Origin: an uncultured Gemmatimonadales bacterium
Lineage (GTDB): Bacteria; Gemmatimonadota; Gemmatimonadetes; Longimicrobiales; RSA9
DNA length: 64,000 bases
Assembly (NCBI GenBank): GCA_963798845.1
Contig: CAWCUS010000002.1
Coordinates: 480,001 to 544,000 of the forward strand
Direction of reading: 5' to 3'
Made by a program: the position numbers and the translations under genes. The number at the start of each line of letters is the position of its first letter. Positions within the stretch are counted from its first letter, which is position 1. The notes beneath the pieces were generated by a model that did not search any database, was not told where the DNA came from, and saw only the letters and a list, made by a program, of their open reading frames with translations. Below, piece after piece: positions 1 through 64,000 of this stretch.

Positions 1-2
1 TC

Positions 3-1109
3 GGTCGGCGGCTGGAGACGTGTCTCCGCCCTGGGGACACCGTGGCGAGGGTGGGCGGCGACGAGTTCGCCCTTCTGCTGGACGGCACCGAGTCCGTGGA
101 CGAGGCCAGGGCGGTCGCGGACCGCATCCACGAGGCGATGCGCCGCCCGTTCCATACCGGACGGCGTGAGGTGTACGCCACGATCAGCACGGGGATCGCC
201 GTGAGCTCGCCGGAGTACCGGCGCGCGGAGGAGATCCTCCGCGACGCGGACATCGCCATGTACCGCGCGAAGAGCGCCGGACGCGCGCGGAGCGAGGTGT
301 TCGACCGCGCCATGCACGATGACGCAGTGGCCGTGCTGGAGCTGGAGACTGCGCTCCGACGGGCCGTGGAGCGCCAGGAGTTCGTGCTGCACTACCAGCC
401 GATAGTTTCCCTGCGGGATGGGCGGCTGCTCGGTCACGAGGCGCTGATCCGGTGGCAGCATCCGGAGCGGGGACTGCTCGGCCCCGACGAGTTCCTGGCG
501 GTGGCGGAGGAGACCGGTCTCATCGTCCCGATCAGCTGGTGGACGGTCCGCCAGGCCGCGCAGCGGGCCCGGGAATGGTGGGTGCCGGAGGAGCGGGGGC
601 CGTACGTGGCAGTGAACCTCTCGGCGACGCAGCTCTCGCAGGCGGACCTCATCGACCAGCTCCGATCCGCGCTCGAGGAGACAGGGGCGCCTGCGGAGGC
701 GCTGCGCCTGGAGCTCACGGAGAACGTGCTGATGGAGAAGGCCGAGGCCACCATTCACATGATGGACGCGCTGCGGGAGCTGGGGATTCGCCTCATGATC
801 GACGACTTCGGGATCGGCTACTCGTCACTGAGCTATCTCCATCGCTTCGCGCCCCATACCTTGAAGATCGATGGGTCCTTCATCCGCGCCATCGGCCCGG
901 ATGGCGAGAACAGCGAGATCGTCCGCACCATCGTGGCGCTCGCGGACGAGCTGGAGATGGAAGTGGTGGCGGAGGGCGTTGAAACCCGCGAACAGTTCCG
1001 CATGGCGCGGATCCTCGGATGCAAGTCGGCCCAGGGCTACTACCTCGCCCGACCAATGTCCGCCGCCGCCGCCGCTGTTTCACTCGAGCGCGTGTGGGAG
1101 CTGGCCTGA
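3..1109 (+). CDS. Diguanylate cyclase/phosphodiesterase (GGDEF-EAL), 5'-partial
   Basis: RVGGDEF, HEALIRW, DDFGIGYSSLSYL and EGVET motifs; the frame stays open to the window start. Confidence 0.93.
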   Translation, partial: GRRLETCLRPGDTVARVGGDEFALLLDGTESVDEARAVADRIHEAMRRPFHTGRREVYATISTGIAVSSPEYRRAEEILRDADIAMYRAKSAGRARSEVFDRAMHDDAVAVLELETALRRAVERQEFVLHYQPIVSLRDGRLLGHEALIRWQHPERGLLGPDEFLAVAEETGLIVPISWWTVRQAAQRAREWWVPEERGPYVAVNLSATQLSQADLIDQLRSALEETGAPAEALRLELTENVLMEKAEATIHMMDALRELGIRLMIDDFGIGYSSLSYLHRFAPHTLKIDGSFIRAIGPDGENSEIVRTIVALADELEMEVVAEGVETREQFRMARILGCKSAQGYYLARPMSAAAAAVSLERVWELA

Positions 1110-1696
1110 GCGACCCTGACGACCTCCGCCCGCGTCGGGTCTGGTCGCTCCGCCTGGGGCTCCAGCTGGCGCTCCTTTCCGCCGTCCTGCTCTTAGCCCT
1201 GTGGGTCAACCTGTACGCCGCGGAGCACGACTTCGTCCGCGAAGCCGCAGTCCGCTTCGGCTATCCGGGCGTGCTCGCCGCCGGGGTCGTCAGCGGCTTC
1301 AACCTGGTCGTACCGATCCCCCTCGTCGCGTTTCTCCCGTTCTTCGTCGACGTGGGTATGGATCCTGTGCCGACCGTCACGCTGATCGCGCTCGGGATGA
1401 CGATGGGCGACTGCCTGGGCTACCTGATCGGCCACGCGGCCCGCGACGCGCTCTCGCCGCGGCTCCGGGGGCGGATGGCGAGACTCGAGCGGATGCGCCG
1501 CCGGCGGCCGTGGCTGCCGCTGCTCGTGGTGTTCCTGTACGCGGCGATCGTCCCCGCGCCCAACGAGATTCTGGTCATTCCGCTGGCGTTCCTGCGCTAT
1601 CCGCTGCTCGGAGTCTTCGCCGCCGTGCTGGCCGGGAACGTCATCTTCAACGGACTGGTGGGGCTCGGCCTGATGAGCGCGTTCGCCGGGATGTGA
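1019..1696 (+). CDS. DedA/VTT-like membrane protein (true start probably about 1094-1106)
   Basis: Several hydrophobic segments; GDCLGYLIG and PAPNEILVIPL motifs typical of VTT/SNARE-associated proteins. Confidence 0.6.
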   Translation: MQVGPGLLPRPTNVRRRRRCFTRARVGAGLSDPDDLRPRRVWSLRLGLQLALLSAVLLLALWVNLYAAEHDFVREAAVRFGYPGVLAAGVVSGFNLVVPIPLVAFLPFFVDVGMDPVPTVTLIALGMTMGDCLGYLIGHAARDALSPRLRGRMARLERMRRRRPWLPLLVVFLYAAIVPAPNEILVIPLAFLRYPLLGVFAAVLAGNVIFNGLVGLGLMSAFAGM

Positions 1697-1732
1697 ACCT
1701 CCGCCGCCGGCGGAGCCTACGCAAGGAGAGTC

Positions 1733-3484
1733 ATGAACGAGACGATGCGGGGTGCCGTGGTGGCCTTCGCCTGCGTGGCAACGCTGGGCGCGTGCGCCGC
1801 GGGGGTCGAGGAGCCAGCCGACCTGGTGATCGTGAACGGCCACGTCGCGACGGTGGACACGGCCCGGCCCACTGCGGCAGCCGTGGCCGTGAAGGGGGAC
1901 CGCATCGCGGCGGTCGGAAGCGATGCGGAGATCCGGCGCTACATCGGCCCGGAAACGCGCGTGCTGGACGTCGGCGGCAGCCTTGTCATGCCCGGCTTCA
2001 TCGAAGGCCACGGCCACTTCCTGGGCGTGGGGGAGGCACAGCTCGAGCTCGACCTGACGAAGGCACGCAGCTGGGACGAGATCGTCGCCATGGTCCGCGA
2101 GGCCGCCCTGGCCGCGGAGCCCGGCGAGTGGATCCTCGGCCGCGGCTGGCATCAGGAGAAGTGGGACAGCGTCCCCGCCGATGCCGTGGACGGCGTGCCG
2201 ACGCACCACGCGCTGAGCGCGGCTTCGCCGGACAACCCCGTGGTCCTGGAGCACGCCAGCGGACACGCGTCGCTGGTGAACGCGAAAGCACTGGAGCTCG
2301 CGGGCATCCGCAAGGGGACGCGCCCGCCGGACGGAGGCGAGATCGTGGCGGACGCGGCCGGTGACCCCACCGGCCTGCTGCGGGAGAACGCGCAGCGGCT
2401 CGTGTCCTCGGCAATGGCGGAGTCCGAGGCGGGATTGACCGTCGAGGAGCAGCGGGACCGGTTCCGGCGGCTGGTGCGGCTCGCGGCCCGTGAAGCGCTT
2501 TCGAAGGGCATCACCACGTTCCACGACGCCGGTGCCTCGTTCCGCGTCATCGACGGCTACCGCCGGATGGCGGAGGACGGCACGCTGCCGATCCGGCTGT
2601 ACGTCATGGTTCGCGGCGAGTCCAACGAGACGATGGCCGCGCACCTGGCCGAGTACCGGATGATCGGCGTGGGGAACCACCACCTGACGGTGCGCTCGAT
2701 CAAGCGCCAGATCGATGGCGCGCTCGGCTCCCATGGCGCGTGGATGCTGGCGCCGTACGCCGACATGCCTTCCAGCACCGGCCTCGTCCTCGAGCCCGTG
2801 GAGGAGGTGGCCCGGGCCGCCGAGATCGCCATCGCCAACGACTTCCAGGTGAATACCCACGCCATCGGCGACCGGGCGAACCGCGAAGTGCTGGACATCT
2901 ACGAGAAGGTCATGGCCGAGCACCCGGACAAGCGTGACCTCCGCTGGCGCATCGAACACGCGCAGCACCTCGACCCCGCCGACCTCCCCCGCTTCGCAGA
3001 GCTCGGCGTGATCGCCTCCATGCAGGCCGTCCACGCCACCTCCGACTTCCCCTGGGTTCCGAAGCGCATCGGCGTCGAGCGCGCCCACACCGGCGCCTAC
3101 CGCTGGCAGGACCTCTGGAAATCCGGCGCGGTGGTCACCAACGGCACCGATGCCCCGGTGGAGGACGTCAACCCGCTCGCCAGCTTCTGGGCTTCCGTCT
3201 CGCGAACCCTCCCCGACGGCACTCCCTTCGACCCGGAGCAGCGTCTCACCCGTGACCAGGCGCTCCGCGCCTACACCATCAACAACGCCTACGCCGCGTT
3301 CGAGGAGGACCTCAAGGGCTCGCTCACCCCGGGCAAGCTGGCCGACATCACCGTCCTCTCCCGCGACATCACCACGGTCCCCGCGGACCAGATCCGCGAC
3401 GCCCGCGTGCTCTTCACGATCGTCGGCGGAGAAGTAGTGTACGACGGCGAGGGTCCCCCGGAGGAGGCGGTGGGCGGAACGTGA
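1733..3484 (+). CDS. Amidohydrolase family 3 (YtcJ-like) metal-dependent hydrolase, probable lipoprotein
   Basis: PGFIEGHGH, HAIGD, RIEHAQ, GTDAPVE and GKLAD motifs; AAGGAG RBS; signal peptide ending LGAC. Confidence 0.9.
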   Translation: MNETMRGAVVAFACVATLGACAAGVEEPADLVIVNGHVATVDTARPTAAAVAVKGDRIAAVGSDAEIRRYIGPETRVLDVGGSLVMPGFIEGHGHFLGVGEAQLELDLTKARSWDEIVAMVREAALAAEPGEWILGRGWHQEKWDSVPADAVDGVPTHHALSAASPDNPVVLEHASGHASLVNAKALELAGIRKGTRPPDGGEIVADAAGDPTGLLRENAQRLVSSAMAESEAGLTVEEQRDRFRRLVRLAAREALSKGITTFHDAGASFRVIDGYRRMAEDGTLPIRLYVMVRGESNETMAAHLAEYRMIGVGNHHLTVRSIKRQIDGALGSHGAWMLAPYADMPSSTGLVLEPVEEVARAAEIAIANDFQVNTHAIGDRANREVLDIYEKVMAEHPDKRDLRWRIEHAQHLDPADLPRFAELGVIASMQAVHATSDFPWVPKRIGVERAHTGAYRWQDLWKSGAVVTNGTDAPVEDVNPLASFWASVSRTLPDGTPFDPEQRLTRDQALRAYTINNAYAAFEEDLKGSLTPGKLADITVLSRDITTVPADQIRDARVLFTIVGGEVVYDGEGPPEEAVGGT

Positions 3485-3563
3485 AGTAGGAGAAGGCCCC
3501 ACACGTGTTGGGGCCCCCGCCTGACAGACATTAATCGGACCTCGACATAGATTTTAGGGTCCT

Positions 3564-3596
3564 GTGCGGCCGCGGGTTGTCGACCCGCGGCCGCAC
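3564..3596. terminator. Perfect 14-bp hairpin downstream of the amidohydrolase gene
   Basis: GTGCGGCCGCGGGT-TGTCG-ACCCGCGGCCGCAC; no U-tract. Confidence 0.4.
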
Positions 3597-3631
3597 GCGC
3601 AATCCGGAAGGTTCATGACCAGGAGGCCCGG

Positions 3632-4726
3632 GTGAAAGGGTTGGAGCGGGAAGGCGGGCTGCTGGACCGGCTGCTCGCCATACCTCTCTTCTACAAGATC
3701 CTGGCGGCGAACGCTTTCATCGTGCTGCTGTTCTCGCTGCTCGCCACGCTCCTCGCCGTGGAGCTGGGACGGGCCGGGGCTTCGGTGGGCCCGCTGGTGG
3801 CGCTGGCCGTGGCCGGAGCGGTGGTGAGCGTGGCCGTGAACGGCGTGATCATCCAGATCGCGCTGGAGCCGCTGCGGCTGCTGCGCCGGACGGCGGACCG
3901 CGTGCAGGAAGGTGAGGTGGACGCCCGGGTTCCGTACTCACCGCTGGCCGATCGCGAGATGCGGCGGCTGATGGAAGCGACCAACGCCATGCTGGACCGG
4001 CTCTCGGACTACAGGCGCCGGCTGCGGGACGTGGCGGCCAGGGCGCTGAACGCTGCGGAGGAGGAGCGGCGGCGGATCTCGCTGGAGCTCCACGACGACG
4101 CGTCCCAGCGGCTGGCGGCGATCCTGATGCGGCTCCGCCTCGCGCGCAGCGTCGGTGATGCGGAAGCGAAGGAAGCGGTGCTGGAGGAAGTCCGTCGTGA
4201 GCTGGCGGAAGCTGCGGACGGGCTGCGGCGGTACGCGCAGGGGTTGCGGCCGCCGGCGCTGGACGAGCTGGGGCTGGGGGCGGCCATCGAGTCGCACGTG
4301 CGGCACGTGTCGGAGTCCGCGCTGGTGCGGGTGGAGGTGCGCACCGACGGGGTGGGGCGGTTGGAGTCGCCCGAAGCCGAGCTGGCGCTCTACCGCATCG
4401 TCCAGGAAGCGATCACGAACGCGCTGCGGCACAGCCGTGCCACGCGCATCCGGGTCGCCGTGAAGCGGGACGGGGACACGGCGGTGGCAACCGTGTCCGA
4501 CAACGGGGTGGGCTTCGATGTGGAGCGGCAGCTGCTCAGCCATGACGATCAGCATGGCCTGGGCCTCTTCGGGATGCGCGAGCGGGCGAGCTACGTGGGA
4601 GGGAAGGTGGATCTCACCAGCGCGCCCGGCGAGGGCACCGTGGTCCGCGCGATCGTTCCCGCGGAGGGGGCGGGCGCGGCCCGCGCTCTCGACGTCTTCG
4701 CCCGCGGCGGCACGCCAGACGCCTGA
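3632..4726 (+). CDS. Membrane sensor histidine kinase (HAMP-HisKA_3-HATPase, NarX/NreB-like)
   Basis: Two TM helices, EEERRRISLELHD H-box, QEAITNALRHS, DNGVGF, GLGLFGMRER; AGGAGG RBS. Confidence 0.92.
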   Translation: MKGLEREGGLLDRLLAIPLFYKILAANAFIVLLFSLLATLLAVELGRAGASVGPLVALAVAGAVVSVAVNGVIIQIALEPLRLLRRTADRVQEGEVDARVPYSPLADREMRRLMEATNAMLDRLSDYRRRLRDVAARALNAAEEERRRISLELHDDASQRLAAILMRLRLARSVGDAEAKEAVLEEVRRELAEAADGLRRYAQGLRPPALDELGLGAAIESHVRHVSESALVRVEVRTDGVGRLESPEAELALYRIVQEAITNALRHSRATRIRVAVKRDGDTAVATVSDNGVGFDVERQLLSHDDQHGLGLFGMRERASYVGGKVDLTSAPGEGTVVRAIVPAEGAGAARALDVFARGGTPDA

Positions 4727-4777
4727 TTCTCCCCGCGCTGACATCCCCCGGCAGCGGCCGGGCGCCTCGCCCCGCCT

Positions 4778-5437
4778 CTACTGCTCGGCCCGGAGCAGCC
4801 CCGTCTGGAGCGCGAACCGCACCAGTTCCGAACGATGCCTCAGCTGCAGCTTGTCCATGATCCGGCTGCGGTACGTGTCCACGGTCTTCGGGCTGATGAA
4901 CAGCTTCTCGCCGATCTCGCTCGAGCTGAACCCCTCCGCAGTCATCGCGAGAACGTCCCGCTCCCGCTCCGTCAGCTTGCTCAGCGGACCACGCATCTCG
5001 TCCGCGTCCGCATCCTTGTAGCGCTCCAGCAGGAGCTTCGCCGCGCTCGGGTACAGGAACACCTCGTCCCGCGCAACGGTCCGGATCGCGTGCGTCAGAT
5101 CCTCATCCGCGCTCGTCTTCCGCACGAAGCCGCTGCCGCCCGCGTCCAGCACCGGCAGCAGGAACTCCTCTTCGGCGTGCATCGTCAGCACCAGCACCTT
5201 CGTCCCAGCGTCCATCGCCGCGATCCGCCGCGTCGCCTCCATCCCCCCCATCCCCGGCATGGACAGGTCCATCACCACGATGTCGGGCGTCAGCTCCTTC
5301 ACCTTCTTGATGGCTTCCTCGCCCGTCTCCGCCTCTCCTACGACCTGGAGGTCCGGCTCGGCGTCCAGCAGCGCCCTCAGACCCGCCCGTAAGACCCCGT
5401 GATCGTCGGCCAAGAGAATCCGTATCGTCTTCGGCAT
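4778..5437 (-). CDS. NarL/NreC-family response regulator (REC + LuxR HTH)
   Basis: LLADDH, VVMDLSMPG, LTERERDVL and ISPKTVDTYRSRIMDKL motifs. Confidence 0.95.
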   Translation of the reverse strand: MPKTIRILLADDHGVLRAGLRALLDAEPDLQVVGEAETGEEAIKKVKELTPDIVVMDLSMPGMGGMEATRRIAAMDAGTKVLVLTMHAEEEFLLPVLDAGGSGFVRKTSADEDLTHAIRTVARDEVFLYPSAAKLLLERYKDADADEMRGPLSKLTERERDVLAMTAEGFSSSEIGEKLFISPKTVDTYRSRIMDKLQLRHRSELVRFALQTGLLRAEQ

Positions 5438-5528
5438 CGTCGCCTTTCCCCGTGCGTAGCTGTGACGTCAGGAAATCTAGCACGCGAGCGGCGTGCGGGT
5501 TAGTCGGGACACCGTCGGGGCGCCACGT

Positions 5529-5542
5529 AAGGGAAATCCCTA
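5529..5542. promoter_or_regulatory. Palindromic operator resembling the NreC box (TAGGG-N4-CCCTA)
   Basis: AAGGG-AAAT-CCCTA between the divergent response regulator and DUF2892 genes. Confidence 0.45.
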
Positions 5543-5659
5543 CTCCGCCGACGCAATCATTCCGACGCCCGAACCGCGCTGTCCCCGACTGACGCGGCGG
5601 GCGCAAGGCAATAGTGTAGTGCAGTGACAGCAAATCCACCACCTCGACGGAGGCGATTG

Positions 5660-5875
5660 ATGAAGGCGAACGTGGGGGGCATCGACAGAGTGGCGCGCGT
5701 GGTGCTGGCAGCCGTGGCGGTGGCGCTGGGGCTGGGAGGTGTGGTCGGGGGTGTGCTGACGGTGGTGCTGTACGTGGTGGGGGCGGCGCTGCTGCTGACG
5801 GCGGGTGTGGGGAACTGCCCGCTGTACACGGTGCTGGGTGTCACCACGCGGAAGGGGGCGACGTCCGGCGCCTGA
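5660..5875 (+). CDS. DUF2892 (YgaP-like) small membrane protein
   Basis: MKANVGGIDRVAR...GNCPLYTVLGVTT signature; GGAGG RBS before ATG 5660. Confidence 0.88.
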   Translation: MKANVGGIDRVARVVLAAVAVALGLGGVVGGVLTVVLYVVGAALLLTAGVGNCPLYTVLGVTTRKGATSGA

Positions 5876-5911
5876 CGAGGGGTGGGGCGGTGACGTGGGG
5901 GCGATCCAGCG

Positions 5912-7594
5912 TCAGGGCCCTTCGGATTGGAGCGGCACGGTGAAGGAGAAGCGGGAGCCGTGCCCCTCATCGCTTTCCACGAAGATGCGTCCTCCGTGGG
6001 CCTCGGCGAGGCCCTTCGCGATGGCGAGCCCGAGGCCGAGGCCGTGGCTCCCATGCTGGCGTGCCTGCCAGAATCGATCGAAGACCCGGGGCAGGTCGGC
6101 GGCCGGGATTCCGGGACCGGTGTCTTCGACGGTGAAGACGACCTCCTGATCGGTGCCGCGGGCGGCAATGGTGATGGAGCCTCCGGCGGGGGTGAACTTG
6201 AGTGCGTTGCCGACGAGGTTGGAGAAGATCTGGCGGATGCGGTCGGCGTCGACGCGGAGGAACTCGGGGAGGTGGTCGGTCGCGACGAGGGCGAGGTCGA
6301 CGTGCTGCTCCTGGGCGAGGGGGCGGAGCGTGCGGACGGTCTCTTCGAGGAGGCTGCTGGCGACCTCGGGGCGTTTGACCAGGCGGACGCGGCCGGCCTC
6401 GATGCGGCGGACTTCGAGCAGGTCACCTATGAGCCGGTTGGCTTGCATGGCGGCGGCGCGAATGGCCTCGACCTGCTCGTGGGCTGCGTCGATGCGGTCG
6501 TCTTCGAGGACGCGGTCGATGACGCGCGCGGCGACCCTGATGGCGCTGAGGGGGTTGCCCAGGTCGTGGGAGACGACCCCGAGGACCTCGTCGCGGGCGG
6601 CGACGGCGTCGCGGGCCTCCCGGTAGAGCCGGGCGTTGTCGACGGCCATGGCGGCCCGTCGTGCGAGGTCGGTGGCGAGGAGGGCGTCGTCGCTGTCGAA
6701 GTGGCGGGTCGGAGAAGCGGAAGCCAGGGAGAAGGCGCCGAGGGTGCGGCCGCGCGCCATGAGCGGGACGACGAGGAGGGAGTGGAGGCCGAGGACGGTG
6801 AGGGCGCGGTAATGCTCGTCGTCGGCGGAGATCGCGTGAAGGAAGGCGTCGCTCACCTGCGCAATGATCTCCGGCTCGCCGGTCTCAAGGACCGTGAGGG
6901 CGGGGTGATGGCGGCCGGTTGCGGGCGGGTGGGCCATGAGGATCTGAGCCTCGGCGTCGCGGCCGGCGTCGGCGTGGGCGACCTCGACGCGGACGAGGCG
7001 GCCGTCGTGGAGGAGGTCGACGACGCACCAGTCGGCGAGGTGGGGGAGGCCGACGCGGGCGAGGCGGGAGAGGGTGTCCTTGTAGTCGAGCGACAGGGCC
7101 AGCGCCTCGCTGGCGTCGGCGAGGAAGCGCTGGCGCTCCTCGGCTCGTTTGCGGTCGGTGATGTCGCGGAGCACGACCGTCAGGATGGTGGCCTCGGGTG
7201 TGGTGAGGCGCGAGATGGAGGCTTCCGCGGGGAACTCGGTCCCGTCGCGGCGCCGCCCCGAGATCTCGCGCCGTTCGCCCATTCGCCTGGCTTCGCGGGG
7301 GCCGGCCGCGAAGGCGCGCATGTGCTCGCGGTGGGGGGTGCGGAAGCGCTCCGGGAGCAGGATGCCGAGCGGCTGACCGAGCACCTCCTCGCGGGCGTAG
7401 CCGAAGATGTCCTCGGCGCCGCTGTTGAAGAGGATGATCCGGTAGGCCTCATCGACGGTGATGATGGCGTCCGCGGCGATCTCGATGATGCCTTCGAAGG
7501 CCTCACGCGGGATGGTGCCGCCGCCGTTGGAGGACGACGCGTCACGGGGGCTCGCGGTGCGGAGACCGCGGGTCAGTCTCGAGAGGATGCTCAC
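5912..7594 (-). CDS. PAS-GAF sensor histidine kinase (HisKA-HATPase)
   Basis: PAS (FNSGAEDIFGY), GAF (LLVVPLMARGRTLG), VSHDLGNPL, NLVGNALKFT, GLGLGLAI. Confidence 0.93.
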   Translation of the reverse strand: MSILSRLTRGLRTASPRDASSSNGGGTIPREAFEGIIEIAADAIITVDEAYRIILFNSGAEDIFGYAREEVLGQPLGILLPERFRTPHREHMRAFAAGPREARRMGERREISGRRRDGTEFPAEASISRLTTPEATILTVVLRDITDRKRAEERQRFLADASEALALSLDYKDTLSRLARVGLPHLADWCVVDLLHDGRLVRVEVAHADAGRDAEAQILMAHPPATGRHHPALTVLETGEPEIIAQVSDAFLHAISADDEHYRALTVLGLHSLLVVPLMARGRTLGAFSLASASPTRHFDSDDALLATDLARRAAMAVDNARLYREARDAVAARDEVLGVVSHDLGNPLSAIRVAARVIDRVLEDDRIDAAHEQVEAIRAAAMQANRLIGDLLEVRRIEAGRVRLVKRPEVASSLLEETVRTLRPLAQEQHVDLALVATDHLPEFLRVDADRIRQIFSNLVGNALKFTPAGGSITIAARGTDQEVVFTVEDTGPGIPAADLPRVFDRFWQARQHGSHGLGLGLAIAKGLAEAHGGRIFVESDEGHGSRFSFTVPLQSEGP

Positions 7595-7852
7595 GTTGCG
7601 GGTCGGGGCTTCACGCCGGAGTCACGTGTGGGAAAGATAGCCGTGGGAGCGGAATCGGTCGAGCAGCGCCGGATGGATCGAGAGTTGCGCGAGGCGAAGG
7701 GGTTGCCCGCGCGGGGGCGAAGGGACATAGTCGTGCCCGCGGCGGAGGGAAACCATGGATCGCACGAGGCGGACCCGGCCGGGCGTGCCGGACCTCGCGC
7801 AGCGCCGCCGGGGTGGGCCGAGCCACCGGGTGGCGGAGAGGCCGCGTTTCCG

Positions 7853-8876
7853 ATGAAGCCGAAAAACGACCTGGCACAGAAAGTCCATTCGCTGCGGGCG
7901 TTCGCCCGTGGGACGAACGTGGTGCCGATCCTGGTGCAGAGCGACCCGGACCCGGACGGAATGGCGAGCGCGCTGGGGCTGCGCACGCTCCTGCACCGCC
8001 GTGAGGAGGAAAGCCCGCTGATCAGCCTGGGCGAGGTGACGCGTCCGGAGAACCAGCGGATGGCGGAGCTCCTGGACCTGCGCGTGGTGCGGGTCACGGA
8101 CGCCGAGCTGAACGGCTTCAAGCGGGTGATCACGGTGGACACGCAGCCGACGCCCGCGGCCACGCGTCCTCGCTACGCCGTGGTCGACCACCACCCGCCG
8201 CGGGACGGGTACACGGCCGACTTCCTGGACATCCGCACGGACATGGGGGCCGTCTCCACCATGGTGACGCAGTACCTGCGCGTGGGCGACGTCCGCCGCA
8301 TCACCCCGCGCCTGGCGACGGCGCTCCTTTACGGCATCCGCACCGACACGGAAGTGCTGCGGCGCGGGGCCACGGGGGCCGACGTGGAGGCGTACGCGTT
8401 CCTCCAGGGGATCGCGGACCAGGAGCTGCTGCGCAAGATCGGGCGCCCCGCGTTCTCGGAGGACGGGGTGCGCGCCACCGGCCGCGCGCTGGCGGGGCTG
8501 CGCAAGCAGGGCGACATCGCCGTCGCCTACGTGGGGCGGCTGGACGACCGCGCCTCCCACGTGCTGCCGAACCTTGCCGACTTCTGCCTGACCATCGAGG
8601 GCGTCTCCTGGTCCGGTGCCGGCGGGCTGGTCGGAAACGAGAATGGTGGTCAACATCCGGCGTGCCGGAGCAGGGATGGGGGCTGGGGACCTGGCGCGGG
8701 CGGTGGCGGAGGAGGAGGGACGGGGCGGTGGGCACCGGTCGATGGCCCGGGTGACCCTCGACCTGGCCGGGAAGCCGCCGATGTCGGAGACCCCTGGCGA
8801 CCCGGACGTCACGGCGTGGATCCTGGAGCGCATGATCGGTGGCGTGGACGCGCTCAGGGGGGTCCGGACCGGTTGA
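7853..8876 (+). CDS. DHH/DHHA1 phosphoesterase with a +1 frameshift at about 8642
   Basis: PDPDGMASA, VVDHH, GIRTDT; the DHHA1 motif GGGHRSMA lies in another frame after an extra A in GAG-A-ATG. Confidence 0.85.
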
Positions 8877-8914
8877 GCGTGATCGCGCGTCGCCGCGATC
8901 GCCGGCATCTTCGC

Positions 8915-10015
8915 TCAGACGAGTCCCACCAGCTGACGGAGCAGTCCGACGAAGCGGACGGCCTCCACGACCGTGCGGGGCGAGGGGAAGCGTCGCTGGC
9001 CGAAGGAGTGGGAGAAGAGTGAGGTGATCCCGCCCCCCGCGAGGCGCCCGGGCGGGAGCGCCCGCCGCAACCGGACCATCTCGGTCCAGGGGATGAGGCG
9101 GTCATCGCGGCCGTGGGCGAGAAACACCGGCACGGTGACGCGCGGCAGCCAGGGTCCCGGGTCGAGGAGCGGCTCGGTCTCCAGCGCCGCGGCCACCATG
9201 CGATCCACGAGCGTGCCCACGCGCGTCCTCTCCTCCGCCGACAGCCGGGTTCCCGCAGGCGCCGCCAGCAGGCCGTACACCTCCCGCTGGTCGGTCGAAA
9301 GGGTGCCCCGCAGGTCGGCCGCGCGCCCGTCCATGGCCGGGTCCCACGCGCGCAGCCCGTGCCGCCCCGCGTGGCGTGCCAGCGCCAGCAGCGCGTCCGC
9401 CAGCGCCGCGTCGCCGCGATGCTCGGGCAGGAGCGTGAGGTAGTTCCCGGCCAGGATCCACCGGCCGTACGGGTCGGGCTCCCGGTGGTGCGCCTCGCCG
9501 TCCAGCTCGTGGTCGCCGAGGAACATGAAGCGCGTGACGCGCAGCATGTCCGCGTACCCGCCCCACGCCGCCACGCCCGCGATGCGTCCGTGGAGGGCAG
9601 GGTCGCAGGCCGCGATGAGCGCCTGCGTCGCCCCGAAGGAAAAGCCCAAGACACCGATCCGACCGGGCTCGGTGAGGCCGCGGGCGTCGAGAGCGAGCAC
9701 GGCGGCGCGGATCGTGTCGACGGTGGTCCGGGGCGCCACGTGGAGCGCTCGCCACTCGGGGATGTCGGGGACAAGGACGACCGTTCCGGACGCGGCGAGG
9801 GCTCGTGCAAGGCGGCGGAGCGACTCGTGATGTCGGCCGTGATAGGTGATCCCGTGCAGCGTCATCCACCCGGGCAGCGGCGTGCGGGCTGCACGAGGCC
9901 TGTAGACGGTTGCGGGAAGCGTCTGTCCGCCGCGTTCGTAGACCGTCTCCTCCTCCACGACTGCGCGCTGACGGGGCGCCAGGAACTCGCGGAGGAAGCG
10001 GAGCGTCGAGGACAT
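8915..10015 (-). CDS. Alpha/beta hydrolase fold protein
   Basis: GFSFG nucleophile elbow, FLAHGRDDRLIP. Confidence 0.75.
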   Translation of the reverse strand: MSSTLRFLREFLAPRQRAVVEEETVYERGGQTLPATVYRPRAARTPLPGWMTLHGITYHGRHHESLRRLARALAASGTVVLVPDIPEWRALHVAPRTTVDTIRAAVLALDARGLTEPGRIGVLGFSFGATQALIAACDPALHGRIAGVAAWGGYADMLRVTRFMFLGDHELDGEAHHREPDPYGRWILAGNYLTLLPEHRGDAALADALLALARHAGRHGLRAWDPAMDGRAADLRGTLSTDQREVYGLLAAPAGTRLSAEERTRVGTLVDRMVAAALETEPLLDPGPWLPRVTVPVFLAHGRDDRLIPWTEMVRLRRALPPGRLAGGGITSLFSHSFGQRRFPSPRTVVEAVRFVGLLRQLVGLV

Positions 10016-10061
10016 CGCCGAGGGCGGGTGCGCCGGGGTTCCCTGCCGCGGCCTGCCGCCG

Positions 10062-11738
10062 CTAGCGAGCGCCGCGGAGGAAGAAGGGCTCGAGGAAGCG
10101 GAAGGCATCGTCGTGCGGCGCCGGCTCGGCCCCGGCGTTCACGTCCAGGCGCATGACGCGCACCGTGTCGCCCGCGAACGCCCGCGGCCAGCGTGGGAGG
10201 CCGGTTCCGCCCGGCTGGTTCGGATCCCCGGTCTTCACGAAGTTGGCGAAGTACGTCTGCATGAGCTCGGAGAGCGCGTGATCCTCCGCCGTCCACGCGT
10301 AGACCTCGTTCGTGGCCAGGTTGCCCAGGGCGTACTCGATCTCCGACGAGTGCACGGCGCCGCGAGCGGGCGGCGGCGCCTCTTCGGTGCGGCCGGGCGG
10401 ACGCGGGCGCGCGAACAGGTAGCGGTACACGGGAGCGTCCCCGCCCGTGCGGCCATGGAGCTGGGCCCATTTCCACGTGCTGAAGCTTATGAAGCGGGCG
10501 CCGGCGAGGAAGGTGGCCGACTCCATCACCTGCTCCGGCGTGCCGCCCGGCAGGAGCCGGAGCAGGGCATCGGTGCTGTCCCCGAGCACCTGGCGAACCA
10601 CTGAATCGTAGCGCGCGGGCGACGGCTCGTCCGTCCCGAGGATCGCTCGCCAGCCCCCCTCCTCCGTGTTCCACCCCACGAGCAGCGGGATCGCGGCCTG
10701 GTCTCCCGATGCCAGGATCTCCGCGGGCGGCCGGGGAAGGAAGAAGCCGTCGACCACCGGGGGGAAGCCGCCGACGCCGGGCTGCCCCGTGGCTCGCAGC
10801 AGGCTGTCGGCAGGGACTCGACGCAGCTCGGCGAGCGACGTCGTCCCCAGGGCCCTCGCGAACGCCTCGCCCTTCGCCTCGGCGTCCGCCAGCGGCACCG
10901 GCGCGGAGGTAGGTCGGATCATCGCACCGCTCTCGCCGATGGCGCCCGCCAGGAGGTCGCGGGAGAGCGGCGACGTCATGAGCGCGCTCACGGAGATCGA
11001 GCCGGCGGACTCACCGCCGATGGTCACCCTCTCCGGGTCGCCGCCGAACGCGGCGATGTTGCGCCGGACCCAGCGGAGCGCTGCCACCTGGTCGAGAAAA
11101 GCGTAATTGCCTGAAGCGTGACGCGTCGACTCGGCGGTGAGCGCGGGGTGCGCCAGGAGGCCGAAGACGTCGAGGCGGTAGTTGGTCGTGACGACGACCA
11201 GCCCCCGCCGGGCGAGGCTCTCCCCATCATAGCGCAGCTCCGAGCCGTCCCCCGCGATCATCCCGCCGCCGTAGAAGTAGACCAGAACCGGCAGGCGCGC
11301 GTCTGCGGCGGCTGCGGAGGTCCAGACGTTCAGGTACAGGCAGTCCTCGCTCATGCCGTTCGAGCGGAAGACCATGTCGCCGAACACCGGCCGCTGCATG
11401 CACCGCGGGCCGAAGCGGTCGGCGTTCCGGACGCCGCTCCACGCGGGAGGGGGCTGCGGCGGACGCCAGCGGAGTTCGCCCACGGGCGGCGCCGCGAAGG
11501 GGATGCCGCGGAAGGTGCGGACGCGAGCGTCGCTGGACCTCGTCCCGGCCAGGAGCCCGCCCGCGACGCGCACGGTGTCTCCGGCGGCGAAGCCGGACGC
11601 GGCGCCCGCTCCGCCAGGCTGGGGGCCCTCGGTGGCGGGCGGCGAGCCTTCGCGGGCGGCGCAGCCGCCGATGGACGCGAGCACGGCGGCGCCGAGGAGG
11701 AGGCGTGCGGAGCAGGCCGGGGCCCGGGGCGTGGCCAT
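10062..11738 (-). CDS. Type-B carboxylesterase/lipase, probable lipoprotein
   Basis: GIPFAAPPVGELRW, SEDCLYLNVW, GESAG, HSSEIEY. Confidence 0.93.
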   Translation of the reverse strand: MATPRAPACSARLLLGAAVLASIGGCAAREGSPPATEGPQPGGAGAASGFAAGDTVRVAGGLLAGTRSSDARVRTFRGIPFAAPPVGELRWRPPQPPPAWSGVRNADRFGPRCMQRPVFGDMVFRSNGMSEDCLYLNVWTSAAAADARLPVLVYFYGGGMIAGDGSELRYDGESLARRGLVVVTTNYRLDVFGLLAHPALTAESTRHASGNYAFLDQVAALRWVRRNIAAFGGDPERVTIGGESAGSISVSALMTSPLSRDLLAGAIGESGAMIRPTSAPVPLADAEAKGEAFARALGTTSLAELRRVPADSLLRATGQPGVGGFPPVVDGFFLPRPPAEILASGDQAAIPLLVGWNTEEGGWRAILGTDEPSPARYDSVVRQVLGDSTDALLRLLPGGTPEQVMESATFLAGARFISFSTWKWAQLHGRTGGDAPVYRYLFARPRPPGRTEEAPPPARGAVHSSEIEYALGNLATNEVYAWTAEDHALSELMQTYFANFVKTGDPNQPGGTGLPRWPRAFAGDTVRVMRLDVNAGAEPAPHDDAFRFLEPFFLRGAR

Positions 11739-11746
11739 GCCCGGCG

Positions 11747-13931
11747 TCAGTAGGCGGCCAGCTCGCGGATCGCGGCCAGCACCTTCTCCGCGTCCGGGAG
11801 GATGGCGGCTTCGAGCTGGGGCGCGTAGGCCACCCACGTGTCCAGGCTGGCGACCCGCTTCACGGGGCCATCCAGCCACTCGAAGAGGTCACTGGCGAGG
11901 CGGGCGCTGATCTCGCTGCCGATTCCCCAGCTCAGGCTGTCCTCGTGGGCGACCACCACCTTGTTCGTTTTCCTCACGCTGGCGGCGACGGTCTCCATGT
12001 CCAGCGGGTTGAGCGAGCGGAGGTCGATCACCTCCACGCTGGTCCCGTCCTGGTCCTCCGCCATCCGGGCCGCGTCCAGCGACCGCTTCACCACCGCGCC
12101 GCAGGTCACGACCGTCAGATCCGTCCCTTCCCGCACCACCTTCGCCTTCCCGAACGGGATCATGAAGTCGGGCCCCGGATACGGGCTCTTGTTGTACACC
12201 TGCCGGTAGAGGTGCTTGTGCTCGAGGAAGATGACCGGGTCCTCGGAGCGGATGGCCGTGCGCAGGAGGCCGGCGGCGTCCAGCGCCGTGGACGGCATGA
12301 CCACGCGCAGCCCGGGGGAGTGCGTGAACAGCGTCTCCCCCGTCTGGCTGTGGTAGATGGCGCCTCCCTTCAGGTAGCCGCCGTACGTGACGCGGACGAC
12401 CACCGGGGCGGCCCAGCTGCCGGCGCTCCGGTAGCGCATGGTGGCCAGCTCGTTGCGCAGCTGCTGGAACGCCGGCCAGATGTAGTCGAAGAACTGGATT
12501 TCCACGACCGGCTTGACTCCCCGCACCGCCATGCCGATGGCCCTGCCCACGATGTTGGCCTCCGCCAGCGGCGAGTTGAACACGCGCGTCCCGCCGAACT
12601 TCTGCTGGAGCCCCCACGTGACCTTGAAGACCCCGCCTTTCCCCTTGCACTCGTCGAGCGCGTCCTCTCGGCTCGCGTCCGCAACGTCCTCGCCGAAGAG
12701 CACGATCCGCGGGTCGCGCGCCATCTCGTCGCGGAGGCAGGAGTTGAGGAGGTCCACCATGGTGGTCTCGTCCCCTTCGAATGCCGGCGAATCCTCAGTG
12801 TCGAACGCGGCCGACGTCGGGTCCACCTCCTCCGAGTACAGGAACTTCATCGCCGTCTCCGGCGCCGGTTGCGGCTGCTCGAGCGCGCGATCCGCTGCTT
12901 CGCCCACCTCGTCGCGGACCTCCTGCTCCAGCGTGTCCAGCTCCTCCGCCGTGGCGATCCCCTCGTCCTCCAGGTACTTCCGGAACGTCACCAGCGGGTC
13001 CCGCGTCGCCTCCGCCTCCCGCTCCTTCGACGTCCTGTACATCCGCTCGTCGTCGGACATGGAATGGGAGTACGGCCGGATCACATGGGCGTGCAGCAGC
13101 GCCGGCCCCTTCCGCTTCCGGCAGTGCTCCACCGCCTTCCTCGACGCTTCCAGGCTTTCCGGCAGGTCCGTGCCGTCGTACTCCTGGATGAACAGGTCCG
13201 GGAAGCCTTTCACCAGCGCGCTGATCTTCCCGCCGGCCGTGTTCACCTCCACCGGCACCGAGATCGCGTACCCGTTGTCCTCCACCAGGAACACGACGGG
13301 AAGCTTCAGGTTCGACGCCGTATTCAGCGCCTCCCAGAACTCCCCTTCCGACGTCTGGCCCTCGCCGGTGGTGCAGAGGACCACTTCATCGTCCTCGAAG
13401 GATTCGATCTCACCCCGCATCTCCTCCAGGAGGCCAGCCCGCCACGCACCCTCCGCCGTGCCGACGGCCTGCAGGCACTGCGTCCCCGTGGGCGACGACG
13501 TGCTCACGATACGCAGCTCCCGGTGGCCCCAGTGCGACGGCATTCTGGCGTCCACCGCTCGCCGGGTCCACTTCAGCCCCCACCGCCTGCAGCAGCTGCT
13601 CGTACGGCGTCACCCCGAGCGCCTGGCTCAACGCCCGGTCCCGGTAGTACAGGTAGGCCCAGTCCTTCCCCGGCCGCAGCCAGTGCGCCACCGCCACCTG
13701 CGCCGCCTCGTGGCCCGCGCCGGAGATCTGGAAGAAGATCTTGTTCTGCCGCTTCAGGCCGATCTCCTTGTCGTCCGTCCGCCGCGCGGCAAACATGGTC
13801 CGGTACAGCGAAAGCAGCGTCGACGCCTCCAACTCCTCGGGACGCCCGTTCCCGGACGACGACGTCGTCGCACCGGCCTTCCCGCCGCCTTCTCCGCTCT
13901 TCGTCCTGGCTTGCCTGGTGGCCATGCTCAT
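11747..13931 (-). CDS. Fused alpha/beta E1 subunit of a 2-oxoacid (branched-chain type) dehydrogenase, +1 frameshift at about 13543
   Basis: [28 protein letters not shown] split by an extra [36 protein letters not shown]. Confidence 0.9.
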
Positions 13932-14248
13932 CCGGGTTGAGTGGACAGAAACGCAAGATAACCGTTCTCGCGCGGGCCTCGCCACCGAGCCAAGCCTGCC
14001 CGGCGCGTCCGCGGGCCGCGGCAGAACTGTCGGAGCCGCGGCCGTGGCGAAGGGGAGCCGGGCGCGCGCCTCCGGGGCGTCCGGTCGGGACCTGCCAGGG
14101 CGGTGCAACATCGAGGCCCGGGGAGCCCATGTTGGCGGAAGCCGCGACCCGGCCGCCGGGGGTGATCCATCACATCCCTCGACCGGAATCACGGATTTCT
14201 GTATCTTGATGGTCGGGTCCCCTCCCCGGATCACCTCACAGACGAACC

Positions 14249-14524
14249 GTGCAAACCACGACGCCCACGAGGCTGCTGGCCTCCATGCTGGTGCGGCCGC
14301 ACGTGTGGATGGGGCTGGTCCGTGCCGGCTGGCGGTTCCGGAGCCGCGGCTGGTGGCGTCGATTGCCGTTCCTCCCATTGCCGCCGCGTGAATACCTGCT
14401 CTGGCGGCTTCACACCGCGTACGGGGAAGAAGGACGCGCGCCGACGGCGGGAGAAGTGGCGCGGTACGTGACGTGGGCCAACCGGATGCACGGCACGCGA
14501 CGAGCGGGAGTGCGAGCGCGATGA
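14249..14524 (+). CDS. Small hypothetical protein
   Basis: Protein-like Trp/Arg-rich ORF (WWRRLPFLPLPPREYLLWRLHTAYG); stop overlaps the next start (ATGA). Confidence 0.65.
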   Translation: MQTTTPTRLLASMLVRPHVWMGLVRAGWRFRSRGWWRRLPFLPLPPREYLLWRLHTAYGEEGRAPTAGEVARYVTWANRMHGTRRAGVRAR

Positions 14525-14967
14525 AGCGATTATTCCTGCTGATCCTGCTCCTCGGCCTGGCCACCGTCACGGTCCCGCCGCTCCGGCAGCGGGCCGAGCC
14601 CCATCTGAACGTGTTCCGGGTGTGGCTCGGCGACAAGCTCGAAGGTCCGATGTCGCCAGTGCTGACGCCGGTCCGCCAGATCAAGGGGCAGTCGGAGATC
14701 GGACAGTTCATCTCGAAGATGACTTCAGACCGGAACCGGGGGACCCCGCCGCCGCGGCCGAACGATTTCACCAACTACCTGGTCGGTCGCCGGCTGAGCG
14801 AGGACGGGCTGGACCCCTGGGGGCTCCCGTACGTGGTGCAGCAGCGCCGGGACAGCCTGTACGTGGTCTCTGCGGGGCCCGACGTGGATTACGGCACGGA
14901 GGACGACCTCCGCCAGGGAATGCGGTACGCCCCCCCACGGACGGTGCGCCCCATGATCCGGCGGTAG
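14521..14967 (+). CDS. Membrane-anchored protein with a GspG/T2SS pseudopilin-like C-terminal motif
   Basis: Hydrophobic N-terminus; DPWGLPY...VVSAGPD..YGTEDDL motif. Confidence 0.65.
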   Translation: MKRLFLLILLLGLATVTVPPLRQRAEPHLNVFRVWLGDKLEGPMSPVLTPVRQIKGQSEIGQFISKMTSDRNRGTPPPRPNDFTNYLVGRRLSEDGLDPWGLPYVVQQRRDSLYVVSAGPDVDYGTEDDLRQGMRYAPPRTVRPMIRR

Positions 14968-14970
14968 GCA

Positions 14971-16230
14971 GTGTTCCGGGTCGGGCTGACGGGGAACGTA
15001 GCCAGCGGGAAGTCGTCGGTCGCCCGGGAGTGGTCGCGCCTGGGCGCGTCGGTGATCGACGCCGACGCTCTTGCCCGGCGCGCGGTGGAGCCCGGCTCGG
15101 CCGGCCTGGAACGGGTGCGCGAAGCGTTCGGCGACCAGGTCATCCGGGACGGGCAGCTGGACCGCGCGGCACTGCGTCGTCTGGTCTTCGCCGATGAGCA
15201 GGCGCGCCGGCGCCTGGAAGCGATCGTCCATCCGGAGGTCGGGCGTCTGCGAGCAGTGGAGGAAGCGCGGCTCGCAGAGCGCGGCCGGGAGATCGTGATC
15301 CACGACATCCCCCTCCTCTTCGAGGTCGGGCTCTCGGACGAGTTCGACATGATCGTGCTGGTGGACGCGCCCGCCGAGGTGCGCGCGCGCCGTCTGGCGA
15401 GAGAGCGCGGTCTGACCGGGGAGGAGATCCGGGCGGTGATGCGCTCGCAGATGCCGGCCTCGGGGAAGCGCGGAAGGGCCGACATCATCATCCCGAACGA
15501 GGGCTCGGTCGAGGAGCTGGGAGAGTCGGCGAGGCGGGTGTGGCGCGAGATCGTGAGACGGTCCGGCCGTCGCGGCGCCTCCGCGGCGGGGACGATCCGC
15601 GTGGACATGCACGTGCACACCCGGCTCTCGTTCGACTGCCGGAGCCGTCCGGATGCGGTAGTGAAGCGGACGCTGGAGGTGGGGCTCGGGCGCGTCTGCA
15701 TCACGGACCACAACGAGATCGAGGCCGCGCTGGACCTGCACGCCCGCTATCCGGACCGGGTGATCCCGGGCGAGGAGGTGAAGACGGCGGAGGGTGTGGA
15801 CGTGGTGGGGCTCTACCTCTCGGAATGGATCCCGAAGGGAACCCCGGCGCGCGAGACGTGCGAGCGCATCCACGAGCAGGGCGGGCTGGTGTACGTCCCG
15901 CACCCGTTCGCGGGCGGGAAGGGGGGCGGTGGCCGGATCCTCCCCATCATCCAGGATCTCGTGGACGCGGTGGAGGGGTTCAACGCGCGGCTGCACGACC
16001 AGTCGCTGAACGAGCGCGCCAGCGACTGGGCGCGGCAGCGCGGCCTCCCCACCGGCGCCGGCTCTGACGCCCATACGCTCTCGGAAGTGGGCCGCGCGTA
16101 CGTCGAGGTCCCCGCCTTCAACAACGACGCCCCCTCCTTCCTTGCCGCCCTCGGGCGGGGCACCGTGCACGGACGGGAATCGTCGCGCCTCGTGCACGTG
16201 GCCTCCACCGTGGCCAAGGTGCTGCCCTGA
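14971..16230 (+). CDS. coaE: Dephospho-CoA kinase fused to a PHP-family phosphoesterase domain
   Basis: GLTGNVASGKS, IDAD, IVHP, DIPLLFE; C-terminal DMHVHT, ITDHN, PHPF, GSDAH. Confidence 0.88.
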   Translation: MFRVGLTGNVASGKSSVAREWSRLGASVIDADALARRAVEPGSAGLERVREAFGDQVIRDGQLDRAALRRLVFADEQARRRLEAIVHPEVGRLRAVEEARLAERGREIVIHDIPLLFEVGLSDEFDMIVLVDAPAEVRARRLARERGLTGEEIRAVMRSQMPASGKRGRADIIIPNEGSVEELGESARRVWREIVRRSGRRGASAAGTIRVDMHVHTRLSFDCRSRPDAVVKRTLEVGLGRVCITDHNEIEAALDLHARYPDRVIPGEEVKTAEGVDVVGLYLSEWIPKGTPARETCERIHEQGGLVYVPHPFAGGKGGGGRILPIIQDLVDAVEGFNARLHDQSLNERASDWARQRGLPTGAGSDAHTLSEVGRAYVEVPAFNNDAPSFLAALGRGTVHGRESSRLVHVASTVAKVLP

Positions 16231-16272
16231 GCCACCTTGCCGGCCACCCCCGGGTTCCGGTAGAGTTGCCAC

Positions 16273-17346
16273 GTGACTGACCCTAATCCGGCGGCAACTC
16301 CGATCCAGGACATTCTCGCCCTCCCGGCCAGCCGGCGTGCGGCGCTGCTCCGGCTGATCCCGCTGCTCGACGCGGCCACCGACGTGGTGTTGACCACGCA
16401 TGTCAACGCCGACGGCGATGGCGCGGGGTCCGAGGCCGCGCTGGCCGCGTGGCTGCTCGGCCGGGGCAAGCGCGTTTCCATCGCCAACCCCACGCCCTTC
16501 CCCGACCGTTTCACGTACATGCTCCCCGACGGCGTGGAGGTGCTGCGCCCCGGCACGGAGCTGGACGCCCGGGTCCGCGGCGCCGACCTGCTGGTGGTGC
16601 TGGACACGGGCGAGACCGGGCGCATCGGTCGCGTCGCCAAGGGGGTGCGCGACGACGCCGTCGTCGTGATCGACCACCACCCCGCGGGCGAGGGCGCCAT
16701 CGCCGGCCCCGGCGTTCGCGACCCGTCCGCGTGCGCCACGGGAGAGCTCGTGTACGACCTGTTCCTCACGGCTGGCGCGCGCGATTGGAGCCAGCCGATG
16801 CTCGAGGGACTGTACGCCGCCATCGAGACGGACACCGGGTCGTTCCGGTTCGCCAACACCACCGCCCGAACGCACGGCATCGCAGCCGACCTCGTGCGCC
16901 GCGGCATCGACCCCGAACGAGTGTACCGCCGCCTCCACGCCACTGTCCCGCTCGAGCGAATCCGCATGCTGCGGCTCGCCCTCGAGCACCTGGACACCGA
17001 CGAACTCCTCCCGATCACGTGGATCAGCATCCCCCGCGAGGTCACCCACGAGATGGGCGCCACCGCCGACGACCTTGACGACGTCGCCGAATACGCTCGC
17101 AACATCGAAGGCACCGAGGTGGCCCTCGTCTTCCGCGAGACGCTCGACGGCTCGACCAAGATCTCGTTCCGCTCCAACGGCGAGGTGGACGTCAACGCCA
17201 TCGCCCGGGAGTTCGGCGGCGGAGGCCACGTGAAAGCCGCCGGCGCCCTCGTCGGCGGGCCCGTCCAGGCGACCCGCCCCCGCGTCCTCGACGCCACTCG
17301 TCGTGCCGTGCGCGACACCCTCGGCCCCGACCCGCTCGCCGGATGA
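16273..17346 (+). CDS. nrnA: Bifunctional oligoribonuclease/PAP phosphatase (DHH-DHHA1)
   Basis: HVNADGDGAGS, IDHH, TDTGSFRF, SFRS, GGGGHVKAAG. Confidence 0.88.
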   Translation: MTDPNPAATPIQDILALPASRRAALLRLIPLLDAATDVVLTTHVNADGDGAGSEAALAAWLLGRGKRVSIANPTPFPDRFTYMLPDGVEVLRPGTELDARVRGADLLVVLDTGETGRIGRVAKGVRDDAVVVIDHHPAGEGAIAGPGVRDPSACATGELVYDLFLTAGARDWSQPMLEGLYAAIETDTGSFRFANTTARTHGIAADLVRRGIDPERVYRRLHATVPLERIRMLRLALEHLDTDELLPITWISIPREVTHEMGATADDLDDVAEYARNIEGTEVALVFRETLDGSTKISFRSNGEVDVNAIAREFGGGGHVKAAGALVGGPVQATRPRVLDATRRAVRDTLGPDPLAG

Positions 17347-18008
17347 GCACCGGCAACCCCCAGCCGCCGACGCCGGACCCCGCACGCGAGGACCCCGACG
17401 CGCGCCTCGCCCGCATCCTCGCCGAGCACGCTCTCACCGGCGATGCCGTCGCCCCCGAAGCACCGGCCCAGGAGGAAGGGAGCCACCCCGATCCGCTCAT
17501 AGACCCCCTCGCCGCCGCCGACTCGGAGCACCGCGCCGGTCACCCCACCGAGGACTCCGCGACCGGTGACGCCACGCGTGACGCCCCGCTTTTCAGGCTC
17601 CTGTCTCTCGTCGAGGCGGAGGTCGGCGTCGAGCGCATCGACCGCGTCTGGCTCTTTCCGCCACGCCGCATCCAGGCCGGCGAAACGTCCGTGGTGGTCG
17701 TCGCGGCGTATGCAGACCCCGCCGGCGACCGCCGCCGCGTGCTCGCCGCACACTACACGGCCCCCGCCGACGCGCCCGAGCCCCGACTCCGACTCGACGA
17801 GTTCGGATCCGCGCCGGCCGATCGCCTCGGCCGCATGGTGGAGGAGGCCGTCGAGCGCCTCAAGGAGGACCTCGGCGCCGCTCCCCGCGCCGTCCGGATC
17901 GACGGCGATCTCGCGCGCTGGCTCGCCATGGTCCACGAGCTCGCCGAGCGCCACCTCGAAGAGGCCATGAACCCGCCGCGCCGCCGGCGGTACCAGGTGG
18001 GAGGATGA
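17343..18008 (+). CDS. Hypothetical protein
   Basis: Start overlaps the nrnA stop (ATGA); globular-looking C-terminal half (IDRVWLFPPRR). Confidence 0.65.
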   Translation: MSTGNPQPPTPDPAREDPDARLARILAEHALTGDAVAPEAPAQEEGSHPDPLIDPLAAADSEHRAGHPTEDSATGDATRDAPLFRLLSLVEAEVGVERIDRVWLFPPRRIQAGETSVVVVAAYADPAGDRRRVLAAHYTAPADAPEPRLRLDEFGSAPADRLGRMVEEAVERLKEDLGAAPRAVRIDGDLARWLAMVHELAERHLEEAMNPPRRRRYQVGG

Positions 18009-18099
18009 CCCATATCACGACGCCGCGACGCCGCCTCCTCGCCCCCCGGGGCTTCGGCCCCGGGGCCGCGTCCGATTGCGTGGCGGCGGGCGATCCGCT

Positions 18100-18118
18100 A
18101 TCAATAATGAATATTGAT
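18100..18118. promoter_or_regulatory. Fur-family operator-like palindrome upstream of fur
   Basis: ATCAATA-ATGAA-TATTGAT, an AT-rich inverted repeat in GC-rich context 17 bp before the ATG. Confidence 0.6.
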
Positions 18119-18135
18119 TAACGGGGTGCGGCACC

Positions 18136-18615
18136 ATGAGCTACGTCCATCTGTTCAGACGGTACCTGAGGGAGCAGGGGCTTCCGGTCACACAGCAGCG
18201 GGAGGCTGTGGCGGAAGTGGTGTTCTCGACCGAGGGGCACCTGTCGGTGGAGGACATCGAGGCGCGGCTGCGGGAGCGCGGGGAGAAGACCGGGAAGGCG
18301 ACGGTCTACCGCACGATGGAGATGCTGGTGAAGAGCGGGCTGGTGGCGGAGCGGGATTTCGGGGAGGGGTTCAAGCGGTACGAGCATCTGTTCGGCGCGA
18401 TGCCGGTGCACGGGCATTTGATCTGTGAGGAGTGCGGGGAGGTTTCCGAGATCCAGGCGGAAGAGTTGAAGGAGGTGCAGGACCGGGTGGCGCGTGAAGC
18501 GGGTTTTACGCCGCAGCGGTACCGGGTGGAGATTTATGGTCTGTGCGCGAAGTGCAGGGACGCGGGAAAGCGGCTGGAGTGGAAGGGCCTGAGCTGTCCG
18601 ATCGAGACGGTGTAG
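18136..18615 (+). CDS. fur: Fur-family transcriptional regulator
   Basis: TQQREAV, HLSVEDI, ATVYRTM, HGHLICEECG, YGLCAKC. Confidence 0.92.
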   Translation: MSYVHLFRRYLREQGLPVTQQREAVAEVVFSTEGHLSVEDIEARLRERGEKTGKATVYRTMEMLVKSGLVAERDFGEGFKRYEHLFGAMPVHGHLICEECGEVSEIQAEELKEVQDRVAREAGFTPQRYRVEIYGLCAKCRDAGKRLEWKGLSCPIETV

Positions 18616-18737
18616 CGCGGTCTGGCGCCCGCGCGTGTCGCGCCTGAAGGAGCGTCTCCTGGCTGGCCCCCTGCTTGCGTCCGGCGGCCCCCACATTACC
18701 TTCCCGCAAAGAACAGGGGCCACAGACGGAACAGTCA

Positions 18738-19301
18738 ATGCCGATCCAGACGCAGCACTTCGTGCCATCCCAGGGATTCATGACCACGGGAGTCGGCTAC
18801 GCCAAGGAAAAGCTCACGAGTTTCGAGGAAGCGCTGCGGGACGCGGGGATCGCGAGCTACAACCTGGTGAGGGTCTCGAGCATCTTTCCGCCGAGGTGCG
18901 AGATCATACCGAAGGCTGAGGGCCTGCAGCTGCTGCGGCCGGGGCAGATCCTGTTCTGTGTGCTGGCGGAGATGGCGACGAACGAGCCGGGTCGGCGGAT
19001 CGCATCGTCGATCGGGCTGGCGCTGCCGAAGGACCGGGATCACTACGGCTATATCTCGGAAGTCCACATGAACGGGCGGACATCCGACCAGGCGGGGGAG
19101 TACGCGGAGGACCTGGCGGCGTCGATGCTGGCCACCGTGCTGGGTGAGCCGTTCGACCCGGACGCGGCTTGGGACGCGCGCAAGGAGCAGTGGATGCTGG
19201 GCGGTAAGATCGTGCACACGCAGAACTTCGCCGCGGCCGCGCAGGGACCGGACGACGGCCACTGGGTCACCACGGTGGCGAGCGCGGTCTTCTGCGGCTG
19301 A
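18738..19301 (+). CDS. pdaD: Pyruvoyl-dependent arginine decarboxylase
   Basis: SFEEALRDAGIASYNLVRVSSIFPP self-cleavage motif, YGYISE; adjacent to agmatinase. Confidence 0.88.
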   Translation: MPIQTQHFVPSQGFMTTGVGYAKEKLTSFEEALRDAGIASYNLVRVSSIFPPRCEIIPKAEGLQLLRPGQILFCVLAEMATNEPGRRIASSIGLALPKDRDHYGYISEVHMNGRTSDQAGEYAEDLAASMLATVLGEPFDPDAAWDARKEQWMLGGKIVHTQNFAAAAQGPDDGHWVTTVASAVFCG

Positions 19302-19380
19302 CGAGGTGCCGAATCAGAGGAATGAAGGGGCTCCCGGTCGGGGGCCCCTCGTGCATCCGGAACCATGGGCTGGAGGGGTA

Positions 19381-20302
19381 ATGAACCTGCCGGAGTCGCT
19401 GCGCAGGCTGGCGTGGGAGCTGCCGCACAACTTCCTCGGGCTGGACGAGGAGGCGAGCGAGTTCGAGCATGCGCGCGCCGTGATCCTGCCGGTCCCGTAC
19501 GAGTCCACGACCAGCTACGGCGGTGGCACGGCGGCCGGCCCGGGTGCGATCCTGGAGGCCTCGCGCTACATCGAGCTGTACGACCAGGAGCTGCGGTCCG
19601 AGCCGTACGAGATGGGCATCGCGACACTCCCCCAGCTCCAGCTCACGGGGGCGGGCGCGGAAGCAGCGATCGCCGAGCTCCGGCAGGCGTACGACCGGCT
19701 CCTGGACACGGGCGAGGACCGGTTCATCGTGCTTCTGGGTGGGGAGCACAGCGTGTCGAGCGCCCCGATCTCCGCGTGGGCCGACCGGCTGGCTGCGCGG
19801 GGACGTCGGCTGAGCGTGCTCCAGCTCGACGCGCACACGGACCTGCGCCCCGAGTACGAGGGGACGGCGTACAGCCACGCGTCGGTGATGCACCGGGTGC
19901 ACGAGAACGTGGACCTGGTGGCGGTGGGGATCCGTGCCCTGACCGCGGACGAGGCGGAGCTGGTCGAGGCGAGGGAGAACCTGCACGTCTTCTACGCCGA
20001 TGACATCCACGGCTCCGAGAGCTGGATGGATCGGGTCGTGGAGCGGCTCGGGCCGGACGTCTACATCAGCTTCGACGTGGACGCATTCGACCCGAGCCTG
20101 GTTCCCTCCACCGGCACGCCCGAGCCCGGCGGCCTGACGTGGTACCCGGTCCTGAAGCTCCTGCGTCGCGTGTTCGAGGCGACGACGGTCGTCGCGGCCG
20201 ACGTCGTCGAGCTGGCTCCCATACCCGGCCTCCACGCGCCGGATTTCCTGGTGGCGAAGCTGGTCTACAAGAATGATCGGGTACCGGGGCTTGCCCCGCT
20301 GA
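19381..20302 (+). CDS. speB: Agmatinase, +1 frameshift at about 20272 near the C-terminus
   Basis: GGEHSV, LDAHTDL, SFDVDAFDPS, TGTPEPGG; VYK-(A)-MIGY restores the typical ending. Confidence 0.9.
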
Positions 20303-20435
20303 GCGCTGCGGTGCCGCGGCGAGGCGCCAGCTCGCCCGAAGCCGCGGGCAGCGCGGAGAACCGCCTGGCCGGGGTCCACGGGCGCAGCGGAAGCCGGCCG
20401 CTCCGATCCGCCGTCGTCGCCATCTCGGCTGCTCC

Positions 20436-22232
20436 TCACCCGGTGGCGACCTCCCCCCTGGAACGGTCGGTTTCGTCTTCCTCGGGCGTGCGCAGCGGGT
20501 AGCGAGCGAGGAGAGGGTGGAGGTCGAGCGGGTCGGTGATCGGGTACGTGAGCGGGACGAGGCCGGGGGCGCTCAGCAGGAACGGCCAGAACTGTCGGCC
20601 GCCGAGGGCCCCGTGCGCGCCCACCTGGTCGTCGAAGCAGACCTGCAGGTCGCGCTCCGGATCGTAGGCGCCGAACAGCACCAGGTCGCCGGCGTTGCGG
20701 AGGCGGACCAGGTGGAGGATGGCGCGGCGCTCGCGCTCCCCGGTGGCGTAGATCGCCAGCGGGTCGTCGCCCGAAAGGACCTCCACTTCGCCCCCGGCGG
20801 TGACGAGGGCGCGGCCGCGCTCGTTCTCGGCGTGGACGCCGTCCAGCATGCGGGTGAGGACCACGCCAATGCCGCTGTGCGCGACCAGGAAATAGTAGAG
20901 GGCACGGCGGTCCGGGTCCTCGCGGATCTCGTCGAACGCGAGGGGGCGGGCCGGCTCGGTCCAGTAGACGTGGGCGAGAGACGAGGAGTAGGTGAGGACG
21001 AGCTGGTGCTCCTCGAGGGGACGGACCACTTCCGCGGTGAGAGGGAATACGCGGTAGTGCTTCCGGATCCAGCGGGTGAAGCTGCGGCTGGCGGAGCGGG
21101 TGGGCGGGCTGGCGCCGGCGGCCACGCCCTCGAGCTCGCTGACGAGGAACTCCACCGCTTCGCGGGGCGGGCCGTACTCGCCGGTGTTCGCCATGGTCAG
21201 AACGCCCTTCTTGACTGCGCTCAGGACCGTGTCTCCGAGCGTTTCGCCGTAGCGGATCCGGTAGGGCACGGCGGGCGTCTGGCCGTGGTCGCTCAGGATG
21301 TAGACGTCGTATGGGCGGCCGGGGAGGCGGTTGATGAGCTTGAAGATCTCCTTGATCCGTCGGTCCAGCGCCCGGAGGCTCTTGTACGCGGTGCGGGAGG
21401 AGGGACCGAAGTGGTGGGCGAACTCGTCGTAGGCGTTGTAGGTGCTGTAGATGGCGGGGACCCCCGTGTAAACGTCCAGGAGGATCGCGAGCGTCTGCAG
21501 CTCGCGCAGCACCACGTTGGTGCCGATGTGGAGGAAGGGCAGGTACCACCAGTAATAGGTGGCCTGGCCGCGGAACTGGCTGATGAGCCGGTCGCGCTCC
21601 TCGCGCAGGTACTCCAGGACGGCCACGACCGCCATGCGCAGCGTGCGGATCGGGTGGAGCAGGAGCAGGAGAAGCACGCGACGGCCGCCCAGGTTCGCCA
21701 GGAACGTGCGACGGTTCCGGTCCGAAAGCGTCCACACCGCCCGCTCAGCGCCGCCGTCGTACAGGTTGACGTAGCTGGAGCCGCCGTCGAGGATGCCGCG
21801 GTCGGGGAGCCGGTCCCGGATGTACTGCATCGAGGACTGCTGCGAGCCGATGAGGACGCGGCGGTCCGCCTTCTCGTAGAAGCGGAAGGCTGGGATGCGG
21901 TCCTTGGTGCCGTGGAAGATGGCGGCCTGCGCGGCGGGCGTGGCGCTGGGCAGCCCCGCCGGATAGCGGCGTACCTCCCAGCCGTCGCGCTGGATGAGGC
22001 GGTGGAGGAAGGGGAGATGGCCAGCCGTCAGCGCGCGCTCCAGGTCCTCGTGGGCCAGAGCGTCGATCTGGATCGCGACGAAGCCGCGCCCTCGCTCCTC
22101 GTTCCGCTCCCGCTGCCTGCGCCGCTCGCGGGCGAACGGGAGGTACTTCAGCCGGTAATATGCCAGATAGAAGCGGCGGCGGAGCCGGGCGAGCCACCCC
22201 GCCTCCGGGTCGTTCCACCGACGGCCGCTCAT
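20436..22232 (-). CDS. Alkaline phosphatase superfamily (type I phosphodiesterase-like) protein
   Basis: IQIDAL, PSATPAAQ, DEFAHHFGP, LSDHGQ, HGALGG metal-binding motifs. Confidence 0.82.
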   Translation of the reverse strand: MSGRRWNDPEAGWLARLRRRFYLAYYRLKYLPFARERRRQRERNEERGRGFVAIQIDALAHEDLERALTAGHLPFLHRLIQRDGWEVRRYPAGLPSATPAAQAAIFHGTKDRIPAFRFYEKADRRVLIGSQQSSMQYIRDRLPDRGILDGGSSYVNLYDGGAERAVWTLSDRNRRTFLANLGGRRVLLLLLLHPIRTLRMAVVAVLEYLREERDRLISQFRGQATYYWWYLPFLHIGTNVVLRELQTLAILLDVYTGVPAIYSTYNAYDEFAHHFGPSSRTAYKSLRALDRRIKEIFKLINRLPGRPYDVYILSDHGQTPAVPYRIRYGETLGDTVLSAVKKGVLTMANTGEYGPPREAVEFLVSELEGVAAGASPPTRSASRSFTRWIRKHYRVFPLTAEVVRPLEEHQLVLTYSSSLAHVYWTEPARPLAFDEIREDPDRRALYYFLVAHSGIGVVLTRMLDGVHAENERGRALVTAGGEVEVLSGDDPLAIYATGERERRAILHLVRLRNAGDLVLFGAYDPERDLQVCFDDQVGAHGALGGRQFWPFLLSAPGLVPLTYPITDPLDLHPLLARYPLRTPEEDETDRSRGEVATG

Positions 22233-22606
22233 CGCCGCAGGAGCGTCGGGAGCTCGCGGAGGAGGTCGGCGGGAGCGACGGGCTTGGCCATGTAGCGGTC
22301 GCAGCCCGCGTCCATGCACGCTCGCCGCTCTCGCTCGCCCACGCGTCCGGTCAGGGCGATCACGGGCGTGCTTTCGAGATCGGGATCGCGGCGCATGGTC
22401 CGCACGACGTCGAGCCCCGGGGCGTCGGGGAGCCCCAGGTCGAGGACCACCAGGGCGGGGAGCCGCTCCCCGACAATGCGGATGGCGTCGCTGGCGCGGC
22501 CGGCCTCGAGCACCTGGTAGCCGGCGTCCTCGAGGAGGAGCTTGAACGCATCCCGGAGGAGGTCGTCGTCCTCCACGATCAGGATTGTGGGGTCGAAATC
22601 CGGCAT
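22229..22606 (-). CDS. Single-domain response regulator (CheY/DivK-like)
   Basis: ILIVEDD, VLDLGLPD, IALTG, GCDRYMAKP. Confidence 0.88.
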   Translation of the reverse strand: MPDFDPTILIVEDDDLLRDAFKLLLEDAGYQVLEAGRASDAIRIVGERLPALVVLDLGLPDAPGLDVVRTMRRDPDLESTPVIALTGRVGERERRACMDAGCDRYMAKPVAPADLLRELPTLLRR

Positions 22607-22623
22607 CGCTGGCACGTTTCCCT

Positions 22624-24504
22624 TCACGACGAGGAGGCCGCGAGGGCGTCGGCCCGTGTCTGATCGTCGCCGCCCTCCAGGTCCTCCTCGAGCAGCTGGC
22701 GGCGGAGGAGGGTGGCGTAGACGCCGCCGGCGCGGATCAGCTCCTGGTGGGTCCCGCGCTCGGCGATGCGGCCGTCGTCGAGGACCAGGATGAGGTCCGC
22801 GTCCATGACGGCGGTGACGCGGTGGCTGATGATCAGCGACGTGCGCCTGGCGAGCACGTCCTTGAGCCCGTGGAGGATGCGTCGCTCGGTCTGGGTGTCG
22901 ACGGCCGACAGCGCGTCGTCGAGAATCAGGATCCGGGGATCGCGGGCCAGGGCGCGGGCCAGCGTCGTGCGCTGGCGCTGCCCGCCGGAGAGGTTGACGC
23001 CGCGCTCGCCCAGCCGGGTCTCGTAACCGTGCGGGAACCCGGCGATGGCCTCGTCCAGCTGGGCGATGGAAGAGGCGGCCCTCACGGGCGCCATGACGTC
23101 GTCGCGCGCGGCGCGGTCTATGCCCAGCGCAATGTTGTCGGCGATGGTCTCGCTGAACAGGAACGCGTCCTGGGGCACCAGTCCGATGGCGGTCCGGACG
23201 CGCGACAGCGGGAGCTCCGGGAGTGGGACGCCGTCCAGGAGCACCTCGCCCGCGGTGGGGTCGTAGAGCCTCGCCACGAGGGCGACGATCGTGGACTTCC
23301 CCGATCCCGTCGGGCCGACCAGCGCCGCGGTCGCGCCCGCGGGGATGGTGAACGACACGCCGTCCAGCACGTCGCGCTCGGTACCGGGATAGTGGAAGTG
23401 GACGTCGCGGAACTCGATGGCGCCTCGCACGCCGGCATCGGCGGCTCCCCCGTCGGCCGGAGCGGCACGCGCGGCCCCGGATCCGGGCTGGCCGTCGCGC
23501 GCTGCGGCCGCCCCATCGTGGCCGGGGAGCGCATCGAACGCGCCGATTTCGGGCTTCGCCTCGAGCACGGCCAGCACGCGGTTGAGCGAGGCGGCGCCGC
23601 GCTGGTAGAGGTTGACCACCCACCCGAGGGCGATCATCGGCCAGATCATCATGGTCAGGTAGAAGCCGAACGCCACGAAGTCGCCAATGGTGATGGTTCG
23701 GGTCATGACGAGCCGGCCGCCGACGTAAAGCACCACGAGCATGCCGAGCCCGGCCATGAACGACAGCGACGGGTAGAACGCGCCCGTGGACACGACCAGG
23801 TCCACGTTGCGCCGCAGGTACTCCCGATTGAGCGACCCGAACACCCGCTCCTGCTCCTCCTCGCGCGTGTAGGCGCGGACGATGCGCGCGCCGGCCAGGT
23901 TCTCCTGCACCATGGTGGTGAGCGAGCCCAGGTGCGCCTGGATCCCCTCGTACTTGACCTGGATGAGCTTGCCGAAGTAGAGGGTGACAGGGGGGAGCGC
24001 CACCATGGGGATGAGGGCGAGGCCGGTGAGGAGCGGGCTGACGGAGAGCATGAAGGCGAGGGCCAGCGCGCCCAGGACCACGGTGTTCACCGTGTACATG
24101 ACGGCGGGGCCCACGGCCATGCGCACGCTCAGGATGTCGTTGGTGGCGCGGCTCATCAGGTCGCCCGTGCGCCAGTGGCCGTAGAAGGTCGCGTCGAGGC
24201 GCATCAGGTGCTGGAAGAAGCGGTCGCGCAGGTCGGTCTCGATACGGCGGGAGTAACCGTTCAGCAGCTCGCGCATCCCGTAGCGTGCGGCTCCGCCGAT
24301 CACGGCCACCCCCACGATGAGCCCGGCGTACCGGAGGATCACGTCCATGGGGGGCGAGCCCGCTTCGATCACGTCGATGGCGCGGCCGACCAGCCGCGGT
24401 GCGAGGATGGCGAACACGTTGGCGACCACCACCAGGAAGAGACCGAAAGCGTATCCGCGTCTGTACGGTCGGATGTAGGGGTAGAGTCGCTTGAGCTGGA
24501 GCAC
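22624..24504 (-). CDS. ABC exporter, fused permease/ATP-binding protein (MdlA/YheI-like)
   Basis: TM domain, GPTGSGKS, LSGGQRQR, LILDDALSAVD. Confidence 0.93.
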   Translation of the reverse strand: MLQLKRLYPYIRPYRRGYAFGLFLVVVANVFAILAPRLVGRAIDVIEAGSPPMDVILRYAGLIVGVAVIGGAARYGMRELLNGYSRRIETDLRDRFFQHLMRLDATFYGHWRTGDLMSRATNDILSVRMAVGPAVMYTVNTVVLGALALAFMLSVSPLLTGLALIPMVALPPVTLYFGKLIQVKYEGIQAHLGSLTTMVQENLAGARIVRAYTREEEQERVFGSLNREYLRRNVDLVVSTGAFYPSLSFMAGLGMLVVLYVGGRLVMTRTITIGDFVAFGFYLTMMIWPMIALGWVVNLYQRGAASLNRVLAVLEAKPEIGAFDALPGHDGAAAARDGQPGSGAARAAPADGGAADAGVRGAIEFRDVHFHYPGTERDVLDGVSFTIPAGATAALVGPTGSGKSTIVALVARLYDPTAGEVLLDGVPLPELPLSRVRTAIGLVPQDAFLFSETIADNIALGIDRAARDDVMAPVRAASSIAQLDEAIAGFPHGYETRLGERGVNLSGGQRQRTTLARALARDPRILILDDALSAVDTQTERRILHGLKDVLARRTSLIISHRVTAVMDADLILVLDDGRIAERGTHQELIRAGGVYATLLRRQLLEEDLEGGDDQTRADALAASSS

Positions 24505-24636
24505 GGTCCGATCCTGAAGAAGGCCGCAGAGCCAGCCCGTTCGCTGGCCTGCGGCCTTTCGGTGGCATGTCGTTTGCCCCTAGCTTAACCGGATACTGAC
24601 ACCCGTACAAGTCGTTCGGGAACCCGGAGGTTGGAC

Positions 24637-25497
24637 ATGCGACGCGGCAGAATCGTCACCACACTGGCACTATCGCTACCGTTGCTGGCGGCTCCGCTTG
24701 CGTGCGGGGATAACAACGACCGGCAGGCTCTGGAGCAGGACGAGCTGGATCGCGATCTGAATGTGGCCCTCGGAGGGGACAGCGTGCCGGCCACGTTCGA
24801 GGACACCGCGGTCGCGCCCACGGAGAACCCGACGCCACAGCGTCAGCCGCAGCCGTCGCCCACGCCCCAGCGGCGCCCGGCGACGCAGCGGCCGCAGACG
24901 ACGCAGCCGCGCACGCCCTCGCCCGAGCCGCGCCCATCGCCGCAGCCGCGCACCGTGACGCTCACGGTCCCGGTGGGGACCACGTTCGCCGTGCGGATGA
25001 ACGATGAGCTGTCGACCAAGACGTCATCGACAGGCGACGCGTTCACGGCCACGCTGAGCGCCCCGATCGTCGACGCCAGCGGCACCGTCATCGTCCCGGC
25101 CGGCGCCACCGTGCGTGGACGCGTGACGGCGGTGTCGCCCTCCACACGCGTGGGGCAGACGGCCGCAATGAAGCTGGCGTTCGAGGCCATCTCCTTCGGC
25201 GGCGAGAGCTACCCGCTGCAGGGCTCCGTCGAGCGCGCGGACGTGCAGCGGAGCAACCGCACCAGCACCGCCGAGACCGCGGGGAAGGTCGCCGCGGGCG
25301 CGGCGGCCGGGGCGATCCTCGGCCAGGTGCTCGGGAAGAACACGTCGTCCACGCTCAAGGGCGCCGCGATCGGCGCGGCGGCCGGCACCGCGATCGCCAT
25401 GGGCACTTCCGACGTGGACGCCGTCCTCCCTCGTGGTGCCGAGGTCGTGGTCCGCGTGGACCAGCCGATCACGGTGACCAAGACGGTGAGCCAGTGA
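24637..25497 (+). CDS. Putative lipoprotein with a Pro/Gln-rich linker and glycine zipper
   Basis: Lipobox PLAC; TVPVGTTFAVR...LS beta domain; GAAAGAILG...GAAIGAAAG. Confidence 0.75.
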   Translation: MRRGRIVTTLALSLPLLAAPLACGDNNDRQALEQDELDRDLNVALGGDSVPATFEDTAVAPTENPTPQRQPQPSPTPQRRPATQRPQTTQPRTPSPEPRPSPQPRTVTLTVPVGTTFAVRMNDELSTKTSSTGDAFTATLSAPIVDASGTVIVPAGATVRGRVTAVSPSTRVGQTAAMKLAFEAISFGGESYPLQGSVERADVQRSNRTSTAETAGKVAAGAAAGAILGQVLGKNTSSTLKGAAIGAAAGTAIAMGTSDVDAVLPRGAEVVVRVDQPITVTKTVSQ

Positions 25498-26279
25498 CCG
25501 GTGCGGCGACGGTGTCGCCGCTTCGTGTCCGGATCCGGAGCCGCCCCCGGATCCGGGGTCGTGCCCGGATCAGGATTCGGGGTCGTGCTCGGATTCCGGG
25601 TCGTGCTCGGATTCCGGGTCGCGCCCGGGTTCGTGCTGTCGCACGGCGCGGGGTGGTTCGGGTGGTCCGCCGGCTCGGTCTCTTCGCCCTGGCGGCGCTG
25701 GCGGGGCTGGCGGGGCCGGGGCGCGCTGCTGCGCAGAACACCTGGGTCTCGGCGTGGGGCGGCGCGCTCATGAGCCCGTCCACCGTGCACGACGGCGAGA
25801 GCGGGACGGTCTGGGATTTCGGGACGAGCTTCATGGCGGGCGCGGGCGTGCAGCACCTCTTCGGCCGCAGCCTGGTGGTGGGAGTGGACCTGGGGTACGC
25901 CCCCGCGCGCTACGAGCTGCGGCCCGAAGAGGTCGCGCCCGACAGCAACGCGGCGGACGCGGTGGAGAGCGGACGCGCAGGCGTGCTCACCACGATGCTC
26001 AGCGGACGGCTCGGCGCGGGTGGCGGCGGCGACTTCTTCACGTATCTGGGCGGCGGGATCGGTGCGGTGACGTACCATATCCCCGCGCTGGACCGCTGGG
26101 ATCCCGATCTTGCGTTGCGCGCCGGCGGCGGCCTCGAGTACCGCGTGTCGCGCCCGGTTGCGCTGTTCGTCGAGTGGAACCGGTGGTGGGTGTTCCACCA
26201 GTCGGAGGGGGTGGACGACACCACCGGCCACTTCTCCAACCTGCAGATCGGGGCGCGCCTCGCCCCGGCCGGGTGGTGA
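25494..26279 (+). CDS. Outer-membrane beta-barrel protein (start uncertain)
   Basis: Signal peptide ending AAAQ, amphipathic strands, YLGGGIG, C-terminal QIGARL. Confidence 0.65.
   Translation: MTGAATVSPLRVRIRSRPRIRGRARIRIRGRARIPGRARIPGRARVRAVARRGVVRVVRRLGLFALAALAGLAGPGRAAAQNTWVSAWGGALMSPSTVHDGESGTVWDFGTSFMAGAGVQHLFGRSLVVGVDLGYAPARYELRPEEVAPDSNAADAVESGRAGVLTTMLSGRLGAGGGGDFFTYLGGGIGAVTYHIPALDRWDPDLALRAGGGLEYRVSRPVALFVEWNRWWVFHQSEGVDDTTGHFSNLQIGARLAPAGW
25524..25637 (+). repeat. Degenerate 18-bp tandem repeat
   Basis: Units like CGGATTCCGGGTCGTGCT, about 6 copies, reading RIPGRA/RIRGRA. Confidence 0.75.
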
Positions 26280-26293
26280 GCCGAGCCCGCCGC

Positions 26294-27235
26294 ATGACCC
26301 CCGACCCGCCGAGCCGACCCGAGCCTCCACCCACTCCAACCGTTCCCCCGCACCTTCCCGGCGCACGGCTGGACCGCGCCGCCCACCTGAGGGGGCAGAC
26401 GCTCCCGCCGGGGAGCCTCCAGGTCCTCACCGTGTACGGCGCGCGGGCGCTGCTGCGCGACGGCGAGCCCGTTCTGCTGCGCGACGACGACATTCCCGCC
26501 GCGCCACCGGTCGGGCCGCGCTCAGTGCGGCAGCCCGCGTTGATCTTCCTCGGCGAGCGCGAAGGCGTCCTCTACGCCGCGCGCTCCGCCGGCGACGACG
26601 CCGAGGCGCGCGTCATGGAGGAGGAAACCGGCGGCCGCTTCGAAGGGTTGCGCACCCTCGCCGCCCGGCTGGACCCGGAGCTGGCGGCGCTCTATGCCTA
26701 CGCCGCGGCGCTGCACACCTGGCATGGACGCGCGAGATACTGCGGCTCGTGCGGCGCGCCTACGCGTCCCGAGCTGTCCGGGCATCAGCGCGGGTGCACG
26801 TCCGAAGCGTGCGGGGCTGTGCTCTTTCCGCGCACGGATCCGGCCATCATCACGCTCCCCTGCGCCGGCGAACGCTGTCTCCTGCTGCGCCAGCCAGCCT
26901 GGCCGGAAGGGCGGTTTTCCACCCTCGCGGGCTTCGTGGAGCCCGGTGAGACGCTGGAAGCCGCCGTCGCCCGGGAAGTGGCCGAGGAGGTCGGCCTTCG
27001 CGTGGTGCGGACCCGCTACGCCTACTCGCAGCCATGGCCCTTCCCGCACACTCTCATGGTGGGCTTCCGCACCGAGGTCGAGCCCGGCGACGTCCGGCTG
27101 GGCGACGAGATCGCCGACGCCCGCTGGCTCACCCGCCCGGCGCTCCGAGATGCCGTCGCTTCCGGCGACATGACCATTCCGCCCCCCTTCGCCCTCTCCC
27201 GCACCCTCATCGAGGACTGGCTCGACGAGGTGTAG
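26294..27235 (+). CDS. nudC: NAD(H) diphosphatase (Nudix)
   Basis: YCGSCG zinc site, FPRTDPAII, AGFVEPGETLEAAVAREVAEEVG, SQPWPFP. Confidence 0.92.
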   Translation: MTPDPPSRPEPPPTPTVPPHLPGARLDRAAHLRGQTLPPGSLQVLTVYGARALLRDGEPVLLRDDDIPAAPPVGPRSVRQPALIFLGEREGVLYAARSAGDDAEARVMEEETGGRFEGLRTLAARLDPELAALYAYAAALHTWHGRARYCGSCGAPTRPELSGHQRGCTSEACGAVLFPRTDPAIITLPCAGERCLLLRQPAWPEGRFSTLAGFVEPGETLEAAVAREVAEEVGLRVVRTRYAYSQPWPFPHTLMVGFRTEVEPGDVRLGDEIADARWLTRPALRDAVASGDMTIPPPFALSRTLIEDWLDEV

Positions 27236-27344
27236 GTCGGCGGCGGTCGGGGCGGGCGGCGGCGCCGCGGCTGCGCCGCTGGTGTGGCGCTTGCGGCCGG
27301 GTCGCCGGTGAACCGATCCGACCCCCTCAACCGGGAGATGCACC

Positions 27345-27695
27345 ATGGTGGAAGCCGCAGGGAAGGAATTCTCCACGGAGATGGCGGAGTGCATCGACGC
27401 ATGCACCCGCTGCCACCAGGTCTGCCTGACCGCCTCGGGGCATGCACTCCGCCACGGCGGGCAGGAGAACACCAATCACCTGATCCGGGTCCTCTCCGAC
27501 TGCGTGGAAGCGTGTCAGACGGCTGCCAACTTCATGCTGCGCGGGTCACCCAATCACAGGAAGACGTGCGGCCTGTGCGGCGACATCTGCCGCGAAGTGG
27601 TGGAGGACTGCCGGAGCTTCGACGATCCGGTCATGAAGCGAGTGGCCGAGACCGCCACCCGCTGCGCCGCGGCTTGCGAGAAGATGGCCGCCTGA
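27345..27695 (+). CDS. Four-helix-bundle Cys-rich copper-storage protein (DUF326/Csp3-like)
   Basis: Repeated CxxxCxxCxxxC pattern. Confidence 0.85.
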   Translation: MVEAAGKEFSTEMAECIDACTRCHQVCLTASGHALRHGGQENTNHLIRVLSDCVEACQTAANFMLRGSPNHRKTCGLCGDICREVVEDCRSFDDPVMKRVAETATRCAAACEKMAA

Positions 27696-27713
27696 GCCGC
27701 TCCGCGTTCTCCT

Positions 27714-28904
27714 TCACGGCCGCCCGGCGCCGAGTGCGCGGGCGGCGCAGGCGGCCAGCACCGCGGCGCCGAGTGGGAGGACGTCCTCGTCGAGATCCAT
27801 GGTGGCGCTGTGGAGCTCGCGGGGGCCGTCGGCGGGGGCGGCGCCGAGCCAGAGGAGGGCGCCGGGCGCGTGGCGGAGGAGGATCGCGAAGTCCTCGGTG
27901 CCCATCATGGGTGACGCGGTCCAAACGCCGTCCGGGCCGAGCAGCTCGCGGGCGGCATCGCCGGCGAGCGCGGTCATGGCGGCGTCGTTGATGGTGGGCG
28001 GGTAGCCGTCGCGGAGCTCGAGCTCGTGCCCTCCGCCCATGGCGTCGGCCACGGCAAGGGCGCGCTCGAGCCCGGCGCGCAGACGGCGCCGGACGTCGGG
28101 ATCGAAGTAGCGCAGGGTGCCGTCCATGGAGACGCGGTCCGCCAGCACGTTCTCCGCCGTCCCGCCCCGCACGGTCCCGATGCTCAGCACGCCGGATCGT
28201 GCCGGCGAGATGGCGCGCGCGACCGCATTCTGGGCGGCGAGAACGACGTGGGCCGCGAGCACCACGGCATCGACCCCTTCGTCGGGACGGGCGCCGTGGC
28301 TGGCCCTGCCCAGGACGTGGACGGTGAAGGTGTCGCTCCCGGCCATGATGGCGCCGTCGCGGACGAAGACCTTGCCGGACGAGAGGTGGGGCGCCACGTG
28401 CAGCGCGAACACCGCGTCGACGCCGTCCATCGCTCCGGACTCCACGAGGTGCGCCGCCCCGCTCCGATTCTCTGCGTCCGCTTTCTCCTCGGCGGGCTGG
28501 AAGAGGAGCCGGACGGTGCCGGCCGGCAGCTGGCCCGCGTCGGCGGCGGCCGCCAGCAGCCGGGCCGCGCCCACGAGCATGGCCGTGTGGGCGTCGTGGC
28601 CACAGGCGTGCATGACGCCGTCGTGACCGGAGCGGTAGTCGACGTCGTTCTGCTCGAAGATCGGCAGCGCGTCCATGTCCGCGCGCAGGGCGACGATCGG
28701 CCCACCGCCCCCACCGATCTCGGCGACGACGCCGGTCCCGCCCACGCCTCGCCGGACCGCCCAGCCGGCCGCCTCCACGGCGTCGGCGGCTACACCGGCC
28801 GTCCGCTTCTCGCGGAAGGAGAGCTCCGGATGGCGGTGGATGTCGCGGCGGAGCGCGCTCAGGTCGGCGTGGAAGCTGCGGGCGTGGCGGAGGAAGTCTC
28901 GCAT
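27714..28904 (-). CDS. M20 family amidohydrolase (Acy1/YhaA-like)
   Basis: HRHPELSFRE, LRADMDALP, MHACGHDAH, FQPAEE, TEDF. Confidence 0.92.
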   Translation of the reverse strand: MRDFLRHARSFHADLSALRRDIHRHPELSFREKRTAGVAADAVEAAGWAVRRGVGGTGVVAEIGGGGGPIVALRADMDALPIFEQNDVDYRSGHDGVMHACGHDAHTAMLVGAARLLAAAADAGQLPAGTVRLLFQPAEEKADAENRSGAAHLVESGAMDGVDAVFALHVAPHLSSGKVFVRDGAIMAGSDTFTVHVLGRASHGARPDEGVDAVVLAAHVVLAAQNAVARAISPARSGVLSIGTVRGGTAENVLADRVSMDGTLRYFDPDVRRRLRAGLERALAVADAMGGGHELELRDGYPPTINDAAMTALAGDAARELLGPDGVWTASPMMGTEDFAILLRHAPGALLWLGAAPADGPRELHSATMDLDEDVLPLGAAVLAACAARALGAGRP

Positions 28905-28939
28905 CGGCGTGGGGCCAGGGATACCTTCAGACCGGCCGA

Positions 28940-29947
28940 ATGTACCGGAACGACGCGGAAAACAGCAACCCGACGGGCGACGCCGCATCCCCGGGTGAGG
29001 GTGAGCCCCGGGGCGGCGCGGGCGCCGAGATCCAGGCGCATGCCCGCCTTACCGAGCAGCGGAACCCCCGCAGCGCGCGGATCGACGCGCTCTCCACGCT
29101 GGAGATCGTCGACCTGATCAACGCGGAGGACCGCATGGTGGCGCAGGCTGTGGCGGAGGAGCGCCGCGAGATCGGTCGCTGCATCGACCTGGTCGTGGAG
29201 TGCTTCCGGGCGGGGGGCCGGCTGGTCTACGTGGGTGCGGGGACGTCGGGTCGCCTGGGCGTGCTGGACGCGGCGGAGATGCCCCCCACGTACGGGACGG
29301 ACCCGTCGCTGGTGCAGGGCGTGATCGCCGGCGGGTACCAGGCGCTCGTGCGGGCCAGCGAGGGCGCCGAGGACGACCGCGCTGCGGGCGCCGCCGCAAT
29401 GGACGAGCGGGAGGTGGGCGCGAGCGACTTCGTGCTGGGGATCGCCAGCTCCGGCACGACGCCGTATGTCCATGGCGCGCTGGAGCGGGCGAGGGAGCGT
29501 GGGGCCAGGACGGGCTTCCTGCTGTGCACCTATCCTACGCCGGAGCTGAGCGAGGCGCACGACGTGGTGATCGCGCCGCTGGTGGGCCCGGAGGTCATTA
29601 CCGGCTCGACGCGCATGAAGGCGGGCACGGCCACGAAGATGGTGCTGAACACCATCAGCACGGCGGCCATGGTGAAGCTCGGCAAGGTCTACGGCAACCT
29701 GATGGTGGACCTCCAGGTCACGTGCCAGAAGCTGCGCGATCGCGGGGAGCGCATCCTCATGGAGACGCTGCGCATCGACCGCCCGGCGGCGGAGCGGCTG
29801 CTGGAGGGGGCGGACGGCCACGTGAAGACGGCCCTCGTCATGGGCTGCCTGGAGCTGGACCGCCAGGAAGCCCGCCGCCGCCTGGACGAGGCCGGCGGCG
29901 TGATCACGCGGGTGACGGGCGACCGCTGCCGGCCACCGCGCCCGTGA
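28940..29947 (+). CDS. murQ: N-acetylmuramic acid 6-phosphate etherase
   Basis: TEQRNP, GAGTSGRLGVLDAAEMPPTYG, GPEVITGSTRMKAGTATK, GKVYGNLMVD. Confidence 0.95.
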   Translation: MYRNDAENSNPTGDAASPGEGEPRGGAGAEIQAHARLTEQRNPRSARIDALSTLEIVDLINAEDRMVAQAVAEERREIGRCIDLVVECFRAGGRLVYVGAGTSGRLGVLDAAEMPPTYGTDPSLVQGVIAGGYQALVRASEGAEDDRAAGAAAMDEREVGASDFVLGIASSGTTPYVHGALERARERGARTGFLLCTYPTPELSEAHDVVIAPLVGPEVITGSTRMKAGTATKMVLNTISTAAMVKLGKVYGNLMVDLQVTCQKLRDRGERILMETLRIDRPAAERLLEGADGHVKTALVMGCLELDRQEARRRLDEAGGVITRVTGDRCRPPRP

Positions 29948-29975
29948 TGCCGGCGCCCGGGGAAGGGGAGGCGCG

Positions 29976-31124
29976 ATGAAGGTGGTGGGGCTGATGTCGG
30001 GGACGTCGCTGGACGGTATCGACGCGGCGCTCGTGGATCTCGAGGAGGGTCCGGGCGACGCCCTCCGCTGGCGGCTCGTGGCCTTCGAGACCCGCCCGTT
30101 CACGCCGGCGCGCCGGGAGGAGATCCACGATGCCATGATCGCGGGCAATGCGGCCGCGCTGGCCCGGCTCCACGCCCGTCTGGGCGAATGGTTCGCCGCC
30201 GCGGTGCTGGGCGTCTGCCGGACGGCGGGCGTATCCCCGCGGGAGCTGGACCTGGTGGGGTCGCACGGCCAGACCATGTGGCACGAGCCGCCCCGCGAGG
30301 GTGAGCGCGGCGCCACGCTCCAGCTCGGCTGCCCGGCGACGATCGCCGAGCGCACCGGGGTGGACGTGGTCAGCGACTTCCGCAGCCGCGACGTCGCCGC
30401 GGGGGGCGAGGGCGCTCCGCTGGTTCCGTGGGTGGACCGGCTCCTGTTCGCCGGCGACCGTCCGCGCGTGCTCCAGAACATCGGCGGCATGGCCAACCTC
30501 ACGCTTCTCCCGCCCCACGGCGACGATGGCCCGATCGTCGCGTTCGACACGGGGCCGGGGAACGCGCTCATCGACGCCGCCGTCGCCCTCGCCAGCGGCG
30601 GCGCCGAGGCGTTCGACCGCGACGGCGAGTGGGCGAGAGCCGGGAACGTGGACGGGGCGCTGCTCACGACGCTCCTGGACGACCCGTACTTCCACCGGCC
30701 GCCCCCGAAGTCGACAGGCCGGGAGCGATTCGGACGGCCGCTCGTGGAGCGGCTGGTGGCCGAGCGCCGGCCCGGGCGAAGGGCGGCCTGGGCCGACCTC
30801 GTCGCCACCCTCACCGCACTCACCGCCCGCAGCATCACCGACGCGGTGAGGCGGTGGGCGGACCCGGGTGAGGACGGCGAAGTCGTGGTGACCGGCGGCG
30901 GGAGCCGGAACGCCGCGCTCATGGAGATGATCGCCCGGCAGCTGGCGCCGCTGCCGGTCCGCACGGCGGAGGTGCTGGGCATCCCGACGGAAGCGAAGGA
31001 GGCGGTGTCGTTCGCGGTGCTCGCGTGGGCCCACCGAACCGGTCGGCCGGCCAACGTCCCGGAAGTGACCGGTGCGGCCGGCGCGCGGGTCCTGGGCTCG
31101 CTCACGCCCGCCGGGCCGCGGTGA
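29976..31124 (+). CDS. anmK: Anhydro-N-acetylmuramic acid kinase
   Basis: GLMSGTSLDGID, GSHGQT, DFRSRDVAAGGEGAPL, NIGGMAN, FDTGPGN, KSTGRE. Confidence 0.95.
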   Translation: MKVVGLMSGTSLDGIDAALVDLEEGPGDALRWRLVAFETRPFTPARREEIHDAMIAGNAAALARLHARLGEWFAAAVLGVCRTAGVSPRELDLVGSHGQTMWHEPPREGERGATLQLGCPATIAERTGVDVVSDFRSRDVAAGGEGAPLVPWVDRLLFAGDRPRVLQNIGGMANLTLLPPHGDDGPIVAFDTGPGNALIDAAVALASGGAEAFDRDGEWARAGNVDGALLTTLLDDPYFHRPPPKSTGRERFGRPLVERLVAERRPGRRAAWADLVATLTALTARSITDAVRRWADPGEDGEVVVTGGGSRNAALMEMIARQLAPLPVRTAEVLGIPTEAKEAVSFAVLAWAHRTGRPANVPEVTGAAGARVLGSLTPAGPR

Positions 31125-31226
31125 CGGCGGGTCGTGCGGCGCCGAAGCACCATCCATCCGCGGCACCCGGAGGGCGCGCCGGTGAGGGGACCAGGGGAAC
31201 CGAGGCACGAGCAGGGAGGGGAGCGG

Positions 31227-32723
31227 ATGAGGGACACGGCCAGGCTGTTGTTCCCGGCGATCCGGTGGAGCCGCGACGACGAGTCGTTCGAGGGCTACCG
31301 CGACGCGATCGAGCACGGACTGGCGCTCGGCGTGGGCGGGTTCATCGTGTTCGGCGGCACGGCGGCGGCGGTTCGCGAGCTGACGGCGGAGCTCCGGCAG
31401 CGGAGCCCGCACCCGCTGCTGATCGGGGCGGACCTGGAACGGGGAGCGGGGCAGCAGTTCGCGGGGGCGACGTCGCTGCCGCCGGCGGCAGCACTGGCAG
31501 AGCTGGATGACCTGGTCGTGACGCGGCGGGCCGGCGAGCTGACGGCGAGGGAAGCGCTGGCCATGGGAGTGAACTGGGTGTACGCCCCCGTCGCCGATCT
31601 GGACGTGGAGCCCGAGAACCCGATCGTGGGCAGCCGGTCGTTCGGCGGCGACCCGGACGCGGTGTCGCGCCACGTGAGGGCGTGGATCGAGGGGTGCCGC
31701 GACGGCGGGGCGCTGGCGTGCGCGAAGCACTTCCCGGGACACGGCCGGACCACCACCGACTCCCACCTGGCGCTCCCGCTGGTGCGGGCGGAGGCGGACG
31801 TGCTGGGAGCGGAGGACCTGGCGCCCTTCCGTGCTGCCGTCGAGGCCGGGGTCGACTCCGTGATGACGGCCCACGTGGCGTACCCTGCGCTGGACGCCAG
31901 CGGCGTGGCGGCCACGCTCTCCCGGCCGATCCTGACCGGACTGCTCCGCGGGCGCCTCGGCTTCGATGGCCTGGTGGTCACCGACGCCCTGATCATGGAG
32001 GGCGTGCTGGGCGGTGGCGAGGACGCCGCGACGGCGGAGGCGGACGCGGCGGTGCGGGCGCTGGCGGCCGGCTGTGACGCGCTCCTCTATCCCCGGCACG
32101 TTGACGCGGTGGTGGAAGCGCTGGAGCGGGCGCGGACCGGCGCCGTGCCCGACGGCCGGATCGCCCGGGCGGCGGCCCGGGTGGCGGCCGCGGCAGAGCG
32201 CGTGTCGGAACGCACGGGCGCGCGCGCCGCGGAGACGGACCCGACGCGCCTCTGGGGTCGCGATGGCGACGCCGAGTGGGCGCGAAACGTCGCGCTCCGG
32301 GCGGTGCGCCGCGTGCGCGGGCGCCCCTCCTGCCCGCCGGCGGTGGAAGTGCTGGTCGTGGACGACGACGTGGGCGGCCCGTTCCCGGTCGTGGCGCCGC
32401 GCGGAGAGCTGGCCGCCGGGCTGCGGGCGGCCGGTGTCGACGCCGTCGCCGTGCCCGCCCCGACGGGAAAGCGCCCGGTGCTGGTGGCGCTATTCGCCGA
32501 CATCCGCGGCTTCAAGGGGCGCCCCGGGCTGAGCGAGGCGGCGCTGGAGACGGTGGCCTCCGCCATCGCGGCTCCGCTGGGCGCGACAGTGGTGCTCTTC
32601 GGACCGCCCCGGATCGCGGAGGACGCCCCGGGCGCGCACGTGCTCCTGGCCTGGGGCGGCGAGCCGATCATGCAGCGCGCGGCCGCCGACTGGCTGACGC
32701 GCCACTCCCGCCGCGAGGCCTGA
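31227..32723 (+). CDS. nagZ: GH3 beta-N-acetylhexosaminidase
   Basis: ADLERG, APVADL, KHFPGHGRTTTDSH, VMTAHV, VTDALIM. Confidence 0.85.
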   Translation: MRDTARLLFPAIRWSRDDESFEGYRDAIEHGLALGVGGFIVFGGTAAAVRELTAELRQRSPHPLLIGADLERGAGQQFAGATSLPPAAALAELDDLVVTRRAGELTAREALAMGVNWVYAPVADLDVEPENPIVGSRSFGGDPDAVSRHVRAWIEGCRDGGALACAKHFPGHGRTTTDSHLALPLVRAEADVLGAEDLAPFRAAVEAGVDSVMTAHVAYPALDASGVAATLSRPILTGLLRGRLGFDGLVVTDALIMEGVLGGGEDAATAEADAAVRALAAGCDALLYPRHVDAVVEALERARTGAVPDGRIARAAARVAAAAERVSERTGARAAETDPTRLWGRDGDAEWARNVALRAVRRVRGRPSCPPAVEVLVVDDDVGGPFPVVAPRGELAAGLRAAGVDAVAVPAPTGKRPVLVALFADIRGFKGRPGLSEAALETVASAIAAPLGATVVLFGPPRIAEDAPGAHVLLAWGGEPIMQRAAADWLTRHSRREA

Positions 32724-32729
32724 CCCGCC

Positions 32730-34424
32730 TTGACCGCCAGCCGGCCGCCGATCCCGACGACGGCTCCCGGGTCCGGTCCGCGCAGGCACCGGCTCGTGGT
32801 AGCGGCGGCGGCGCTGGCGCTCCTGCACCTGCTCCTGGCCACGCTGGCCTTCACCGGCACGTTCGACCCGGGCGGCGACAACGCCGCCTACATCGCGCTC
32901 GGTCGCTCGCTGCTCGAGCACGGCCGCTACCTCGAGCTGTGGGACCCGTCGCTCCGACCCCACCTGCAGTACCCGCCCGGCTTTCCGGCCTTCCTGGCCG
33001 CCGCCATGGCGGCCGGGATCCATGGCCGCGCGCTCAACCTGCTGATGCTCCCCGTCTCCGCCCTCGCGGTCGGCCTGAGCGTGATCTGGCTCGGACGGCG
33101 CCGGACCCCGGAGCCCCCGGGCGGCAGCGCGCTCTTCGCCGTGTGGGCACCCGGGCTGGTCCTCGCGCTCGCGCCGGGCGTGCTCGCTCTCTCGCCGCGG
33201 ATCCTCTCCGACGTGCCGTTCTGGGCGGCTGTGATGGCCGCGCTCGTGGCGTTCGAGCGCGACCGTCCCGGCGCGGGGATCGCCCTGTCGCTCGTCGCGC
33301 TGGCGCTGAGGATGGCGGCGCTCCCGCTCGTGGCGGCCGCCGCGCTGTGGCTGGCTTTCGGCCGTCGCTGGCGCGCTGTCGCGGCCATGCTGGTGGCGCT
33401 GGCCGTGGTGGTCGGGCTCTGGTGGCTGCGAGGCCGGGGCGCGGCGGTGCCGTACGTCTCCGAGATGTGGCTGGAGAACCCGTACGTGCCGGAAGGCGCG
33501 CGCATCGGAGCGCTCGGCCTGGTGCGCCGCGTGTCCGAGAATGCGCTCGCCTACGGCGTGGTGCTCCTGCCGCGAACGCTGCTGGGCGTGGAGCGCCCGG
33601 TGGCCGTGGTCGCCGTGGCGATGATGGTCGCGCTGGCGCTCGCCGGGTGGGCGTCGAGGCTGGCGCGCCCCGGCGTCGCGGAGCCGTTCGTGCCACTCTA
33701 CGTGGGGATGCTGCTCGTGTGGCCGCCCGGGTGGGCATCCGACCGCTTCCTCCTCCCCCTGCTCCCCCTGGTGCTGGGGTATGCCGCGGCCGCGGTCCTG
33801 GCCATGCCCTCGCGGCGCGTGCGCATGGTCTGGGCGCTGGCGGGCACCACCATCCTGCTGGCGCTCATGGCGAGGCCGGACGCCGCGCTCCTCCTCGATG
33901 CCGCGGGGTGCCGGACCAGGATCCGCGCCGCCGGGAGCCCGGCGGCGTGCCTGGACCCGGCGCCGCGATCGTTCATCGACCTGGCCCGGTGGTCGCGCGG
34001 CCGGCTCCCGTCCGGGGCGGTGGTGATTTCGCGGAAGCCGCGGCTGTTCTACCACTTCGCCGGCGCGCCCGGCCGGCACTACCCGTTCACGGCCGACCCG
34101 GACAGCCTTCTGGCGGAGGCGGAAGCGCTGAAGGCGAGGTACGTGGTGGTGGACGAGATCGACACGGTCAGTCCCGTGTACCTGCTTCCGGCCGTCCGCC
34201 GCCACGAAGCACGGTTCTGCGAAGTGCACCGCGTGACGGAAGGGGGGTCGTTCGCCATCCTGCTGGGCGTGCTGCCGCCGGGAGAAGCGGCCGCGTCCCC
34301 CACGGAGCTCCCCGCCGCCGGCACGACCGCGCCGCGTCAGGCTCGCAGCAGTGGCACGACCCCGGCCCACCTCCCCGGCGGCGCGCCGCGCCCTTCGTGT
34401 CCTGCCGGCTACCTGGCGTCATAG
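32730..34424 (+). CDS. Polytopic membrane protein, GT-C (ArnT/PMT-like) glycosyltransferase
   Basis: GDNAAYIALGRSL, YPPGFP, ILSDVPF, RFLLPLLP; many TM segments. Confidence 0.7.
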   Translation: MTASRPPIPTTAPGSGPRRHRLVVAAAALALLHLLLATLAFTGTFDPGGDNAAYIALGRSLLEHGRYLELWDPSLRPHLQYPPGFPAFLAAAMAAGIHGRALNLLMLPVSALAVGLSVIWLGRRRTPEPPGGSALFAVWAPGLVLALAPGVLALSPRILSDVPFWAAVMAALVAFERDRPGAGIALSLVALALRMAALPLVAAAALWLAFGRRWRAVAAMLVALAVVVGLWWLRGRGAAVPYVSEMWLENPYVPEGARIGALGLVRRVSENALAYGVVLLPRTLLGVERPVAVVAVAMMVALALAGWASRLARPGVAEPFVPLYVGMLLVWPPGWASDRFLLPLLPLVLGYAAAAVLAMPSRRVRMVWALAGTTILLALMARPDAALLLDAAGCRTRIRAAGSPAACLDPAPRSFIDLARWSRGRLPSGAVVISRKPRLFYHFAGAPGRHYPFTADPDSLLAEAEALKARYVVVDEIDTVSPVYLLPAVRRHEARFCEVHRVTEGGSFAILLGVLPPGEAAASPTELPAAGTTAPRQARSSGTTPAHLPGGAPRPSCPAGYLAS

Positions 34425-34476
34425 CGCGCCCTTCGTGCCCTGCCCGTCACCGGGCGCTCTGGCGCGCCGCCGGCGC

Positions 34477-35163
34477 TCAGTCCTCGTCGTCGTCCCGATC
34501 GCGGCGCTTCTGGGCGTTGCGGTAGAACAGCCCCAGGCCCAGGCCGAACGCGAGGTGCGAGAGGGCGCCCGCGTCCTCGTCCACCGGGGCGGCGAGCGCC
34601 TGGAGCGGGAACTTGATGCCCCGCGTGTCGCGGGCCATCTGCACGAGCCCGCCCTGCGGCGCGGCGGCGACCTCGAGCGCCCCGAAAACGAGGCCCCGGA
34701 AGAGCGGCGGCCCGGGGATGCGCGGATAGAGCAGCGCCGCGTACCCTGCGGCCACGGCAACGCCCGCGGTCAGGCGCGCGAGGAACTCCTCCGGGTCGGC
34801 CGCGAACGGGAGCTCGCCGGGCGCGCCGCCGTCCTCGAGCGTGCGGCCGACGATGTCGGCGAGCGCGGTCGCGGCTACGCCGGCGAGGATCACGCGGGGC
34901 CAGGACACGGGCCGGGGGCGCAGGACGCGGGCGGCGAGCCACGCGGTGGCCGCGCCGGCGAGGGCGGTGCCCATTGCGTCGGCCGCGGAGCCGGCGCCGT
35001 CGTCGTCGTCGTCGAAGGGGTCCCGGTCGAGGTCGTGGACCCGGCCGGTGTCCAGGTCGTACACTGCTGCGGCCGGAGAGCGGCCGGCACCGCCCTTGCC
35101 TCGAAGCTGCGACTCGAGTCCGCCGACGGTGCGGCCAAGCTGATAGAAGTAGTCGCCTAGCAC
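34477..35163 (-). CDS. Hypothetical membrane protein
   Basis: AGGAGG RBS before GTG 35163; hydrophobic segments ending HLAFGLGLGLFY. Confidence 0.7.
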   Translation of the reverse strand: MLGDYFYQLGRTVGGLESQLRGKGGAGRSPAAAVYDLDTGRVHDLDRDPFDDDDDGAGSAADAMGTALAGAATAWLAARVLRPRPVSWPRVILAGVAATALADIVGRTLEDGGAPGELPFAADPEEFLARLTAGVAVAAGYAALLYPRIPGPPLFRGLVFGALEVAAAPQGGLVQMARDTRGIKFPLQALAAPVDEDAGALSHLAFGLGLGLFYRNAQKRRDRDDDED

Positions 35164-35244
35164 GGTGCCTCCTGGATGAGTGCGGCCGTGGAATGGTGGG
35201 TCGCTGGGGGCGCGGGTGCAACCGGCATGCCGGAAGGAGACGGG

Positions 35245-37112
<1,868 letters not shown>

Positions 37113-37116
<4 letters not shown>

Positions 37117-39122
37117 CCCGACGCACCGCGGTCCCCCTCGTCATGGCCCTGAGTGCTGCGTTCGCCGGCTGCGCCACAGGCCCGGCGGGCGCCCCCAGCG
37201 CAGCCGTGCCCACGCCGGGGCCGCACGCCCCATCCCCCGAGCTGCCGCCGATCCCCGACGTGAACGGTCCGCTCGACCTCCAGGTGCAGTTCCCGCCGGA
37301 CTCCGCGCACCTGGCCACGCGCGGCCGCAGCTTCATCTTCGGCTCCACCGGGAACGGCCGCGCCCGCCTCACCATCGACGGGGACTCCGTGCCGGTGGCG
37401 CCGAACGGGGCGTTCCTCGCCTTCGTCCCGGTCCCGGTGCGCGACTCGGTCTACCACCTCCGGGCGACGCTGGGCGACGAGGCCCGCACGCTCGACCTCC
37501 CCGTGTTCCCGCCGCCGCCCCCGGCGTCTCGGAACGCGAGTGCGCTGATCGTGGCCGGCTCCGGCTACCCCGCGGGCGCGTGGGTGGCCCGGCCGGACGA
37601 GCGCGTGGACGCGGGCTTCCGCGCCAGCGCGGGCGGCACCGCCTGGATCGGCTTCCCCGACGGGACGCGCGTACCGCTGGTGGAGGAGCGAGAAGCGGCG
37701 GCATTGGAAGTGAGCGATTTCGGCGTTCAGCCCGGACGGCCGGAACGTGCGGCCGGGGAGTCGGCGCCGACATTGGGACTGTCGTGGTATCGCGGCTTCT
37801 TCGCCGCCCGTCGCCTGGTCAGTCCGGACACGGCGGTGGCGTGGCCGACCCTGACCGGCGAGCCCCGGCCCGCCGCCACGGCACGCACGCTCCCGGGTGC
37901 CCCCGCCGTGGTCCCACCCGCGATGGTCCTCGTGGTCCGGGGCGACACCGTGCGCCGCCCCCTCCCGCTCAACCTCCTCCTCCTGGACCCGGACCGGCCG
38001 CGGGTGGGCAGGGCGATGGATGCGGACCCGCCGGAGCGGAACGGGGACGGGCGCGTCATCGCCCGGCCCGGGCCGGGCGGTGGTCCGTACCACTACACGT
38101 GGCGGAACGGCACGGAGCTGGAGCTGACGGGGGAGCGCAACGGCACGTACCGGGTCCGGCTCACCGACGACCTGAGCGGCTGGACGCCGGCGGGGGACAT
38201 CACGCTCCTCCCGCCGGGGACGCCGCCCCCCGCGTCGCGCGTGGACGTGGTCCGCATGGACCCGCAGCCCGGCTACATCGACGTGCACGTGGCCATGGAC
38301 CGCCGCCTCCCCTACGACGTCACCGAGGGCGACCGCTCCATCTCGCTGCGCGTCTTCGGCGCCACCAGCCGCGTCAACTTCCTCCAGCACGGGCGGCTGG
38401 ACCCGTACGTGATCCGCGGCGAATGGAGCCAGCCCGCCGACCGGCTGTTCCGCCTCGACCTCCACCTGTCCACCATCCCCTGGGGATACGAGACCTTCTG
38501 GGGCTCCGGCGGCGACCTGGTGCTGCGCCTCAAGCGCCCGCCCGCCATCGATCCGGGCCGCCCGCTGGCCGGCCTGGTGGTGGGGGTGGACCCGGGTCAC
38601 GGCGGCGAGGACCGCGCCACCCGCGGGCCCACCGGGCTCACCGAGGCCGACGCCAATCTGGGGATCGCCCTGGCGCTCCGGGACGCGCTCGAGGACGAGG
38701 GCGCGCGCGTGGTCATGACGCGCACGGCCGACGCCACGCTCTCGCTGGTCCAGCGCACGGACCTGGCCCGGTCCGAGAACGTCGACCTGTGGATCAGCGT
38801 CCACAACAACGCGTTCCCGGAAGGGGTGAACCCGTTCGAGAACAACGGCACCAGCGTGTACTACAACCACGTCAACTCGGCCGTGCTCGCGCGCGACGTC
38901 CAGCGCGAGCTCGTGGACGAGCTGGGACTGCGCGACCTCGGCTTCGGTCGCGCCGACCTGCACCAGCCCCGATTCACATGGGCCCCCGCCATCCTCACCG
39001 AGAACATGTTCATGATGATCCCCGCCCAGGAGGCCGCGCTGAAGCGCGAGGACGTCCGCCGCCGCATCGCCGCGGCCCACGTGCGGGGCATCATGGCCTG
39101 GCTGCGCAGCCTCCCCCGATGA
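37113..39122 (+). CDS. N-acetylmuramoyl-L-alanine amidase (Amidase_3), lipoprotein
   Basis: Lipobox FAGC; VDPGHGG, EADANL, SVHNNA, ILTE. Confidence 0.88.
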
Positions 39123-42100
39123 CACGGCGCTTCCCGGCGCTCGCAGCGGGGCTGGCGCTCGCCGGCGCGCTCGCGGTCCTGGCGCGACCCGCCCCTGCCG
39201 CGGCCCAGGACCCGCCGCCGGACGGCGCGTGGCGCACGCTCGACACCGAGCACTTCCGCGTCACCTTCCAGCCACGCCTGGAGCCGCTCGCGAGGGAGGC
39301 GGGGGACGTGGCGGAGCGGGCGTACGAGGTGCTGAGCCGGGAGCTCACGGAGCCGCCGTCGGGGAAGATCGACGTCGTCGTGACGGACTTCGCCGACTTC
39401 ACCAACGGCTTCGCCACGCCCTACACGTCGAACCGCGTCGTGGTGTACGCGCGCCCGGCGATGAGCATGCCGGGGCTCGACTGGGTGCGCGACTGGATGG
39501 AGCTGGTGGTCTCGCACGAGCTGGTGCACGTCTTCCACCTCGACCGGACCGGCCCCGTGGGAAGCGCGCTGCGCACCGTGTTCGGCCGCGTGCCCCTCGA
39601 GTGGCCGCTCTTCCCCGTGGTCGGCACGCCAGGCTGGAACACGGAGGGGCTGGCCACCTACTACGAGTCCCGGCTCACGGGCGCCGGCCGCGTGCTCGGC
39701 AGCTACCACGACATGGTGGTCCGCACCGCCGCCCTCGAGCACCGCATCCCGCCCCTGGACCATGTCAGCGCCCCGAGCCCGGTGTGGCCGGGCGGGAACC
39801 GCAGCTACATCTACGGCGGCGAGCTCATGCAGTGGATCGCCGACCGCTACGGCGTCGACGCCCAGCGCCGGCTCATCCAGGCGACGACGGGGGCGATCCT
39901 CCCGACGTTCATCTTCTTCGACCCGGTCGCCAGCCACGCCCTCGGCGCCTCGTTCCACCACATCTACCGGGACTGGCGGGAGCACGCCACGGCCGCGGCC
40001 CGCGCGCTCGCCGACACCCTGGCGGGGGCCGGGCTGACGCCCATGGACACGCTGGTGCGACGCGGCCCGTACGCGGTCGCGCCCCGTATCTCACCCGACG
40101 GCCAGCGCCTCGCCTTCGCCACCGACGACTACCGCTCCGACCCGGCCACCCGGATCCTCGATCTGGCGACGGGGAGCATCGGCACCCTCTCCCGCCGCAA
40201 CCAGTTCGGCGGCATTCTCGGCCCCGCGAGCTGGATCCCGGACGGTTCGGGCCTGGTCATCGCGCAGCTCGACTACCGCGGGCCCTACCGCCTCTACAGC
40301 GACCTGTGGCACGTCGACCTGTCCGGGCACGAGCGACGCCTCACCCGCGGTCAGCGGCTCGCCAGCCCCGACGTGGCACCGGACGGCCGCCGGATCGCCG
40401 CCATCCAGGATCACGATGGCGGGCTGCGGCTCGTGGTCCACGACGCCGGCACGGGCGCCACCCGCGTGCTGGCGGATGCCGCGCCGGGCGAGGCGTACGA
40501 CGCGCCGCGCTGGAGCCCGGACGGCCGCACCATCGCCGTCGCCCGGCACGCCGGGGGGAGGGAGGACCTGGTGGCAGTGGATGTCGCCAGCGGCCGCATC
40601 ACACCCCTCACCGACGACGACGCCCTCGACCGCTCGCCCGCGTGGTCACCCGACGGACGGTGGCTCCTCTGGTCTTCCGACCGCACCGGGATCAGCGAAA
40701 TCTACGCGCTCGGCTGGGACGCCGGCGCGCCCGCGGGGCCGGTCCGCCGGGTCACCCGCGTCCTCACCGGCGCGTTCGACCCCGAAGTCTCCCGCGACGG
40801 CCACTCCCTCTACCTCTCGGTCTACCACTACGACGGGTGGCACATCGAGCGTGCCGCCCTGGATACCGCCGCCTGGCAGCCAGCGCCGCAGCCCTCGCTG
40901 CGCTTCCGCCGCGGCCTGCTCGCGCCGCCGGCGGCGGCGGTCGCCGAGGCCGCCTCAGCGGACGCCGTCCGGGGCGCGGCCGGCGCCGGCGCATCGCCCG
41001 GCTCCGCTGGCGCGGCCGGGCCGCCGCTCACCAGCGCGGACACCGCCACCGCCCGGCCGTACTCGCCGTGGGCCACCGTCCGGCCGTACTACTGGGTCCC
41101 GTCGTTCGCCACGCTGAGCACCACGTTCGGGAAGGACCTGACGTTCTTCGGCCTGGAGACGCAGGGCTGGGACGTGCTGAAGCGGCACCTGTGGTCGGCG
41201 TGGCTGGCCCGCGACTTCGATACCGGACGGAACCTGGGCAGCGCCGCGTGGACGTACCGCGGCCTCGGCGTCCCGACGCTTTCGGTCAGCGCCTCTCGGG
41301 AGTGGTCGTCGGTGGGCACGCTATACCTGAACGACACCCCCGCCGACGCCGTGCTGCTGCGCGAGGACCGCGCGGCGCTCGGCGCGCTCTTCCTCCGGCG
41401 GAGCTGGCGCCGCGCGGCCTGGCTCGGCGCCACAGCCGACGTCGTGGGGCAGGAGTACCAGGCCCGCGACCTGCGCGTCTACGACGACAGCCTTCCCGCG
41501 CTCCGCACTCGTGCCGGCATCGCCGCGGGGCCGGGCTTCTCCAGCGCCCGCGCCTACCCGATGAGCATAAGCCTCGAGGACGGGGTCACGCTTTCCGGCA
41601 CCGTGGGGCGGTGGTGGCTCACCGACACCGGCGAGAAGGCGTACGACCAGGTCCGCGGCCGCGCCGCCGGCTACCTCGGCCTCCCCCTCGGCGGCTTCGC
41701 CGACCACGTGCTCGCCGCCCGCGCCGCCGGCCTCGTGCGCGTCGGCGACCACGCGCTCCCGACCGGCGTCGGCGGCTACGACGGCATCGGCAGCGCATCC
41801 GACGTGCTCGGCGGCGCGACCGCAAACGACGCGTTCCCTGTCCGCGGCTGGCCCATCGACGCACGCACCGGCACCCGGGCCTGGGCCGCCACCGCCGAGT
41901 ACCGGTTCCCCCTCCACATGCGCGACGCGCCGCCCGCACTCCTCGGCGTCACCCTCACCTCCATCTCGGCCGCCATCTTCGCCGATGCCGGCGACGCCTG
42001 GTGCCCCGCCGGCGACGGCACCCACTTCTGCTCCGCCCCCGACGATGCCCCGCTCGCGTCGGCGGGCGCCGAGATCGCCATCGACCTCGGCCTCCTCCAC

Positions 42101-42196
42101 GGCTCCCCCACCCGCCTCCGCGCCGGCTACGCTCTCCCCCTCGGACCCGACGCCCCGGCGGGCTCGCTCTACCTCGCCCTCGGGCCAGGCTTCTGA
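39119..42196 (+). CDS. Exported protein: HExxH peptidase-like domain, PD40/TolB-like propeller, Omp85-like C-terminal barrel
   Basis: SHELVH...EGLA, repeated PxWSPDG, C-terminal AEYRFP...GAE...F. Confidence 0.8.
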   Translation: MTRRFPALAAGLALAGALAVLARPAPAAAQDPPPDGAWRTLDTEHFRVTFQPRLEPLAREAGDVAERAYEVLSRELTEPPSGKIDVVVTDFADFTNGFATPYTSNRVVVYARPAMSMPGLDWVRDWMELVVSHELVHVFHLDRTGPVGSALRTVFGRVPLEWPLFPVVGTPGWNTEGLATYYESRLTGAGRVLGSYHDMVVRTAALEHRIPPLDHVSAPSPVWPGGNRSYIYGGELMQWIADRYGVDAQRRLIQATTGAILPTFIFFDPVASHALGASFHHIYRDWREHATAAARALADTLAGAGLTPMDTLVRRGPYAVAPRISPDGQRLAFATDDYRSDPATRILDLATGSIGTLSRRNQFGGILGPASWIPDGSGLVIAQLDYRGPYRLYSDLWHVDLSGHERRLTRGQRLASPDVAPDGRRIAAIQDHDGGLRLVVHDAGTGATRVLADAAPGEAYDAPRWSPDGRTIAVARHAGGREDLVAVDVASGRITPLTDDDALDRSPAWSPDGRWLLWSSDRTGISEIYALGWDAGAPAGPVRRVTRVLTGAFDPEVSRDGHSLYLSVYHYDGWHIERAALDTAAWQPAPQPSLRFRRGLLAPPAAAVAEAASADAVRGAAGAGASPGSAGAAGPPLTSADTATARPYSPWATVRPYYWVPSFATLSTTFGKDLTFFGLETQGWDVLKRHLWSAWLARDFDTGRNLGSAAWTYRGLGVPTLSVSASREWSSVGTLYLNDTPADAVLLREDRAALGALFLRRSWRRAAWLGATADVVGQEYQARDLRVYDDSLPALRTRAGIAAGPGFSSARAYPMSISLEDGVTLSGTVGRWWLTDTGEKAYDQVRGRAAGYLGLPLGGFADHVLAARAAGLVRVGDHALPTGVGGYDGIGSASDVLGGATANDAFPVRGWPIDARTGTRAWAATAEYRFPLHMRDAPPALLGVTLTSISAAIFADAGDAWCPAGDGTHFCSAPDDAPLASAGAEIAIDLGLLHGSPTRLRAGYALPLGPDAPAGSLYLALGPGF

Positions 42197-42301
42197 CCCG
42201 CCCGCCCCCGCCCCGGGCCGCCTCGCCGGGCACGATTCCTGTAACACTATCTCTCCGCACGCCAACTATTTAGGTGGATCACACACGAGGGGGAGGGTCA
42301 C

Positions 42302-43051
42302 ATGCCCAAGCGCCCGGACCAGTACCGGATCGACCCCAGCGAGGCCGGTTCGACCGACTACAAGTCCCGACGACAGTCCGAGGAGGGCAACCGACGCGAG
42401 TCGCCCGACCAGCTCCCGGCCAACCAGACGCCATCCGGGACCCCCAACGAGGCCATGGAGGCTTCCCGGCGCGCGTCGCAGGAAGGACGCGAGAAGGAGC
42501 TCGAGCGCGCCCGCCAGGCCCACGAGCGCAACGAGGGGCAGCACGGCAGCCCCGACGAGCGCACTTCTCCCGCCCGCGAAGGGCGTGAGGCGGGCCACGA
42601 TCGCGAGAGGAGTCAGGGTCGCGACGACGACGCCCGCCACCGCACCAGCTCGCGCGGTCACGACCGGTCCGAACGCACCGACCGCGGCACCGCCACGGTC
42701 GGGCCGGACGCGGAGCCCCTGGAACGCGGCCGCTCGCGCACCGAAGGCACCGCCGATGTCGCCGAGCGCTTCGATGCCCCCCGCGGCGACCCCGAGCGTG
42801 AGGCGGAAGAGGCGCACACCCGGGAGGTCCGCGCCGACGCCGAGCGACGACGCGACCTCGAGGCCCCCGTCTCCCCCGAAGAGACCGAGCGCCGCCAGAA
42901 GGCCCACCCCCGCGGCCGCGACCAGGTCCGCGAGCGCAAGCGCCGTGACCGCGAGGAGCTGGGGCGTCTGCCCATGGAGTCCCGCGAGCGCGAGCACCTG
43001 GAAAAGGTCACCCGCCGCCGCGACCGCGAAGCGCGCGAGAACGAACCCTAG
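42302..43051 (+). CDS. Highly charged, probably disordered hypothetical protein
   Basis: GGAGG RBS; R/E-rich ORF with GC-rich third positions. Confidence 0.6.
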   Translation: MPKRPDQYRIDPSEAGSTDYKSRRQSEEGNRRESPDQLPANQTPSGTPNEAMEASRRASQEGREKELERARQAHERNEGQHGSPDERTSPAREGREAGHDRERSQGRDDDARHRTSSRGHDRSERTDRGTATVGPDAEPLERGRSRTEGTADVAERFDAPRGDPEREAEEAHTREVRADAERRRDLEAPVSPEETERRQKAHPRGRDQVRERKRRDREELGRLPMESREREHLEKVTRRRDREARENEP

Positions 43052-43207
43052 CCGAACGCCCGATCCGCCGAACGCCCGAACCGCGCGCTGGTCGCCAGTT
43101 CGGCCGTTCGGCCGTTCGGCCTCCCTCTGTGGACTCTGTGGAAAACGCCCGAACTGCAGGGAAATCCAGCGCCTCCGCGGTGTATAAGTCTGTGCAGAAA
43201 CGGAGGC

Positions 43208-43261
43208 TTGACACCCACAAGATATGGTGGCATACTTGAATCCCCGCACAACATGTGGGGC
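43208..43261 (+). promoter_or_regulatory. Sigma70 promoter with two tandem NrdR boxes
   Basis: TTGACA(43208)-N17-CATACT(43231); boxes CCACAAGATATGGTGG (43215) and GCACAACATGTGGGGC (43246), 31 bp apart, upstream of the RNR gene. Confidence 0.85.
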
Positions 43262-43385
43262 ATTCCGGTGCCGAGAAGCCGCGGCGCCGCACCCTGCACG
43301 AGGCCGCCGGCCGGCGCCCGGCTGCTCTTCTGGATAGAACAGAGTTTTCCACTTGCCCGCACGCATCATTGCCAGAGGGACCATC

Positions 43386-45953
43386 ATGACGCCGCAGCCC
43401 GAGAATGCTCCGAATCCCGCCGATGTCCTGCCCGAGGACCTGCCGCCGGCGGAGCTGAGCGAGAACGCCCGAATCATCATGGGCAAGCGCTACCTCAAGA
43501 AGAACGAGGAAGGCGAGCCGATCGAAGCGCCGGAGCAGATGTTCTGGCGGGTGGCGCGGACGGTGGCGGAGGCGGACCGTGCGTACGGCGCGAGCGATGG
43601 TGCGATCGACGCGCTCGCGCGGGAGTTCTACAGGCTGATGACGAGGCGGCTGTTCGAGCCGAACTCGCCGACGCTGATGAACGCGGGGCGACCGCTGGGG
43701 CAGCTGAGCGCGTGCTTCGTGCTGCCGGTGGAGGATTCGCTGTCGAACGGGAAGAACGGGATCTACGACACGCTGCGTGCGATGGCGCTGGTGCACCAGA
43801 GCGGGGGCGGGACGGGGTTCGCGTTCAGCCGGCTGCGTCCGAAGAACGACGTGGTCAAGTCGACCATGGGGGTGGCGAGCGGGCCGGTGAGCTTCATGAA
43901 GCTGTACGACGGCTCGACGGAGGTGGTGAAGCAGGGCGGGACGCGGCGGGGCGCGAACATGGGGATCCTCCGGGTGGACCATCCGGACATCCGGGAGTTC
44001 ATCACGTGCAAGGCGGACGTGACGAAGGTGACGAACTTCAACATCAGCGTCGCCATCACGGACGCTTTCATGGAGGCGGTGAGGAACGGGGAGCGGTACG
44101 AGCTGAAGACCCCGCGCACGGGGGAGGTGGTGGGGACGGAGGACGCGAACGAGATCTTCGACCTGATCATCCACGGCGCGTGGGCCACGGGTGAGCCGGG
44201 CGTGTTCTTCGTGGATGAGGCGAACCGGTACAACCCGGTTCCGAAGCTGGGCAGCTACGAAGCGACGAACCCGTGCGGGGAGCAGCCGCTGCTGGCGTAC
44301 GACGTGTGCAACCTGGGGAGCGTGAACGTGGGGGTGTTCGCCCGCACGGACGCCGCGGCGGGCGCGGGCATCGATGATCGGATCGACTGGGAGGCGTTCC
44401 GCAACACGGTGCACCTGGCGACGCATTTCCTGGACAACGTGATCGACGCGAACAACTATCCGCTTCCGGAGATCGAGGCGCTGGCCGGGAAGATCCGCCG
44501 CATCGGGCTCGGCATCATGGGGTGGGCCGACCTGCTCATCCGCGTGGGCGTCCCCTACGACAGCGACGAGGCGATCGCGCTCGCCCGCAGGGTCATGGGC
44601 TTCGTGGACGACGAGGCGAAGAGCGCGTCGGAGAAGCTGGCCGAGGTCCGCGGCACGTTCCCGGCCTGGAAGCACAGCATCTGGGGCCCGGACCGTACCG
44701 CGGCCAGGGTGGACGGGGAGCGCGTCCGTCCGATGCGGAAGCTGCGCAACTCGAACATCACCACCGTCGCGCCCACGGGGACCATCTCCATCTTCGCCGA
44801 CTGCTCCGGCGGGATCGAGCCGCTGTTCGCGGTCGCCTTCATGCGCAACCAGGCGGGCGCGCTCATGCCGGACGTGAACGGGGACTTCGTCCGCATGGCG
44901 AGGAAGGACGGGTGGTACAGCGACGGGCTGATGGAGCGCATCGCCGGGGAGGGGCACATCCACTTCGACGACGTCCCGGCCGACGTCCAGCGCCTGTTCG
45001 TGACGTCCCACGACGTCACGCCGGACTGGCACATCCGCATGCAGGCGGCCTTCCAGGAGCACACGGACAGCGCCATCAGCAAGACCTGCAACTTCCCGCA
45101 GCAGGCCGGCGAGGAGGACGTGCGGGAGATCTACCTGAAGGCGCACGCGCTGCACTGCAAGGGGGTCACCGTGTACCGGGACGGATCCCGCCCCATGCAG
45201 GTGCTGAGCACGGGCAAGACCGGGAAGGAGGCCGCGGCCGGTGCTCCGGGCGCCGCGACGTCGCCCAAGACGGCGGACCTCGAGGCCGCCCTCGCCGACA
45301 CGCGCGAGGAGAACCACCGGCTCACGCACGAGAAGGCGGGGGTGGAGGAGCGCCTCCGCGAGCTGGAGATCAAGCAGCAGAAGCGGCTGCGCAAGCGCAA
45401 GCGACCCGACGTGCTCACGGGCACCACGCGCAAGATGCGCAGCCCGCTCGGCGACATGTACGTCACCGTGAACGAGGACGAGGAAGGCCGGCCGTTCGAG
45501 GTCTTCACGACGCTCGGCAAGGCCGGCGGCGCCGCGATGGCCGACGCCGAGGCCATCGGCCGGCTCATCTCCCTGGCCCTGCGCAGCGGCATCCCGCTCC
45601 TGGACATCATCGGCCAGCTGCGCGGCATCTCCTGCGACCGCGCGGTCGGCATCGGCCCCAACAAGGTGCTCAGCGTCCCCGACGCCATCGGCCAGGTGCT
45701 CCAGGCGCACATGATGGAGAAGGAAGGAATCCAGGAGGAGCTCCCGATCGGAAGCCACGGCGCTCGCAAGAACCCCGTGGTCGCCCCCAGGGTGGCGCCG
45801 CCGGCGGCTGCGCAGACCCAGGTCCAGGCCAACCTGGACTACTACGACCCGGGCGACTCCTTTCTCGGCACCTGCCCCGAGTGCAGCAGTGATCTGCAGT
45901 TCGCAGAAGGGTGCGTGAAGTGCCTGAGCTGCGGCTACTCGGAGTGCGGGTGA
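43386..45953 (+). CDS. nrdJ: Adenosylcobalamin-dependent (class II) ribonucleotide reductase
   Basis: PNSPTLMNAG, LSACFV, TNPCGEQPL, APTGTISI, KGVTVYRDG, TSCPD-like region and C-terminal CPEC...CLSCGYSECG. Confidence 0.95.
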   Translation: MTPQPENAPNPADVLPEDLPPAELSENARIIMGKRYLKKNEEGEPIEAPEQMFWRVARTVAEADRAYGASDGAIDALAREFYRLMTRRLFEPNSPTLMNAGRPLGQLSACFVLPVEDSLSNGKNGIYDTLRAMALVHQSGGGTGFAFSRLRPKNDVVKSTMGVASGPVSFMKLYDGSTEVVKQGGTRRGANMGILRVDHPDIREFITCKADVTKVTNFNISVAITDAFMEAVRNGERYELKTPRTGEVVGTEDANEIFDLIIHGAWATGEPGVFFVDEANRYNPVPKLGSYEATNPCGEQPLLAYDVCNLGSVNVGVFARTDAAAGAGIDDRIDWEAFRNTVHLATHFLDNVIDANNYPLPEIEALAGKIRRIGLGIMGWADLLIRVGVPYDSDEAIALARRVMGFVDDEAKSASEKLAEVRGTFPAWKHSIWGPDRTAARVDGERVRPMRKLRNSNITTVAPTGTISIFADCSGGIEPLFAVAFMRNQAGALMPDVNGDFVRMARKDGWYSDGLMERIAGEGHIHFDDVPADVQRLFVTSHDVTPDWHIRMQAAFQEHTDSAISKTCNFPQQAGEEDVREIYLKAHALHCKGVTVYRDGSRPMQVLSTGKTGKEAAAGAPGAATSPKTADLEAALADTREENHRLTHEKAGVEERLRELEIKQQKRLRKRKRPDVLTGTTRKMRSPLGDMYVTVNEDEEGRPFEVFTTLGKAGGAAMADAEAIGRLISLALRSGIPLLDIIGQLRGISCDRAVGIGPNKVLSVPDAIGQVLQAHMMEKEGIQEELPIGSHGARKNPVVAPRVAPPAAAQTQVQANLDYYDPGDSFLGTCPECSSDLQFAEGCVKCLSCGYSECG

Positions 45954-46009
45954 CGGGCGCGGCCTGACGCAGGGCCGGCGGCCCGACGACGACGCCGGGT
46001 GCAGCGACG

Positions 46010-46360
46010 ATGCTGCCGCGGCGTCGCGGCCTGCCGGCTGGACGCAGCCTCGGGTGCGGTGCTCCCATGCGAAGGCGGACGGCTCCGGGACCCCTTCAAT
46101 CCGGCGACGGCGCGGCCGGTCCCCGTGATCGCGTTCCACGCACCGCCGATCCGCGAGTCCCGTACGAAGGCGGACGGCTCCGGGACCCCTTCAATCCGGC
46201 GAAGCCGGTGTTCCCGGCCGTCCGCGACTTCGTGGCAGGGTGGGCGGAGAGGAACGGGTGTGCGGCGGACCCGGACACCGTGGGTGGGGCGGACCACCCA
46301 CGGCATCGACGCAACGCGGGAGATGTGGAGGTTCTTCTCGGCGCACCCCCGGGAGTCGCC
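46010..46360 (+). pseudogene. Remnant of an LpqC/PHB-depolymerase-type esterase
   Basis: Fragments PVPVIAFH / TADPRVPYEGG / WAERNGC / IDATREMWRFFSAHP spread over different frames. Confidence 0.6.
46070..46202 (+). repeat. 38-bp exact direct repeat (46070-46107 and 46165-46202)
   Basis: CGAAGGCGGACGGCTCCGGGACCCCTTCAATCCGGCGA occurs twice. Confidence 0.9.
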
Positions 46361-46380
46361 CCGGGAGTCGCCCCGGGAGG

Positions 46381-47481
46381 TCACCCGTCGGGCAGCAGCA
46401 GCGCGGGCAGCCCGCCGAACTGGAAGCTGATACCGCCCACGGCGAGGAGCGGCGAGCGGGTCTCTCCGGCCCGCTCGTTGTCCTGGCCGAACGACGCGTA
46501 CAGGTGCGTCATCCCGCTCAGCCGGTAATCGACCTGGCCGACGAGCCGGCCGCTGGAGCGGAAGCGGGTGGAGGCGGAAGCGGTCCCGGATCTCGCGTCG
46601 AGCGCCACGCGGCGCACGCCTTCGATGGAGAGGACGAGCCGGTCGGTGTCCCACAGCCAGCGTCCGCCCACGTCCAGCACACTCTGGTCCGCGGCGCGGG
46701 TGTTGTTGATGAAGCGGCCGAGCGCCAGGACCTGGAACTGCGGGTTCTCGAGCCGGTAGCCGAGGGTGGTCCAGGCCGCCCACGCGGCGTTGCGGCCGGA
46801 CCCGAACGCGGCGGTCGGGAACGTCCACGTGGCGGCGAGCGCCACGTCGACGCTCCACCCCACCGGCTCCTGGTGGCGCTGGAGCTCGTCCACCCACGCC
46901 CGCGCCGAGTCGGCCAGCCGGTCGATCTCCCCGCCCAGGGAGTCCGCCTGCGACGGGCGCTCCTGCCGCTCCGCCCTCCGCCGCTCCGCGCTCAGGTGCG
47001 TCATCGTGCGCTGGATGGCGCGCAGCCCGGCGCGCGCGGCTTCCGCCCCGCTGCTCTCGTGACCCACCACCGGCTGAAAGCGGAGGCCCAGCCCCAGGTC
47101 GGACGCGTCCGACGCGGCGTCCGGCGGCGACGTGGCCACCGAGAGCGCCAGCGTGCGGAGGCTGGAGGCCACCACGCCCGCGTCGTAGTAGTCCCGGTAG
47201 CCCAGCAGCGGGTGCGGCCGCAGCCAGTAGGGCGCGACTTCCAGCGCCCACGCATCCGGCGGCACCGACAGTCCCTGCGCCGCCGACAGGAGCGAGGCCG
47301 CGAACGCCCGCGGCGTGGACGGGCGCTCCACCGCGACCGGGGTGATCCCCATGAGCGCGAACGCCGGCGACAGCGGCGTCCGCAGCGTCACGAGCGAGTC
47401 CACCGACGGCACGCTCTGCCCGCGCAGGGCCCCCGCCAACAGCAGCAGCGCGATGGCGGCGAGCGGGCTCCGCATCCTCAT
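46381..47481 (-). CDS. Hypothetical exported protein, probable beta-barrel C-terminus
   Basis: Signal peptide; central coiled coil; terminal amphipathic strands (VGGISFQF). Confidence 0.7.
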   Translation of the reverse strand: MRMRSPLAAIALLLLAGALRGQSVPSVDSLVTLRTPLSPAFALMGITPVAVERPSTPRAFAASLLSAAQGLSVPPDAWALEVAPYWLRPHPLLGYRDYYDAGVVASSLRTLALSVATSPPDAASDASDLGLGLRFQPVVGHESSGAEAARAGLRAIQRTMTHLSAERRRAERQERPSQADSLGGEIDRLADSARAWVDELQRHQEPVGWSVDVALAATWTFPTAAFGSGRNAAWAAWTTLGYRLENPQFQVLALGRFINNTRAADQSVLDVGGRWLWDTDRLVLSIEGVRRVALDARSGTASASTRFRSSGRLVGQVDYRLSGMTHLYASFGQDNERAGETRSPLLAVGGISFQFGGLPALLLPDG

Positions 47482-47900
47482 GATCCACCCCCGCCGTCCG
47501 TGGCTCCGGCGCCGGCACCCTGGCCGCCGCTGGCTTCCGTGCCGTCGGTGAACCGGATCGTGCCCTCATAGATCAGCGTGTCGCCGAGCGCCGACAGCTG
47601 GCGCGCGCCCGGATACTGCTGCGTCCGCCCCGCCTGCGTCATGATGATGGTGACGGCCGTGCGCGTGGTGGCCGGGTTCGTGACCGTGACGGTGGTGTCG
47701 GTGTAGAGGGTGCGGCCGCGCAGGTCGCCCGGGTCGCCGACCGGGTGCTCTTCGATCCTCTCTCCCTCGACCACGTCGGTGTCGTCGAAGCTCACGAGGG
47801 AGTACCCCTGCTGCATCTCGCCCACGACCACGGACACGCGGACCTCGCCGGCGGCGAGCTGGAACTCGCCTTCGATCGGCACACGCGGTACTCCGTTCAT
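47478..47900 (-). CDS. Hypothetical beta-rich protein
   Basis: GGAGG RBS; stop overlaps the next start. Confidence 0.7.
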   Translation of the reverse strand: MNGVPRVPIEGEFQLAAGEVRVSVVVGEMQQGYSLVSFDDTDVVEGERIEEHPVGDPGDLRGRTLYTDTTVTVTNPATTRTAVTIIMTQAGRTQQYPGARQLSALGDTLIYEGTIRFTDGTEASGGQGAGAGATDGGGGS

Positions 47901-47913
47901 CGACCGCCTCCGT

Positions 47914-48840
47914 TCAGCTGAGGGTCAGCTTCTGGTCCGTGGCCGCGCCGGCGGCCACGGTGGCCGAAACCTGCGCCCTCCTTTCCGCGGCGCCGATCCT
48001 CCCGATCACCTCCAGCACGTGGAGGCCCGGCGGCAGGTCCCGGAGGGTGGCCATCTGACCGGCCTGGTGGACGACCACTCCGTCGTCCACCGTGACGTCC
48101 CAGCCGGCGTCGCACTGATCGCCGTTGGTCACGGTCAGGTTCACGGCCCCCGGCTGCGCGGCGGCCCGCCGGGCGTCGGCTTCCGACGCGCGGGCGCGCA
48201 GGGCGTCGTTGATCTGCGTGATGCTGCGGCGGAACTCCTCCACCCACGCGGACGTCTCGTCCTCGACAATGGCGTTGACCGCGGTGGCGAACGCCCTCGC
48301 CCGCGCGAGCATCGCCTGCACTTCGTCCGGCGTCGGCGCCCGCCCTCCTCTCAGGGCTCGCTCCCCCTCCCATTCCAGCTCGAAGTTCTCGAGCGTGGTC
48401 CGGATCCTGTGCTCGCTCTGGATGTAGCGGATCCAGCCGCTCGAGGCGCCGTAGAACCGGTCGAAGCCCAGCGCGCCGGCCCCCACGGCCACCAGGATCG
48501 ACACCCAGATCGCCGGCACGTGGGGCGCGCCGCCCCCCATCTGGGCGACGACGACCTCGACCAGGGGCAGGATTCCCGCCGCGCCCAGCAGGAAGACGGC
48601 GAGGAACCGGGTGGCGACCGCGAGCCGCCGCTTCGGCACCCGCGCCCGCCTGTACCACCGGATCGCCTCCAGCGCGTCGCTCTGCACGTGCCCGTAGACC
48701 GCGGCGAGCGAAGCCTCGCAGTCCTCGGGCGCCCAGGAGAGCCCTTCGAGACCCGGTGCCCGGATGTCGCCCCGCTGCCGGCGCCGCGGCGGAGTCGTGG
48801 TCTTCGCGCTCGCCGCGGCGGAGATGTCGTCGTTGCTCAT
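47914..48840 (-). CDS. SLATT-domain (SLATT_2-like) 2TM protein with a C-terminal beta domain
   Basis: AIRWY...KRR, two TM helices, GFDRFYGASSGWIRY motif, ETSAWVEEF. Confidence 0.78.
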   Translation of the reverse strand: MSNDDISAAASAKTTTPPRRRQRGDIRAPGLEGLSWAPEDCEASLAAVYGHVQSDALEAIRWYRRARVPKRRLAVATRFLAVFLLGAAGILPLVEVVVAQMGGGAPHVPAIWVSILVAVGAGALGFDRFYGASSGWIRYIQSEHRIRTTLENFELEWEGERALRGGRAPTPDEVQAMLARARAFATAVNAIVEDETSAWVEEFRRSITQINDALRARASEADARRAAAQPGAVNLTVTNGDQCDAGWDVTVDDGVVVHQAGQMATLRDLPPGLHVLEVIGRIGAAERRAQVSATVAAGAATDQKLTLS

Positions 48841-48932
48841 GAGAACGGCCTCACGGGACGTGAGGGTGGAAGCACGAGTCCCGAAGCCGGCGGCCCCGGC
48901 AAGGCCAGGGCGGCGGATTCGGGAGCGGAGGT

Positions 48933-50627
48933 GTGAAGCTCGCAGCGGCGCCAGCCGACGCGGCGCAGGAAAGTATTGCATCCCGGCCCGGCGGAGGTCC
49001 AGAGTCTCGGTCCCGGGTCTGCTTCCGCCCCGCCGACCCGGCTCCACGGCAGGGCGGAGGCGGGGCCCGCTCTGCCGGGGCGCCGGTCCGGGATGGCCCC
49101 GGTCCTGCATGCGCGCCGCCCGAGACGGCGCCGCTCCTGCATCCGCGCCGCCCCGCGCTGGCGCAGCCCTCCTTCCGAGAGGCCTCCCTGAAGCGATTCC
49201 CGAACCCCCTCGTCCTCCTTTTCATCGGCGTGGTCCTGGCCGCGGCCATGACCTGGGTGCTGCCGGCCGGCCGCTACGACCGCCAGGCGGATCCCGCCAC
49301 CGGACGCCAGGTCGTCGTGAGCGGCAGCTACCACGCAGTCGCGCCCGATCCGGTGGGGCCGTTCGAGACCATCGTCGCCCTCCCGCGCGGGATGGAGGCG
49401 GCCGGCGACGTCATCTTCCTCGTGTTCCTGGTGGGCGGCGCGTTCACCGTGATCGACCGGACGGGCGCGTTCCATGGCGGGTTCGACCGGCTGGTGCGTG
49501 TGCTGGGCCGGCACGAGCTGCTGGTCATCCCCATCGCGTGCTACGTTTTCGGCGCGGCGGGCGCGCTCGAGAACATGCAGGAGGAGTTCATCGCGCTGGT
49601 GCCGGTGCTGCTGCTCCTCACCTCCCGGCTCGGCTTCGACACCGTCGTGGCCGTGGCCATCTCCCTGGGCGCCGCGTCCGTCGGCGCCGCCTTCAGCCCC
49701 ATCAACCCGTTCCAGGTCGGGATCGCACAGAAGATCGCGGGCGTCCCGCTGCTCGACCACGCCGCTTTCCGCTCCGCGTTCCTCCTGGTCGCGCTCGCGC
49801 TGTGGAGCTGGGGCACTGCCCGCTACGCACGTCGGACCAGAACCGCCCCGGGCGTCCCGCCCTCCGGGCCCCTCGAGGAAGACGAAGCAGCTTCGCGCGC
49901 TCCGGGCCGGCAGCTCCGCGAGGAGCCCGGTCACGTTCCCGGCGCGGCGGCGTCCACGCCCGGCGTCGCCCCGCACGAGGTCCGGATGACGGGGGCGCAC
50001 GCGCTGATCCTGGCGCTGGCCGTGCTCGCGTTCGGCATCTACGTCGTCGGCGTGATGCGGCTCGACTGGGGCTTCAACGAGATGTCCGCGCTCTTCCTCC
50101 TGCTCGGCGTGGTCGCCGGGCTCGTGGGCCGGCTCGGCGTCAGCGGCACCGCCGAAGCGTTCATCGAAGGCTTCCGGGCCATGGCCTTCGCCGCCATCCT
50201 CATCGGCTTCGCCCGCGCCATCTTCGTCGTGCTCGACGACGGCCGCGTGATCGACACCATCGTCCACGGCCTCTTCCAGCCCATCCAGGGACTCCCGCCC
50301 GCCCTCGCCGCCATCGGCATGGTCGCCGTCCACACCGCCGTCCACGTCCCCGTCCCCAGCGTGAGCGGCCAGGCCGTCCTCACCATGCCCATCCTCGCCC
50401 CCCTCGCCGACCTGCTCGGCCTCTCCCGCGACGTCGCCATCCTCGCCTTCCAGTACGGCGCCGGCATGTGCGAGATCCTCACCCCCACCAACGGCGCCCT
50501 CATGGCCGTCCTCGCGGCGGCGGGCGTGCGCTACGAGCGCTGGCTCGCCTTCGCGCTCCGGATGTGGGCCATGCTCGTGGCGCTCGGGATCGCGTCCATC
50601 CTGGTCGGGATCTGGATCGGGATGTAG
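48933..50627 (+). CDS. YfcC/DcuC-like transporter (true start probably about 49190)
   Basis: FPNPLVLL, TWVLPAGRYDR, PINPFQVGIAQ, VPSVSGQAVLTMPILAPL, PTNG. Confidence 0.88.
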   Translation: MKLAAAPADAAQESIASRPGGGPESRSRVCFRPADPAPRQGGGGARSAGAPVRDGPGPACAPPETAPLLHPRRPALAQPSFREASLKRFPNPLVLLFIGVVLAAAMTWVLPAGRYDRQADPATGRQVVVSGSYHAVAPDPVGPFETIVALPRGMEAAGDVIFLVFLVGGAFTVIDRTGAFHGGFDRLVRVLGRHELLVIPIACYVFGAAGALENMQEEFIALVPVLLLLTSRLGFDTVVAVAISLGAASVGAAFSPINPFQVGIAQKIAGVPLLDHAAFRSAFLLVALALWSWGTARYARRTRTAPGVPPSGPLEEDEAASRAPGRQLREEPGHVPGAAASTPGVAPHEVRMTGAHALILALAVLAFGIYVVGVMRLDWGFNEMSALFLLLGVVAGLVGRLGVSGTAEAFIEGFRAMAFAAILIGFARAIFVVLDDGRVIDTIVHGLFQPIQGLPPALAAIGMVAVHTAVHVPVPSVSGQAVLTMPILAPLADLLGLSRDVAILAFQYGAGMCEILTPTNGALMAVLAAAGVRYERWLAFALRMWAMLVALGIASILVGIWIGM

Positions 50628-50703
50628 GGGCGGCAACCGGCGACTTCGTATGTCGGCCCATCCCGGCATGGCCATGCCCGGGCCTCCGACTCAGAGTTGC
50701 CCC

Positions 50704-51783
50704 ATGACGGACGCCGTGCGGGTCACGGACGCGGCAACGCGGATCGAAGTCCGGTTCCCCTACGACGCGGAGCTGGTCGGCCACATCCGCTCGATACCGG
50801 GCCGGCGCTGGGACCCGGGCCGATCGGCGTGGCTGCTCCCGCGCACCGAGGACGCCCTCAACGCGCTGCTCCGGGCGCCCGACGCGAGCTTCCGCGTCGA
50901 CCGCGGTCTCATGCACCTGGTCCGCGTCCCGTTCCGCCGGGGCAGCGGAACCGATCCGGCGGCGGCGCTCCTCCAGCGCCTCTCGGAAGAGCTCCGGCTC
51001 CAGGGATACAGTCCGCGCACGCGGAAGAACTACGTCGGCCACGTCCGTCGGTTCTTCGGAGCTTTCCCGAAGGCCGCGACCGAGCTGTCGACGGAGCACG
51101 TCCGCGCTCACCTGCTCCGCCTCCAGGCCGACGACCGCTCCGTCTCCTACCAGCACCAGGCGATCAGCGCCATCCAGTTCGCGGCCCGGCTCGTCGATCG
51201 GCCGCTCGCGCTGGAGCCGATCCGCCGCCCGAAGCGGGAGCGCCAGCTCCCCGCCGTTCTCTCACGCGAGGAAGTGCGCCGCATCCTCAATGCCCCCGCC
51301 AACCCGACCCACCGGCTGGCCCTGATGCTCGCGTACTCCGCCGGACTCCGCGTCGGCGAGGTCGTACGCCTCAGCGCCGGCGACGTGGATTCCGGGCGAG
51401 GGCTGATCCGGGTCCGCGCCGGGAAGGGAAGGAAGGACCGCTATACGCTGCTGGCCGATGCCGCGGCCGCCGCCCTCGACCCCGTCCTCGCCCGCCTCGA
51501 CGCCGACGCCTGGATCTTCCCCGGTGCCCGCCCCGGCCGCCACCTGACGACACGCTCCGTGCAGAAGACCTTCGAGCGCGCCCTGGTCCGGTCCGGCGTA
51601 CGCAAGCACGCCACCGTGCACACGCTCCGCCACAGCTTCGCCACCCACCTCCTCGAGGCCGGCGTCAACCTCCGCTACATCCAGGAGCTCCTCGGCCACA
51701 CGAGCCCCCGCACCACCCAGATATACACCCACGTCAGCCGCGGCGATCTTACCCGGATCGTGAACCCGCTCGACGCAGCGTGA
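50704..51783 (+). CDS. Integron-type tyrosine recombinase with an N-terminal HARP-like domain, SAM-like domain and no IntI I2 insertion
   Basis: Catalytic R (GLRVGE), K (GKGRKDR), HTLRH, LGH, Y (IYTH); YSPRTRKNY SAM-like region; N-terminal FPYDAELVGHIRSIPGRRWDPGRSAW. Confidence 0.9.
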   Translation: MTDAVRVTDAATRIEVRFPYDAELVGHIRSIPGRRWDPGRSAWLLPRTEDALNALLRAPDASFRVDRGLMHLVRVPFRRGSGTDPAAALLQRLSEELRLQGYSPRTRKNYVGHVRRFFGAFPKAATELSTEHVRAHLLRLQADDRSVSYQHQAISAIQFAARLVDRPLALEPIRRPKRERQLPAVLSREEVRRILNAPANPTHRLALMLAYSAGLRVGEVVRLSAGDVDSGRGLIRVRAGKGRKDRYTLLADAAAAALDPVLARLDADAWIFPGARPGRHLTTRSVQKTFERALVRSGVRKHATVHTLRHSFATHLLEAGVNLRYIQELLGHTSPRTTQIYTHVSRGDLTRIVNPLDAA

Positions 51784-51983
51784 GGGGGAAGCGGCCGTCG
51801 GCCGCTCGAATCAGCCCCGTGCAAACGGCCGTGCTGAGCCCCTGTACAAGGTCATTGCTTCTGAACAAGAATGGCCCCAAATAGAGATGATTCGGGTCAG
51901 GCGGCCGGGGTGGGTGGCTCCGACAATCTGATAAGGACCTTTCCCGAACGACCGGCGCAAACATCCGGCCCGCCGACATCCTA

Positions 51984-52016
51984 CCGAACACGAGTTCGGT
52001 AACGCAGTAGTTAAGT
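51984..52016 (+). other. attI-like primary recombination site, crossover G/TT at 52010/52011
   Basis: CCGAAC-ACGA-GTTCGG then TAAC-GCAGTA-GTTA; GTTAAGTGC (52010) is the exact complement of GCACTTAAC (52186) ending cassette 1; no attC body upstream. Confidence 0.75.
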
Positions 52017-52187
52017 GCCATGCGCGCAACGGATCATTCGGGCGGGTACTGTGCTCGCCAGCGGCTGGTTCAGGAAAGCTCCAGGCCTCGAGCTGAGCTA
52101 AGATTGCCCCGCCCCGCCCGGGGAGGGCTAGGGGGGAGAGGCCCAGCAGCTAGAACGAAAGGGAAGACAGGGCAAGGCGCGCACAGC
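52011..52187 (+). other. Cassette 1 body: gene-less or small-ORF structured cassette (divergent family member)
   Basis: No RBS-led ORF; shares ends and internal motifs with cassettes 2, 4 and 10. Confidence 0.7.
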
Positions 52188-52337
52188 ACTTAACACACGG
52201 TTGCCGCCTCCGCTCGCTTCGCGAGCTCCGGAGTACCCGGCGGATTAGCGAACGGAGTTCGGGAAGTATCCGGACGGGGGAGGGGAAACGAGCAATCGAG
52301 GGGGCGGACGCCGGGTCGCCCACCTGAAACGTTAGCC
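52188..52337 (+). repeat. attC-like site 1
   Basis: ACTTAAC...GGTTGCCG...CGCCCACC...GTTAGCC, 150 bp; L stem has two mismatches. Confidence 0.85.
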
Positions 52338-52502
52338 GCCATGCGCGCGGAGGAGGCTCTTGGGTGTTGCGCCCGAAATCGGCCGAGCAGGAAAGGGAAG
52401 AGCTTCGTTCTGAGGATTGGCTGCCCCACCCCACCCAAGAGGCCCAGATTCGTGAAGGGCTTGGAGCTTTGGTTTGCGAGGGCAGGGCAGGGCGCACACA
52501 GC
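52332..52502 (+). other. Cassette 2 body: gene-less structured cassette, copy A
   Basis: Nearly identical to 53401-53571 and 60537-60707. Confidence 0.85.
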
Positions 52503-52654
52503 GGCTAACAACACGGTTGCCGCCTGCGCTCGCTGCGCTCGCTCCGGAGAACCCGGCGGATTAGCGAACTCGTGTTCGGAAAAGCGGCGGTGGATTGAAG
52601 CTACTGTGCACTCGGATCGCTGGACCGCCGGGTCGGCAACCGGAAACGTTATGC
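52503..52654 (+). repeat. attC-like site 2
   Basis: GGCTAAC...CGGTTGCCG/CGGCAACCG...GTTATGC, 152 bp. Confidence 0.9.
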
Positions 52655-52670
52655 GGCATCCGCTTCAGAG

Positions 52671-52940
52671 CTACAGGCGCTTCAAGAGTTGGTCATAGTC
52701 GGCGTGTGAGCCGATCCAGAACCAGATCCAGTCATCGTCGGCGCGGCGGGCCAAGGCTCTGTAGTGGAGCGATATGCGGGCTGAGAAGATCGGCTCGGTC
52801 GCGTGAACCTGCTTGAACTGCAGGCTCGGATGAGCCGGATTGGCGGAGAAGAGGTCGAAGGCCTCGCGAGCCCGCTCCTGGACGTCGGTAGGAAGTGAGG
52901 AATAGGCCTTCCGAAAAGATGAAGTGGTGCGGGAGGTCAA
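52671..52940 (-). CDS. RelE/ParE-superfamily toxin (cassette 3, antisense to the array)
   Basis: FRKAYSSLP...HPSLQFKQV...WFWIGSHADYD; start overlaps the antitoxin stop. Confidence 0.82.
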   Translation of the reverse strand: MTSRTTSSFRKAYSSLPTDVQERAREAFDLFSANPAHPSLQFKQVHATEPIFSARISLHYRALARRADDDWIWFWIGSHADYDQLLKRL

Positions 52941-53155
52941 AGCTTGGACGGGTCGAGGTTTTCCGTCTCACCTCGTGCGTCTTCGGCGAGGGCTTCGTTC
53001 GCGAGCTTCGCCAAGTCGTCCTGGGAGTTTTCAAAGGTCCGATCCCAGTTTCGATCGGACTCGAGCTCCTCCAGGAGTAGAGCGGCGATGGCGTCCTGCT
53101 GCTCGCTGGGGAGCTTGGACGCTTCGTCGAAAGCCTTCTTGAGTAGTTCGGTCAT
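52937..53155 (-). CDS. Putative antitoxin (cassette 3)
   Basis: Acidic 72-aa MTELLKKAFDEASKLPSEQQDAIA...; AAGGAGG RBS. Confidence 0.8.
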   Translation of the reverse strand: MTELLKKAFDEASKLPSEQQDAIAALLLEELESDRNWDRTFENSQDDLAKLANEALAEDARGETENLDPSKL

Positions 53156-53173
53156 GAGATCCTCCTTGGCCGG

Positions 53174-53203
53174 ATGATACCCAGGAGGGGATCGGCAGTT
53201 CAA
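53174..53203 (-). promoter_or_regulatory. Cassette-internal promoter of the TA operon
   Basis: TTGAAC-N18-TATCAT on the minus strand just upstream of the antitoxin RBS. Confidence 0.6.
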
Positions 53204-53250
53204 GAGCGAGAGGCGGTTTGCGGAGCGAAAGGCCTGGATTTGCGGACACC

Positions 53251-53406
53251 GCATAACAAACGGTTGGCGCCTGCGGTCGCTTCGCTCCCTCCGGAGAACC
53301 CCGCGATCAAGATCGTGGCGCCGGTCGAAGGGGCGGGGCAGTTTCGAAGGATGCTGCGCCGGGAAAAGCAGTGGCAGGCGGGGTCGCCAACCTGGAAACG
53401 TTAGCC
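53251..53406 (+). repeat. attC-like site 3
   Basis: GCATAAC...GGTTGGCG/CGCCAACC...GTTAGCC, 156 bp. Confidence 0.9.
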
Positions 53407-53571
53407 GCCATGCGCGCGGAGGAGGCTCTTGGGTGTTGCGCCCGAAATCGGCGGAGCAGGAAAGGGAAGAGCTTCGTTCTGAGGATTGGCTGCCCCACCC
53501 CACCCAAGAGGCCCAGATTTGTGAAGGGCTTGGAGCTTTGGTTTGCGAGGGCAGGGCAGGGCGCACACAGC
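53401..53571 (+). other. Cassette 4 body: gene-less structured cassette, copy B
   Basis: Two substitutions relative to copy A. Confidence 0.85.
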
Positions 53572-53679
53572 GGCTAACAACACGGTTGCCGCCTGCGCTC
53601 GCTGCGCTCGCTCCGGAGAACCCGGCGGATTAGCGAACTCGTGTTCGGAAAAGCGGCGGTGGATGAAGAAACGTTAAGC
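53572..53679 (+). repeat. attC-like site 4, internally deleted (right arm missing)
   Basis: Matches site 2 up to GGTGGAT, then GAAG joins directly to AAACGTTAAGC; 108 bp versus 152 bp. Confidence 0.85.
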
Positions 53680-53712
53680 GCAATTGACGCAGCGTACTCG
53701 AAGGGAGGCTGG

Positions 53713-54714
53713 ATGAGGCTGTCCAGCAGAACGATCAGTGATCTTGCCGAACTGATCTGCGGTGCTAGCGGTGGCGGTGGCGGCTATGACTGGTCACACT
53801 TCCCATACAGATCCAGCTCCCGTCTCACCGAATTCTTCAGGAACTGCGACCTTGATTACGTTCATCAAGGTGAGACTAGGAAGTGGTGGGTCGAAGAGGT
53901 CCTTACGGAGCTCAACAAAGCACCTGCCTCCACTCCCCACCTCCCACCGGGCGGCATCATTCGAGTGCTCCAGGAGCTGCTGGACCCGCTGGACTATAAA
54001 CGGGCCGAACTAGATCAGTCCGCGGCGCTGAAGGACCTAAACGCGGTCGTCTCTCGGGATGGTTTGGAGGTTTACCTCGACGGGTCGCGTCGCGCGCATG
54101 TGAGGAATCGCGACACTGAGGCGACCTCTGCCAACCTTAAAATCCAGTCCCGCCCTCTGACCAAGGAAGAGTTGGAGAAGAGACGCAAGGCTGAGGAATT
54201 TCTCGAGAAAGCTTCGGAAGACGAGATAATCGAGGAGCTGCTTGTACCGTTGTTTCGACAGTTGAATTTTCTGCGAGTGAGTCCGACAGGGCACCGGGAC
54301 AGATCGCTGGAGTTCGGCAAGGACTTGTGGATGAAGTTCCAGCTGCCGACCGGTCACTTCATCTACTTCGGCGCTCAAGTCAAGCGAGACAAGATCGACG
54401 CCGCTGGAAGGGATGTCACCAAGAATATCAGCGGTATCATCGCCCAAGCAGAGATGATGCTAGACCACCCGGTTTTCGACCCAGAGAGCAACCGCAAGCA
54501 TCTCCTTGACCACGTCTTCATCATTTCAGGCGGGGAAATAACGAAGCAAGCGAGATCACTGATCGTGGAGAACCTGGACCGAGAGGCGCGCCGACATCTG
54601 ATCTTCATGGATCGAGACGAACTTCTTGATCTGGTGGTCCTTACGGGCACACGGATACCTGAAGAGGAAGCTGAGGCTGCGAGTTCGCCGATCGATGATG
54701 ACCTGCCATTCTAG
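53713..54714 (+). CDS. Cassette 5: PD-(D/E)xK (Mrr/restriction endonuclease-like) protein with an AbiJ-like N-terminal region
   Basis: GGGAGG RBS; YRSSSRLTEFF N-terminal motif; EFGKDL...AQVKR nuclease-like motif. Confidence 0.7.
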   Translation: MRLSSRTISDLAELICGASGGGGGYDWSHFPYRSSSRLTEFFRNCDLDYVHQGETRKWWVEEVLTELNKAPASTPHLPPGGIIRVLQELLDPLDYKRAELDQSAALKDLNAVVSRDGLEVYLDGSRRAHVRNRDTEATSANLKIQSRPLTKEELEKRRKAEEFLEKASEDEIIEELLVPLFRQLNFLRVSPTGHRDRSLEFGKDLWMKFQLPTGHFIYFGAQVKRDKIDAAGRDVTKNISGIIAQAEMMLDHPVFDPESNRKHLLDHVFIISGGEITKQARSLIVENLDREARRHLIFMDRDELLDLVVLTGTRIPEEEAEAASSPIDDDLPF

Positions 54715-54744
54715 GCGGGTGGACAGTGAAGGGGCGTCAACTGC

Positions 54745-54893
54745 GCTTAACAAACGGTTGGCGCCTGCGCGGCCTGCGGCCGCTCCGGAGAACCCGCCGC
54801 GGCCGTGTTGAAGCTGGTGAGAGGATCGCAGTTTCGAAGGTGATGCGCACTGGAGGTTGTGGCGCGGCGGGTCGCCAACCTGGAACGTTATCT
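54745..54893 (+). repeat. attC-like site 5
   Basis: GCTTAAC...GGTTGGCG/CGCCAACC...GTTATCT, 149 bp. Confidence 0.9.
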
Positions 54894-55286
54894 GCAATTG
54901 GCTCAACGACTGAGGGAGGGTGAATGGACCTCAAGCGCGTCCTCGAAGAAATCTCTGATCATCTCGCGCCGAAGCTGGACACCTATGAGCACGCCCTCTA
55001 CACGTACCTGTTCCGCAACACGGTGCTGCGAGGAGAACCAGAGGCTGTAATCGGCTTCAAATCTGCGCGCCACGAGTTGCCGAGGGGAATCGGGACCGCA
55101 GGAACGGCAATGGCCGAGGGGACATGCTATGAGAAGCTCAGGTCCTTAGAAGCCAAGGGCTGCATCAAGGTGTTGGGTACAGAACGGCAAGGAACGCGGG
55201 TGCGGCTGTTCTTGCCGAGTGATATTGTGGGTTCTCTGAACTATGTCCGGTTAATTCTCGAAATTCTGGCCGGCCGGGAGCGTGAG

Positions 55287-56062
55287 CTAGGCGGCTTCAG
55301 AGTCCGGGGTCTCCTCCTGTTTGAGATGGCGGGTGCGGTAGGAGCGGCCGCGGAGCACGAAGTGAGTGCCGCGCTCCAGGAGCCGGTCGAGGATCGCCTC
55401 CGCAAGATCGGCATCATGCAGCACCTGACCGAGGGCGGCCAGAGGCTTATTGGTGGTGACGATCATGGGTCGGTGCCTGAGGTAGCGGTCGTTGACCACC
55501 CGGTAGAGCACGTTGGCGGCATCGGCGGCATAGCTCTGATAGCCGAGCTCGTCGATGATCAGGACGTGGGGGTGGACGTAGGGTTCGAGCGCCTCGTCCA
55601 GCCGTCCCTCAGTGGCCGCGTTGGAGAGGGCGCCGATCAGCTCATCCGCGGTGGTGAATCGGGCCTCGAATCCGTTCTGGATCGCTCGGTAGCCGATGGC
55701 TACCCCCATGTGGGTCTTCCCTCGACCCGGCGGGCCGCTGAAATGGCGCACCGGCCTTCGCTCACCAGCTCCGGCCCCAGCAGCGTGCCGAGCATCTGGA
55801 GGCGGACGCTGGTCTGGAAGGTGAAGTCGAATTCCTCAATGGTGCGGAGGAAGGGGAAGCGGGCCTTGCGGACGGACCGGGTGATCCGGGTCTGCGCCCG
55901 GTGAGCGATCTCCTCGGCCACCAGCAGCTCGAGGAAGGTGCGGTAGCTCATGCCCTCCTCCTCGGCCCGGATCGCCAGGTCCGGATACAGGCGCCGGATG
56001 GTCGGCATGTGGAGGCGCTTGAGCATGGCGTCGAGGTCGTCCAGCGGCACCGGAGTCTTCAT
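55287..56062 (-). CDS. istB: IS21 helper ATPase, frameshifted at about 55742
   Basis: ARFPFLRTIEEFDF then GPPGRGKT, IIDELGY, AILDRLL in another frame; one T missing from a short T run. Confidence 0.88.
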
Positions 56063-57468
56063 GAGGCCACCTCCTTCGCCGCCAGCCCGATCACGTACTC
56101 AGCTCCGATCAGCCGCTGGAAGAGCGCGCGCTGGAGCAGGCGGAGGAAGCGCTCCTGGCCGAGCTCCTCGAGCAGGGCGAAGAGGCGCTCCACGTCTCCT
56201 TTCCATGTGTGGGGTCGGGCGTGGATGAGCTCCGTCAGGTAGCCCTCTCCTACGGGCCCCAGCTCCAGGATTCGCTCCCGCATGAAGTAGAGGCGCTTCC
56301 GTGCACCGGCCACGGCCGCCAGCTGCTCGGCCCGCTGGCCGGGCAGGTAGCTGGTGTTTCCGATCTTTGGAAACCTGGGGTGGGTGGCCTCGAAGCGGGC
56401 GCCGGTGGTGACGATCCGGAGCCGGTCCGGGTACAGGTGGAGCGTGGCCGGGATCCCGCACGCACCCGCCGGCATGGCGTAGCGCACGCCCTGGAAGTCC
56501 ACGAGCGCGGTGGGTCCCACGTGGACAGCGTAACGCAGACCGTACTCGGCCGGCGGGATGGCCAGCGGCTTCATCCGCGCCTGCTCTGCGGTCAGCCGGA
56601 TCTTGGGGATCTCCTTCGTGGCCCGGGATGGCCGCTCCTCATTCCCCCCGATCAGCCAGTCCAGGAGCTGACGGGGGAGGTCCTGGTCGAGCTCAGCGAA
56701 GCGGCGGGCCCGGAAGAAGCTCCGCTTCACCCACCCCACCAGATTCTCCACCGATCCCTTCTGCTGCGGGCTCCTGGGCGTGCACAGCCCGATCGTGAAG
56801 CCATAGTCGATGGCGACCTGGGCCAGCGTGGAATTCCAGATCGGCCGGCCCCGGTCGTCGCGGCCCACCACCACCGTCTTCGGATTGTCGAAGACCACCC
56901 GGAGCGGCACCCCGCCCGAATGCTCGAAGCCGGCCAGGAGTGCCCGGACGAGTGACTCGATCCGCTCGTCCGGCACGATCACCACCCACACCCACCGCGA
57001 GTACTTCAGACGGTACGCCGCGAAGTGAACTCGCTTCTTCCGTCCATCCAGCAGCCGGACGTCGGCCTGACCGAAATCGAACTGGGCGAACTCCCCGGCC
57101 ACCCCCTCGAACCGCACCATCAGCTCCGCCGGCAGCTTCCCCTTCTCCAACCGGAAGACCCGGTAGAAGGTGCTCTCCGCCAGCTCCGCCCCCTCCTCCC
57201 GAAGCTGACGCAGGTATTCCAGGGGTGGAGCCTCGGGATCCTCCGCGATCAGATCCACCAGCCGGCGCTTCACCGCCTCCGGCACCGCGGGACGCCCGAT
57301 CCCCCGGCGCTTCCTCTCCGCCGCATCGTCTCCCTCCGCCACCGGCGGCTCCTTCGAGATCCGACGGACAGACCGCTCCGAGATCCCCAGCTGCCTCGCG
57401 ATTTCCGTCTGCTTCTGCCCCGCCTCCAGCAGCGCATGCACCGCATGTCGATCGATCACCCTGAGCAT
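56059..57468 (-). CDS. istA: IS21 transposase
   Basis: N-terminal HTH, RFEGVAGEFAQFDFG, FDNPKTVV, KGSVEN. Confidence 0.93.
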   Translation of the reverse strand: MLRVIDRHAVHALLEAGQKQTEIARQLGISERSVRRISKEPPVAEGDDAAERKRRGIGRPAVPEAVKRRLVDLIAEDPEAPPLEYLRQLREEGAELAESTFYRVFRLEKGKLPAELMVRFEGVAGEFAQFDFGQADVRLLDGRKKRVHFAAYRLKYSRWVWVVIVPDERIESLVRALLAGFEHSGGVPLRVVFDNPKTVVVGRDDRGRPIWNSTLAQVAIDYGFTIGLCTPRSPQQKGSVENLVGWVKRSFFRARRFAELDQDLPRQLLDWLIGGNEERPSRATKEIPKIRLTAEQARMKPLAIPPAEYGLRYAVHVGPTALVDFQGVRYAMPAGACGIPATLHLYPDRLRIVTTGARFEATHPRFPKIGNTSYLPGQRAEQLAAVAGARKRLYFMRERILELGPVGEGYLTELIHARPHTWKGDVERLFALLEELGQERFLRLLQRALFQRLIGAEYVIGLAAKEVAS

Positions 57469-58021
57469 CCTCCCCCGCCTCCATCTGACAGGAACTCCAT
57501 CCTGCCCGGGACGGGACTACAGTATTCTACGGAGGCTCCTCAGCCGGCCAGATTTTCGAGAGATCAGCGGTCAGAATTCGGGGAACTCACAGATATCGAC
57601 GGCGTCGTCCCAGTTGTTGGGGAAGAGCAGCGGCCCCGCCTAGAAGATCTGGACTTTTTCAATAATGCCTCAAATCGCGAGGCTATCCTGCGGCGAGAGG
57701 ATGGCCGCTGCTTCTATTGCCTTCGGCAGGTTGATGGATCGAATCATGTGATCGAACACCTTACGGCACGGCGGGAGGGAGGCAACGGATACACCAACGT
57801 GGTCGCCGCCTGTCGAGAGTGTAACAATAGGAAGGGGGCAGGCAGTCCTGAGGACCATCTTCGGCGGCTCTATAGGAGTGGTCTCCTGAACGCCGACGAA
57901 ATGGAAGGTCGTTTGGCCGCCCTTGATCTGGTCAGGACGGGCCAGCTAAAGCCGACGCTCGCGGATTTTGAGGATGCGGAGGTTGCCTAGGCGAGTGGAC
58001 CTCGGACGGGGAGCCAACTGC

Positions 58022-58172
58022 AGATGACAAACGGTTGGCGCCTGCGCGGCCTGCGGCCGCTCCGGAGAACCCGCCGCGACCGTGCCGAAGCTGGTGAGGT
58101 GTTCGCAGTTTCGAAGGTGATCGCGCGCCTGAGGTTGTGGCGCGGCGGGTCGCCAACCTGGAAACGTTAGAC
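58022..58172 (+). repeat. attC-like site 6 (R'' AAC changed to GAC)
   Basis: AGATGAC...GGTTGGCG/CGCCAACC...GTTAGAC, 151 bp. Confidence 0.88.
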
Positions 58173-58200
58173 GGCATTCCTTTGGAGCGGGAAAGGTCTG

Positions 58201-59297
58201 ATGGCGGATTCTGACCAGCTCGATCTCGAAGCTGCTATTGAGGAAGCCGAAGAAGCTGACCTCGAGAAAGAGCGTGATGCAGTTCTTGCCGCGGTGTCAG
58301 CCAGCCGGCTGGATACGCTGCAAAAGAGGGTTGCATGGGTTCTGAACCATTACCCGGATGCCAGAGATTCCGATGTTGCTCTGTACATACGTTATTGGCG
58401 TGAGTTTGAAGGCGAGCATGTCGAAGGGGAGTACGTCAAGCTCAAGAACATTACCGTCTGACTCGGCCGGCGTCGCTTACCCGAGCCCGAGCCAAGCTTC
58501 AGAACGAGTACAGGTTATTCCTGGCGAGTGACGAAGTCAGAAAACACCGCGGAACACTGTCGGAGGAGGAAAAGGAAAAGGCGGTTAGTCAAAGGCCCAC
58601 GTTCCCAATGTACACGGCCTATGCCGATGAGAGCGGAAAGACCGACAACTTCTTAGTGGTTGGAGCCGTTTGGTTTCTGAACGGTCCGGAGATCATCGAG
58701 GTGACCCAAGAGGTGGAGAGGCTTGCCAAGGCGCGCGGCATTTCCGCCGAACTCCACTTCAGAGAGATCGACTACTCTACGTTGGACTTCTACAAGGAAG
58801 TGGCTGCGTTGGTACTGGCTCGTTCAGCAACCATTTCATTCACTTCGATCAGCGTCGAGCGAAGAGGCCACAAGCGAGTGGACGATGCCATTGCTAACCT
58901 GTATGAGCATCTGCTTCTCCGAGGGGTGGAGTACCACGACTCCACGAACAGAGCGCCACTGCCACGGAGCCTTAGCGTCTTCAAGGATCGCGAAGAAGTA
59001 GGCCGAGACAAGCTACTGATGGCGAATCTCGAAGAGTCGCTCAGACAGGCGAGTGAGGCGCGGCTGGAGGGAAAGCTGTACGTCGACAGGCTGGCGGCCG
59101 TTGACTCCGAGGAGAACATCCCGGTTCAGCTTGGCGATCTGTACACCAGCAGCGTCGCCAGAGTCTTGAACGCCACGGGCAAGCGCAACTCAGCACGAGA
59201 TGATTTCGCGGATTTCTTCTTAGGAGAGCTGGGGATCCCCAATGGTCCAGCCGCGGAAGAGCGGGTGGGGGACATGGTGGCTCACGTGGCCTTGTGA
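58201..59297 (+). CDS. Cassette 7: DUF3800-like (RNase H-fold) protein with an N-terminal extension, frameshift at about 58450
   Basis: YADESGK, ELHF, VQLGDLY motifs; 58201-58461 joins the 58608 frame via YRLTRPASLTRARAKLQNEY. Confidence 0.75.
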
Positions 59298-59318
59298 TAT
59301 CCCTCATGGAGGAACGCC

Positions 59319-59469
59319 GTCTAACAAACGGTTGGCGCCTGCGCGGCCTGCGGCCGCTCCGGAGAACCCGCCGCGGCGGCTTGGAAGCTGGTGAGGTTCG
59401 TGTGATTTCGAAGGTGATCATGCGCTGGAGATAGTGGCGCGGCGGGTCGCCAACCTGGAAACGTTAGGC
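59319..59469 (+). repeat. attC-like site 7
   Basis: GTCTAAC...GGTTGGCG/CGCCAACC...GTTAGGC, 151 bp. Confidence 0.9.
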
Positions 59470-59496
59470 GCCACGCTCTACGAGAGGAGGCGGATC

Positions 59497-59951
59497 ATGT
59501 ACTGTGATGTCGTTCGAGCGCTGGTTGTTGCGGGCGTACTGATTGGCAGCACCGCCTGTTTAAGTACTAGCGCCGTCGATTCGCCCGTCGAAGTTGGCGT
59601 TGACATCGATAAACATCAGTCAGCGTCGGAGACACGGTGGTGTTCACCACAGCCGTCCACAACCCCACGGATCGGCGAATTCAAGTCGGAGTGGAATGCG
59701 GGCCCAGCCTAGACGTTCAGCTTCGGAGGCCCGACGGTTCAAGCCTTTCGGTGTTGAGCCGCATTGTCGGAGGTGGTGCGTTCACGTGCGAATTGGCGGA
59801 ACACCATTTCGCCGATCCCGGAGAAACGGAACGGCTGACGCTTCGGTGGAAGGCTGAAGCTCCGAGAGGGACGTACTTGGCCGTTGCTCAAACCAGGTGC
59901 GGGGAGGACCAGTGTCCCACGAGCGACCCCGTGACTTTTGTCGTGAAGTAG
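59497..59951 (+). CDS. Cassette 8: putative lipoprotein with an Ig-like domain, frameshift at about 59612
   Basis: AGGAGG RBS, lipobox-like STAC; adding one A to the AAA run gives DKTSVSVGDTVVFT... Confidence 0.65.
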
Positions 59952-59972
59952 GTGATATGGCGCTCGCGCAGC

Positions 59973-60128
59973 GCCTAACAAACGGCTGGCGCCTCCGCGG
60001 ACTGCGGCCGCTCCGGAGAAACCCGGCGCGACCGTTTCTGAGCAGTCGAAGGCTCGTGTAGTTTCGAAGGCTGTGGAGCTGGTGAGTTCATGGTGAGCGC
60101 CGGGTTCGCCAGCCTGGAAACGTTAAGC
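59973..60128 (+). repeat. attC-like site 8
   Basis: GCCTAAC...GGCTGGCG/CGCCAGCC...GTTAAGC, 156 bp. Confidence 0.9.
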
Positions 60129-60158
60129 GCCAGAGCCCGCAATCTGGAGGAGGCAATA

Positions 60159-60398
60159 TTGACTCGTCGCGAACTGTCGCAGACCGGATGCCGAAACGTC
60201 TTGGCGCTGATGGGGATTGCCTCGTTGGGCTTGTTAACGATAGGCCTGACAGGATTCGATTCTTTCGACACCGGGTGGATCAGGTAGGGGCTGCGCGCGG
60301 TCTGGACAGGGGGGATGGCCGTGGCCGTTTGGACAATCGGTCGTGCGGCCCGGAAGGCGATCGAACTGCTTGAGGACGTGGCCAGCTCCGGCGCTTAA
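60159..60398 (+). CDS. Cassette 9: small membrane protein, apparently frameshifted (in-frame stop at 60287)
   Basis: GGAGGAGG RBS before TTG; one TM segment; a second frame MAVAVWTIGRAARKAIELLEDVASSGA ends at the TAA inside R''. Confidence 0.45.
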
Positions 60399-60542
60399 CA
60401 CACGGCCGCCGCCTTCGCTCGCTGCGCGAGCTCCGGAGAACCCGGCGTCAAGCGCACCGCCCTCGAGGAGAGCATTGAACCACTGGTAGACAGGCGGTAT
60501 GGAGGGATGTGCCGCCGGGTCGGCGGCCTAGAAACGTTAGCC
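60393..60542 (+). repeat. attC-like site 9
   Basis: GCTTAAC...GGCCGCCG/CGGCGGCC...GTTAGCC, 150 bp. Confidence 0.9.
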
Positions 60543-60707
60543 GCCATGCGCGCGGAGGAGGCTCTTGGGTGTTGCGCCCGAAATCGGCCGAGCAGAAAAG
60601 GGAAGAGCTTCGTTCTGAGGATTGGCTGCCCCACCCCACCCAAGAGGCCCAGATTCGTGAAGGGCTTGGAGCTTTGGTTTGCGAGGGCAGGGCAGGGCGC
60701 ACACAGC
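60537..60707 (+). other. Cassette 10 body: gene-less structured cassette, copy C
   Basis: One substitution relative to copy A. Confidence 0.85.
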
Positions 60708-60859
60708 GGCTAACAACACGGTTGCCGCCTGCGCTCGCTGCGCTCGCTCCGGAGAACCCGGCGGATTAGCGAACTCGTGTTCGGAAAAGCGGCGGTGGAT
60801 TGAAGCTACTGTGCACTCGGATCGCTGGACCGCCGGGTCGGCAACCGGAAACGTTAACC
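60708..60859 (+). repeat. attC-like site 10
   Basis: Same body as site 2, ends GTTAACC, 152 bp. Confidence 0.9.
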
Positions 60860-60925
60860 GCCATGTTCCACTCGGCGTTTCTGTAGCAGATTAGGAGCAA
60901 GGGACTTCAGGGAAGGAGCTTGCGG

Positions 60926-61150
60926 ATGTCGAGTGTACCAATCGAGGAACTGCTCAAGCTGTCGGTCGCTGAGCGGATTCAGTTGGTGGAGGACCTGTGG
61001 GACAGCATCGCTACGGACGCGGACGCCTATCCATTAACTGAGGCCCAGAAGGCGGAACTGGACCGTAGGCTGGCAGAACATGAAGCGGACCCGGATTCTG
61101 CTATTCCCTGGGAGGAAGTCCGGGAGCGGTTGTACAAGAAGTACGGGTGA
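60926..61150 (+). CDS. Cassette 11: addiction-module antitoxin (TIGR02574-like)
   Basis: LSVAERIQLVEDLWDSI...LTEAQKAELDRRL...IPWEEV. Confidence 0.9.
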   Translation: MSSVPIEELLKLSVAERIQLVEDLWDSIATDADAYPLTEAQKAELDRRLAEHEADPDSAIPWEEVRERLYKKYG

Positions 61151-61443
61151 GCCGCCGCTTCGTTGTTCGCCCTGCGGCCGACGCCGAACTCGAGGAAGCC
61201 GCAGCGTGGTATTCGGAGCGTTCCTTGGGCTTGGGAGCGGAATTCGTCCGCGTCATCGATGCGGCTTTCTCAGCGATCCAGCGGAATCCTCTCCGATTTC
61301 CCATTCTGTATCGGGATGTCCGGAGGGCCGTTGTTCGGCGATTCCCATATGCCATTCTCTTCAGAGCGAGCGCGGAAGAGATCGTGGTACTCTCCGTTTT
61401 CCATTCCCGCCGCGATCCGAAGCGTTGGCAGGCCCGGAGGTGA
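61147..61443 (+). CDS. Cassette 11: ParE/RelE-family toxin
   Basis: PAADAELEEAAAWY...GLGAEF...RRFPYAI...VFHSRRDP; GTGA overlap with the antitoxin. Confidence 0.9.
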   Translation: MSRRFVVRPAADAELEEAAAWYSERSLGLGAEFVRVIDAAFSAIQRNPLRFPILYRDVRRAVVRRFPYAILFRASAEEIVVLSVFHSRRDPKRWQARR

Positions 61444-61535
61444 CGTCCGCCAGGCTGCGGGCAGAATGTCAATGCCGGACGAAAACAGCACAGATGTGGC
61501 GCTCGAAAATGCCACACTCGAGGGGGGACGAGCCC

Positions 61536-62375
61536 TCAGGTTGTCGTAGCCTCCAGACGGGCACGTCGCCGTGGTTTGGGTGAAGGCTCTTCCTCCAGGT
61601 CGGGGGTGTGGAGCGCCTGCCAGACCTCGGAGTGCCGACGAAGGCGATAGCTGTTGCCCCGGATGTTGACAATGTGGCAATGGTGAAGCAGCCGGTCGAT
61701 CAGCGCCGCGGCCATGACTTCATCGCCGAAGATGGCGCCCCATTCTTCAAAGCTCTTGTTCGAGGTCAGGACCGTCGACGCCCGCTCATAGCGCCGGTTC
61801 ACGAGCTGGAAGAAGAGCATGGCTCCGGTGTGGCTGACCGGGAGGTAGCCGATCTCGTCCACCACCAGGAGCGAGGGGTGGCTCAGGACGCTCATCCGTT
61901 GCTTGAGCATGCCCGCCGCTTTGGCTTCCTCGAGAGACGAGATCAGATCTGCCAGGGTCCCGTAGTAGACGCGACGCCCGTGCTCGGCGGCGGCGATGGC
62001 GAGGCTGATGGCCAGGTGCGTTTTCCCGACTCCAGGAGGGCCGAGGAAGATCACGTTCTCCTTTCGCTCAATGAAGCCGAGTTCGTGGAGGCTCTCAATC
62101 TGCTCTCGCTTGATCGAGGGCTGGAATGAGAAATCGAAATCGGTGAGCAGCTTCACCGCCGGAAGCCGGCTCGAGCGCATGGCGGCCTGCAGACGTCGGT
62201 TGTTGCGGAGTTGGATCTGAGCTCCGAGGAGCTGCTCGATAGCCTCGCTTGGCGTGACCTCGCCACCATCGACGGCGGAAAGAATGGAGTCCAGGGCCTC
62301 CAGGGCCCCCGGCATCTTCAGGTCGGCCAGCATGGACCGGATGTGATCACGACGGGACACCTTGGCCCCTCTCAT
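61536..62375 (-). CDS. istB: IS21 helper ATPase
   Basis: DFDFSFQPSI, GPPGVGKTHLA, VVDEIGY, LIDRLLHH, GNSYR. Confidence 0.93.
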   Translation of the reverse strand: MRGAKVSRRDHIRSMLADLKMPGALEALDSILSAVDGGEVTPSEAIEQLLGAQIQLRNNRRLQAAMRSSRLPAVKLLTDFDFSFQPSIKREQIESLHELGFIERKENVIFLGPPGVGKTHLAISLAIAAAEHGRRVYYGTLADLISSLEEAKAAGMLKQRMSVLSHPSLLVVDEIGYLPVSHTGAMLFFQLVNRRYERASTVLTSNKSFEEWGAIFGDEVMAAALIDRLLHHCHIVNIRGNSYRLRRHSEVWQALHTPDLEEEPSPKPRRRARLEATTT

Positions 62376-63406
62376 TGGCCACCTGCCGCGATGCGGGCGT
62401 AGGTGGAGAGCGAGCGGCGCTGCACCGCAATCGCGGGGAGGAGCGACCGATCTCTCACCTCCTGCTTGCGCTCCATGGGGATGACCAGCGAGCGGTAGGA
62501 CCGCTCGGCCAGCGGAAGGAGGTGCTCCCGCTCCCTCTCGAAGCGCGCCACCGGCTGTTCCTTTGTGGTGCCGTGGATCCGGACGTTCGCCGTTTTCTCC
62601 AGCCACTGCTCGAGGCGAGCGTCCAGATCCTCGTCCCCGACAAACTCGCGGCCGTAGACGAAATTGCGGCGCACGTAGCTCACCGGCCGCTCGACCTTGC
62701 CTTTCGTCCGGGCTCGATAGGCTCTACAGGCGCGGATGTCGAAGCCCCAGTGAGCAGCGAAGCGCAGAAACTCCTCGTTCTTCAGGAGCTCACCTCCTTC
62801 CAGCCGCCGATCGTCCAGGATCACGTTCTTGAGCTGGTCGAAGAGGAGGTGCTGCGGTACTCCACCGAAGAAGCGGAAGGCCGCTTCCAGCCCCTCGTAC
62901 AGCGCCCCCGTGGTCTTCCGCGGGAAGTAGCGCACCCAGAGGAGTCTGGAGAAGCCGAGCACGACCAGAAGCGCATACCGCTTGCCCCACGGAAATCTGA
63001 AGTCCGCGAAGTCCACCTGAGCCTGCCGGCCCGGCGGAGTCTCGAAGCGGATCACCGGCTCCTCCGGCAATCGAGGGCGGACCTGCCTCACGTACACCTT
63101 CACCTGCGTGTAGCCCCCGTCGTAGCCGGCGGCCTTCACCTCCTCGAAGAGCCGCACGGCCGAGAGTTCCGGATACTCCTTCAGCCGCTGTCCGATGATC
63201 GCCTTGTACGGCTCGAGCTTCCACGGCACCGCAGGCCGCGGCCCGTACCGCACCGGGTCCTGATCCAGATCCCGGTCCAACTGGCCCCTCCGGATCCACC
63301 GATAGATCGTGGTCCGATCGACGCCGAGCATCTCGGCAATGGCCGCCTTCGGCAGCCCCTGCTCGAGGTAGTGTCGCAACAGCACACGCTGCTCCCTTCC
63401 ATGCAT
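62372..63406 (-). CDS. istA: IS21 transposase
   Basis: HTH, RFETPPGRQAQVDF, LFDQLK, TKGKVERP. Confidence 0.93.
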   Translation of the reverse strand: MHGREQRVLLRHYLEQGLPKAAIAEMLGVDRTTIYRWIRRGQLDRDLDQDPVRYGPRPAVPWKLEPYKAIIGQRLKEYPELSAVRLFEEVKAAGYDGGYTQVKVYVRQVRPRLPEEPVIRFETPPGRQAQVDFADFRFPWGKRYALLVVLGFSRLLWVRYFPRKTTGALYEGLEAAFRFFGGVPQHLLFDQLKNVILDDRRLEGGELLKNEEFLRFAAHWGFDIRACRAYRARTKGKVERPVSYVRRNFVYGREFVGDEDLDARLEQWLEKTANVRIHGTTKEQPVARFEREREHLLPLAERSYRSLVIPMERKQEVRDRSLLPAIAVQRRSLSTYARIAAGGQ

Positions 63407-63560
63407 GGCGCCTCCACGGTGGGCGTGAAGACGCCAAGGTGGGATCGGAGCCGCACCTCCTGCGAGAGCTTCAGCGCGGCTCAGGGACGATCAGCGAGTG
63501 TCGCATTTTCGCCCGCCACATTCTGTGGAATTTTCGGCCGCCGCTAACACAGAACACGGC

Positions 63561-63711
63561 GGTTAACAAACGGTTGGCGCCTGCGCGGCCTGCGGCCGCT
63601 CCGGAGAACCCGCCGCGACCGTGTTGAAGCTGGTGAGGCTGCCGCTGTTTCGAAGGTGATCGCGTGCTAGAGGTATCGGCGCGGCGGGTCGCCAACCTGG
63701 AGACGTTAGCC
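63561..63711 (+). repeat. attC-like site 11
   Basis: GGTTAAC...GGTTGGCG/CGCCAACC...GTTAGCC, 151 bp. Confidence 0.9.
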
Positions 63712-63740
63712 GCCATTGGGCCCGGAGAGGAAGGAACACG

Positions 63741-64000
63741 GTGCTACCGCAAGACACAGCGCAGGTAACAGCGCCATTGTCATGGATGGATTGGGCAGGG
63801 GGCGTTGAGAGCGTGCTGACCAGTTTGGCGATCGTGATCGGAGCAGTATGGACCTACTTCAAGTTCTTCCGTGGCCGCACCTTTCATGAGCGCCTTGGAG
63901 CCAGCGTGTCCGCATCTCGCAGAGACGCTGTGGGAATGCAATTCCTTGACGCCAGGGTGACGGTAGCCAATGTAGGGTTGTCGAAGGTTCCCCTCGTGCA
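63741..64000 (+). CDS. Cassette 12: hypothetical membrane-anchored protein, 3'-partial
   Basis: Purine-rich RBS then GTG; MLPQDTAQ...LAIVIGAVWTYFKFFRGR..., open to the window end. Confidence 0.65.
   Translation, partial: MLPQDTAQVTAPLSWMDWAGGVESVLTSLAIVIGAVWTYFKFFRGRTFHERLGASVSASRRDAVGMQFLDARVTVANVGLSKVPLV

Follow-up and report, generated by a model that had tools for sequence, protein, structure and literature searches.

This locus raises the question of how a recombinase without the insertion thought essential for integron integrases comes to stand beside an array of gene cassettes. It lies in a 64,000-nucleotide stretch (the window) of a contig from an uncultured Gemmatimonadales bacterium. 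We read the region as a non-canonical form of sedentary chromosomal integron, with the I2-less recombinase as its presumed cognate integrase (probability about 0.8). A preliminary description had likewise proposed a distinct integron class around this enzyme, and the proposal is supported by arrays lying next to homologues at 10 of the 12 places that could be assessed in the phylum and by an integrase score below the family cut-off. The array beside the recombinase is a genuine integron-style gene-cassette array, and the pairing of I2-less enzyme and array is found again in related genomes, which suggests a second, so far undescribed type of integron. We found no paper linking I2-less IntI-like enzymes to attC arrays.

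An integron integrase relative without the I2 region

The recombinase gene comprises the following features:

50704..51783, + strand: I2-less IntI-like tyrosine recombinase gene, 359 aa (ORF call, Pfam, NCBIfam, solved-structure comparison)
50704..50943, + strand: putative N-terminal HARP/SRD-like domain, aa 1-80, beta-beta-alpha repeated (Pfam, AF2, Foldseek)
51466..51537, + strand: short linker, about aa 253-278, in place of the IntI additional domain/I2 helix (26 aa versus 68 aa in VchIntIA)

The 359-aa product matched the Pfam families Phage_integrase (PF00589, 2e-42) and SAM_4 (6e-14). As described previously, the tyrosine-recombinase catalytic set is complete: R216, H306, R309, H332 and Y341 are invariant across 25 homologues, and the hairpin residues K241 and K244 are (nearly) invariant in the same set. 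The nearest solved structure was VchIntIA, the Vibrio integron integrase (PDB 2A3V; phmmer 9.6e-38, Foldseek E 9e-15), with query residues 93-252 aligned to 9-171 and 279-357 to 240-318. Between these aligned blocks the recombinase has 26 residues where VchIntIA has 68, and the I2 region is therefore missing. An equal gap was obtained on alignment to three canonical IntIs, in agreement with the earlier claim that the IntI-defining insertion is absent. Furthermore, the spacing from KDR to HxLRH amounts to 58-62 aa in the I2-less enzymes versus 100 aa in canonical IntIs. The distance from KDRYTL to WIFP, given before as about 22 aa, was counted as 20, so that the short spacing holds but the exact figure does not.

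The best NCBIfam match was TIGR02249 (integron integrase), whose 204 bits, in two stretches, fall short of the cut-off of 265, while PRK15417 reached 140 bits against 435 and the XerC and XerD models 173 versus 335 and 163 versus 330, respectively. By the NCBIfam result, the recombinase next to the array would not be called IntI. Since it stays under the integron-integrase cut-off, annotation would name the gene Xer-like, as had been anticipated. In core length, domain build (SAM-like plus catalytic) and lack of I2 it indeed resembles the XerC/XerD/XerA resolvases, and XerA structures were its next-best PDB matches. It differs from XerC and XerD in scoring far under their cut-offs, with two other Xer-type genes present in the genome (C2:372373-374649 and C5:91541-92551), and from the housekeeping pair in being accessory (in 20 of the 401 genomes surveyed from the phylum) and array-linked.

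Phylogenies were calculated with FastTree (141 rows) and IQ-TREE (70 rows). In the FastTree phylogeny the canonical IntIs formed one clade (support 100), separate from the query's clade (97). The group uniting the two was supported at 97 (FastTree) and by an SH-aLRT of 93 (IQ-TREE), and IntI together with the I2-less group was separated from the host Xer proteins with a support of 99. The comparison with IntI and Xer called for by the preliminary description thus placed the query outside the IntI clade, grouped with it and apart from host Xer. In these trees, canonical IntI nests among I2-less enzymes, and the integrase would come from a broader lineage of which IntI is also a descendant.

At the N-terminus, the Pfam HARP family (PF07443) matched with an E-value of 0.0045 and 17 bits, below its gathering cut-off of 25. 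The AF2 model of this domain (pLDDT 86) had the HARP domain of SMARCAL1 (4O66) as its top Foldseek match (E 0.047, probability 0.95, TM 0.43-0.52), and VIA comparison gave Z 7.3 for the UvsW N-domain, 6.4 for the XPB DRD and 3.6 for 4O66, values below 8 that may mean a common fold only. A W36/W43 motif was conserved in 17 homologues. We assign the domain as HARP/SRD-like with weak to moderate confidence. The earlier designation as a HARP-domain recombinase is thus moderately supported by the Foldseek top match, while the sub-cut-off Pfam score and the Foldseek E-value speak against a firmer assignment.

The cassette array and its branched attC sites

Downstream of the recombinase gene the window is organised as follows:

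51995..52016, + strand: attI-like site, AAC-N6-G/TTA (AAC-GCAGTA-G/TTA), crossover between 52010 and 52011 (first-cassette complementarity; 13-mer common with G167)
52191..52334, + strand: attC 1 (attC detection and covariance model)
52335..52651, + strand: copy 1 of a repeated ORF-less cassette; attC 2 at 52506..52651
52652..53403, + strand: cassette 3, ParE-like toxin (52671-52940, -) and putative antitoxin (52937-53155, -); attC 3 at 53254-53403
53404..53674, + strand: copy 2 of the ORF-less cassette; attC 4, shortened, at 53575-53674
53675..54890, + strand: cassette 5, 333-aa ORF, family unassigned (53713-54714); attC 5 at 54748-54890
54891..58169, + strand: cassette 6, HNH-endonuclease gene split by IS21 (from 54924, and 57598-57990); attC 6 at 58025-58169, with degenerate R'' (TGAC)
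55226..57591, - strand: IS21-family insertion with 49-nt inverted ends; istA 56059-57468, istB in two frames, 55287-55751 and 55700-56062
58170..59466, + strand: cassette 7, 86-aa ORF and DUF3800 protein (58608-59297); attC 7 at 59322-59466
59467..60125, + strand: cassette 8, 104-aa ORF (59637-59951); attC 8 at 59976-60125
60126..60539, + strand: cassette 9, L box GGCCGCCG/CGGCGGCC, compensatory; attC 9 at 60396-60539
60540..60856, + strand: copy 3 of the ORF-less cassette; attC 10 at 60711-60856
60857..63708, + strand: cassette 11, antitoxin (60920-61150) and ParE toxin (61147-61443); attC 11 at 63564-63708
61494..63521, - strand: second IS21-family insertion, inside cassette 11
63709..64000, + strand: cassette 12, of which only the start lies in the window

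The G/TT junction of the attI-like site lies 227 bp past the stop codon of the recombinase gene, where about 200 bp had been estimated. The 5' end of the first cassette pairs with its own R'' (with the G read at 52010), and the nearest orthologous locus (G167) has the exact 13-mer AACGCAGTAGTTA at attI as well, in a spacer that is otherwise unalignable. The left half of the site is thus conserved and the right half cassette-specific. In total, 17 attC sites were found on the contig, all on the + strand and co-oriented with the recombinase gene, carrying TAAC...GTTA in one polarity (17 of 17). Eleven of them, including one that is truncated (53575-53674), fall in the window; six more and a third IS21 copy follow up to C2:552627, where the array ends. 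At least 12 precisely bounded cassettes had been reported; 11 are complete in the window, and 12 are reached only if the one cut by the window end is counted. The shared orientation of gene and cassettes was described correctly, but the accompanying remark that co-oriented intI genes are rare did not hold here: the canonical IntIs of three genomes (G000, G356 and G302) and of an Eisenbacteria locus (L078) are co-oriented too, and co-orientation of integrase and array is not unusual in this phylum.

Sites of the attC type are restricted to one or two loci of the genome. A structure-based detector found 11 sites in ~21 kb here versus ~0.7 per 100 kb (~0.14 per 20 kb) elsewhere in the genome, and the density of the array exceeds chance. 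The GC content of the array is 0.59-0.66 versus ~0.71 for the genome. No Rfam family matched the array repeats, and a scan of 50400-52400 for a sigma-70-type promoter (candidate Pc), which does not cover the promoter types of this phylum, gave no match.

The attC sites are ~145 nt long in this array and ~87-160 nt in relatives. In their predicted fold, the R box is followed by an unpaired spacer of 4 nt versus 5-7 nt and by a perfect 8-11-bp L box; beyond these come a bulged hairpin of 25-36 nt, located on the R''/L'' arm, and another stem of 9-10 bp. No extrahelical bases occur in the L box of this I2-less type of attC; the side hairpin provides the asymmetry. Among 19 sites gathered by sequence homology, 13 of 27 pairs had changed on both sides, and 93% of cells were paired versus 31-52% with the partner slid, the observed value being matched by none of 500 shuffles. 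The R, L and further stems thus covary, which also fits cruciform or paired-site models.

The crossover can be placed at the G/TT of attC, in agreement with the earlier assignment. In 12 of 14 cassettes, at least five of the six bases after GTTA pair with the cassette's own R'', whereas the starts of other cassettes gave a mean of 3.08 of 6 (17 of 168 reaching 5), and the borders of duplicated cassettes agree with this position. The ORF-less cassette of 316 bp is present three times (from about 52332, 53403 and 60538), with 100% identity between copies 1 and 3 across 300 nt and 90% identity for copy 2. The upstream attCs differ between the copies, as had been noted, and identity begins and ends at GTTA. 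Because the attC of copy 2 is internally shortened (101 nt versus 145 nt), the statement that the attC body is retained in every copy applies to only two of the three. Cassette 11 (toxin-antitoxin) has a second, uninterrupted copy at C5:360209-361117, 99.2% identical over 634 nt, which belongs to a two-cassette mini-array and lies behind a different attC. Cassettes have been duplicated into new contexts, one being present three times and another twice with different neighbours.

Linkage to arrays in other genomes and alternative explanations

A survey of 401 genomes of the phylum revealed the I2-less gene in 20 of them, at 22 places, 12 of which were assessable (at least 2.8 kb of flank each). 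Arrays adjoin the gene at 10 of these 12 places, nine of them downstream and co-oriented and one upstream and divergent (G239); no array was seen near the gene at the other two (G279:C13 and G364:C89). Outside the phylum, array-linked I2-less loci were present in Ignavibacteriota, Firmicutes and Cytophagales, so that the proposed search for arrays next to homologues had a positive outcome. Loci with the N-terminal domain there showed a modest enrichment, with 10 detector matches in 57.5 kb downstream versus 8 in 133.9 kb upstream. No arrays were seen in an alphaproteobacterial clade of I2-less relatives nested in the tree.

A covariance model of the branched attC class (R1), built from nine of the positive genomes, was run on 61 genomes. 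Matches were obtained in 16 of the 20 genomes that have the I2-less gene, among them 7 of the 11 from which no sequence had entered the model, and in 1 of the 41 without the gene, counts in which related genomes are not independent samples. The four I2-less genomes in which R1 had no match (G179, G364, G366 and G086) consist of 110-340 contigs each. Without the I2-less gene, none of 18 genomes with neither integrase and one of 23 with canonical IntI only (G394) were matched.

Could the array instead belong to a classical integron, as its orphan or secondary array (a CALIN), with a canonical IntI moving its cassettes in trans and the I2-less enzyme as a bystander, such as a Xer-like gene of another element? 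IntI enzymes act on distant attC clusters, and a canonical IntI with the additional domain does occur in this genome, at C2:1393-2273, 530 kb away. It is frameshifted; as the frameshift could be a sequencing or assembly error, the enzyme might act in trans here. TIGR02249 matches at 1e-50 were also present in 8 of the 20 I2-less genomes (absent from 12). However, this IntI heads an array of its own with a different attC type, whose L box contains an extrahelical G. The arrangement speaks for two systems running in parallel rather than a single enzyme that serves both. A canonical IntI at the far end of the array or elsewhere in the genome had been named beforehand as evidence against the proposal; the far end holds no second recombinase, and the one found elsewhere is this frameshifted gene with its own array. 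In all three genomes looked at that contain both integrase types (G000, G356 and G302), each type adjoins its own attC class, the canonical class having 59-114 nt and one additional G in its L box and the I2-less class a perfect L box plus side hairpin. The attC class thus segregates with the integrase class inside these genomes. The branched class is moreover absent from 22 of the 23 canonical-only genomes (the exception being G394). Three of five I2-less genomes checked are without canonical IntI (G249, a single contig, G380 and G270), and in all three, arrays adjoin the I2-less gene. Linkage, orientation and the attI motif are conserved as well, and we consider the bystander explanation improbable.

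Slightly less probable still is that the recombinase is tied to the array but has another role (array resolution or inversion, or integration of the whole island), the cassettes having been assembled by another enzyme. Such a role would suit its build, which is that of classical Xer-type recombinases acting on double-stranded core sites, the resemblance of the attI candidate to a simple AAC-N6-GTT core, and the lower GC of the array. The crossovers, however, map to the G/TT of each cassette and not to the island ends, the attC class tracks the I2-less enzyme, and G249, G380 and G270 contain no other candidate enzyme beyond host Xer matches. That the sites are REP/MITE-like or terminator-like repeats that chance to sit between genes is very unlikely: although they are long GC-rich palindromes that follow stop codons, a placement also possible for terminators or REPs, and match no Rfam family, the start of a cassette pairs specifically with that cassette's own end (12 of 14), duplication has involved complete cassettes bounded exactly by GTTA, 17 of 17 sites have a single polarity, the cargo is integron-typical (toxin-antitoxin pairs, HNH, DUF3800) and the sites are limited to one or two loci.

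Comparison with known integrons and proposed mechanism

The locus resembles sedentary chromosomal integrons (V. cholerae VchIntIA/VCR, PDB 2A3V; the 'inverted-integrase' integrons of Spirochaetota) in that a tyrosine recombinase gene adjoins attI. As in VchIntIA/VCR-type integrons, promoter-less cassettes each close with an imperfect palindrome R''-L''...L'-R', the crossover lies at G/TT with the cassette start complementary to its own R'', and the cargo includes toxin-antitoxin cassettes and inserted IS elements; an integron integrase is both the nearest solved structure and the best NCBIfam model. Unlike in those integrons, the recombinase is devoid of the additional domain/I2 helix and has an extra, possibly HARP/SRD-like, N-terminal domain, its TIGR02249 score does not reach the cut-off and its place in the trees is outside the clade of canonical IntIs, and its attCs have a 25-36-nt bulged hairpin and second stem instead of an L-box extrahelical base. 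Smyshlyaev, Bateman and Barabas (2021, PMC8138268) defined an 'integron-like' subgroup of simple tyrosine recombinases and described the insertion as essential for integron function; their account of this subgroup, in the portion considered here, makes no link from insertion-less members to attC arrays, a distinct attC class or a HARP-like N-terminus.

In the non-canonical integron proposed here, the I2-less enzyme, and not the canonical IntI elsewhere, would insert and excise the cassettes of this array, as suggested by linkage and, indirectly, by the exact borders of the duplicated cassettes and the co-occurrence of enzyme and attC class. Cassettes arriving as circles would enter by recombination at the attI-like AAC-GCAGTA-G/TTA, 227 bp past the gene, and resident cassettes would be excised or shuffled via attC x attC recombination with crossover at the G/TT of the R' box. 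The enzyme may recombine a folded single strand, on which the bulged hairpin may stand in for extrahelical bases as a mark of strand and polarity and the HARP-like domain may read the branched structure. Transcription of the cassettes would occur by read-through from the integrase side.

More tentatively, and at somewhat less than even odds for the reading taken as a whole, I2-less, often HARP-fused, IntI-like recombinases may represent the older and broader form of integron integrase. Such enzymes would recombine folded attCs without extrahelical bases, the branched (three-way-junction) hairpin being read by the N-terminal SRD-like domain or by the core itself, and canonical IntI would be one derived branch, in which I2 and attCs with extrahelical bases were acquired jointly. 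If so, genomes like this one would run two orthogonal cassette systems with separate cassette pools.

CALINs are described in PMC9024848 as clusters of attC sites without integron-integrase, the IntI search being defined by the extra domain. A search of the kind outlined there would probably file the present array as a CALIN, from which it differs by an intact, conserved IntI-related recombinase at its head, adjoining an attI-like site. The two-cassette cluster on C5, on the other hand, is a CALIN in the strict sense.

The recombinase and its missing insertion

The source genome (4.26 Mb, about 70% GC, six contigs), for which named homologues and the tree placement of the named contig L017 indicate Gemmatimonadota, carries the following gene in the window:

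50704-51783, + strand: tyrosine recombinase gene, 359-aa ORF

Pfam assigned a Phage_integrase domain (2e-42) and a SAM-like domain (6e-14) to the encoded protein. Its top NCBIfam model was the integron integrase TIGR02249, whose score of 204 bits falls short of the cut-off (265); the match is in two pieces that omit model positions 180-234. The XerA, XerC and XerD NCBIfam models fell below their own cut-offs and scored lower than TIGR02249. When all solved structures were searched, the closest protein by sequence was the Vibrio integron integrase IntI4 (2A3V, 9.6e-38). In this alignment, residues 93-252 and 279-357 of the recombinase correspond to residues 9-171 and 240-318 of IntI4, so that 26 residues take the place of 68. 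The absence of the insertion that typifies IntI (I2, the additional domain), claimed in the preliminary description, was thus borne out, while the interval between KDRYTL and WIFP had to be corrected from about 22 to 20 aa. I2 is the criterion by which detection tools separate IntI from Xer. Direct alignment with three canonical IntIs showed the same gap (31 + 10 columns), and the AlphaFold model (pLDDT 84) had 2A3V as its best Foldseek match (E 9e-15) and archaeal XerA as the next. The catalytic residues were invariant in 25 homologues.

The recombinase had also been described as a HARP-domain protein. The Pfam HARP match (residues 33-61, E 0.0045) was sub-threshold, with 17 bits against a cut-off of 25. 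Residues 1-80, modelled alone together with 17 homologous N-termini (pLDDT 86), were predicted to form a repeated beta-beta-alpha unit, for which the top Foldseek match was the HARP substrate-recognition domain of SMARCAL1 (4O66, E 0.047, probability 0.95), with XPB damage-recognition domains next. A search independent of Foldseek was led by the N-domain of T4 UvsW (Z 7.3) and XPB (Z 6.4), with 4O66 at Z 3.6. HARP, the UvsW N-domain and the XPB domain are described as one family of structure-specific (fork, branch) DNA-binding domains. Together with this kinship, the fold matches suggest, with moderate confidence, a HARP/SRD-like domain.

Array, sites and cassette borders

A profile built from the window repeats located 17 sites on the + strand between positions 532192 and 552627 of contig CAWCUS010000002.1 (C2), 11 of them inside the window, and two further sites on contig C5. 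Every site opens with TAAC and a spacer of 4 nt, followed by the 8-bp L'' box and by 25-36 nt that form a small hairpin of their own. A second stem of 9 bp and a loop of variable size come next, and after the return strands a spacer of 5-7 nt leads to the final GTTA. Across 19 sites collected by sequence homology (from the source genome and the related G380 and G167), 13 of the 27 proposed pairs had changed on both sides and 93% of the cells were paired, compared with 31-52% when the partners were slid. None of 500 shuffles matched the observed covariation of the folded site. REP or terminator repeats were considered as a reading of these sites and rejected. An Rfam gathering search of 50000-64000 returned no family and was uninformative on the ORF-less cassettes.

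The GC content of the array was 0.59-0.66 against about 0.71 outside, and normal composition resumed near C2:556000. Directly upstream of the recombinase lies a gene for a DcuC-type C4-dicarboxylate carrier (48933-50627) with genome-like composition, so the low-GC island begins with the recombinase gene or immediately upstream of it. A sigma-70-type promoter and terminator scan of 50400-52400 gave no match.

In 12 of 14 cassettes (the first being read with G at 52010), the six bases after GTTA were complementary at five or more positions to the bases preceding TAAC in the cassette's own attC, whereas the starts of other cassettes gave a mean of 3.08/6 and reached five in 17 of 168 comparisons. 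Judged from sequence, such own-end complementarity is the trace classically left when circular cassettes recombine at G|TT, and it upheld the crossover position given in the preliminary description. It also set the attI junction at 52010|52011, 227 bp past the recombinase stop codon and close to the distance of about 200 bp given in the preliminary description. The left half of attI, AACGCAGTAG, forms together with TTA an exact 13-mer that is shared with G167, the nearest orthologous locus (recombinase 70% identical), and stands in spacers that otherwise do not align. The 13-mer was absent from orthologues more distant than G167, and a simple TAAC-N5-8-GTTA attI motif showed no conservation across orthologous loci. 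At the other end, the last attC (C2:552489-552627) has a degenerate R' with GCT for GTT, and a partial attC at C2:551854-551932 closes with GTTAAGTGCCAT, a 12-base sequence also found at the junction of attI and the first cassette. When the whole genome was searched with profiles in six frames, no recombinase was found at the far end of the array; the only matches were the gene described here, two Xer-type genes and a fragment of canonical IntI.

Past cassette duplication is recorded in the array. Three copies of a 316-bp cassette that lacks a consistent ORF are present (starting at 52332, 53403 and 60538), and two of them are identical over 300 nt. Identity starts and stops at GTTA. As previously described, the upstream attCs of the copies differ; the claim that each copy keeps its attC body failed for copy 2, where the attC is shortened. 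Cassette 11 (antitoxin plus ParE toxin), interrupted in the window array by an IS21-family element, is found unbroken on C5 with 99.2% identity over 634 nt, having an attC of the same class on either side and standing behind another gene than in the window.

Distribution, phylogeny and proposed mechanism

The recombinase family is very large and retains the N-terminal domain. Homologues at E<=1e-60 were present in 20 of 401 genomes of the phylum (families f1, f2 and f7) and were lacking from all 259 genomes of families f4 and f5, which account for most of the 164 of 401 genomes with a canonical IntI above cut-off. The 401 genomes include three unpublished ones (G097, G182 and G157), on which no claim rests. 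Ten of the 22 places holding a homologue lay within 1.9 kb of a downstream contig end or could not be extended, leaving 12 assessable, nine of which were followed by co-oriented arrays.

Matches of the structure-based attC detector per downstream array (the source genome is also counted among the nine)
G270: 18
G356: 15
G288: 10
G302: 6
G380: 4
G249: 4
G364, contig C1: 2
G167: 1 (+ 2 by profile)

In G239, two attC sites stand at a contig start, upstream of the gene and divergent from it, so that homologues were linked to arrays, as the preliminary description anticipated, at 10 of the 12 assessable places (nine downstream, one upstream). No arrays were detected at the other two, G279:C13 and G364:C89. 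The detector gave 30 background matches in the 4.26 Mb of the source genome outside arrays and recovers 9-11 of 17 known sites; since this is about half, a detector-negative locus is no proof of absence.

TIGR02249 also matched C2:1322-2267 in two frames (197 + 216 bits), revealing an IntI with the additional domain and an apparent frameshift near 1827-1831. Downstream are four co-oriented textbook attCs of 59-114 nt with one extra G in L''; HigB/HigA-like ORFs lie upstream of this intI at the contig start (locus L162, C2:1322-8194). The preliminary description had named a canonical IntI elsewhere in the genome as an argument against a distinct class. One is indeed present, but it has its own array of a different attC class. 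Both integrase types, with the same split, occur in G356 and G302, whose canonical genes are unbroken and where 17 and 4 extra-G attCs, respectively, lie beside the canonical gene and branched attCs (perfect L box, side hairpin) beside the I2-less gene; each integrase type is paired with its own attC class. A search of five genomes with arrays found no canonical IntI in three of them, G249 (assembled as a single contig), G380 and G270. A TIGR02249 match at 1e-50 was lacking in 12 of the 20 genomes that have the I2-less recombinase.

A covariance model (R1) was built from 34 branched attCs of nine genomes and run on 61 genomes. It matched 16 of 20 genomes with the I2-less gene, including 7 of 11 that gave the model no sequence, compared with 1 of 41 without it, counts in which related genomes are non-independent and the model is partly circular. 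The four negative I2-less genomes comprise 110-340 contigs each. The single exception, G394, is a 400-contig genome of a genus in which the I2-less gene is common. Matches were found in 0 of 18 genomes with neither integrase and in 1 of 23 with canonical IntI only, a clean contrast. In G356, the array of branched attCs extends over about 44 kb (C1:1096659-1140891), with 39 R1 matches in the genome. In several genomes (as on G288:C3 and G249:C1), isolated R1 matches megabases from the main array look like CALIN-like satellites (CALIN: attC cluster without integron-integrase).

Self-BLAST of 79 loci from other phyla, sampled from a species-level genome collection, revealed arrays in only a few, and the detector's overall enrichment was modest. 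An Ignavibacteriota locus (L025) has at least ten co-oriented branched attCs after an I2-less recombinase without the N-terminal domain, which is thus non-obligatory. A Firmicutes locus (L043) combines an I2-less recombinase and array in the classical divergent arrangement, and in a Cytophagales locus (L075) the recombinase includes the N-terminal domain and is followed by an array. Loci with this domain met a contig end within 2 kb downstream in 14 of 21 cases and upstream in 3 of 21, an excess pointing to assembly breaks of the kind repeats would cause. Loci L057-L092, mostly from Alphaproteobacteria, hold short I2-less relatives (identity about 36%) that form a well-supported clade nested in the same radiation; the detector found no arrays adjoining them. 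An Undinarchaeales contig (L019:8451-11032) ends in two tandem I2-less recombinase genes.

Trees were computed without the insertion columns and with the source genome's own Xer proteins as outgroup. Canonical IntI formed one clade (support 100), as did the Gemmatimonadota homologues (97). IntI, the latter clade, a Firmicutes protein and two Undinarchaeales proteins grouped together with a support of 97 in FastTree (141 rows), and this group reached an SH-aLRT of 93 under an IQ-TREE mixture model (70 rows); the Undinarchaeales proteins branched beside canonical IntI in both trees. Xer was separated from IntI and all I2-less relatives with a support of 99. With the tree rooted in this way, I2 was probably gained once within the I2-less radiation; the nesting of IntI is probable, not proven, because Xer sampling was thin and the tree search "quick".

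The comparative evidence supports the proposal of a distinct integron class around an I2-less recombinase, and we regard the locus as a new variant of the integron, with recombinase function inferred. Platform anatomy, the crossover at G|TT, covariation of the folded sites, duplication of cassettes and the pairing of each integrase class with its attC class are demonstrated; the mechanism is proposed. The enzyme would bind the R and L boxes of folded attC and exchange one strand at R', like IntI. The bulged hairpin on the R''/L'' arm would mark polarity in place of extrahelical bases, which fits the joint absence of I2, their reader in 2A3V according to the available part of PMC7790495. The HARP/SRD-like domain might help to hold branched DNA. 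Alternatively, a double-strand, Xer-like mechanism may act on the R'-spacer-L' cores.

Outside subscription journals, we found no paper in which cassette arrays are tied to IntI relatives without the insertion or to a HARP domain. The accessible portions of PMC7790495, PMC9668308 and PMC9024848 take the I2 additional domain as a defining, indispensable feature of IntI; the last tells IntI apart by it, and PMC9668308 ascribes it to archaeal IntIs as well. In the excerpt of PMC7790495, the gain of I2 is the innovation that enabled single-strand attC recombination, with Xer as closest relatives and intermediates lacking. The nearest prior observation, in the available text of PMC8138268, is that the insertion is "not fully conserved" in an integron-like subgroup, yet essential for function. 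If the I2-less enzymes are a conserved sister group tied to arrays and with a separate attC architecture, many of the platforms for integron-type gene capture, a large share of the total, would now be filed as "Xer-like gene plus CALIN", and the "intermediates" whose lack PMC7790495, in the same excerpt, names as a limit on IntI history would be supplied. The real need for I2 and extrahelical bases would become directly testable. The source genome and the two relatives that likewise carry both classes, each beside attCs of its own type, would amount to a cross-specificity experiment set up by nature, from which two orthogonal recombination systems, both structure-specific, could be obtained.

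Cargo and minor observations

The array cargo is typical of sedentary integrons and comprises two ParE-type toxin-antitoxin pairs, an IS-disrupted HNH nuclease, DUF3800 and unknowns. Two cassettes with attCs of this class form a mini-array (L163, C5:360209-361117) far from any integrase; the first carries an Mrr-like restriction-nuclease gene with an apparent frame change and is followed by the intact cassette 11. Three IS21-family copies were found in the array, two of which split cassettes:

55226-57591: IS21-family copy, istB in two overlapping frames (55287-55751 and 55700-56062)
61494-63521: IS21-family copy
L161:3511-5693 (extracted locus): IS21-family copy

In public data, only three metagenome contig sets, all from one study, contained 0.10-0.17 of the sampled words. 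One contig (depth 2, side 56) joins 53394 to 53668, omitting ORF-less copy 2 exactly, and another joins 54883 back to 53397. These junctions fit cassette-level variation; they were not counted as support because they are single low-depth contigs matched at a permissive 90% likeness and possibly stem from the source sample.

Short cassettes recur as follows:

52013-52334, 52335-52651, 53404-53674 and 60540-60856: window array
L118:8648-16095 and L025:12406-14306: other arrays

They measure about 316-343 bp, of which 170-197 nt are non-attC with stops in all frames, and they are multicopy in three unrelated arrays, with at least ten tandem 342-bp units in G270. They may be spacer or promoter cassettes or encode a non-coding RNA.

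Follow-up and report, generated by a model that had tools for sequence, protein, structure and literature searches.

Cassette ends in a Gemmatimonadales array form a long attC arm with an invariant mismatch, a putative mark for the array's own recombinase

The two ends of every complete gene cassette in this array pair with each other, and the pairing is always interrupted at the same position by the same two bases. What are these ends, and what might the interruption do? The array lies in a 64,000-nucleotide stretch of DNA from an uncultured Gemmatimonadales bacterium (the window, to which all coordinates refer), beside a tyrosine recombinase gene. Taking a complete cassette to be a unit GTT...AAC, we found 11, plus a partial twelfth. 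Nine are distinct, because cassettes 2, 4 and 10 are identical copies. Positions are counted inward from the cassette ends; A11 and C11 are the mismatched bases of the left and right arms.

50704..51783, + strand: tyrosine recombinase; N-terminal HARP-like domain, SAM-like core-binding domain, catalytic domain without the IntI-specific insert
51984..52016, + strand: attI-like junction; palindrome CCGAACACGAGTTCGG, TAAC, 6-nt spacer GCAGTA, then GTTAAGT, the start of cassette 1
52010..52194, + strand: cassette 1; A11 52020, C11 52184; position 10 C/A
52331..52509, + strand: cassette 2; A11 52341, C11 52499; C/A also at positions 10 and 14; identical to cassettes 4 and 10
52648..53257, + strand: cassette 3; A11 52658, C11 53247; position 10 C/A; ParE-like toxin gene on the minus strand
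53400..53578, + strand: cassette 4; A11 53410, C11 53568; position 10 C/A; copy of cassette 2
53673..54751, + strand: cassette 5; A11 53683, C11 54741; 18-bp stem with position 11 as its single mismatch
54887..58028, + strand: cassette 6; A11 54897, C11 58018; right end GAC, not AAC
58166..59325, + strand: cassette 7; A11 58176, C11 59315; DUF3800 gene
59463..59979, + strand: cassette 8; A11 59473, C11 59969; position 10 C/A
60122..60399, + strand: cassette 9; A11 60132, C11 60389
60536..60714, + strand: cassette 10; A11 60546, C11 60704; position 10 C/A; copy of cassette 2
60853..63567, + strand: cassette 11; A11 60863, C11 63557; antitoxin and ParE toxin pair, then an inserted IS21-family element
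63705..64000, + strand: cassette 12, start only; A11 63715; right end past the window (contig C2, 544471)

The attI-like layout, (G/T)AAC GCAGTA GTTA, recurs in the genomes G001 and G005. The cargo is typical of canonical integrons, with toxin-antitoxin pairs, an HNH gene and small ORF-less cassettes. The HNH-endonuclease gene, in cassette 6, is broken by an IS21-family element, and cassette 11 is also present in other arrays. Genes with Pfam support lie on the + strand in three cassettes and on the - strand in one. Cassette 12 is a hybrid, mismatched at positions 5–7 and paired at positions 12–19.

A preliminary description of this locus had all 11 complete cassettes running from GTT to AAC, with pairing between the ends that continues past the 7-bp R box, A facing C at position 11 throughout, C facing A at position 10 in six cassettes, and a T.G wobble at position 11 on the bottom strand. 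Except that cassette 6, which does start with GTT, ends in GAC, we confirmed all of this. Pairing extends to position 14–19 (mismatches counted), at position 11 the left arm has A and the right arm C (G when reverse-complemented) in 11/11 cassettes, 9 of them distinct, and position 10 is C/A in 6/11 (cassettes 1, 2, 3, 4, 8 and 10). The position-11 mismatch reads A.C on the top strand and T.G on the bottom strand, where it costs about 1.5 kcal/mol less. Ten bases, or about one helical turn, separate it from the scissile bond.

In each cassette, the "terminal inverted repeats" are one attC R arm, the cassette's own, that integration has cut in two at G|TT. That the ends pair as one stem follows from their cassette-specific covariation together with the boundaries of identical copies. 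The sequence common to cassettes 2, 4 and 10 begins only within GAAACGTTA, where they diverge from their neighbours, which places the cassette boundary at GTT. Positions 5–7 covary with the cassette's own right end, as expected for crossover at G|TT. The outer R' bases are found at the cassette 5' end because of that crossover point, and R' and R'' complement each other cassette by cassette, as is classical for canonical attC sites.

Tabulating homologous arrays, as had been proposed, extended the pattern well beyond the window. Position 11 is A/C in a single orientation in 53/53 distinct intact cassettes from 8 related genomes, and A/C again in 9/9 cassettes of a ninth genome, whose diverged attC family scores only about 20 bits to our model. 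Positions 12–15 are paired in 47–50 of the 53 (89–94%) and covary between the ends; pairing then decays to 38/53 at position 16, 23/53 at position 17 and 10/53 at position 20. Positions 12–16 hold 32 distinct 5-mers, and here cognate ends match at 4.40 of 5 positions versus 2.03 of 5 for non-cognate ends, a sum reached in 0 of 10,000 shuffles of the right ends. At positions 5–7 and 9 the corresponding values are 3.81 and 1.56 of 4. Pairing of cognate ends thus exceeds chance. An orthologous toxin-antitoxin cassette carries a compensatory change at position 9 between this genome (G000) and G005.

Position 10 is less regular. It is mismatched in 14 cassettes (about a quarter of the 53); in nine of these the bottom strand reads G.T or T.G. 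In genome G010 the mismatch is A/T in 6/9 (A.A on top, T.T on the bottom). On the left end, T12 occurs in 40/53 cassettes, G13 in 28/53 and G8 in 52/53; given the T12 and G13 frequencies, it is possible that the left end is also constrained at the sequence level on its own. In a wider set that includes degenerate and hybrid cassettes, A11 is found in 72/75 distinct cassettes and G11 of the right-end reverse complement in 64/75.

The preliminary description allowed that the same pattern might be equally common in canonical IntI arrays. It is not. The canonical arrays compared belong to delta-proteobacteria, Acidobacteriota, Eisenbacteria, Pseudohongiellaceae, Polyangiaceae and Vibrio, and of 54 distinct cassettes none has a position-11 mismatch followed by at least 4/5 pairs. 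Canonical stems pair perfectly for 8–12 bp, occasionally 14, and then end. Each lineage has its own length (9 bp in L145, about 12 in L187 and L195, 8–10 in L073), and pairing in the Vibrio atypicus array L035, read by eye, runs to 9–14 bp. Sedentary chromosomal integrons share pairing beyond 7 bp, but theirs is perfect and then stops. Since canonical arrays also pair beyond 7 bp, the extension itself is not special; the special feature is the fixed mismatch followed by a further 4–5 bp. The earlier placement of the feature "outside the classical attC" calls for a qualification: the pairing continues the R box outward without a break.

The attC sites between the cassettes are as follows.

52192..52333, + strand: attC 1, from R'' AAC to R' GTT; 121 bits
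52507..52650, + strand: attC 2, AAC/GTT ends
53255..53402, + strand: attC 3, AAC/GTT ends
53576..53675, + strand: attC 4, 3' half (L' side) deleted; 52 bits
54749..54889, + strand: attC 5, AAC/GTT ends
58026..58168, + strand: attC 6, starts with GAC
59323..59465, + strand: attC 7, AAC/GTT ends
59977..60124, + strand: attC 8, AAC/GTT ends
60397..60538, + strand: attC 9, AAC/GTT ends
60712..60855, + strand: attC 10, AAC/GTT ends
63565..63707, + strand: attC 11, AAC/GTT ends; 164 bits

All 11 have the inverse core AAC at the 5' side and the core GTT at the 3' side, counting the GAC start and the 3'-deleted site. The canonical attC (59-base element) combines an R box, an unpaired central spacer, an L box containing extrahelical bases and a terminal structure that varies. 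The sites here share with it the AAC/GTT triplets, the G|TT crossover and an imperfect hairpin in which R box, spacer and L box can be recognised; the predicted fold comprises an 8-bp L-box helix, a side hairpin and a main stem. Double changes in 12 of 28 pairs back the core helices. In predicted folds the L-box helix has no bulged base and the asymmetry resides instead in the spacer (4 versus 7 nt), a possible difference from canonical sites. A further difference is that three helices meet in the core, one of them a conserved side hairpin (a three-way junction). Nivina et al. (2020, PMC7439510) describe the canonical R box as 7 bp, 5'-RYYYAAC-3'. The arms here do not follow RYYYAAC/GTTRRRY: they are paired to position 15–16, in some cassettes up to 21, with the obligatory T.G/A.C mismatch at position 11, and positions 5–7 depart from RRY (e.g., GTTATCT).

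By analogy with canonical integrons, we assumed that the bottom strand is the one recombined; the clues are gene orientation and the R''-side spacer, TAAC AAAC G, which we take to resemble the Vibrio repeat. When a cassette's own ends are rejoined in silico, the bottom-strand fold gains 4.1–15.5 kcal/mol relative to the in-array context in all 11 window cassettes.

The recombinase beside the array is not a typical IntI. It scores 204 bits on TIGR02249 (IntI), below the cut-off of 265, and the match is split between model positions 1–179 and 235–314. The insert that distinguishes IntI (the I2 helix region), which MacDonald et al. in 2006 reportedly found to read attC extrahelical bases, is absent, with model positions 180–234 unmatched and 14 residues bridging the gap. 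Scores on Xer models are near-equal to the IntI score and all below cut-off as well (XerA 195 versus 220, XerC 173 versus 335, XerD 163 versus 330). In a quick tree, with a small sample and long Xer outgroup branches, a branch of support 99 and length 1.22 parts it from 14 canonical IntI and provisionally leaves it on the Xer side. The enzyme is encoded beside a cassette array, and co-oriented with it, in five genomes of different genera (this genome, G000, and G001, G036, G032 and G005) at 47–90% identity.

The N-terminal domain (approximately residues 1–80) resembles the HARP domain (Pfam PF07443) of SMARCAL1, the T4 UvsW N-terminal domain and the archaeal XPB damage-recognition domain, although the matches are weak: the sequence-profile match to 4o66 has an E-value of 4.6e-4, and the fold also appears similar. 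Enzymes with those domains work on branched or distorted DNA, such as forks and bubbles. The partner in the present fusion is a tyrosine recombinase and not a helicase. A profile search with this domain gave no match in six genomes with the same attC type (G012, G013, G019, G020, G030 and G033). For distant homologues in other phyla that carry the N-terminal domain, the flank search covered L005, whose match includes the N-terminal region and which has no repeat array within 10 kb downstream; the L001 flank was too short, and L003 and L007 were left out.

The system also resembles Xer/dif: attI and the R''–L'' half-site have the look of two inverted arms flanking a 6–8 bp centre. The arm bound by Xer-type enzymes measures at least about 11 bp. 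Unlike Xer, this recombinase has a cassette array as its neighbour, an R arm made by intrastrand pairing of variable sequence, and the extra N-terminal domain.

The best overall explanation, to which we assign a probability of roughly 55%, is that the stem formed by the R-arm halves, with its distortion at position 11, is a putative mark read by the array's own recombinase. Crossover at G|TT leaves the outer arm half (TTAnnn...) at the cassette 5' end and the partner half (...nnnTAAC) before attC, at the 3' end. On excision as a circle the halves abut, and in the folded single strand they pair outward from the point of crossover, with 10 bp, one invariant non-Watson–Crick position, then 4–5 or more bp. 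The distortion, together with a stem of defined length that ends in a junction of single- and double-stranded DNA, could serve as a mark for a recombinase that lacks the insert for reading extrahelical bases and carries a HARP/UvsW-N/XPB-DRD class domain instead. Such a mark would name the recombinogenic strand and set the binding register. Only the excised circle contains the full stem, so the stem would be expected to promote the integration of free cassettes more than their excision from the array. The six genomes of this attC type without a match to the N-terminal profile, the array-free L005 flank and the possible sequence constraint on the left end count against this explanation.

Could strand bias arise from thermodynamics alone, with G.T tolerated, A.C not, and no protein reader? 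The bottom strand is the more stable one for the R-arm duplex in 50/53 cassettes (by 1.54 kcal/mol on average), and the nine bottom-strand wobbles among 14 position-10 mismatches point the same way. However, when the whole attC is reconstituted, the bottom strand is the more stable one in only 4/11 window cassettes, with no consistent bias, and the A/T mismatches of G010 are not strand-asymmetric in the same way. Either orientation at any nearby position would do for such a bias, yet position 11 keeps one orientation in 53/53, and we consider the purely thermodynamic account rather unlikely. The invariant orientation (T on the cleaved arm, G opposite, never reversed) appears to fit reading by a protein better than generic destabilisation. 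The earlier idea of a strand-selection determinant gains from this orientation, from the strand asymmetry of the mismatch, from the 0/54 in canonical arrays and from R-arm stability, and is weakened by the small energy gap and the 4/11 result. It is likewise rather unlikely that the mismatch is a by-product of two independent constraints that clash, with A11 on the left (often part of ATG or AT) and C11 on the right each required on duplex DNA or RNA by base-specific recombinase contacts with each arm or by expression signals. The high frequencies of A11 and G11 in the 75-cassette set, and of T12 and G8, would suit this, as would the ORFs of cassettes 1 and 2 (57 and 55 codons), which run from an ATG at positions 11–13 to the TAA of the right-end TAAC. 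But A11 is not a general start codon, because positions 11–13 are ATT, ATC, ACG or AGA elsewhere and real genes begin further in. Moreover, the covariation at positions 9 and 12–16 makes sense only if the arms pair, and if paired arms are forced to clash at one position, the clash is itself the feature.

Service in trans by a canonical IntI, with the adjacent recombinase unrelated and the extended arm a lineage quirk without a reader, strikes us as distinctly improbable. This genome does contain a frameshifted canonical intI with the insert segment (contig C2, 1322–2267), and its sister G001 has two intact ones over the cut-off, an argument that concerns these two genomes; canonical R-arm lengths, at 8–12 bp, are also lineage-specific. 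However, no IntI over the cut-off was found in four of five relatives with arrays (G036; G032, a single contig; G033; G013), whose arrays nevertheless contain duplicated cassettes, and neither in G001 nor in G000 did we see an array of this attC type next to canonical intI. The co-oriented, insert-less recombinase beside arrays of five genera-spanning genomes also argues against it. We found nothing to support the suggestion that the ends record the way cassettes arise, and it seems very improbable. Ends copied from a templated hairpin, such as an RNA intermediate in which G.U is legitimate, might have bequeathed a mismatch that is G.U-compatible on one strand, and we know of no established mechanism of attC acquisition. 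But that strand is antisense to most cassette genes, and neither a group II intron nor any other Rfam family was detected in window positions 50000–64000. The mismatch is invariant in position and orientation across unrelated contents and diverged attC families while compensation keeps its neighbours paired, which indicates ongoing selection and not relic decay.

If the recombinase does read the mismatch, the mark would identify the strand and set the register, and so do from across the crossover what the extrahelical bases do in canonical sites. Escudero et al. (2016, PMC4792948) describe how the IntI-specific I2 helix reads those bases. Strand selectivity would in either system come from bottom-strand T and G that are unpaired or mispaired, which in the present arrays is a proposed function. 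The canonical bases are internal to the crossover, between and within the R and L boxes, whereas the T.G here is external to it, 10 bases from cleavage. A fixed-mismatch stem that is absent from the 54 ordinary integron cassettes compared is tied, in these arrays, to an unusual recombinase.

All 11 complete cassettes of the window array, taken as GTT...AAC, have ends that pair beyond 7 bp, as the preliminary description had reported, and position 11, counted inward from each end, is A on the left and C on the right in every one of them. Position 10 is C against A in six of the 11. The proposed bottom-strand wobble was also borne out: each mismatch in the window stems is a transition, G.T on the bottom strand and A.C on the top. 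The right end of cassette 6 reads GAC. Cassettes 2, 4 and 10 are identical, so the 11 include nine distinct cassettes. The features of the locus are as follows, in window coordinates.

50704-51783, plus strand: tyrosine recombinase gene
51984-51999: palindrome CCGAACACGAGTTCGG, directly upstream of attI
52010-52194: cassette 1, a diverged relative of the 179-bp cassette
52331-52509, 53400-53578 and 60536-60714: the three occurrences of a 179-bp cassette
52561-52580: GCGAACTCGTGTTCGG, an inverted form of the palindrome, in attC 2
53576-53675: attC 4, its 3' half gone, with loss of the L' side and some of the variable region, and GAAACGTTA retained
~55240-57560: IS21-family element in cassette 6, istA/istB on the minus strand
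60853-61450: antitoxin/ParE cassette
~61460-63545: IS21-family element in cassette 11, istA/istB on the minus strand

The spacer 3' of the recombinase gene is 227 bp long and ends in an attI-like junction that reads ...CCGAACACGAGTTCGG TAAC GCAGTA | GTTAAGT.... The inverted form of the palindrome lies within the variable part of attC 2, 4 and 10, and the palindrome could be an accessory binding site or a remnant. The cassettes lie on the same strand as the recombinase gene and are set apart by repeats of ~140-150 nt, which start ...TAAC A(A/C)ACGG and end ...GGAAAC GTTA.... These repeats are predicted to fold into a three-way junction with an 8-bp L-type helix, a conserved side hairpin and a main stem, and compensatory double changes are seen at 12 of the 28 predicted pairs. 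No Rfam family matched anything in window 50000-64000, the repeats included. The window holds 11 such attC-type sites; the array runs past it to about position 552,633 of the same contig (C2), with 6 further sites, and a second cluster of 2 sites of this type is found on contig C5.

Cassette genes include a ParE-like toxin (minus strand), an HNH endonuclease, a DUF3800 protein and an antitoxin and ParE pair. Some short cassettes have no recognisable gene, and the two IS21-family insertions are also in the array. These contents are typical of sedentary integrons. The istB of the cassette 6 element looks truncated or frameshifted (a 120-aa piece). Because the 3' half of attC 4 is lost, the cassette upstream of it is probably immobilised. 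Cassette 1 and the 179-bp copies carry an ORF of 55-57 codons that runs from an ATG at positions 11-13 to the TAA of the right-end TAAC and had no Pfam match. The antitoxin/ParE cassette (also at loci L125, L111, L112, L113 and L121) sits at differing array positions among genomes. It is present twice in this genome (G000), twice in its relative G001, and in G036 and G005, a distribution that points to cassette exchange between genera.

The sequence common to cassettes 2, 4 and 10 has its left limit within GAAACGTTA and its right limit at the next GAAACGTTA. The mobile unit therefore begins at GTT, as it does in integrons, where crossover occurs at G|TT. Hence the bases that follow GTT are part of the cassette, and excision as a circle joins them to the end of that cassette's own attC. 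What had been described as terminal inverted repeats are the two halves of the R arm of that attC. When each cassette's own ends were rejoined in silico, the bottom-strand fold was 4.1-15.5 kcal/mol more stable than in the array in all 11 cases. For the 7-bp R box, such a relation between a cassette's two ends is classical. A literature search outside the subscription journals found no description of a longer R arm or of cassette-end complementarity beyond the core site. Nivina et al. (2020, PMC7439510) give 5'-RYYYAAC-3' as the definition of the R box. Canonical attC sites have extrahelical bases, and it is the IntI-specific I2 helix that reads them (Escudero et al. 2016, PMC4792948).

A covariance model built from nine window sites matched 13 of 61 related genomes, this one included. 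We located all sites in the arrays of seven relatives and in a short locus of an eighth, G030, which gave 75 distinct cassettes with both ends defined. A cassette was considered to have an intact inner arm if at least 8 of 9 positions matched at positions 1-9. This left 53 intact cassettes from 8 genomes; the 22 excluded from the per-position table are array-end remnants, hybrids or cassettes with a degenerate neighbour site.

Pairing between left and right ends in the 53 intact cassettes
Positions 1-4: GTTA, nearly invariant
Position 8: G at the left end in 52
Position 10: paired in 39
Position 11: paired in 0; always A left, C right
Positions 12-15: paired in 47-50
Position 16: paired in 38
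Position 17: paired in 23
Position 20: paired in 10

Positions 12-16 carried 32 different 5-mers in the intact set, and since the sequence there is not conserved, its pairing is covariation. Of all 75 cassettes, 72 had A11 and 64 had its partner. A ninth genome, G010, has a diverged site that scores only ~20 bits and adjoins a homologous recombinase. A/C occupies position 11 in all 9 of its cassettes (8 distinct), 6 of which also have an A/A clash at position 10, and its stems reach 21-22 bp. The position-11 pattern holds up: it is highly non-random and is conserved in nine genomes or more.

We also observed three hybrid cassettes (window 63705 onward with L124:471; L115:5775-6296; and L113, minus strand, 12617-13611). 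They have 2-3 mismatches at positions 5-7, yet retain A/C at position 11 and pairing at 12-16 or further. Such hybrids cannot be produced by a G|TT crossover; they may stem from multiple mutations, or from a crossover or conversion boundary that occasionally falls between positions 7 and 8.

As a control, we scanned 86 canonical loci, comprising 80 whose integrases bear the IntI-specific segment and 6 more. Arrays were detected by clustering of conserved AAC and GTT flanks, with the right-end register set on positions 1-7 only. This was used in place of a generic attC finder (AAC...GTT pairs plus fold energy), which missed known sites and picked up noise. A loose genome-wide scan for GTT...AAC pairs returned thousands of chance pairs in this 70% G+C genome and was not used. 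Thirteen of the 86 loci passed the detector, and seven had at least 3 distinct cassettes with a perfect 7-bp R box, for a total of 54 cassettes; only these seven were tabulated. Pairing ended at 9 bp in L145 (position 9 paired in 11/11, position 10 in 0/11) and L136, at 8-9 bp in L156, at 8-10 bp in L073 and at about 12 bp in L187 and L195. L169, with 3 cassettes only, was irregular: position 11 was paired in 3/3 and positions 15-16 in 0/3. By eye, three cassettes of Vibrio atypicus (L035) paired for 11 bp, for 9 bp (then a mismatch and 3 more) and for 14 bp. Most L145 cassettes have A on the left where pairing first fails. In L145, L156, L187 and L195, which are most of these canonical loci, the array is downstream of intI.

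A position-11 mismatch followed by at least 4 of 5 pairs occurred in none of the 54 canonical cassettes, so the pattern is not equally common in these canonical IntI arrays. Integron cassettes generally pair their R arms beyond 7 bp, which seems not to have been described before, and in the canonical loci other than L169 the pairing stops sharply at a length specific to each lineage. The fixed mispair and the further helix are peculiar to the arrays of this study and amount to a lineage-specific variant with a link to a non-canonical recombinase. Next to the canonical intI genes of G001 and of this genome, there was no array of this type but merely a pair of isolated short attC-like elements; these regions could not be used as a same-genus canonical control.

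The best model for the window recombinase is integron-integrase, below its cut-off (204 versus 265 bits). The match is split in two and leaves out model positions 180-234, which correspond to the IntI-specific insert. The XerA, XerC and XerD models scored somewhat lower and were also below cut-off. Homologues with 47-90% identity adjoin homologous, co-oriented arrays in G001, G036, G032 and G005. A quick maximum-likelihood tree of 32 sequences, with long-branch Xer outgroups, separated 16 array-type recombinases from 14 canonical IntI with a branch support of 99. The recombinase (homologues at L111, L114, L115, L121 and L216) is conserved beside arrays in several genera without canonical IntI. 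Smyshlyaev et al. (2021, PMC8138268) call the insert "not fully conserved" within their integron-like subgroup.

The first ~80 residues of the recombinase form an extra domain. Pfam HARP matched it weakly in 25 of 42 homologues, and when a profile of 16 N-terminal domains was compared with PDB sequences, the SMARCAL1 HARP domain (4o66) was the only match with E below 1 (E 4.6e-4). The structure model of the domain is confident (pLDDT 92.8). Its top Foldseek match was again 4o66 (probability 0.93, E 0.034), followed by the XPB N-terminal domain; weak Foldseek rows include MutS mismatch-binding domains. These matches all lie below a safe level for fold assignment, yet they agree in suggesting one class of small domains. 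Small domains of the HARP/UvsW-N/XPB type attach to enzymes that handle forks and distorted DNA. Outside the subscription journals, literature searches on HARP-tyrosine recombinase fusions and on Xer-like recombinases beside integron-like arrays turned up no account of such cassette ends.

The N-terminal profile matched 16 of the 61 related genomes (G016 and G017 counted). Seven of these are among the 13 with the attC model, and an eighth is G010, whose diverged array was found only without filters. In G007, G025, G051 and G026, the contig ends ~0.6-2.9 kb from the start of the recombinase gene; G028 has no array in 11 kb. The profile had no match in the attC-type genomes G012, G013, G019, G020, G030 and G033, several of which are fragmentary; in G013, a recombinase with a split match adjoins the array. 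The loci of distant homologues (L001-L080) had no convincing arrays. No repeat array was found within 10 kb at L005, where the match covers the N-terminal region, or at L010 and L011, where matches begin past that domain, and the downstream flank of L001 is only ~1 kb. These more distant homologues, which come from other phyla, support neither side.

The outer arm is a paired, cassette-specific stem of defined length, and ten bases from the scissile bond it contains an obligatory mispair that occurs in a single orientation. The recombinase of the system does without the canonical reader of extrahelical bases and carries a different domain in addition. The mispair and the arm end may be a structural mark for the array's recombinase, plausibly through its N-terminal domain, and this mark would pick out the bottom strand and set the register. 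Such a function for the mispair would be plausible and is testable. As long as a cassette sits in the array, its right end is paired in the attC with the left end of the following cassette, and there the shared elements are limited to GTTA, G8 and the T.G. The arm is complete in the free circle alone, so integration should be favoured over excision. Our tentative joint reading, to which we give a probability of about 0.3, is that one lineage of integron-like gene-capture platforms of Gemmatimonadota (Longimicrobiales type) runs on a non-IntI recombinase, that their folded single-stranded sites are recognised without the I2 insert, and that a HARP-like N-terminal domain binding forks or distortions reads the obligatory T.G and the end of a 15-16-bp outer arm. 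This would be a second, independently built form of hairpin-specific, strand-selective, site-specific recombination.

A thermodynamic strand bias could favour the bottom strand by itself, and the bottom-strand arm is indeed more stable in 50 of 53 cassettes. However, that advantage averages only 1.54 kcal/mol, and for the whole site the bottom strand is the more stable one in just 4 of 11 cases, so energy alone is a weak and improbable explanation. Independent constraints on each cassette end are also unlikely to account for the pattern: cognate ends match at 4.40 of the 5 positions from 12 to 16 versus 2.03 for non-cognate ends, and none of 10000 shuffles reached the observed pairing sum. The preliminary description had offered, besides strand selection, a trace of how cassettes are made. 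We regard a relic of cassette genesis as very improbable; in the orthologous toxin-antitoxin cassette, arm position 9 is C:G in this genome and G:C in G005, a compensatory change.

There is little likelihood that a canonical IntI acts on these sites in trans. This genome does have a canonical intI with the IntI-specific segment (C2:1322-2267, L126/L127), 530 kb away from the array and right where the contig begins. It is frameshifted near ...GKGGHDRI..., and no attC of the array's type lies near it. G001 is the only one of five array-bearing relatives to have an IntI above the cut-off. None occurs in G032, a single-contig genome in which there are over 20 sites as well as duplicated cassettes.

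Integron recombination is a model for structure-specific, strand-selective recombination of single-stranded DNA, and its rules (the 7-bp R box, and extrahelical bases read by the IntI insert) derive from a few proteobacterial systems. IntegronFinder reportedly requires the IntI insert to identify an integrase, and tools of this kind would probably class such arrays as integrase-less attC clusters. In every array that was tabulated, the outer arm borne by the cassettes is under selection to pair well past 7 bp, over a length that depends on the lineage. In one lineage, the arm has gained an invariant mispair followed by another stretch of helix, and the accompanying recombinase is without the canonical reader domain and has an extra domain of another kind. 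If the link between the two holds, it would give a directly testable case of strand choice encoded on the crossover's other side, show how integron-like systems can work without IntI, and offer design rules for synthetic structure-specific recombination sites.

Follow-up and report, generated by a model that had tools for sequence, protein, structure and literature searches.

Canonical attC sites carry a single extrahelical G and a single extrahelical T on the L'' arm. In the 64,000-nucleotide stretch analysed here (the window), an integrase gene is followed by repeated attC-like sites for which the original prediction proposed a different design, a covarying three-way junction without such bases, matched by an integrase without the I2 region. 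The locus raises the question of whether this fold is real and whether the sites and the integrase together form an integron. Eleven attC-like sites, 10 intact and one truncated, occupy positions 52188-63711, and R1, a covariance model derived from them, placed them at the coordinates first proposed. For each intact site listed below, the analysis covered R1, RNAalifold and DNA folds.

52188 to 52337, forward strand: site 1, with two mismatches in stem 1
52504 to 52654, forward strand: site 2, with a weak side hairpin
53251 to 53406, forward strand: site 3
53573 to 53679, forward strand: site 4, truncated (R1, 59 bits)
54745 to 54893, forward strand: site 5
58022 to 58172, forward strand: site 6
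59319 to 59469, forward strand: site 7
59973 to 60128, forward strand: site 8
60393 to 60542, forward strand: site 9
60709 to 60859, forward strand: site 10, with a weak side hairpin
63561 to 63711, forward strand: site 11

The sites are about 150 nt long here (92-178 nt across genomes). The outer ends of each are the inverse cores TAAC/GTTA (R box), followed inwards by an unpaired, asymmetric spacer, 4-5 nt long in the 5' arm and 6-8 nt in the 3' arm, and then by stem 1, an unbulged helix of 8-9 bp that is the equivalent of the L box. The 5' (R''/L'') arm bears a 27-29-nt insert with a small covarying side hairpin, and stem 2, which ends in a terminal structure, directly adjoins stem 1 along the 3' arm, giving a three-way junction. 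As predicted, stem 1 has no single-base bulge (exactly 8+8 residues in 83 of 88 sites), and the hairpin insert lies on the arm where the extrahelical bases would be expected. In site 4 the right arm (stem 2' and stem 1') is deleted and the GAAACGTTA core alone is kept.

With the 10 intact sites aligned by plain MAFFT, RNAalifold recovered the same three helices, in agreement with the layout proposed for them; the consensus comprises 23 pairs, 9 of them with double compensatory changes, and stem 1 accounts for 8 pairs. The two stem-1 mismatches of site 1 and the weaker side hairpin of sites 2, 3 and 10 were also found as described. R1 detected 88 sites in 10 genomes, with E-values of 1e-36 to 1e-46 for the window sites and no match in the remaining ~50 kb of the window, and a 29-nt degenerate pattern had 17 matches in the 4.26-Mb genome compared to one for its reversed control. 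In the alignment of the 88 sites from the 10 genomes, which was fitted to R1 and is thus biased in favour of the structure, both sides had changed in 22 of the 23 pairs, 93.7% of the consensus pair cells were paired in comparison with 36-52% when the partners were slid by 1-3 columns, and the covariation score was 0.487 compared to 0.129 in shuffles (none of 500 reached 0.487). The compensatory changes originally noted in the window thus extend across genomes, and the site structure is far beyond chance.

Minimum free energy (MFE) folds with DNA parameters gave the expected three-way junction on both strands in most window sites. The sites' own MFE folds recovered 81-84% of the consensus pairs of stem 1, 61-64% of stem 2 and 40-46% of the side hairpin, and a recovery of 60% or more for all three helices was reached in only 24/88 sites on the top strand and 31/88 on the bottom strand. 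Since single-site folds recover the side hairpin poorly, this element rests mainly on covariation; two of its positions are unpaired in about a quarter of the sites (29/88 and 23/88). This modest recovery would also fit another explanation, in which recombination proceeds on duplex DNA by a Xer-like two-step exchange and the helices have another purpose, as RNA structure of cassette transcripts, as a terminator or a stabiliser, or are dyad symmetry and nothing more. Covariation is blind to DNA versus RNA and to strand, and, according to PMC7790495, Xer-type recombinases without I2 normally use duplex sites. However, the inverse cores frame the helices exactly at the cassette boundaries, all three helices are kept even in short sites of 92-102 nt, and the R box, asymmetric spacer, L-box-like stem and longer 5' arm parallel the canonical attC sites of the same genomes. 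A top-strand RNA should moreover favour G.U well over A.C, and we counted 24 G.T and 36 A.C, with one lineage behind each count; as a means of strand assignment, these wobble counts gave no discrimination over the 88 sites. We consider recombination of the sites as duplex DNA, with helices of another purpose, improbable.

The gene upstream of the array encodes the following protein.

50704 to 51783, forward strand: tyrosine recombinase gene P0001 (PF13495 and PF00589), with an earlier in-frame ATG at 50650
50704 to 50964, forward strand: its conserved N-terminal domain of about 90 residues, HARP-like by the predicted fold

The closest family of this protein is the integron integrase and its closest solved structure is 2a3v, IntI4. 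The proposed lack of the I2 region was confirmed in three ways. TIGR02249 matched at 204 bits, below the 265 cut-off and in two stretches, the two-piece match to the NCBIfam integron-integrase model skipping model positions ~180-235; in the alignment with VchIntIA (PDB 2a3v), 27 query residues span 69 chain residues; and the spacing between GKGxKxR and LRHSFA is 65-70 residues here versus 108-110 in canonical IntI. All 34 homologues compared have the catalytic residues R234, K259/K262, H324, R327, H350 and Y359 unchanged. A quick tree placed the clade of the integrase (32 rows, SH-aLRT 95) apart from a monophyletic IntI (7 rows, 98), and these two groups together with XerA-like proteins split from XerC/D at 100; a separate XerC/D-type gene of this genome (L004) grouped with XerC/D. 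Among tyrosine recombinases, the integrase is thus a member of the IntI/XerA branch. Xer recombinases (XerC/D and archaeal XerA) also lack I2, the XerA-like motif spacing equals that of the integrase, and XerA structures are its next-best structural matches. In contrast to the cassette arrays observed here, Xer enzymes have one dif site per replicon. According to PMC7790495, CTX phage is a case in which a Xer enzyme can use a folded single strand; the forked hairpin of the phage mimics duplex dif, whereas the sites studied here carry a branch.

The arrays are linked to this integrase. In all eight array-bearing loci (the window, L116-L121 and L123), the R1 array lies downstream of and co-oriented with an integrase homologue. 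Among the 11 homologue loci L116-L126, each covered for 2.8 kb or more on the downstream side, seven have R1 arrays, two have arrays of another branched repeat, one has a single upstream match and one has none. The integrase (E<=1e-60) was present in six of the eight R1-positive genomes from a 151-genome sample of the class, compared to 29/301 overall; the two R1-positive genomes without it at this threshold are both fragmented assemblies. Site numbers in the arrays observed here range from 17 to over 20.

Canonical integrons in the same genomes (G252, contig 1 at ~1.31-1.32 Mb; this genome, contig 2:1.3-9 kb) provide a natural contrast. They share with the locus the host lineage, the TAAC/GTTA cores, an integrase co-oriented with the array and a spacer that is short on the 5' arm and of 5-6 nt on the 3' arm. 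Unlike the integrase here, theirs has I2 (411 bits, model positions 1-314), and it adjoins ordinary attC hairpins of 65-140 nt, which have 2-3 single-base bulges in their 5' arm and lack a side hairpin. R1 matched none of these hairpins, and no R1-type site was found beside canonical intI in either genome. Such a canonical IntI could in principle recombine the branched sites from elsewhere in the genome, the adjacent I2-less recombinase then having nothing to do with them, as a remnant or a resolvase might. This genome does have a canonical intI, spread over two reading frames (contig 2:1322-2267), those of G207 and G252 are intact, and the R-box cores are common to both site types. Nevertheless, no match above the IntI cut-off was found in four of the eight array genomes (G084, G089, G162 and G192, 92-97% complete), the I2-less gene lies next to 8/8 arrays in the same orientation with a conserved attI-like junction alongside, the canonical intI has bulged-hairpin arrays of its own, and stem 1 lacks any extrahelical base that I2 could contact. 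A canonical IntI acting from elsewhere is very improbable. The locus is probably an integron-type gene-cassette system run by its own I2-less integrase.

On the forward strand, the integrase gene is followed after ~230 nt by an attI-like site and then by the array, in the same orientation, with 17 or more cassettes over about 20 kb, of which ~9 kb lies beyond the window end.

51982 to 52013, forward strand: attI-like site, kept in the homologous locus L116
52671 to 53156, reverse strand: ParE-like toxin and putative antitoxin inside cassette 3 (PF24732; ORF list)
60853 to 63708, forward strand: toxin-antitoxin cassette with its own site 11 (PF09720, PF05016; copy on contig 5)

The attI-like site consists of the palindrome CCGAAC-ACGA-GTTCGG followed by AACGCAGTA-GTTA, and the first cassette begins at this GTTA (52010-52013). 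In comparison with L116, similarity extends up to GTTA with divergence directly after, and the pairing of the palindrome is maintained through changes on both sides. An IS21-family element at 61467-63554, with a 5-bp duplication, CAGAA, has inserted into the toxin-antitoxin cassette (antitoxin 60920-61147, ParE toxin 61147-61440). Contig 5 holds an uninterrupted copy with 3 mismatches in 614 nt, the identity running from 6 nt before GTTA to the GTTA of the cassette's own site. The presence of this cassette at two loci, bounded at GTTA cores, demonstrates cassette mobility. In cassette 3, the reverse-oriented ParE-like toxin spans 52671-52940, with a small upstream ORF as putative antitoxin. 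A 317-nt cassette that occurs three times also speaks for mobility. Metagenome contigs, which can be chimeric at repeats, have the cassettes in different orders, the joints falling within GAAACGTTA, and may be taken as a weak sign of mobility. The truncated site, the two IS21-family elements inserted in cassettes and the fact that excision circles or read-level joints were not seen at the contig level could also suggest an immobile relic, in which structure and linkage were inherited and recombination has ceased. This is highly improbable given that the integrase ORF is intact with complete catalytic residues, the two copies of the toxin-antitoxin cassette differ at only 3/614 positions, array content varies among related genomes and site structure is maintained by compensatory change.

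Similarities with sedentary chromosomal integrons (V. cholerae VchIntIA/VCR, 2a3v) include a tyrosine recombinase whose core here resembles IntI most, both by sequence and by fold, an attI-like site, a long array of single-gene cassettes with boundaries at the GTT core, and toxin-antitoxin and repeated cassettes. The sites share inverse cores, an unpaired central spacer, an L-box-like stem, a terminal structure and a longer arm on the R''/L'' side. In contrast to those integrons, the integrase here is co-oriented with the array, lacks I2 and has the extra HARP-like N-terminal domain, and the sites have the 27-29-nt hairpin insert and its three-way junction in place of single extrahelical bases.

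The N-terminal domain has a conserved G51/R52/W54/W61 motif and an AF2 pLDDT of 80.5 alone and 91-97 in the full-length model. HARP domains are the best match to its predicted fold, with modest scores: Foldseek ranked 4o66, the SMARCAL1 HARP domain, first (E 0.058, prob 0.93), VIA-align gave Z-scores of 4.2-7.2, the best being the T4 UvsW N-domain (7.2) and archaeal XPB N-domains (6.0 and 5.7), and Pfam HARP matched 7/16 members below threshold (19.6 bits for a cut-off of 25). HARP, UvsW and XPB N-domains form one branched-DNA-binding family; unlike in the HARP helicases, the domain is fused here to a tyrosine recombinase. It is carried by 8/8 integrases beside R1 arrays and is absent from canonical IntI, whose sites have no hairpin, a correlation within related genomes only. 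We tentatively propose the domain as a candidate reader of the junction. Locus L124 suggests that it may not be: a sister-group I2-less integrase without the domain still lies near three-way-junction sites. Crude scans of 67 metagenome loci of distant relatives with the domain gave no R1 match, and at one such locus (L010) a crude scan found no array. Both observations would fit a different role, in which the domain binds arm-type or attI DNA, as the lambda Int N-terminal domain binds arm-type DNA, or recruits the enzyme to replication forks, at which single strands arise, and the junction is sensed by the core domains or by geometry. HARP-type domains do bind forks and junctions in helicases, 4o66 being titled 'substrate recognition domain'; set against the association in 8/8 integrases, we regard such a role as possible, though less likely than not.

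Returning to the I2-less integrase acting on folded sites, we propose that the single-stranded site would fold into R box, asymmetric spacer, stem 1 and a junction with side hairpin and stem 2, and that two integrase monomers would occupy the folded strand at its R box and stem 1. The junction with its side hairpin, perhaps with the spacer asymmetry, would mark strand and polarity, a task that single extrahelical bases docking on I2 perform in canonical integrons; that the side hairpin stands in for these bases is a plausible reading, short of a probable one. The N-terminal domain possibly reads the junction. Cleavage and single-strand exchange would then take place at the AAC/GTT core, with attI or another site as partner. 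The integrase itself is devoid of the I2 helix region, and its HARP-like domain is a gain.

We found no published description of such an integron variant. Overall, the system is a real and new variant of the integron. As it combines branched sites with an integrase without the site-reading part, systems that capture genes in this way probably extend further than present search tools can reveal.

The gene for the tyrosine recombinase P0001 heads 20 kb of repeated sites. Eleven repeats of about 150 nt lie between 52188 and 63711 in one shared orientation, each starting with ..YTAAC-A(A/C)AC and finishing with GAAAC-GTTA.., and in the aligned sites the 5′ (..YTAAC) and 3′ (CGTTA..) cores match the R″ (RYYYAAC) and R′ (GTTRRRY) boxes. 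A genome-wide pattern search gave 17 matches, compared to one for the reversed-pattern control, and followed the array past the window to contig position 552.6 kb. As judged from the window ORFs and Pfam, the units between repeats are single-gene-sized. Their genes are for a ParE-like toxin, which is in reverse orientation and has a small ORF upstream of it, an unknown protein of 357 aa, an HNH-endonuclease protein, a DUF3800 protein, two further small proteins of unknown kind and an antitoxin/ParE pair. An Rfam scan of the window at the gathering thresholds returned no family and a tRNA scan of the window no tRNA. The features are listed here.

Features of the array and of related loci in the same genome (window coordinates unless a contig is named)
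50704-51783, plus strand: tyrosine-recombinase gene (product P0001), with a second in-frame ATG further upstream at 50650
52013-52331: diverged relative of the 317-nt cassette, first cassette after the putative attI, beginning with the same GCCATGCGCGC
52331-52648, 53400-53673 and 60536-60853: three copies of a 317-nt cassette (about 170 nt plus its own site), the site of the middle copy being truncated
53573-53679: site 4, right arm gone by a deletion of about 45 nt, GAAACGTTA kept
About 55240-57585, minus strand: first IS21-family element, splitting the HNH-endonuclease cassette gene (judged by eye), istB in two frames
61467-63554, minus strand: second IS21-family element, separating the ParE gene from its site; 5-bp target duplication (CAGAA)
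Contig 2, 1322-1831 and 1827-2267 (within 1-9000, locus L003): canonical intI in two reading frames, I2 region present
Contig 5, about 360.2-361.1 kb (locus L002, 8207-9121), minus strand: two-site cluster with the antitoxin/ParE cassette found in the window, no integrase nearby

Site 4 is a natural "dead" site, whose deletion fused two cassettes. The diverged relative of the 317-nt cassette, in first position, has no co-oriented ORF of at least 60 aa, and one may ask whether it supplies a small peptide, a promoter or an RNA.

The original prediction proposed that the intact sites fold as a three-way junction, with an unbulged stem 1 of 8-9 bp, a small hairpin within a 28-nt insert of the 5′ arm, and stem 2 abutting stem 1. 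Minimum free energy folding of both strands with DNA parameters gave this layout for most window sites, stem 2 stacking directly on stem 1 along the 3′ arm. RNAalifold, applied to a plain MAFFT alignment of the 10 intact sites, recovered the same three helices (23 pairs), with compensatory double changes in 9 of the 23 pairs, and reproduced the two stem-1 mismatches announced for site 1 as well as the weak hairpin of sites 2, 3 and 10. We then built a covariance model, R1, from the 10 intact window sites and used it at a match threshold of E ≤ 1e-5. It retrieved 88 sites, none of them in the other ~50 kb of the window: 19 belong to this genome, of which the window contains 11, the part of the array beyond it 6 and contig 5 two, and 69 belong to nine other genomes of the same class. 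Stem 1 had 8+8 residues in 83 of the 88, in agreement with the claimed lack of a bulge, and the predicted compensatory change in all three helices held in the R1 alignment, where each helix covaries. Stem 1 occurs, for instance, as GGTTGGCG, GGCTTCCG, TGTTTCCG or GGGTGGTG, each with its matching partner.

The 88-site alignment was fitted to the R1 model, a bias toward the structure under which its figures have to be read: 93.7% of 1983 pair cells hold standard pairs, compared to 36-52% when partners are slid by 1-3 columns; changes on both sides occur in 22 of 23 pairs; and the covariation score is 0.487 against 0.129 ± 0.008 after shuffling, a value reached by none of 500 shuffles. The structure obtained independently with RNAalifold and the loss of pairing in the slid controls argue against an alignment artefact. 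When the 88 sites were folded one at a time, pair recovery was 81-84% for stem 1, 61-64% for stem 2 and no more than 40-46% for the side hairpin; at least 60% of each of the three helices was recovered in just 24 sites on the top strand and 31 on the bottom strand. Two central hairpin positions are unpaired in about one quarter of the sites. Mismatches counted 24 G.T and 36 A.C, each dominated by one lineage, so that the folding strand is not separable by these counts; the lack of a G.U excess argues against an RNA structure of the top strand.

The insert measures 27-29 nt in 60 of the 88 sites (range 15-59). Core and stem 1 are separated by a spacer of 4-5 nt on the 5′ arm in 79 sites, and by one of 6-8 nt on the 3′ arm in 85. 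In length, the terminal loops form one class of 7-14 nt (11 sites) and another of 65-79 nt (74 sites). In alignment A2 (columns 148-336), this loop is length-constrained and carries lineage-specific conserved motifs, for example GCTGGTGAGG...GTTTCGAAGGTGAT in this genome and genome G270, and TTTTCGAA in genome G084 as well. Both features suggest a further function or a further helix. The unpaired central spacer and the variable terminal structure of integron sites are both present in R1 sites.

Concerning the enzyme, Pfam assigns to P0001 a SAM-like core-binding domain and a catalytic domain (PF00589, E 2e-42), and its top NCBIfam family is the integron integrase TIGR02249, at 204 bits, under the cut-off of 265. 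The match is broken in two, query 107-282 aligning with model 1-179 and a second piece with model ~235-315, which bears out the earlier claim of an integrase without I2, and the skipped stretch, model ~180-235, is common to all eight array-linked homologues. Compared to VchIntIA (2a3v), P0001 has 27 residues in place of 69, and two conserved motifs are spaced by 65-70 residues in this clade, against 72-78 in recombinases of the XerC/D type and 108-110 in canonical IntI. The catalytic residues R234, K259/K262, H324, R327, H350 and Y359 are invariant among 34 homologues. The full-length AlphaFold model (pLDDT 85.4) has 2a3v as its best structural match (E 6.6e-16), followed by archaeal XerA.

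A quick maximum-likelihood tree was computed for 94 recombinase cores, with midpoint rooting and SH-aLRT support only. In it, XerC/D-type enzymes were split at 100 from a group that contains a monophyletic IntI (7 rows, 98), archaeal/CPR XerA-like enzymes and the P0001 clade (32 rows, 95). On the basis of this tree, P0001 belongs to a parallel lineage and is not a degenerate member of the sampled IntIs. We also considered a housekeeping XerC/D enzyme acting on a single dif site and rejected it, P0001 heading a long array and sitting on the IntI/XerA side of the split supported at 100; a separate XerC/D-type gene of this genome (locus L004) groups with XerC/D in the same tree.

Ahead of the core-binding domain, P0001 carries an extra domain (residues ~19-105) whose G..W......W motif is invariant. 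Conservation of the domain extends to thousands of homologues from several phyla (7997 of 8000 scored candidates, E ≤ 1e-10), with Longimicrobiales, Gemmatimonadota, Dehalococcoidia, Latescibacteria and Clostridiales among the named carriers. Modelled alone (pLDDT 80.5), it gave as first Foldseek match the HARP substrate-recognition domain of SMARCAL1 (4o66; E 0.058, probability 0.93, 25% identity). All-against-all structural comparison with VIA-align placed the N-terminal domain of T4 UvsW first (Z 7.2, rmsd 1.9 Å over 60 residues), followed by archaeal XPB N-terminal domains (Z 6.0 and 5.7) and the 4o66 HARP domain (Z 4.2), in a setting where Z values of 7-8 are common for models without a true match. 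The Pfam HARP profile (PF07443) scored 19.6 bits on P0001, below its cut-off of 25; it matched 7 of 16 relatives at E ≤ 1, below threshold (best 1.8e-5), and, again below threshold, two distant relatives, P0068 and P0082. The HARP domain of SMARCAL1 and the corresponding domains of the UvsW and XPB helicases bind branched DNA as one family. Weak singly, these lines of evidence jointly point to a HARP-like fold, which would be a structure-specific DNA-binding one.

To evaluate how regularly integrase and sites occur together, we searched 301 sampled genomes of the class and found a homologue at E ≤ 1e-60 in 29, many of the genes lying at contig ends, as expected beside repeats. Eleven homologue loci, each with at least 2.8 kb of downstream sequence, were taken. 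R1 arrays were present in seven, every one downstream of the integrase gene and co-oriented with it, as in the window; two loci (L124 and L125) have arrays of a different repeat, L122 has one upstream match on the opposite strand and L126 has none. Conversely, under stricter filters, 8 of 151 sampled genomes contain R1 sites, and six of the eight are integrase carriers of the 301-genome sample, the two outside the carrier list being fragmented assemblies. All eight integrases beside R1 arrays have the N-terminal domain, with variant motifs in two.

The largest array seen is that of locus L117 (G084, contig 1), with 22 R1 matches in the 18 kb fetched and more beyond; many of its cassettes are only ~340 nt long and form near-tandem short units.

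An attI-like sequence, TACCGAACACGAGTTCGGTAACGCAGTA-GTTA, lies ~200-230 nt past the integrase stop codon. The 32-nt stretch up to GTTA is conserved with the closest locus, L116, and divergence begins immediately after it, a comparison of two close genomes only; a small palindrome in the stretch keeps its pairing through changes on both sides between the window and L116. Other genomes have differing sequences at this place, each ending in AGTTA. Taken together, these sequence patterns are suggestive of an attI-like site next to the integrase gene.

Evidence for the mobile unit came from the antitoxin/ParE cassette, which occurs with its own site twice in this genome, after site 10 in the window and on contig 5. 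The window copy is split by an IS21-family element; the contig-5 copy is whole and sits behind a different site and a different gene, in a cluster that resembles an integrase-less attC cluster. The two copies show 3 differences in 614 positions. The match between them runs from 6 nt ahead of the upstream site's GTTA to exactly the GTTA of their own site, the crossover point not being separable within the shared core. The unit is thus bounded at the core of R′, which is the integron pattern. Contigs of three metagenome runs (one study) have the same sites with other neighbours, some joints lying inside the shared GAAACGTTA (for example 53394 to 53668, and 54883 back to 53397); they give weak support to cassette mobility, chimerism at repeats being possible.

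We then compared this system with the canonical integrons of the same genomes. No IntI match above the cut-off was found in four of the eight array genomes; canonical IntI is intact in genomes G207 and G252. In G252, 12 sites with lengths of 105-116 nt adjoin the canonical intI. They fold as simple hairpins whose cores are again TAAC/GTTA and whose 5′ arm has 2-3 bulges of one base each, among them an invariant G that is bulged out after 6 bp. The canonical intI of this genome is adjoined by hairpins of 65-140 nt, bulged by single bases in the same way. The R1 model found no site in the canonical-intI regions of G252 and of this genome. Two systems exist together. In one, an I2-bearing integrase goes with bulged hairpins; in the other, the integrase lacks I2 and has the N-terminal domain, and its sites have an unbulged stem and a side hairpin. 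Both kinds of site put their extra material on the 5′ arm, as seen on the strand that runs with the integrase gene, and have the longer of their spacers on the 3′ arm. They differ in the nature of this material, which is 2-3 extrahelical bases in canonical sites (in the VchIntIA structure, presumably T12″ and G20″) and a hairpin-bearing 5′-arm insert in R1 sites. The G252 bulges lie ~9 and ~14-16 nt past AAC and the R1 insert begins 13-14 nt past AAC; the side hairpin therefore sits about where the distal bulge is. The original proposal that the side hairpin stands in place of the flipped-out bases fits this contrast, as a correlation among related genomes.

The I2-less integrases at loci L124 (G255) and L125 (G294) form a sister subclade and lie close to arrays of 8-15 sites, in which the R1 model found no match. 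The L124 integrase has no N-terminal domain and that of L125 a different N-terminus. In the few examples folded, their sites have an unbulged 9-bp stem 1, with a conserved T.T mismatch in L125, followed by a junction with two larger hairpins. These branched sites complicate the role of the N-terminal domain: the three-way junction may be a general feature of I2-less systems, to which the HARP-like domain is an addition. Further away, R1 gave no match in any of the 67 loci scanned out of 80 more distant metagenome loci (31-46% identity), no array was found downstream of the integrase in L010 and L016, and a scan for exact 12-mer repeats, which is insensitive to structure-only conservation, indicated possible arrays in only a few of 52 distant loci (L134, L154).

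In L154, a metagenome contig, the distant relative (34% identity) has the N-terminal domain, and attC-like sites with a 16-bp stem, one A.C mismatch and a branched interior flank its gene on both sides; this integrase gene may itself lie inside an array.

Both the definition of integrons and the search for them rely on the IntI-specific I2 region and on an attC model of a hairpin with bulges. One description of attC lists R and L boxes, a central spacer, 2-3 extrahelical bases on the R″/L″ arm and a terminal structure (in a passage of PMC11641012). Recognition of the extrahelical bases is assigned, in a section of PMC7790495, to I2, which is held to let a Xer-like enzyme read folded single strands, and recombinases without I2 beside attC sites are held, in an excerpt of PMC4889954, not to be integron integrases. 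In open PMC and bioRxiv full text, subscription journals lying outside this search, we found neither I2-less arrays nor branched attC sites nor HARP-recombinase fusions described. We file the system as a new integron variant, which would function as an integron does but fails two defining features, I2 and the extrahelical bases. It is possible, if on balance somewhat doubtful, that it represents a second, independent solution to the capture of cassettes as folded single strands, by an IntI-sister lineage without I2 in which a three-way junction would be read by a fused HARP-like domain; as part of the same reading, this lineage would never have acquired I2, or would not need it.

Overall, an I2-less enzyme and branched sites go with long cassette arrays here, and canonical integrons stand beside them in the same genomes. 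It would follow that gene-capture systems are undercounted in censuses, that a natural pair of systems is at hand for studying strand and site selectivity and the origin of I2, and that a new structure-specific recombinase and site pair would become available for single-stranded DNA engineering. If the reading of a junction-recognizing, HARP-fused integrase is true, Xer-like recombinases with a HARP domain would form a large unrecognised structure-specific class, invisible to current integron finders.
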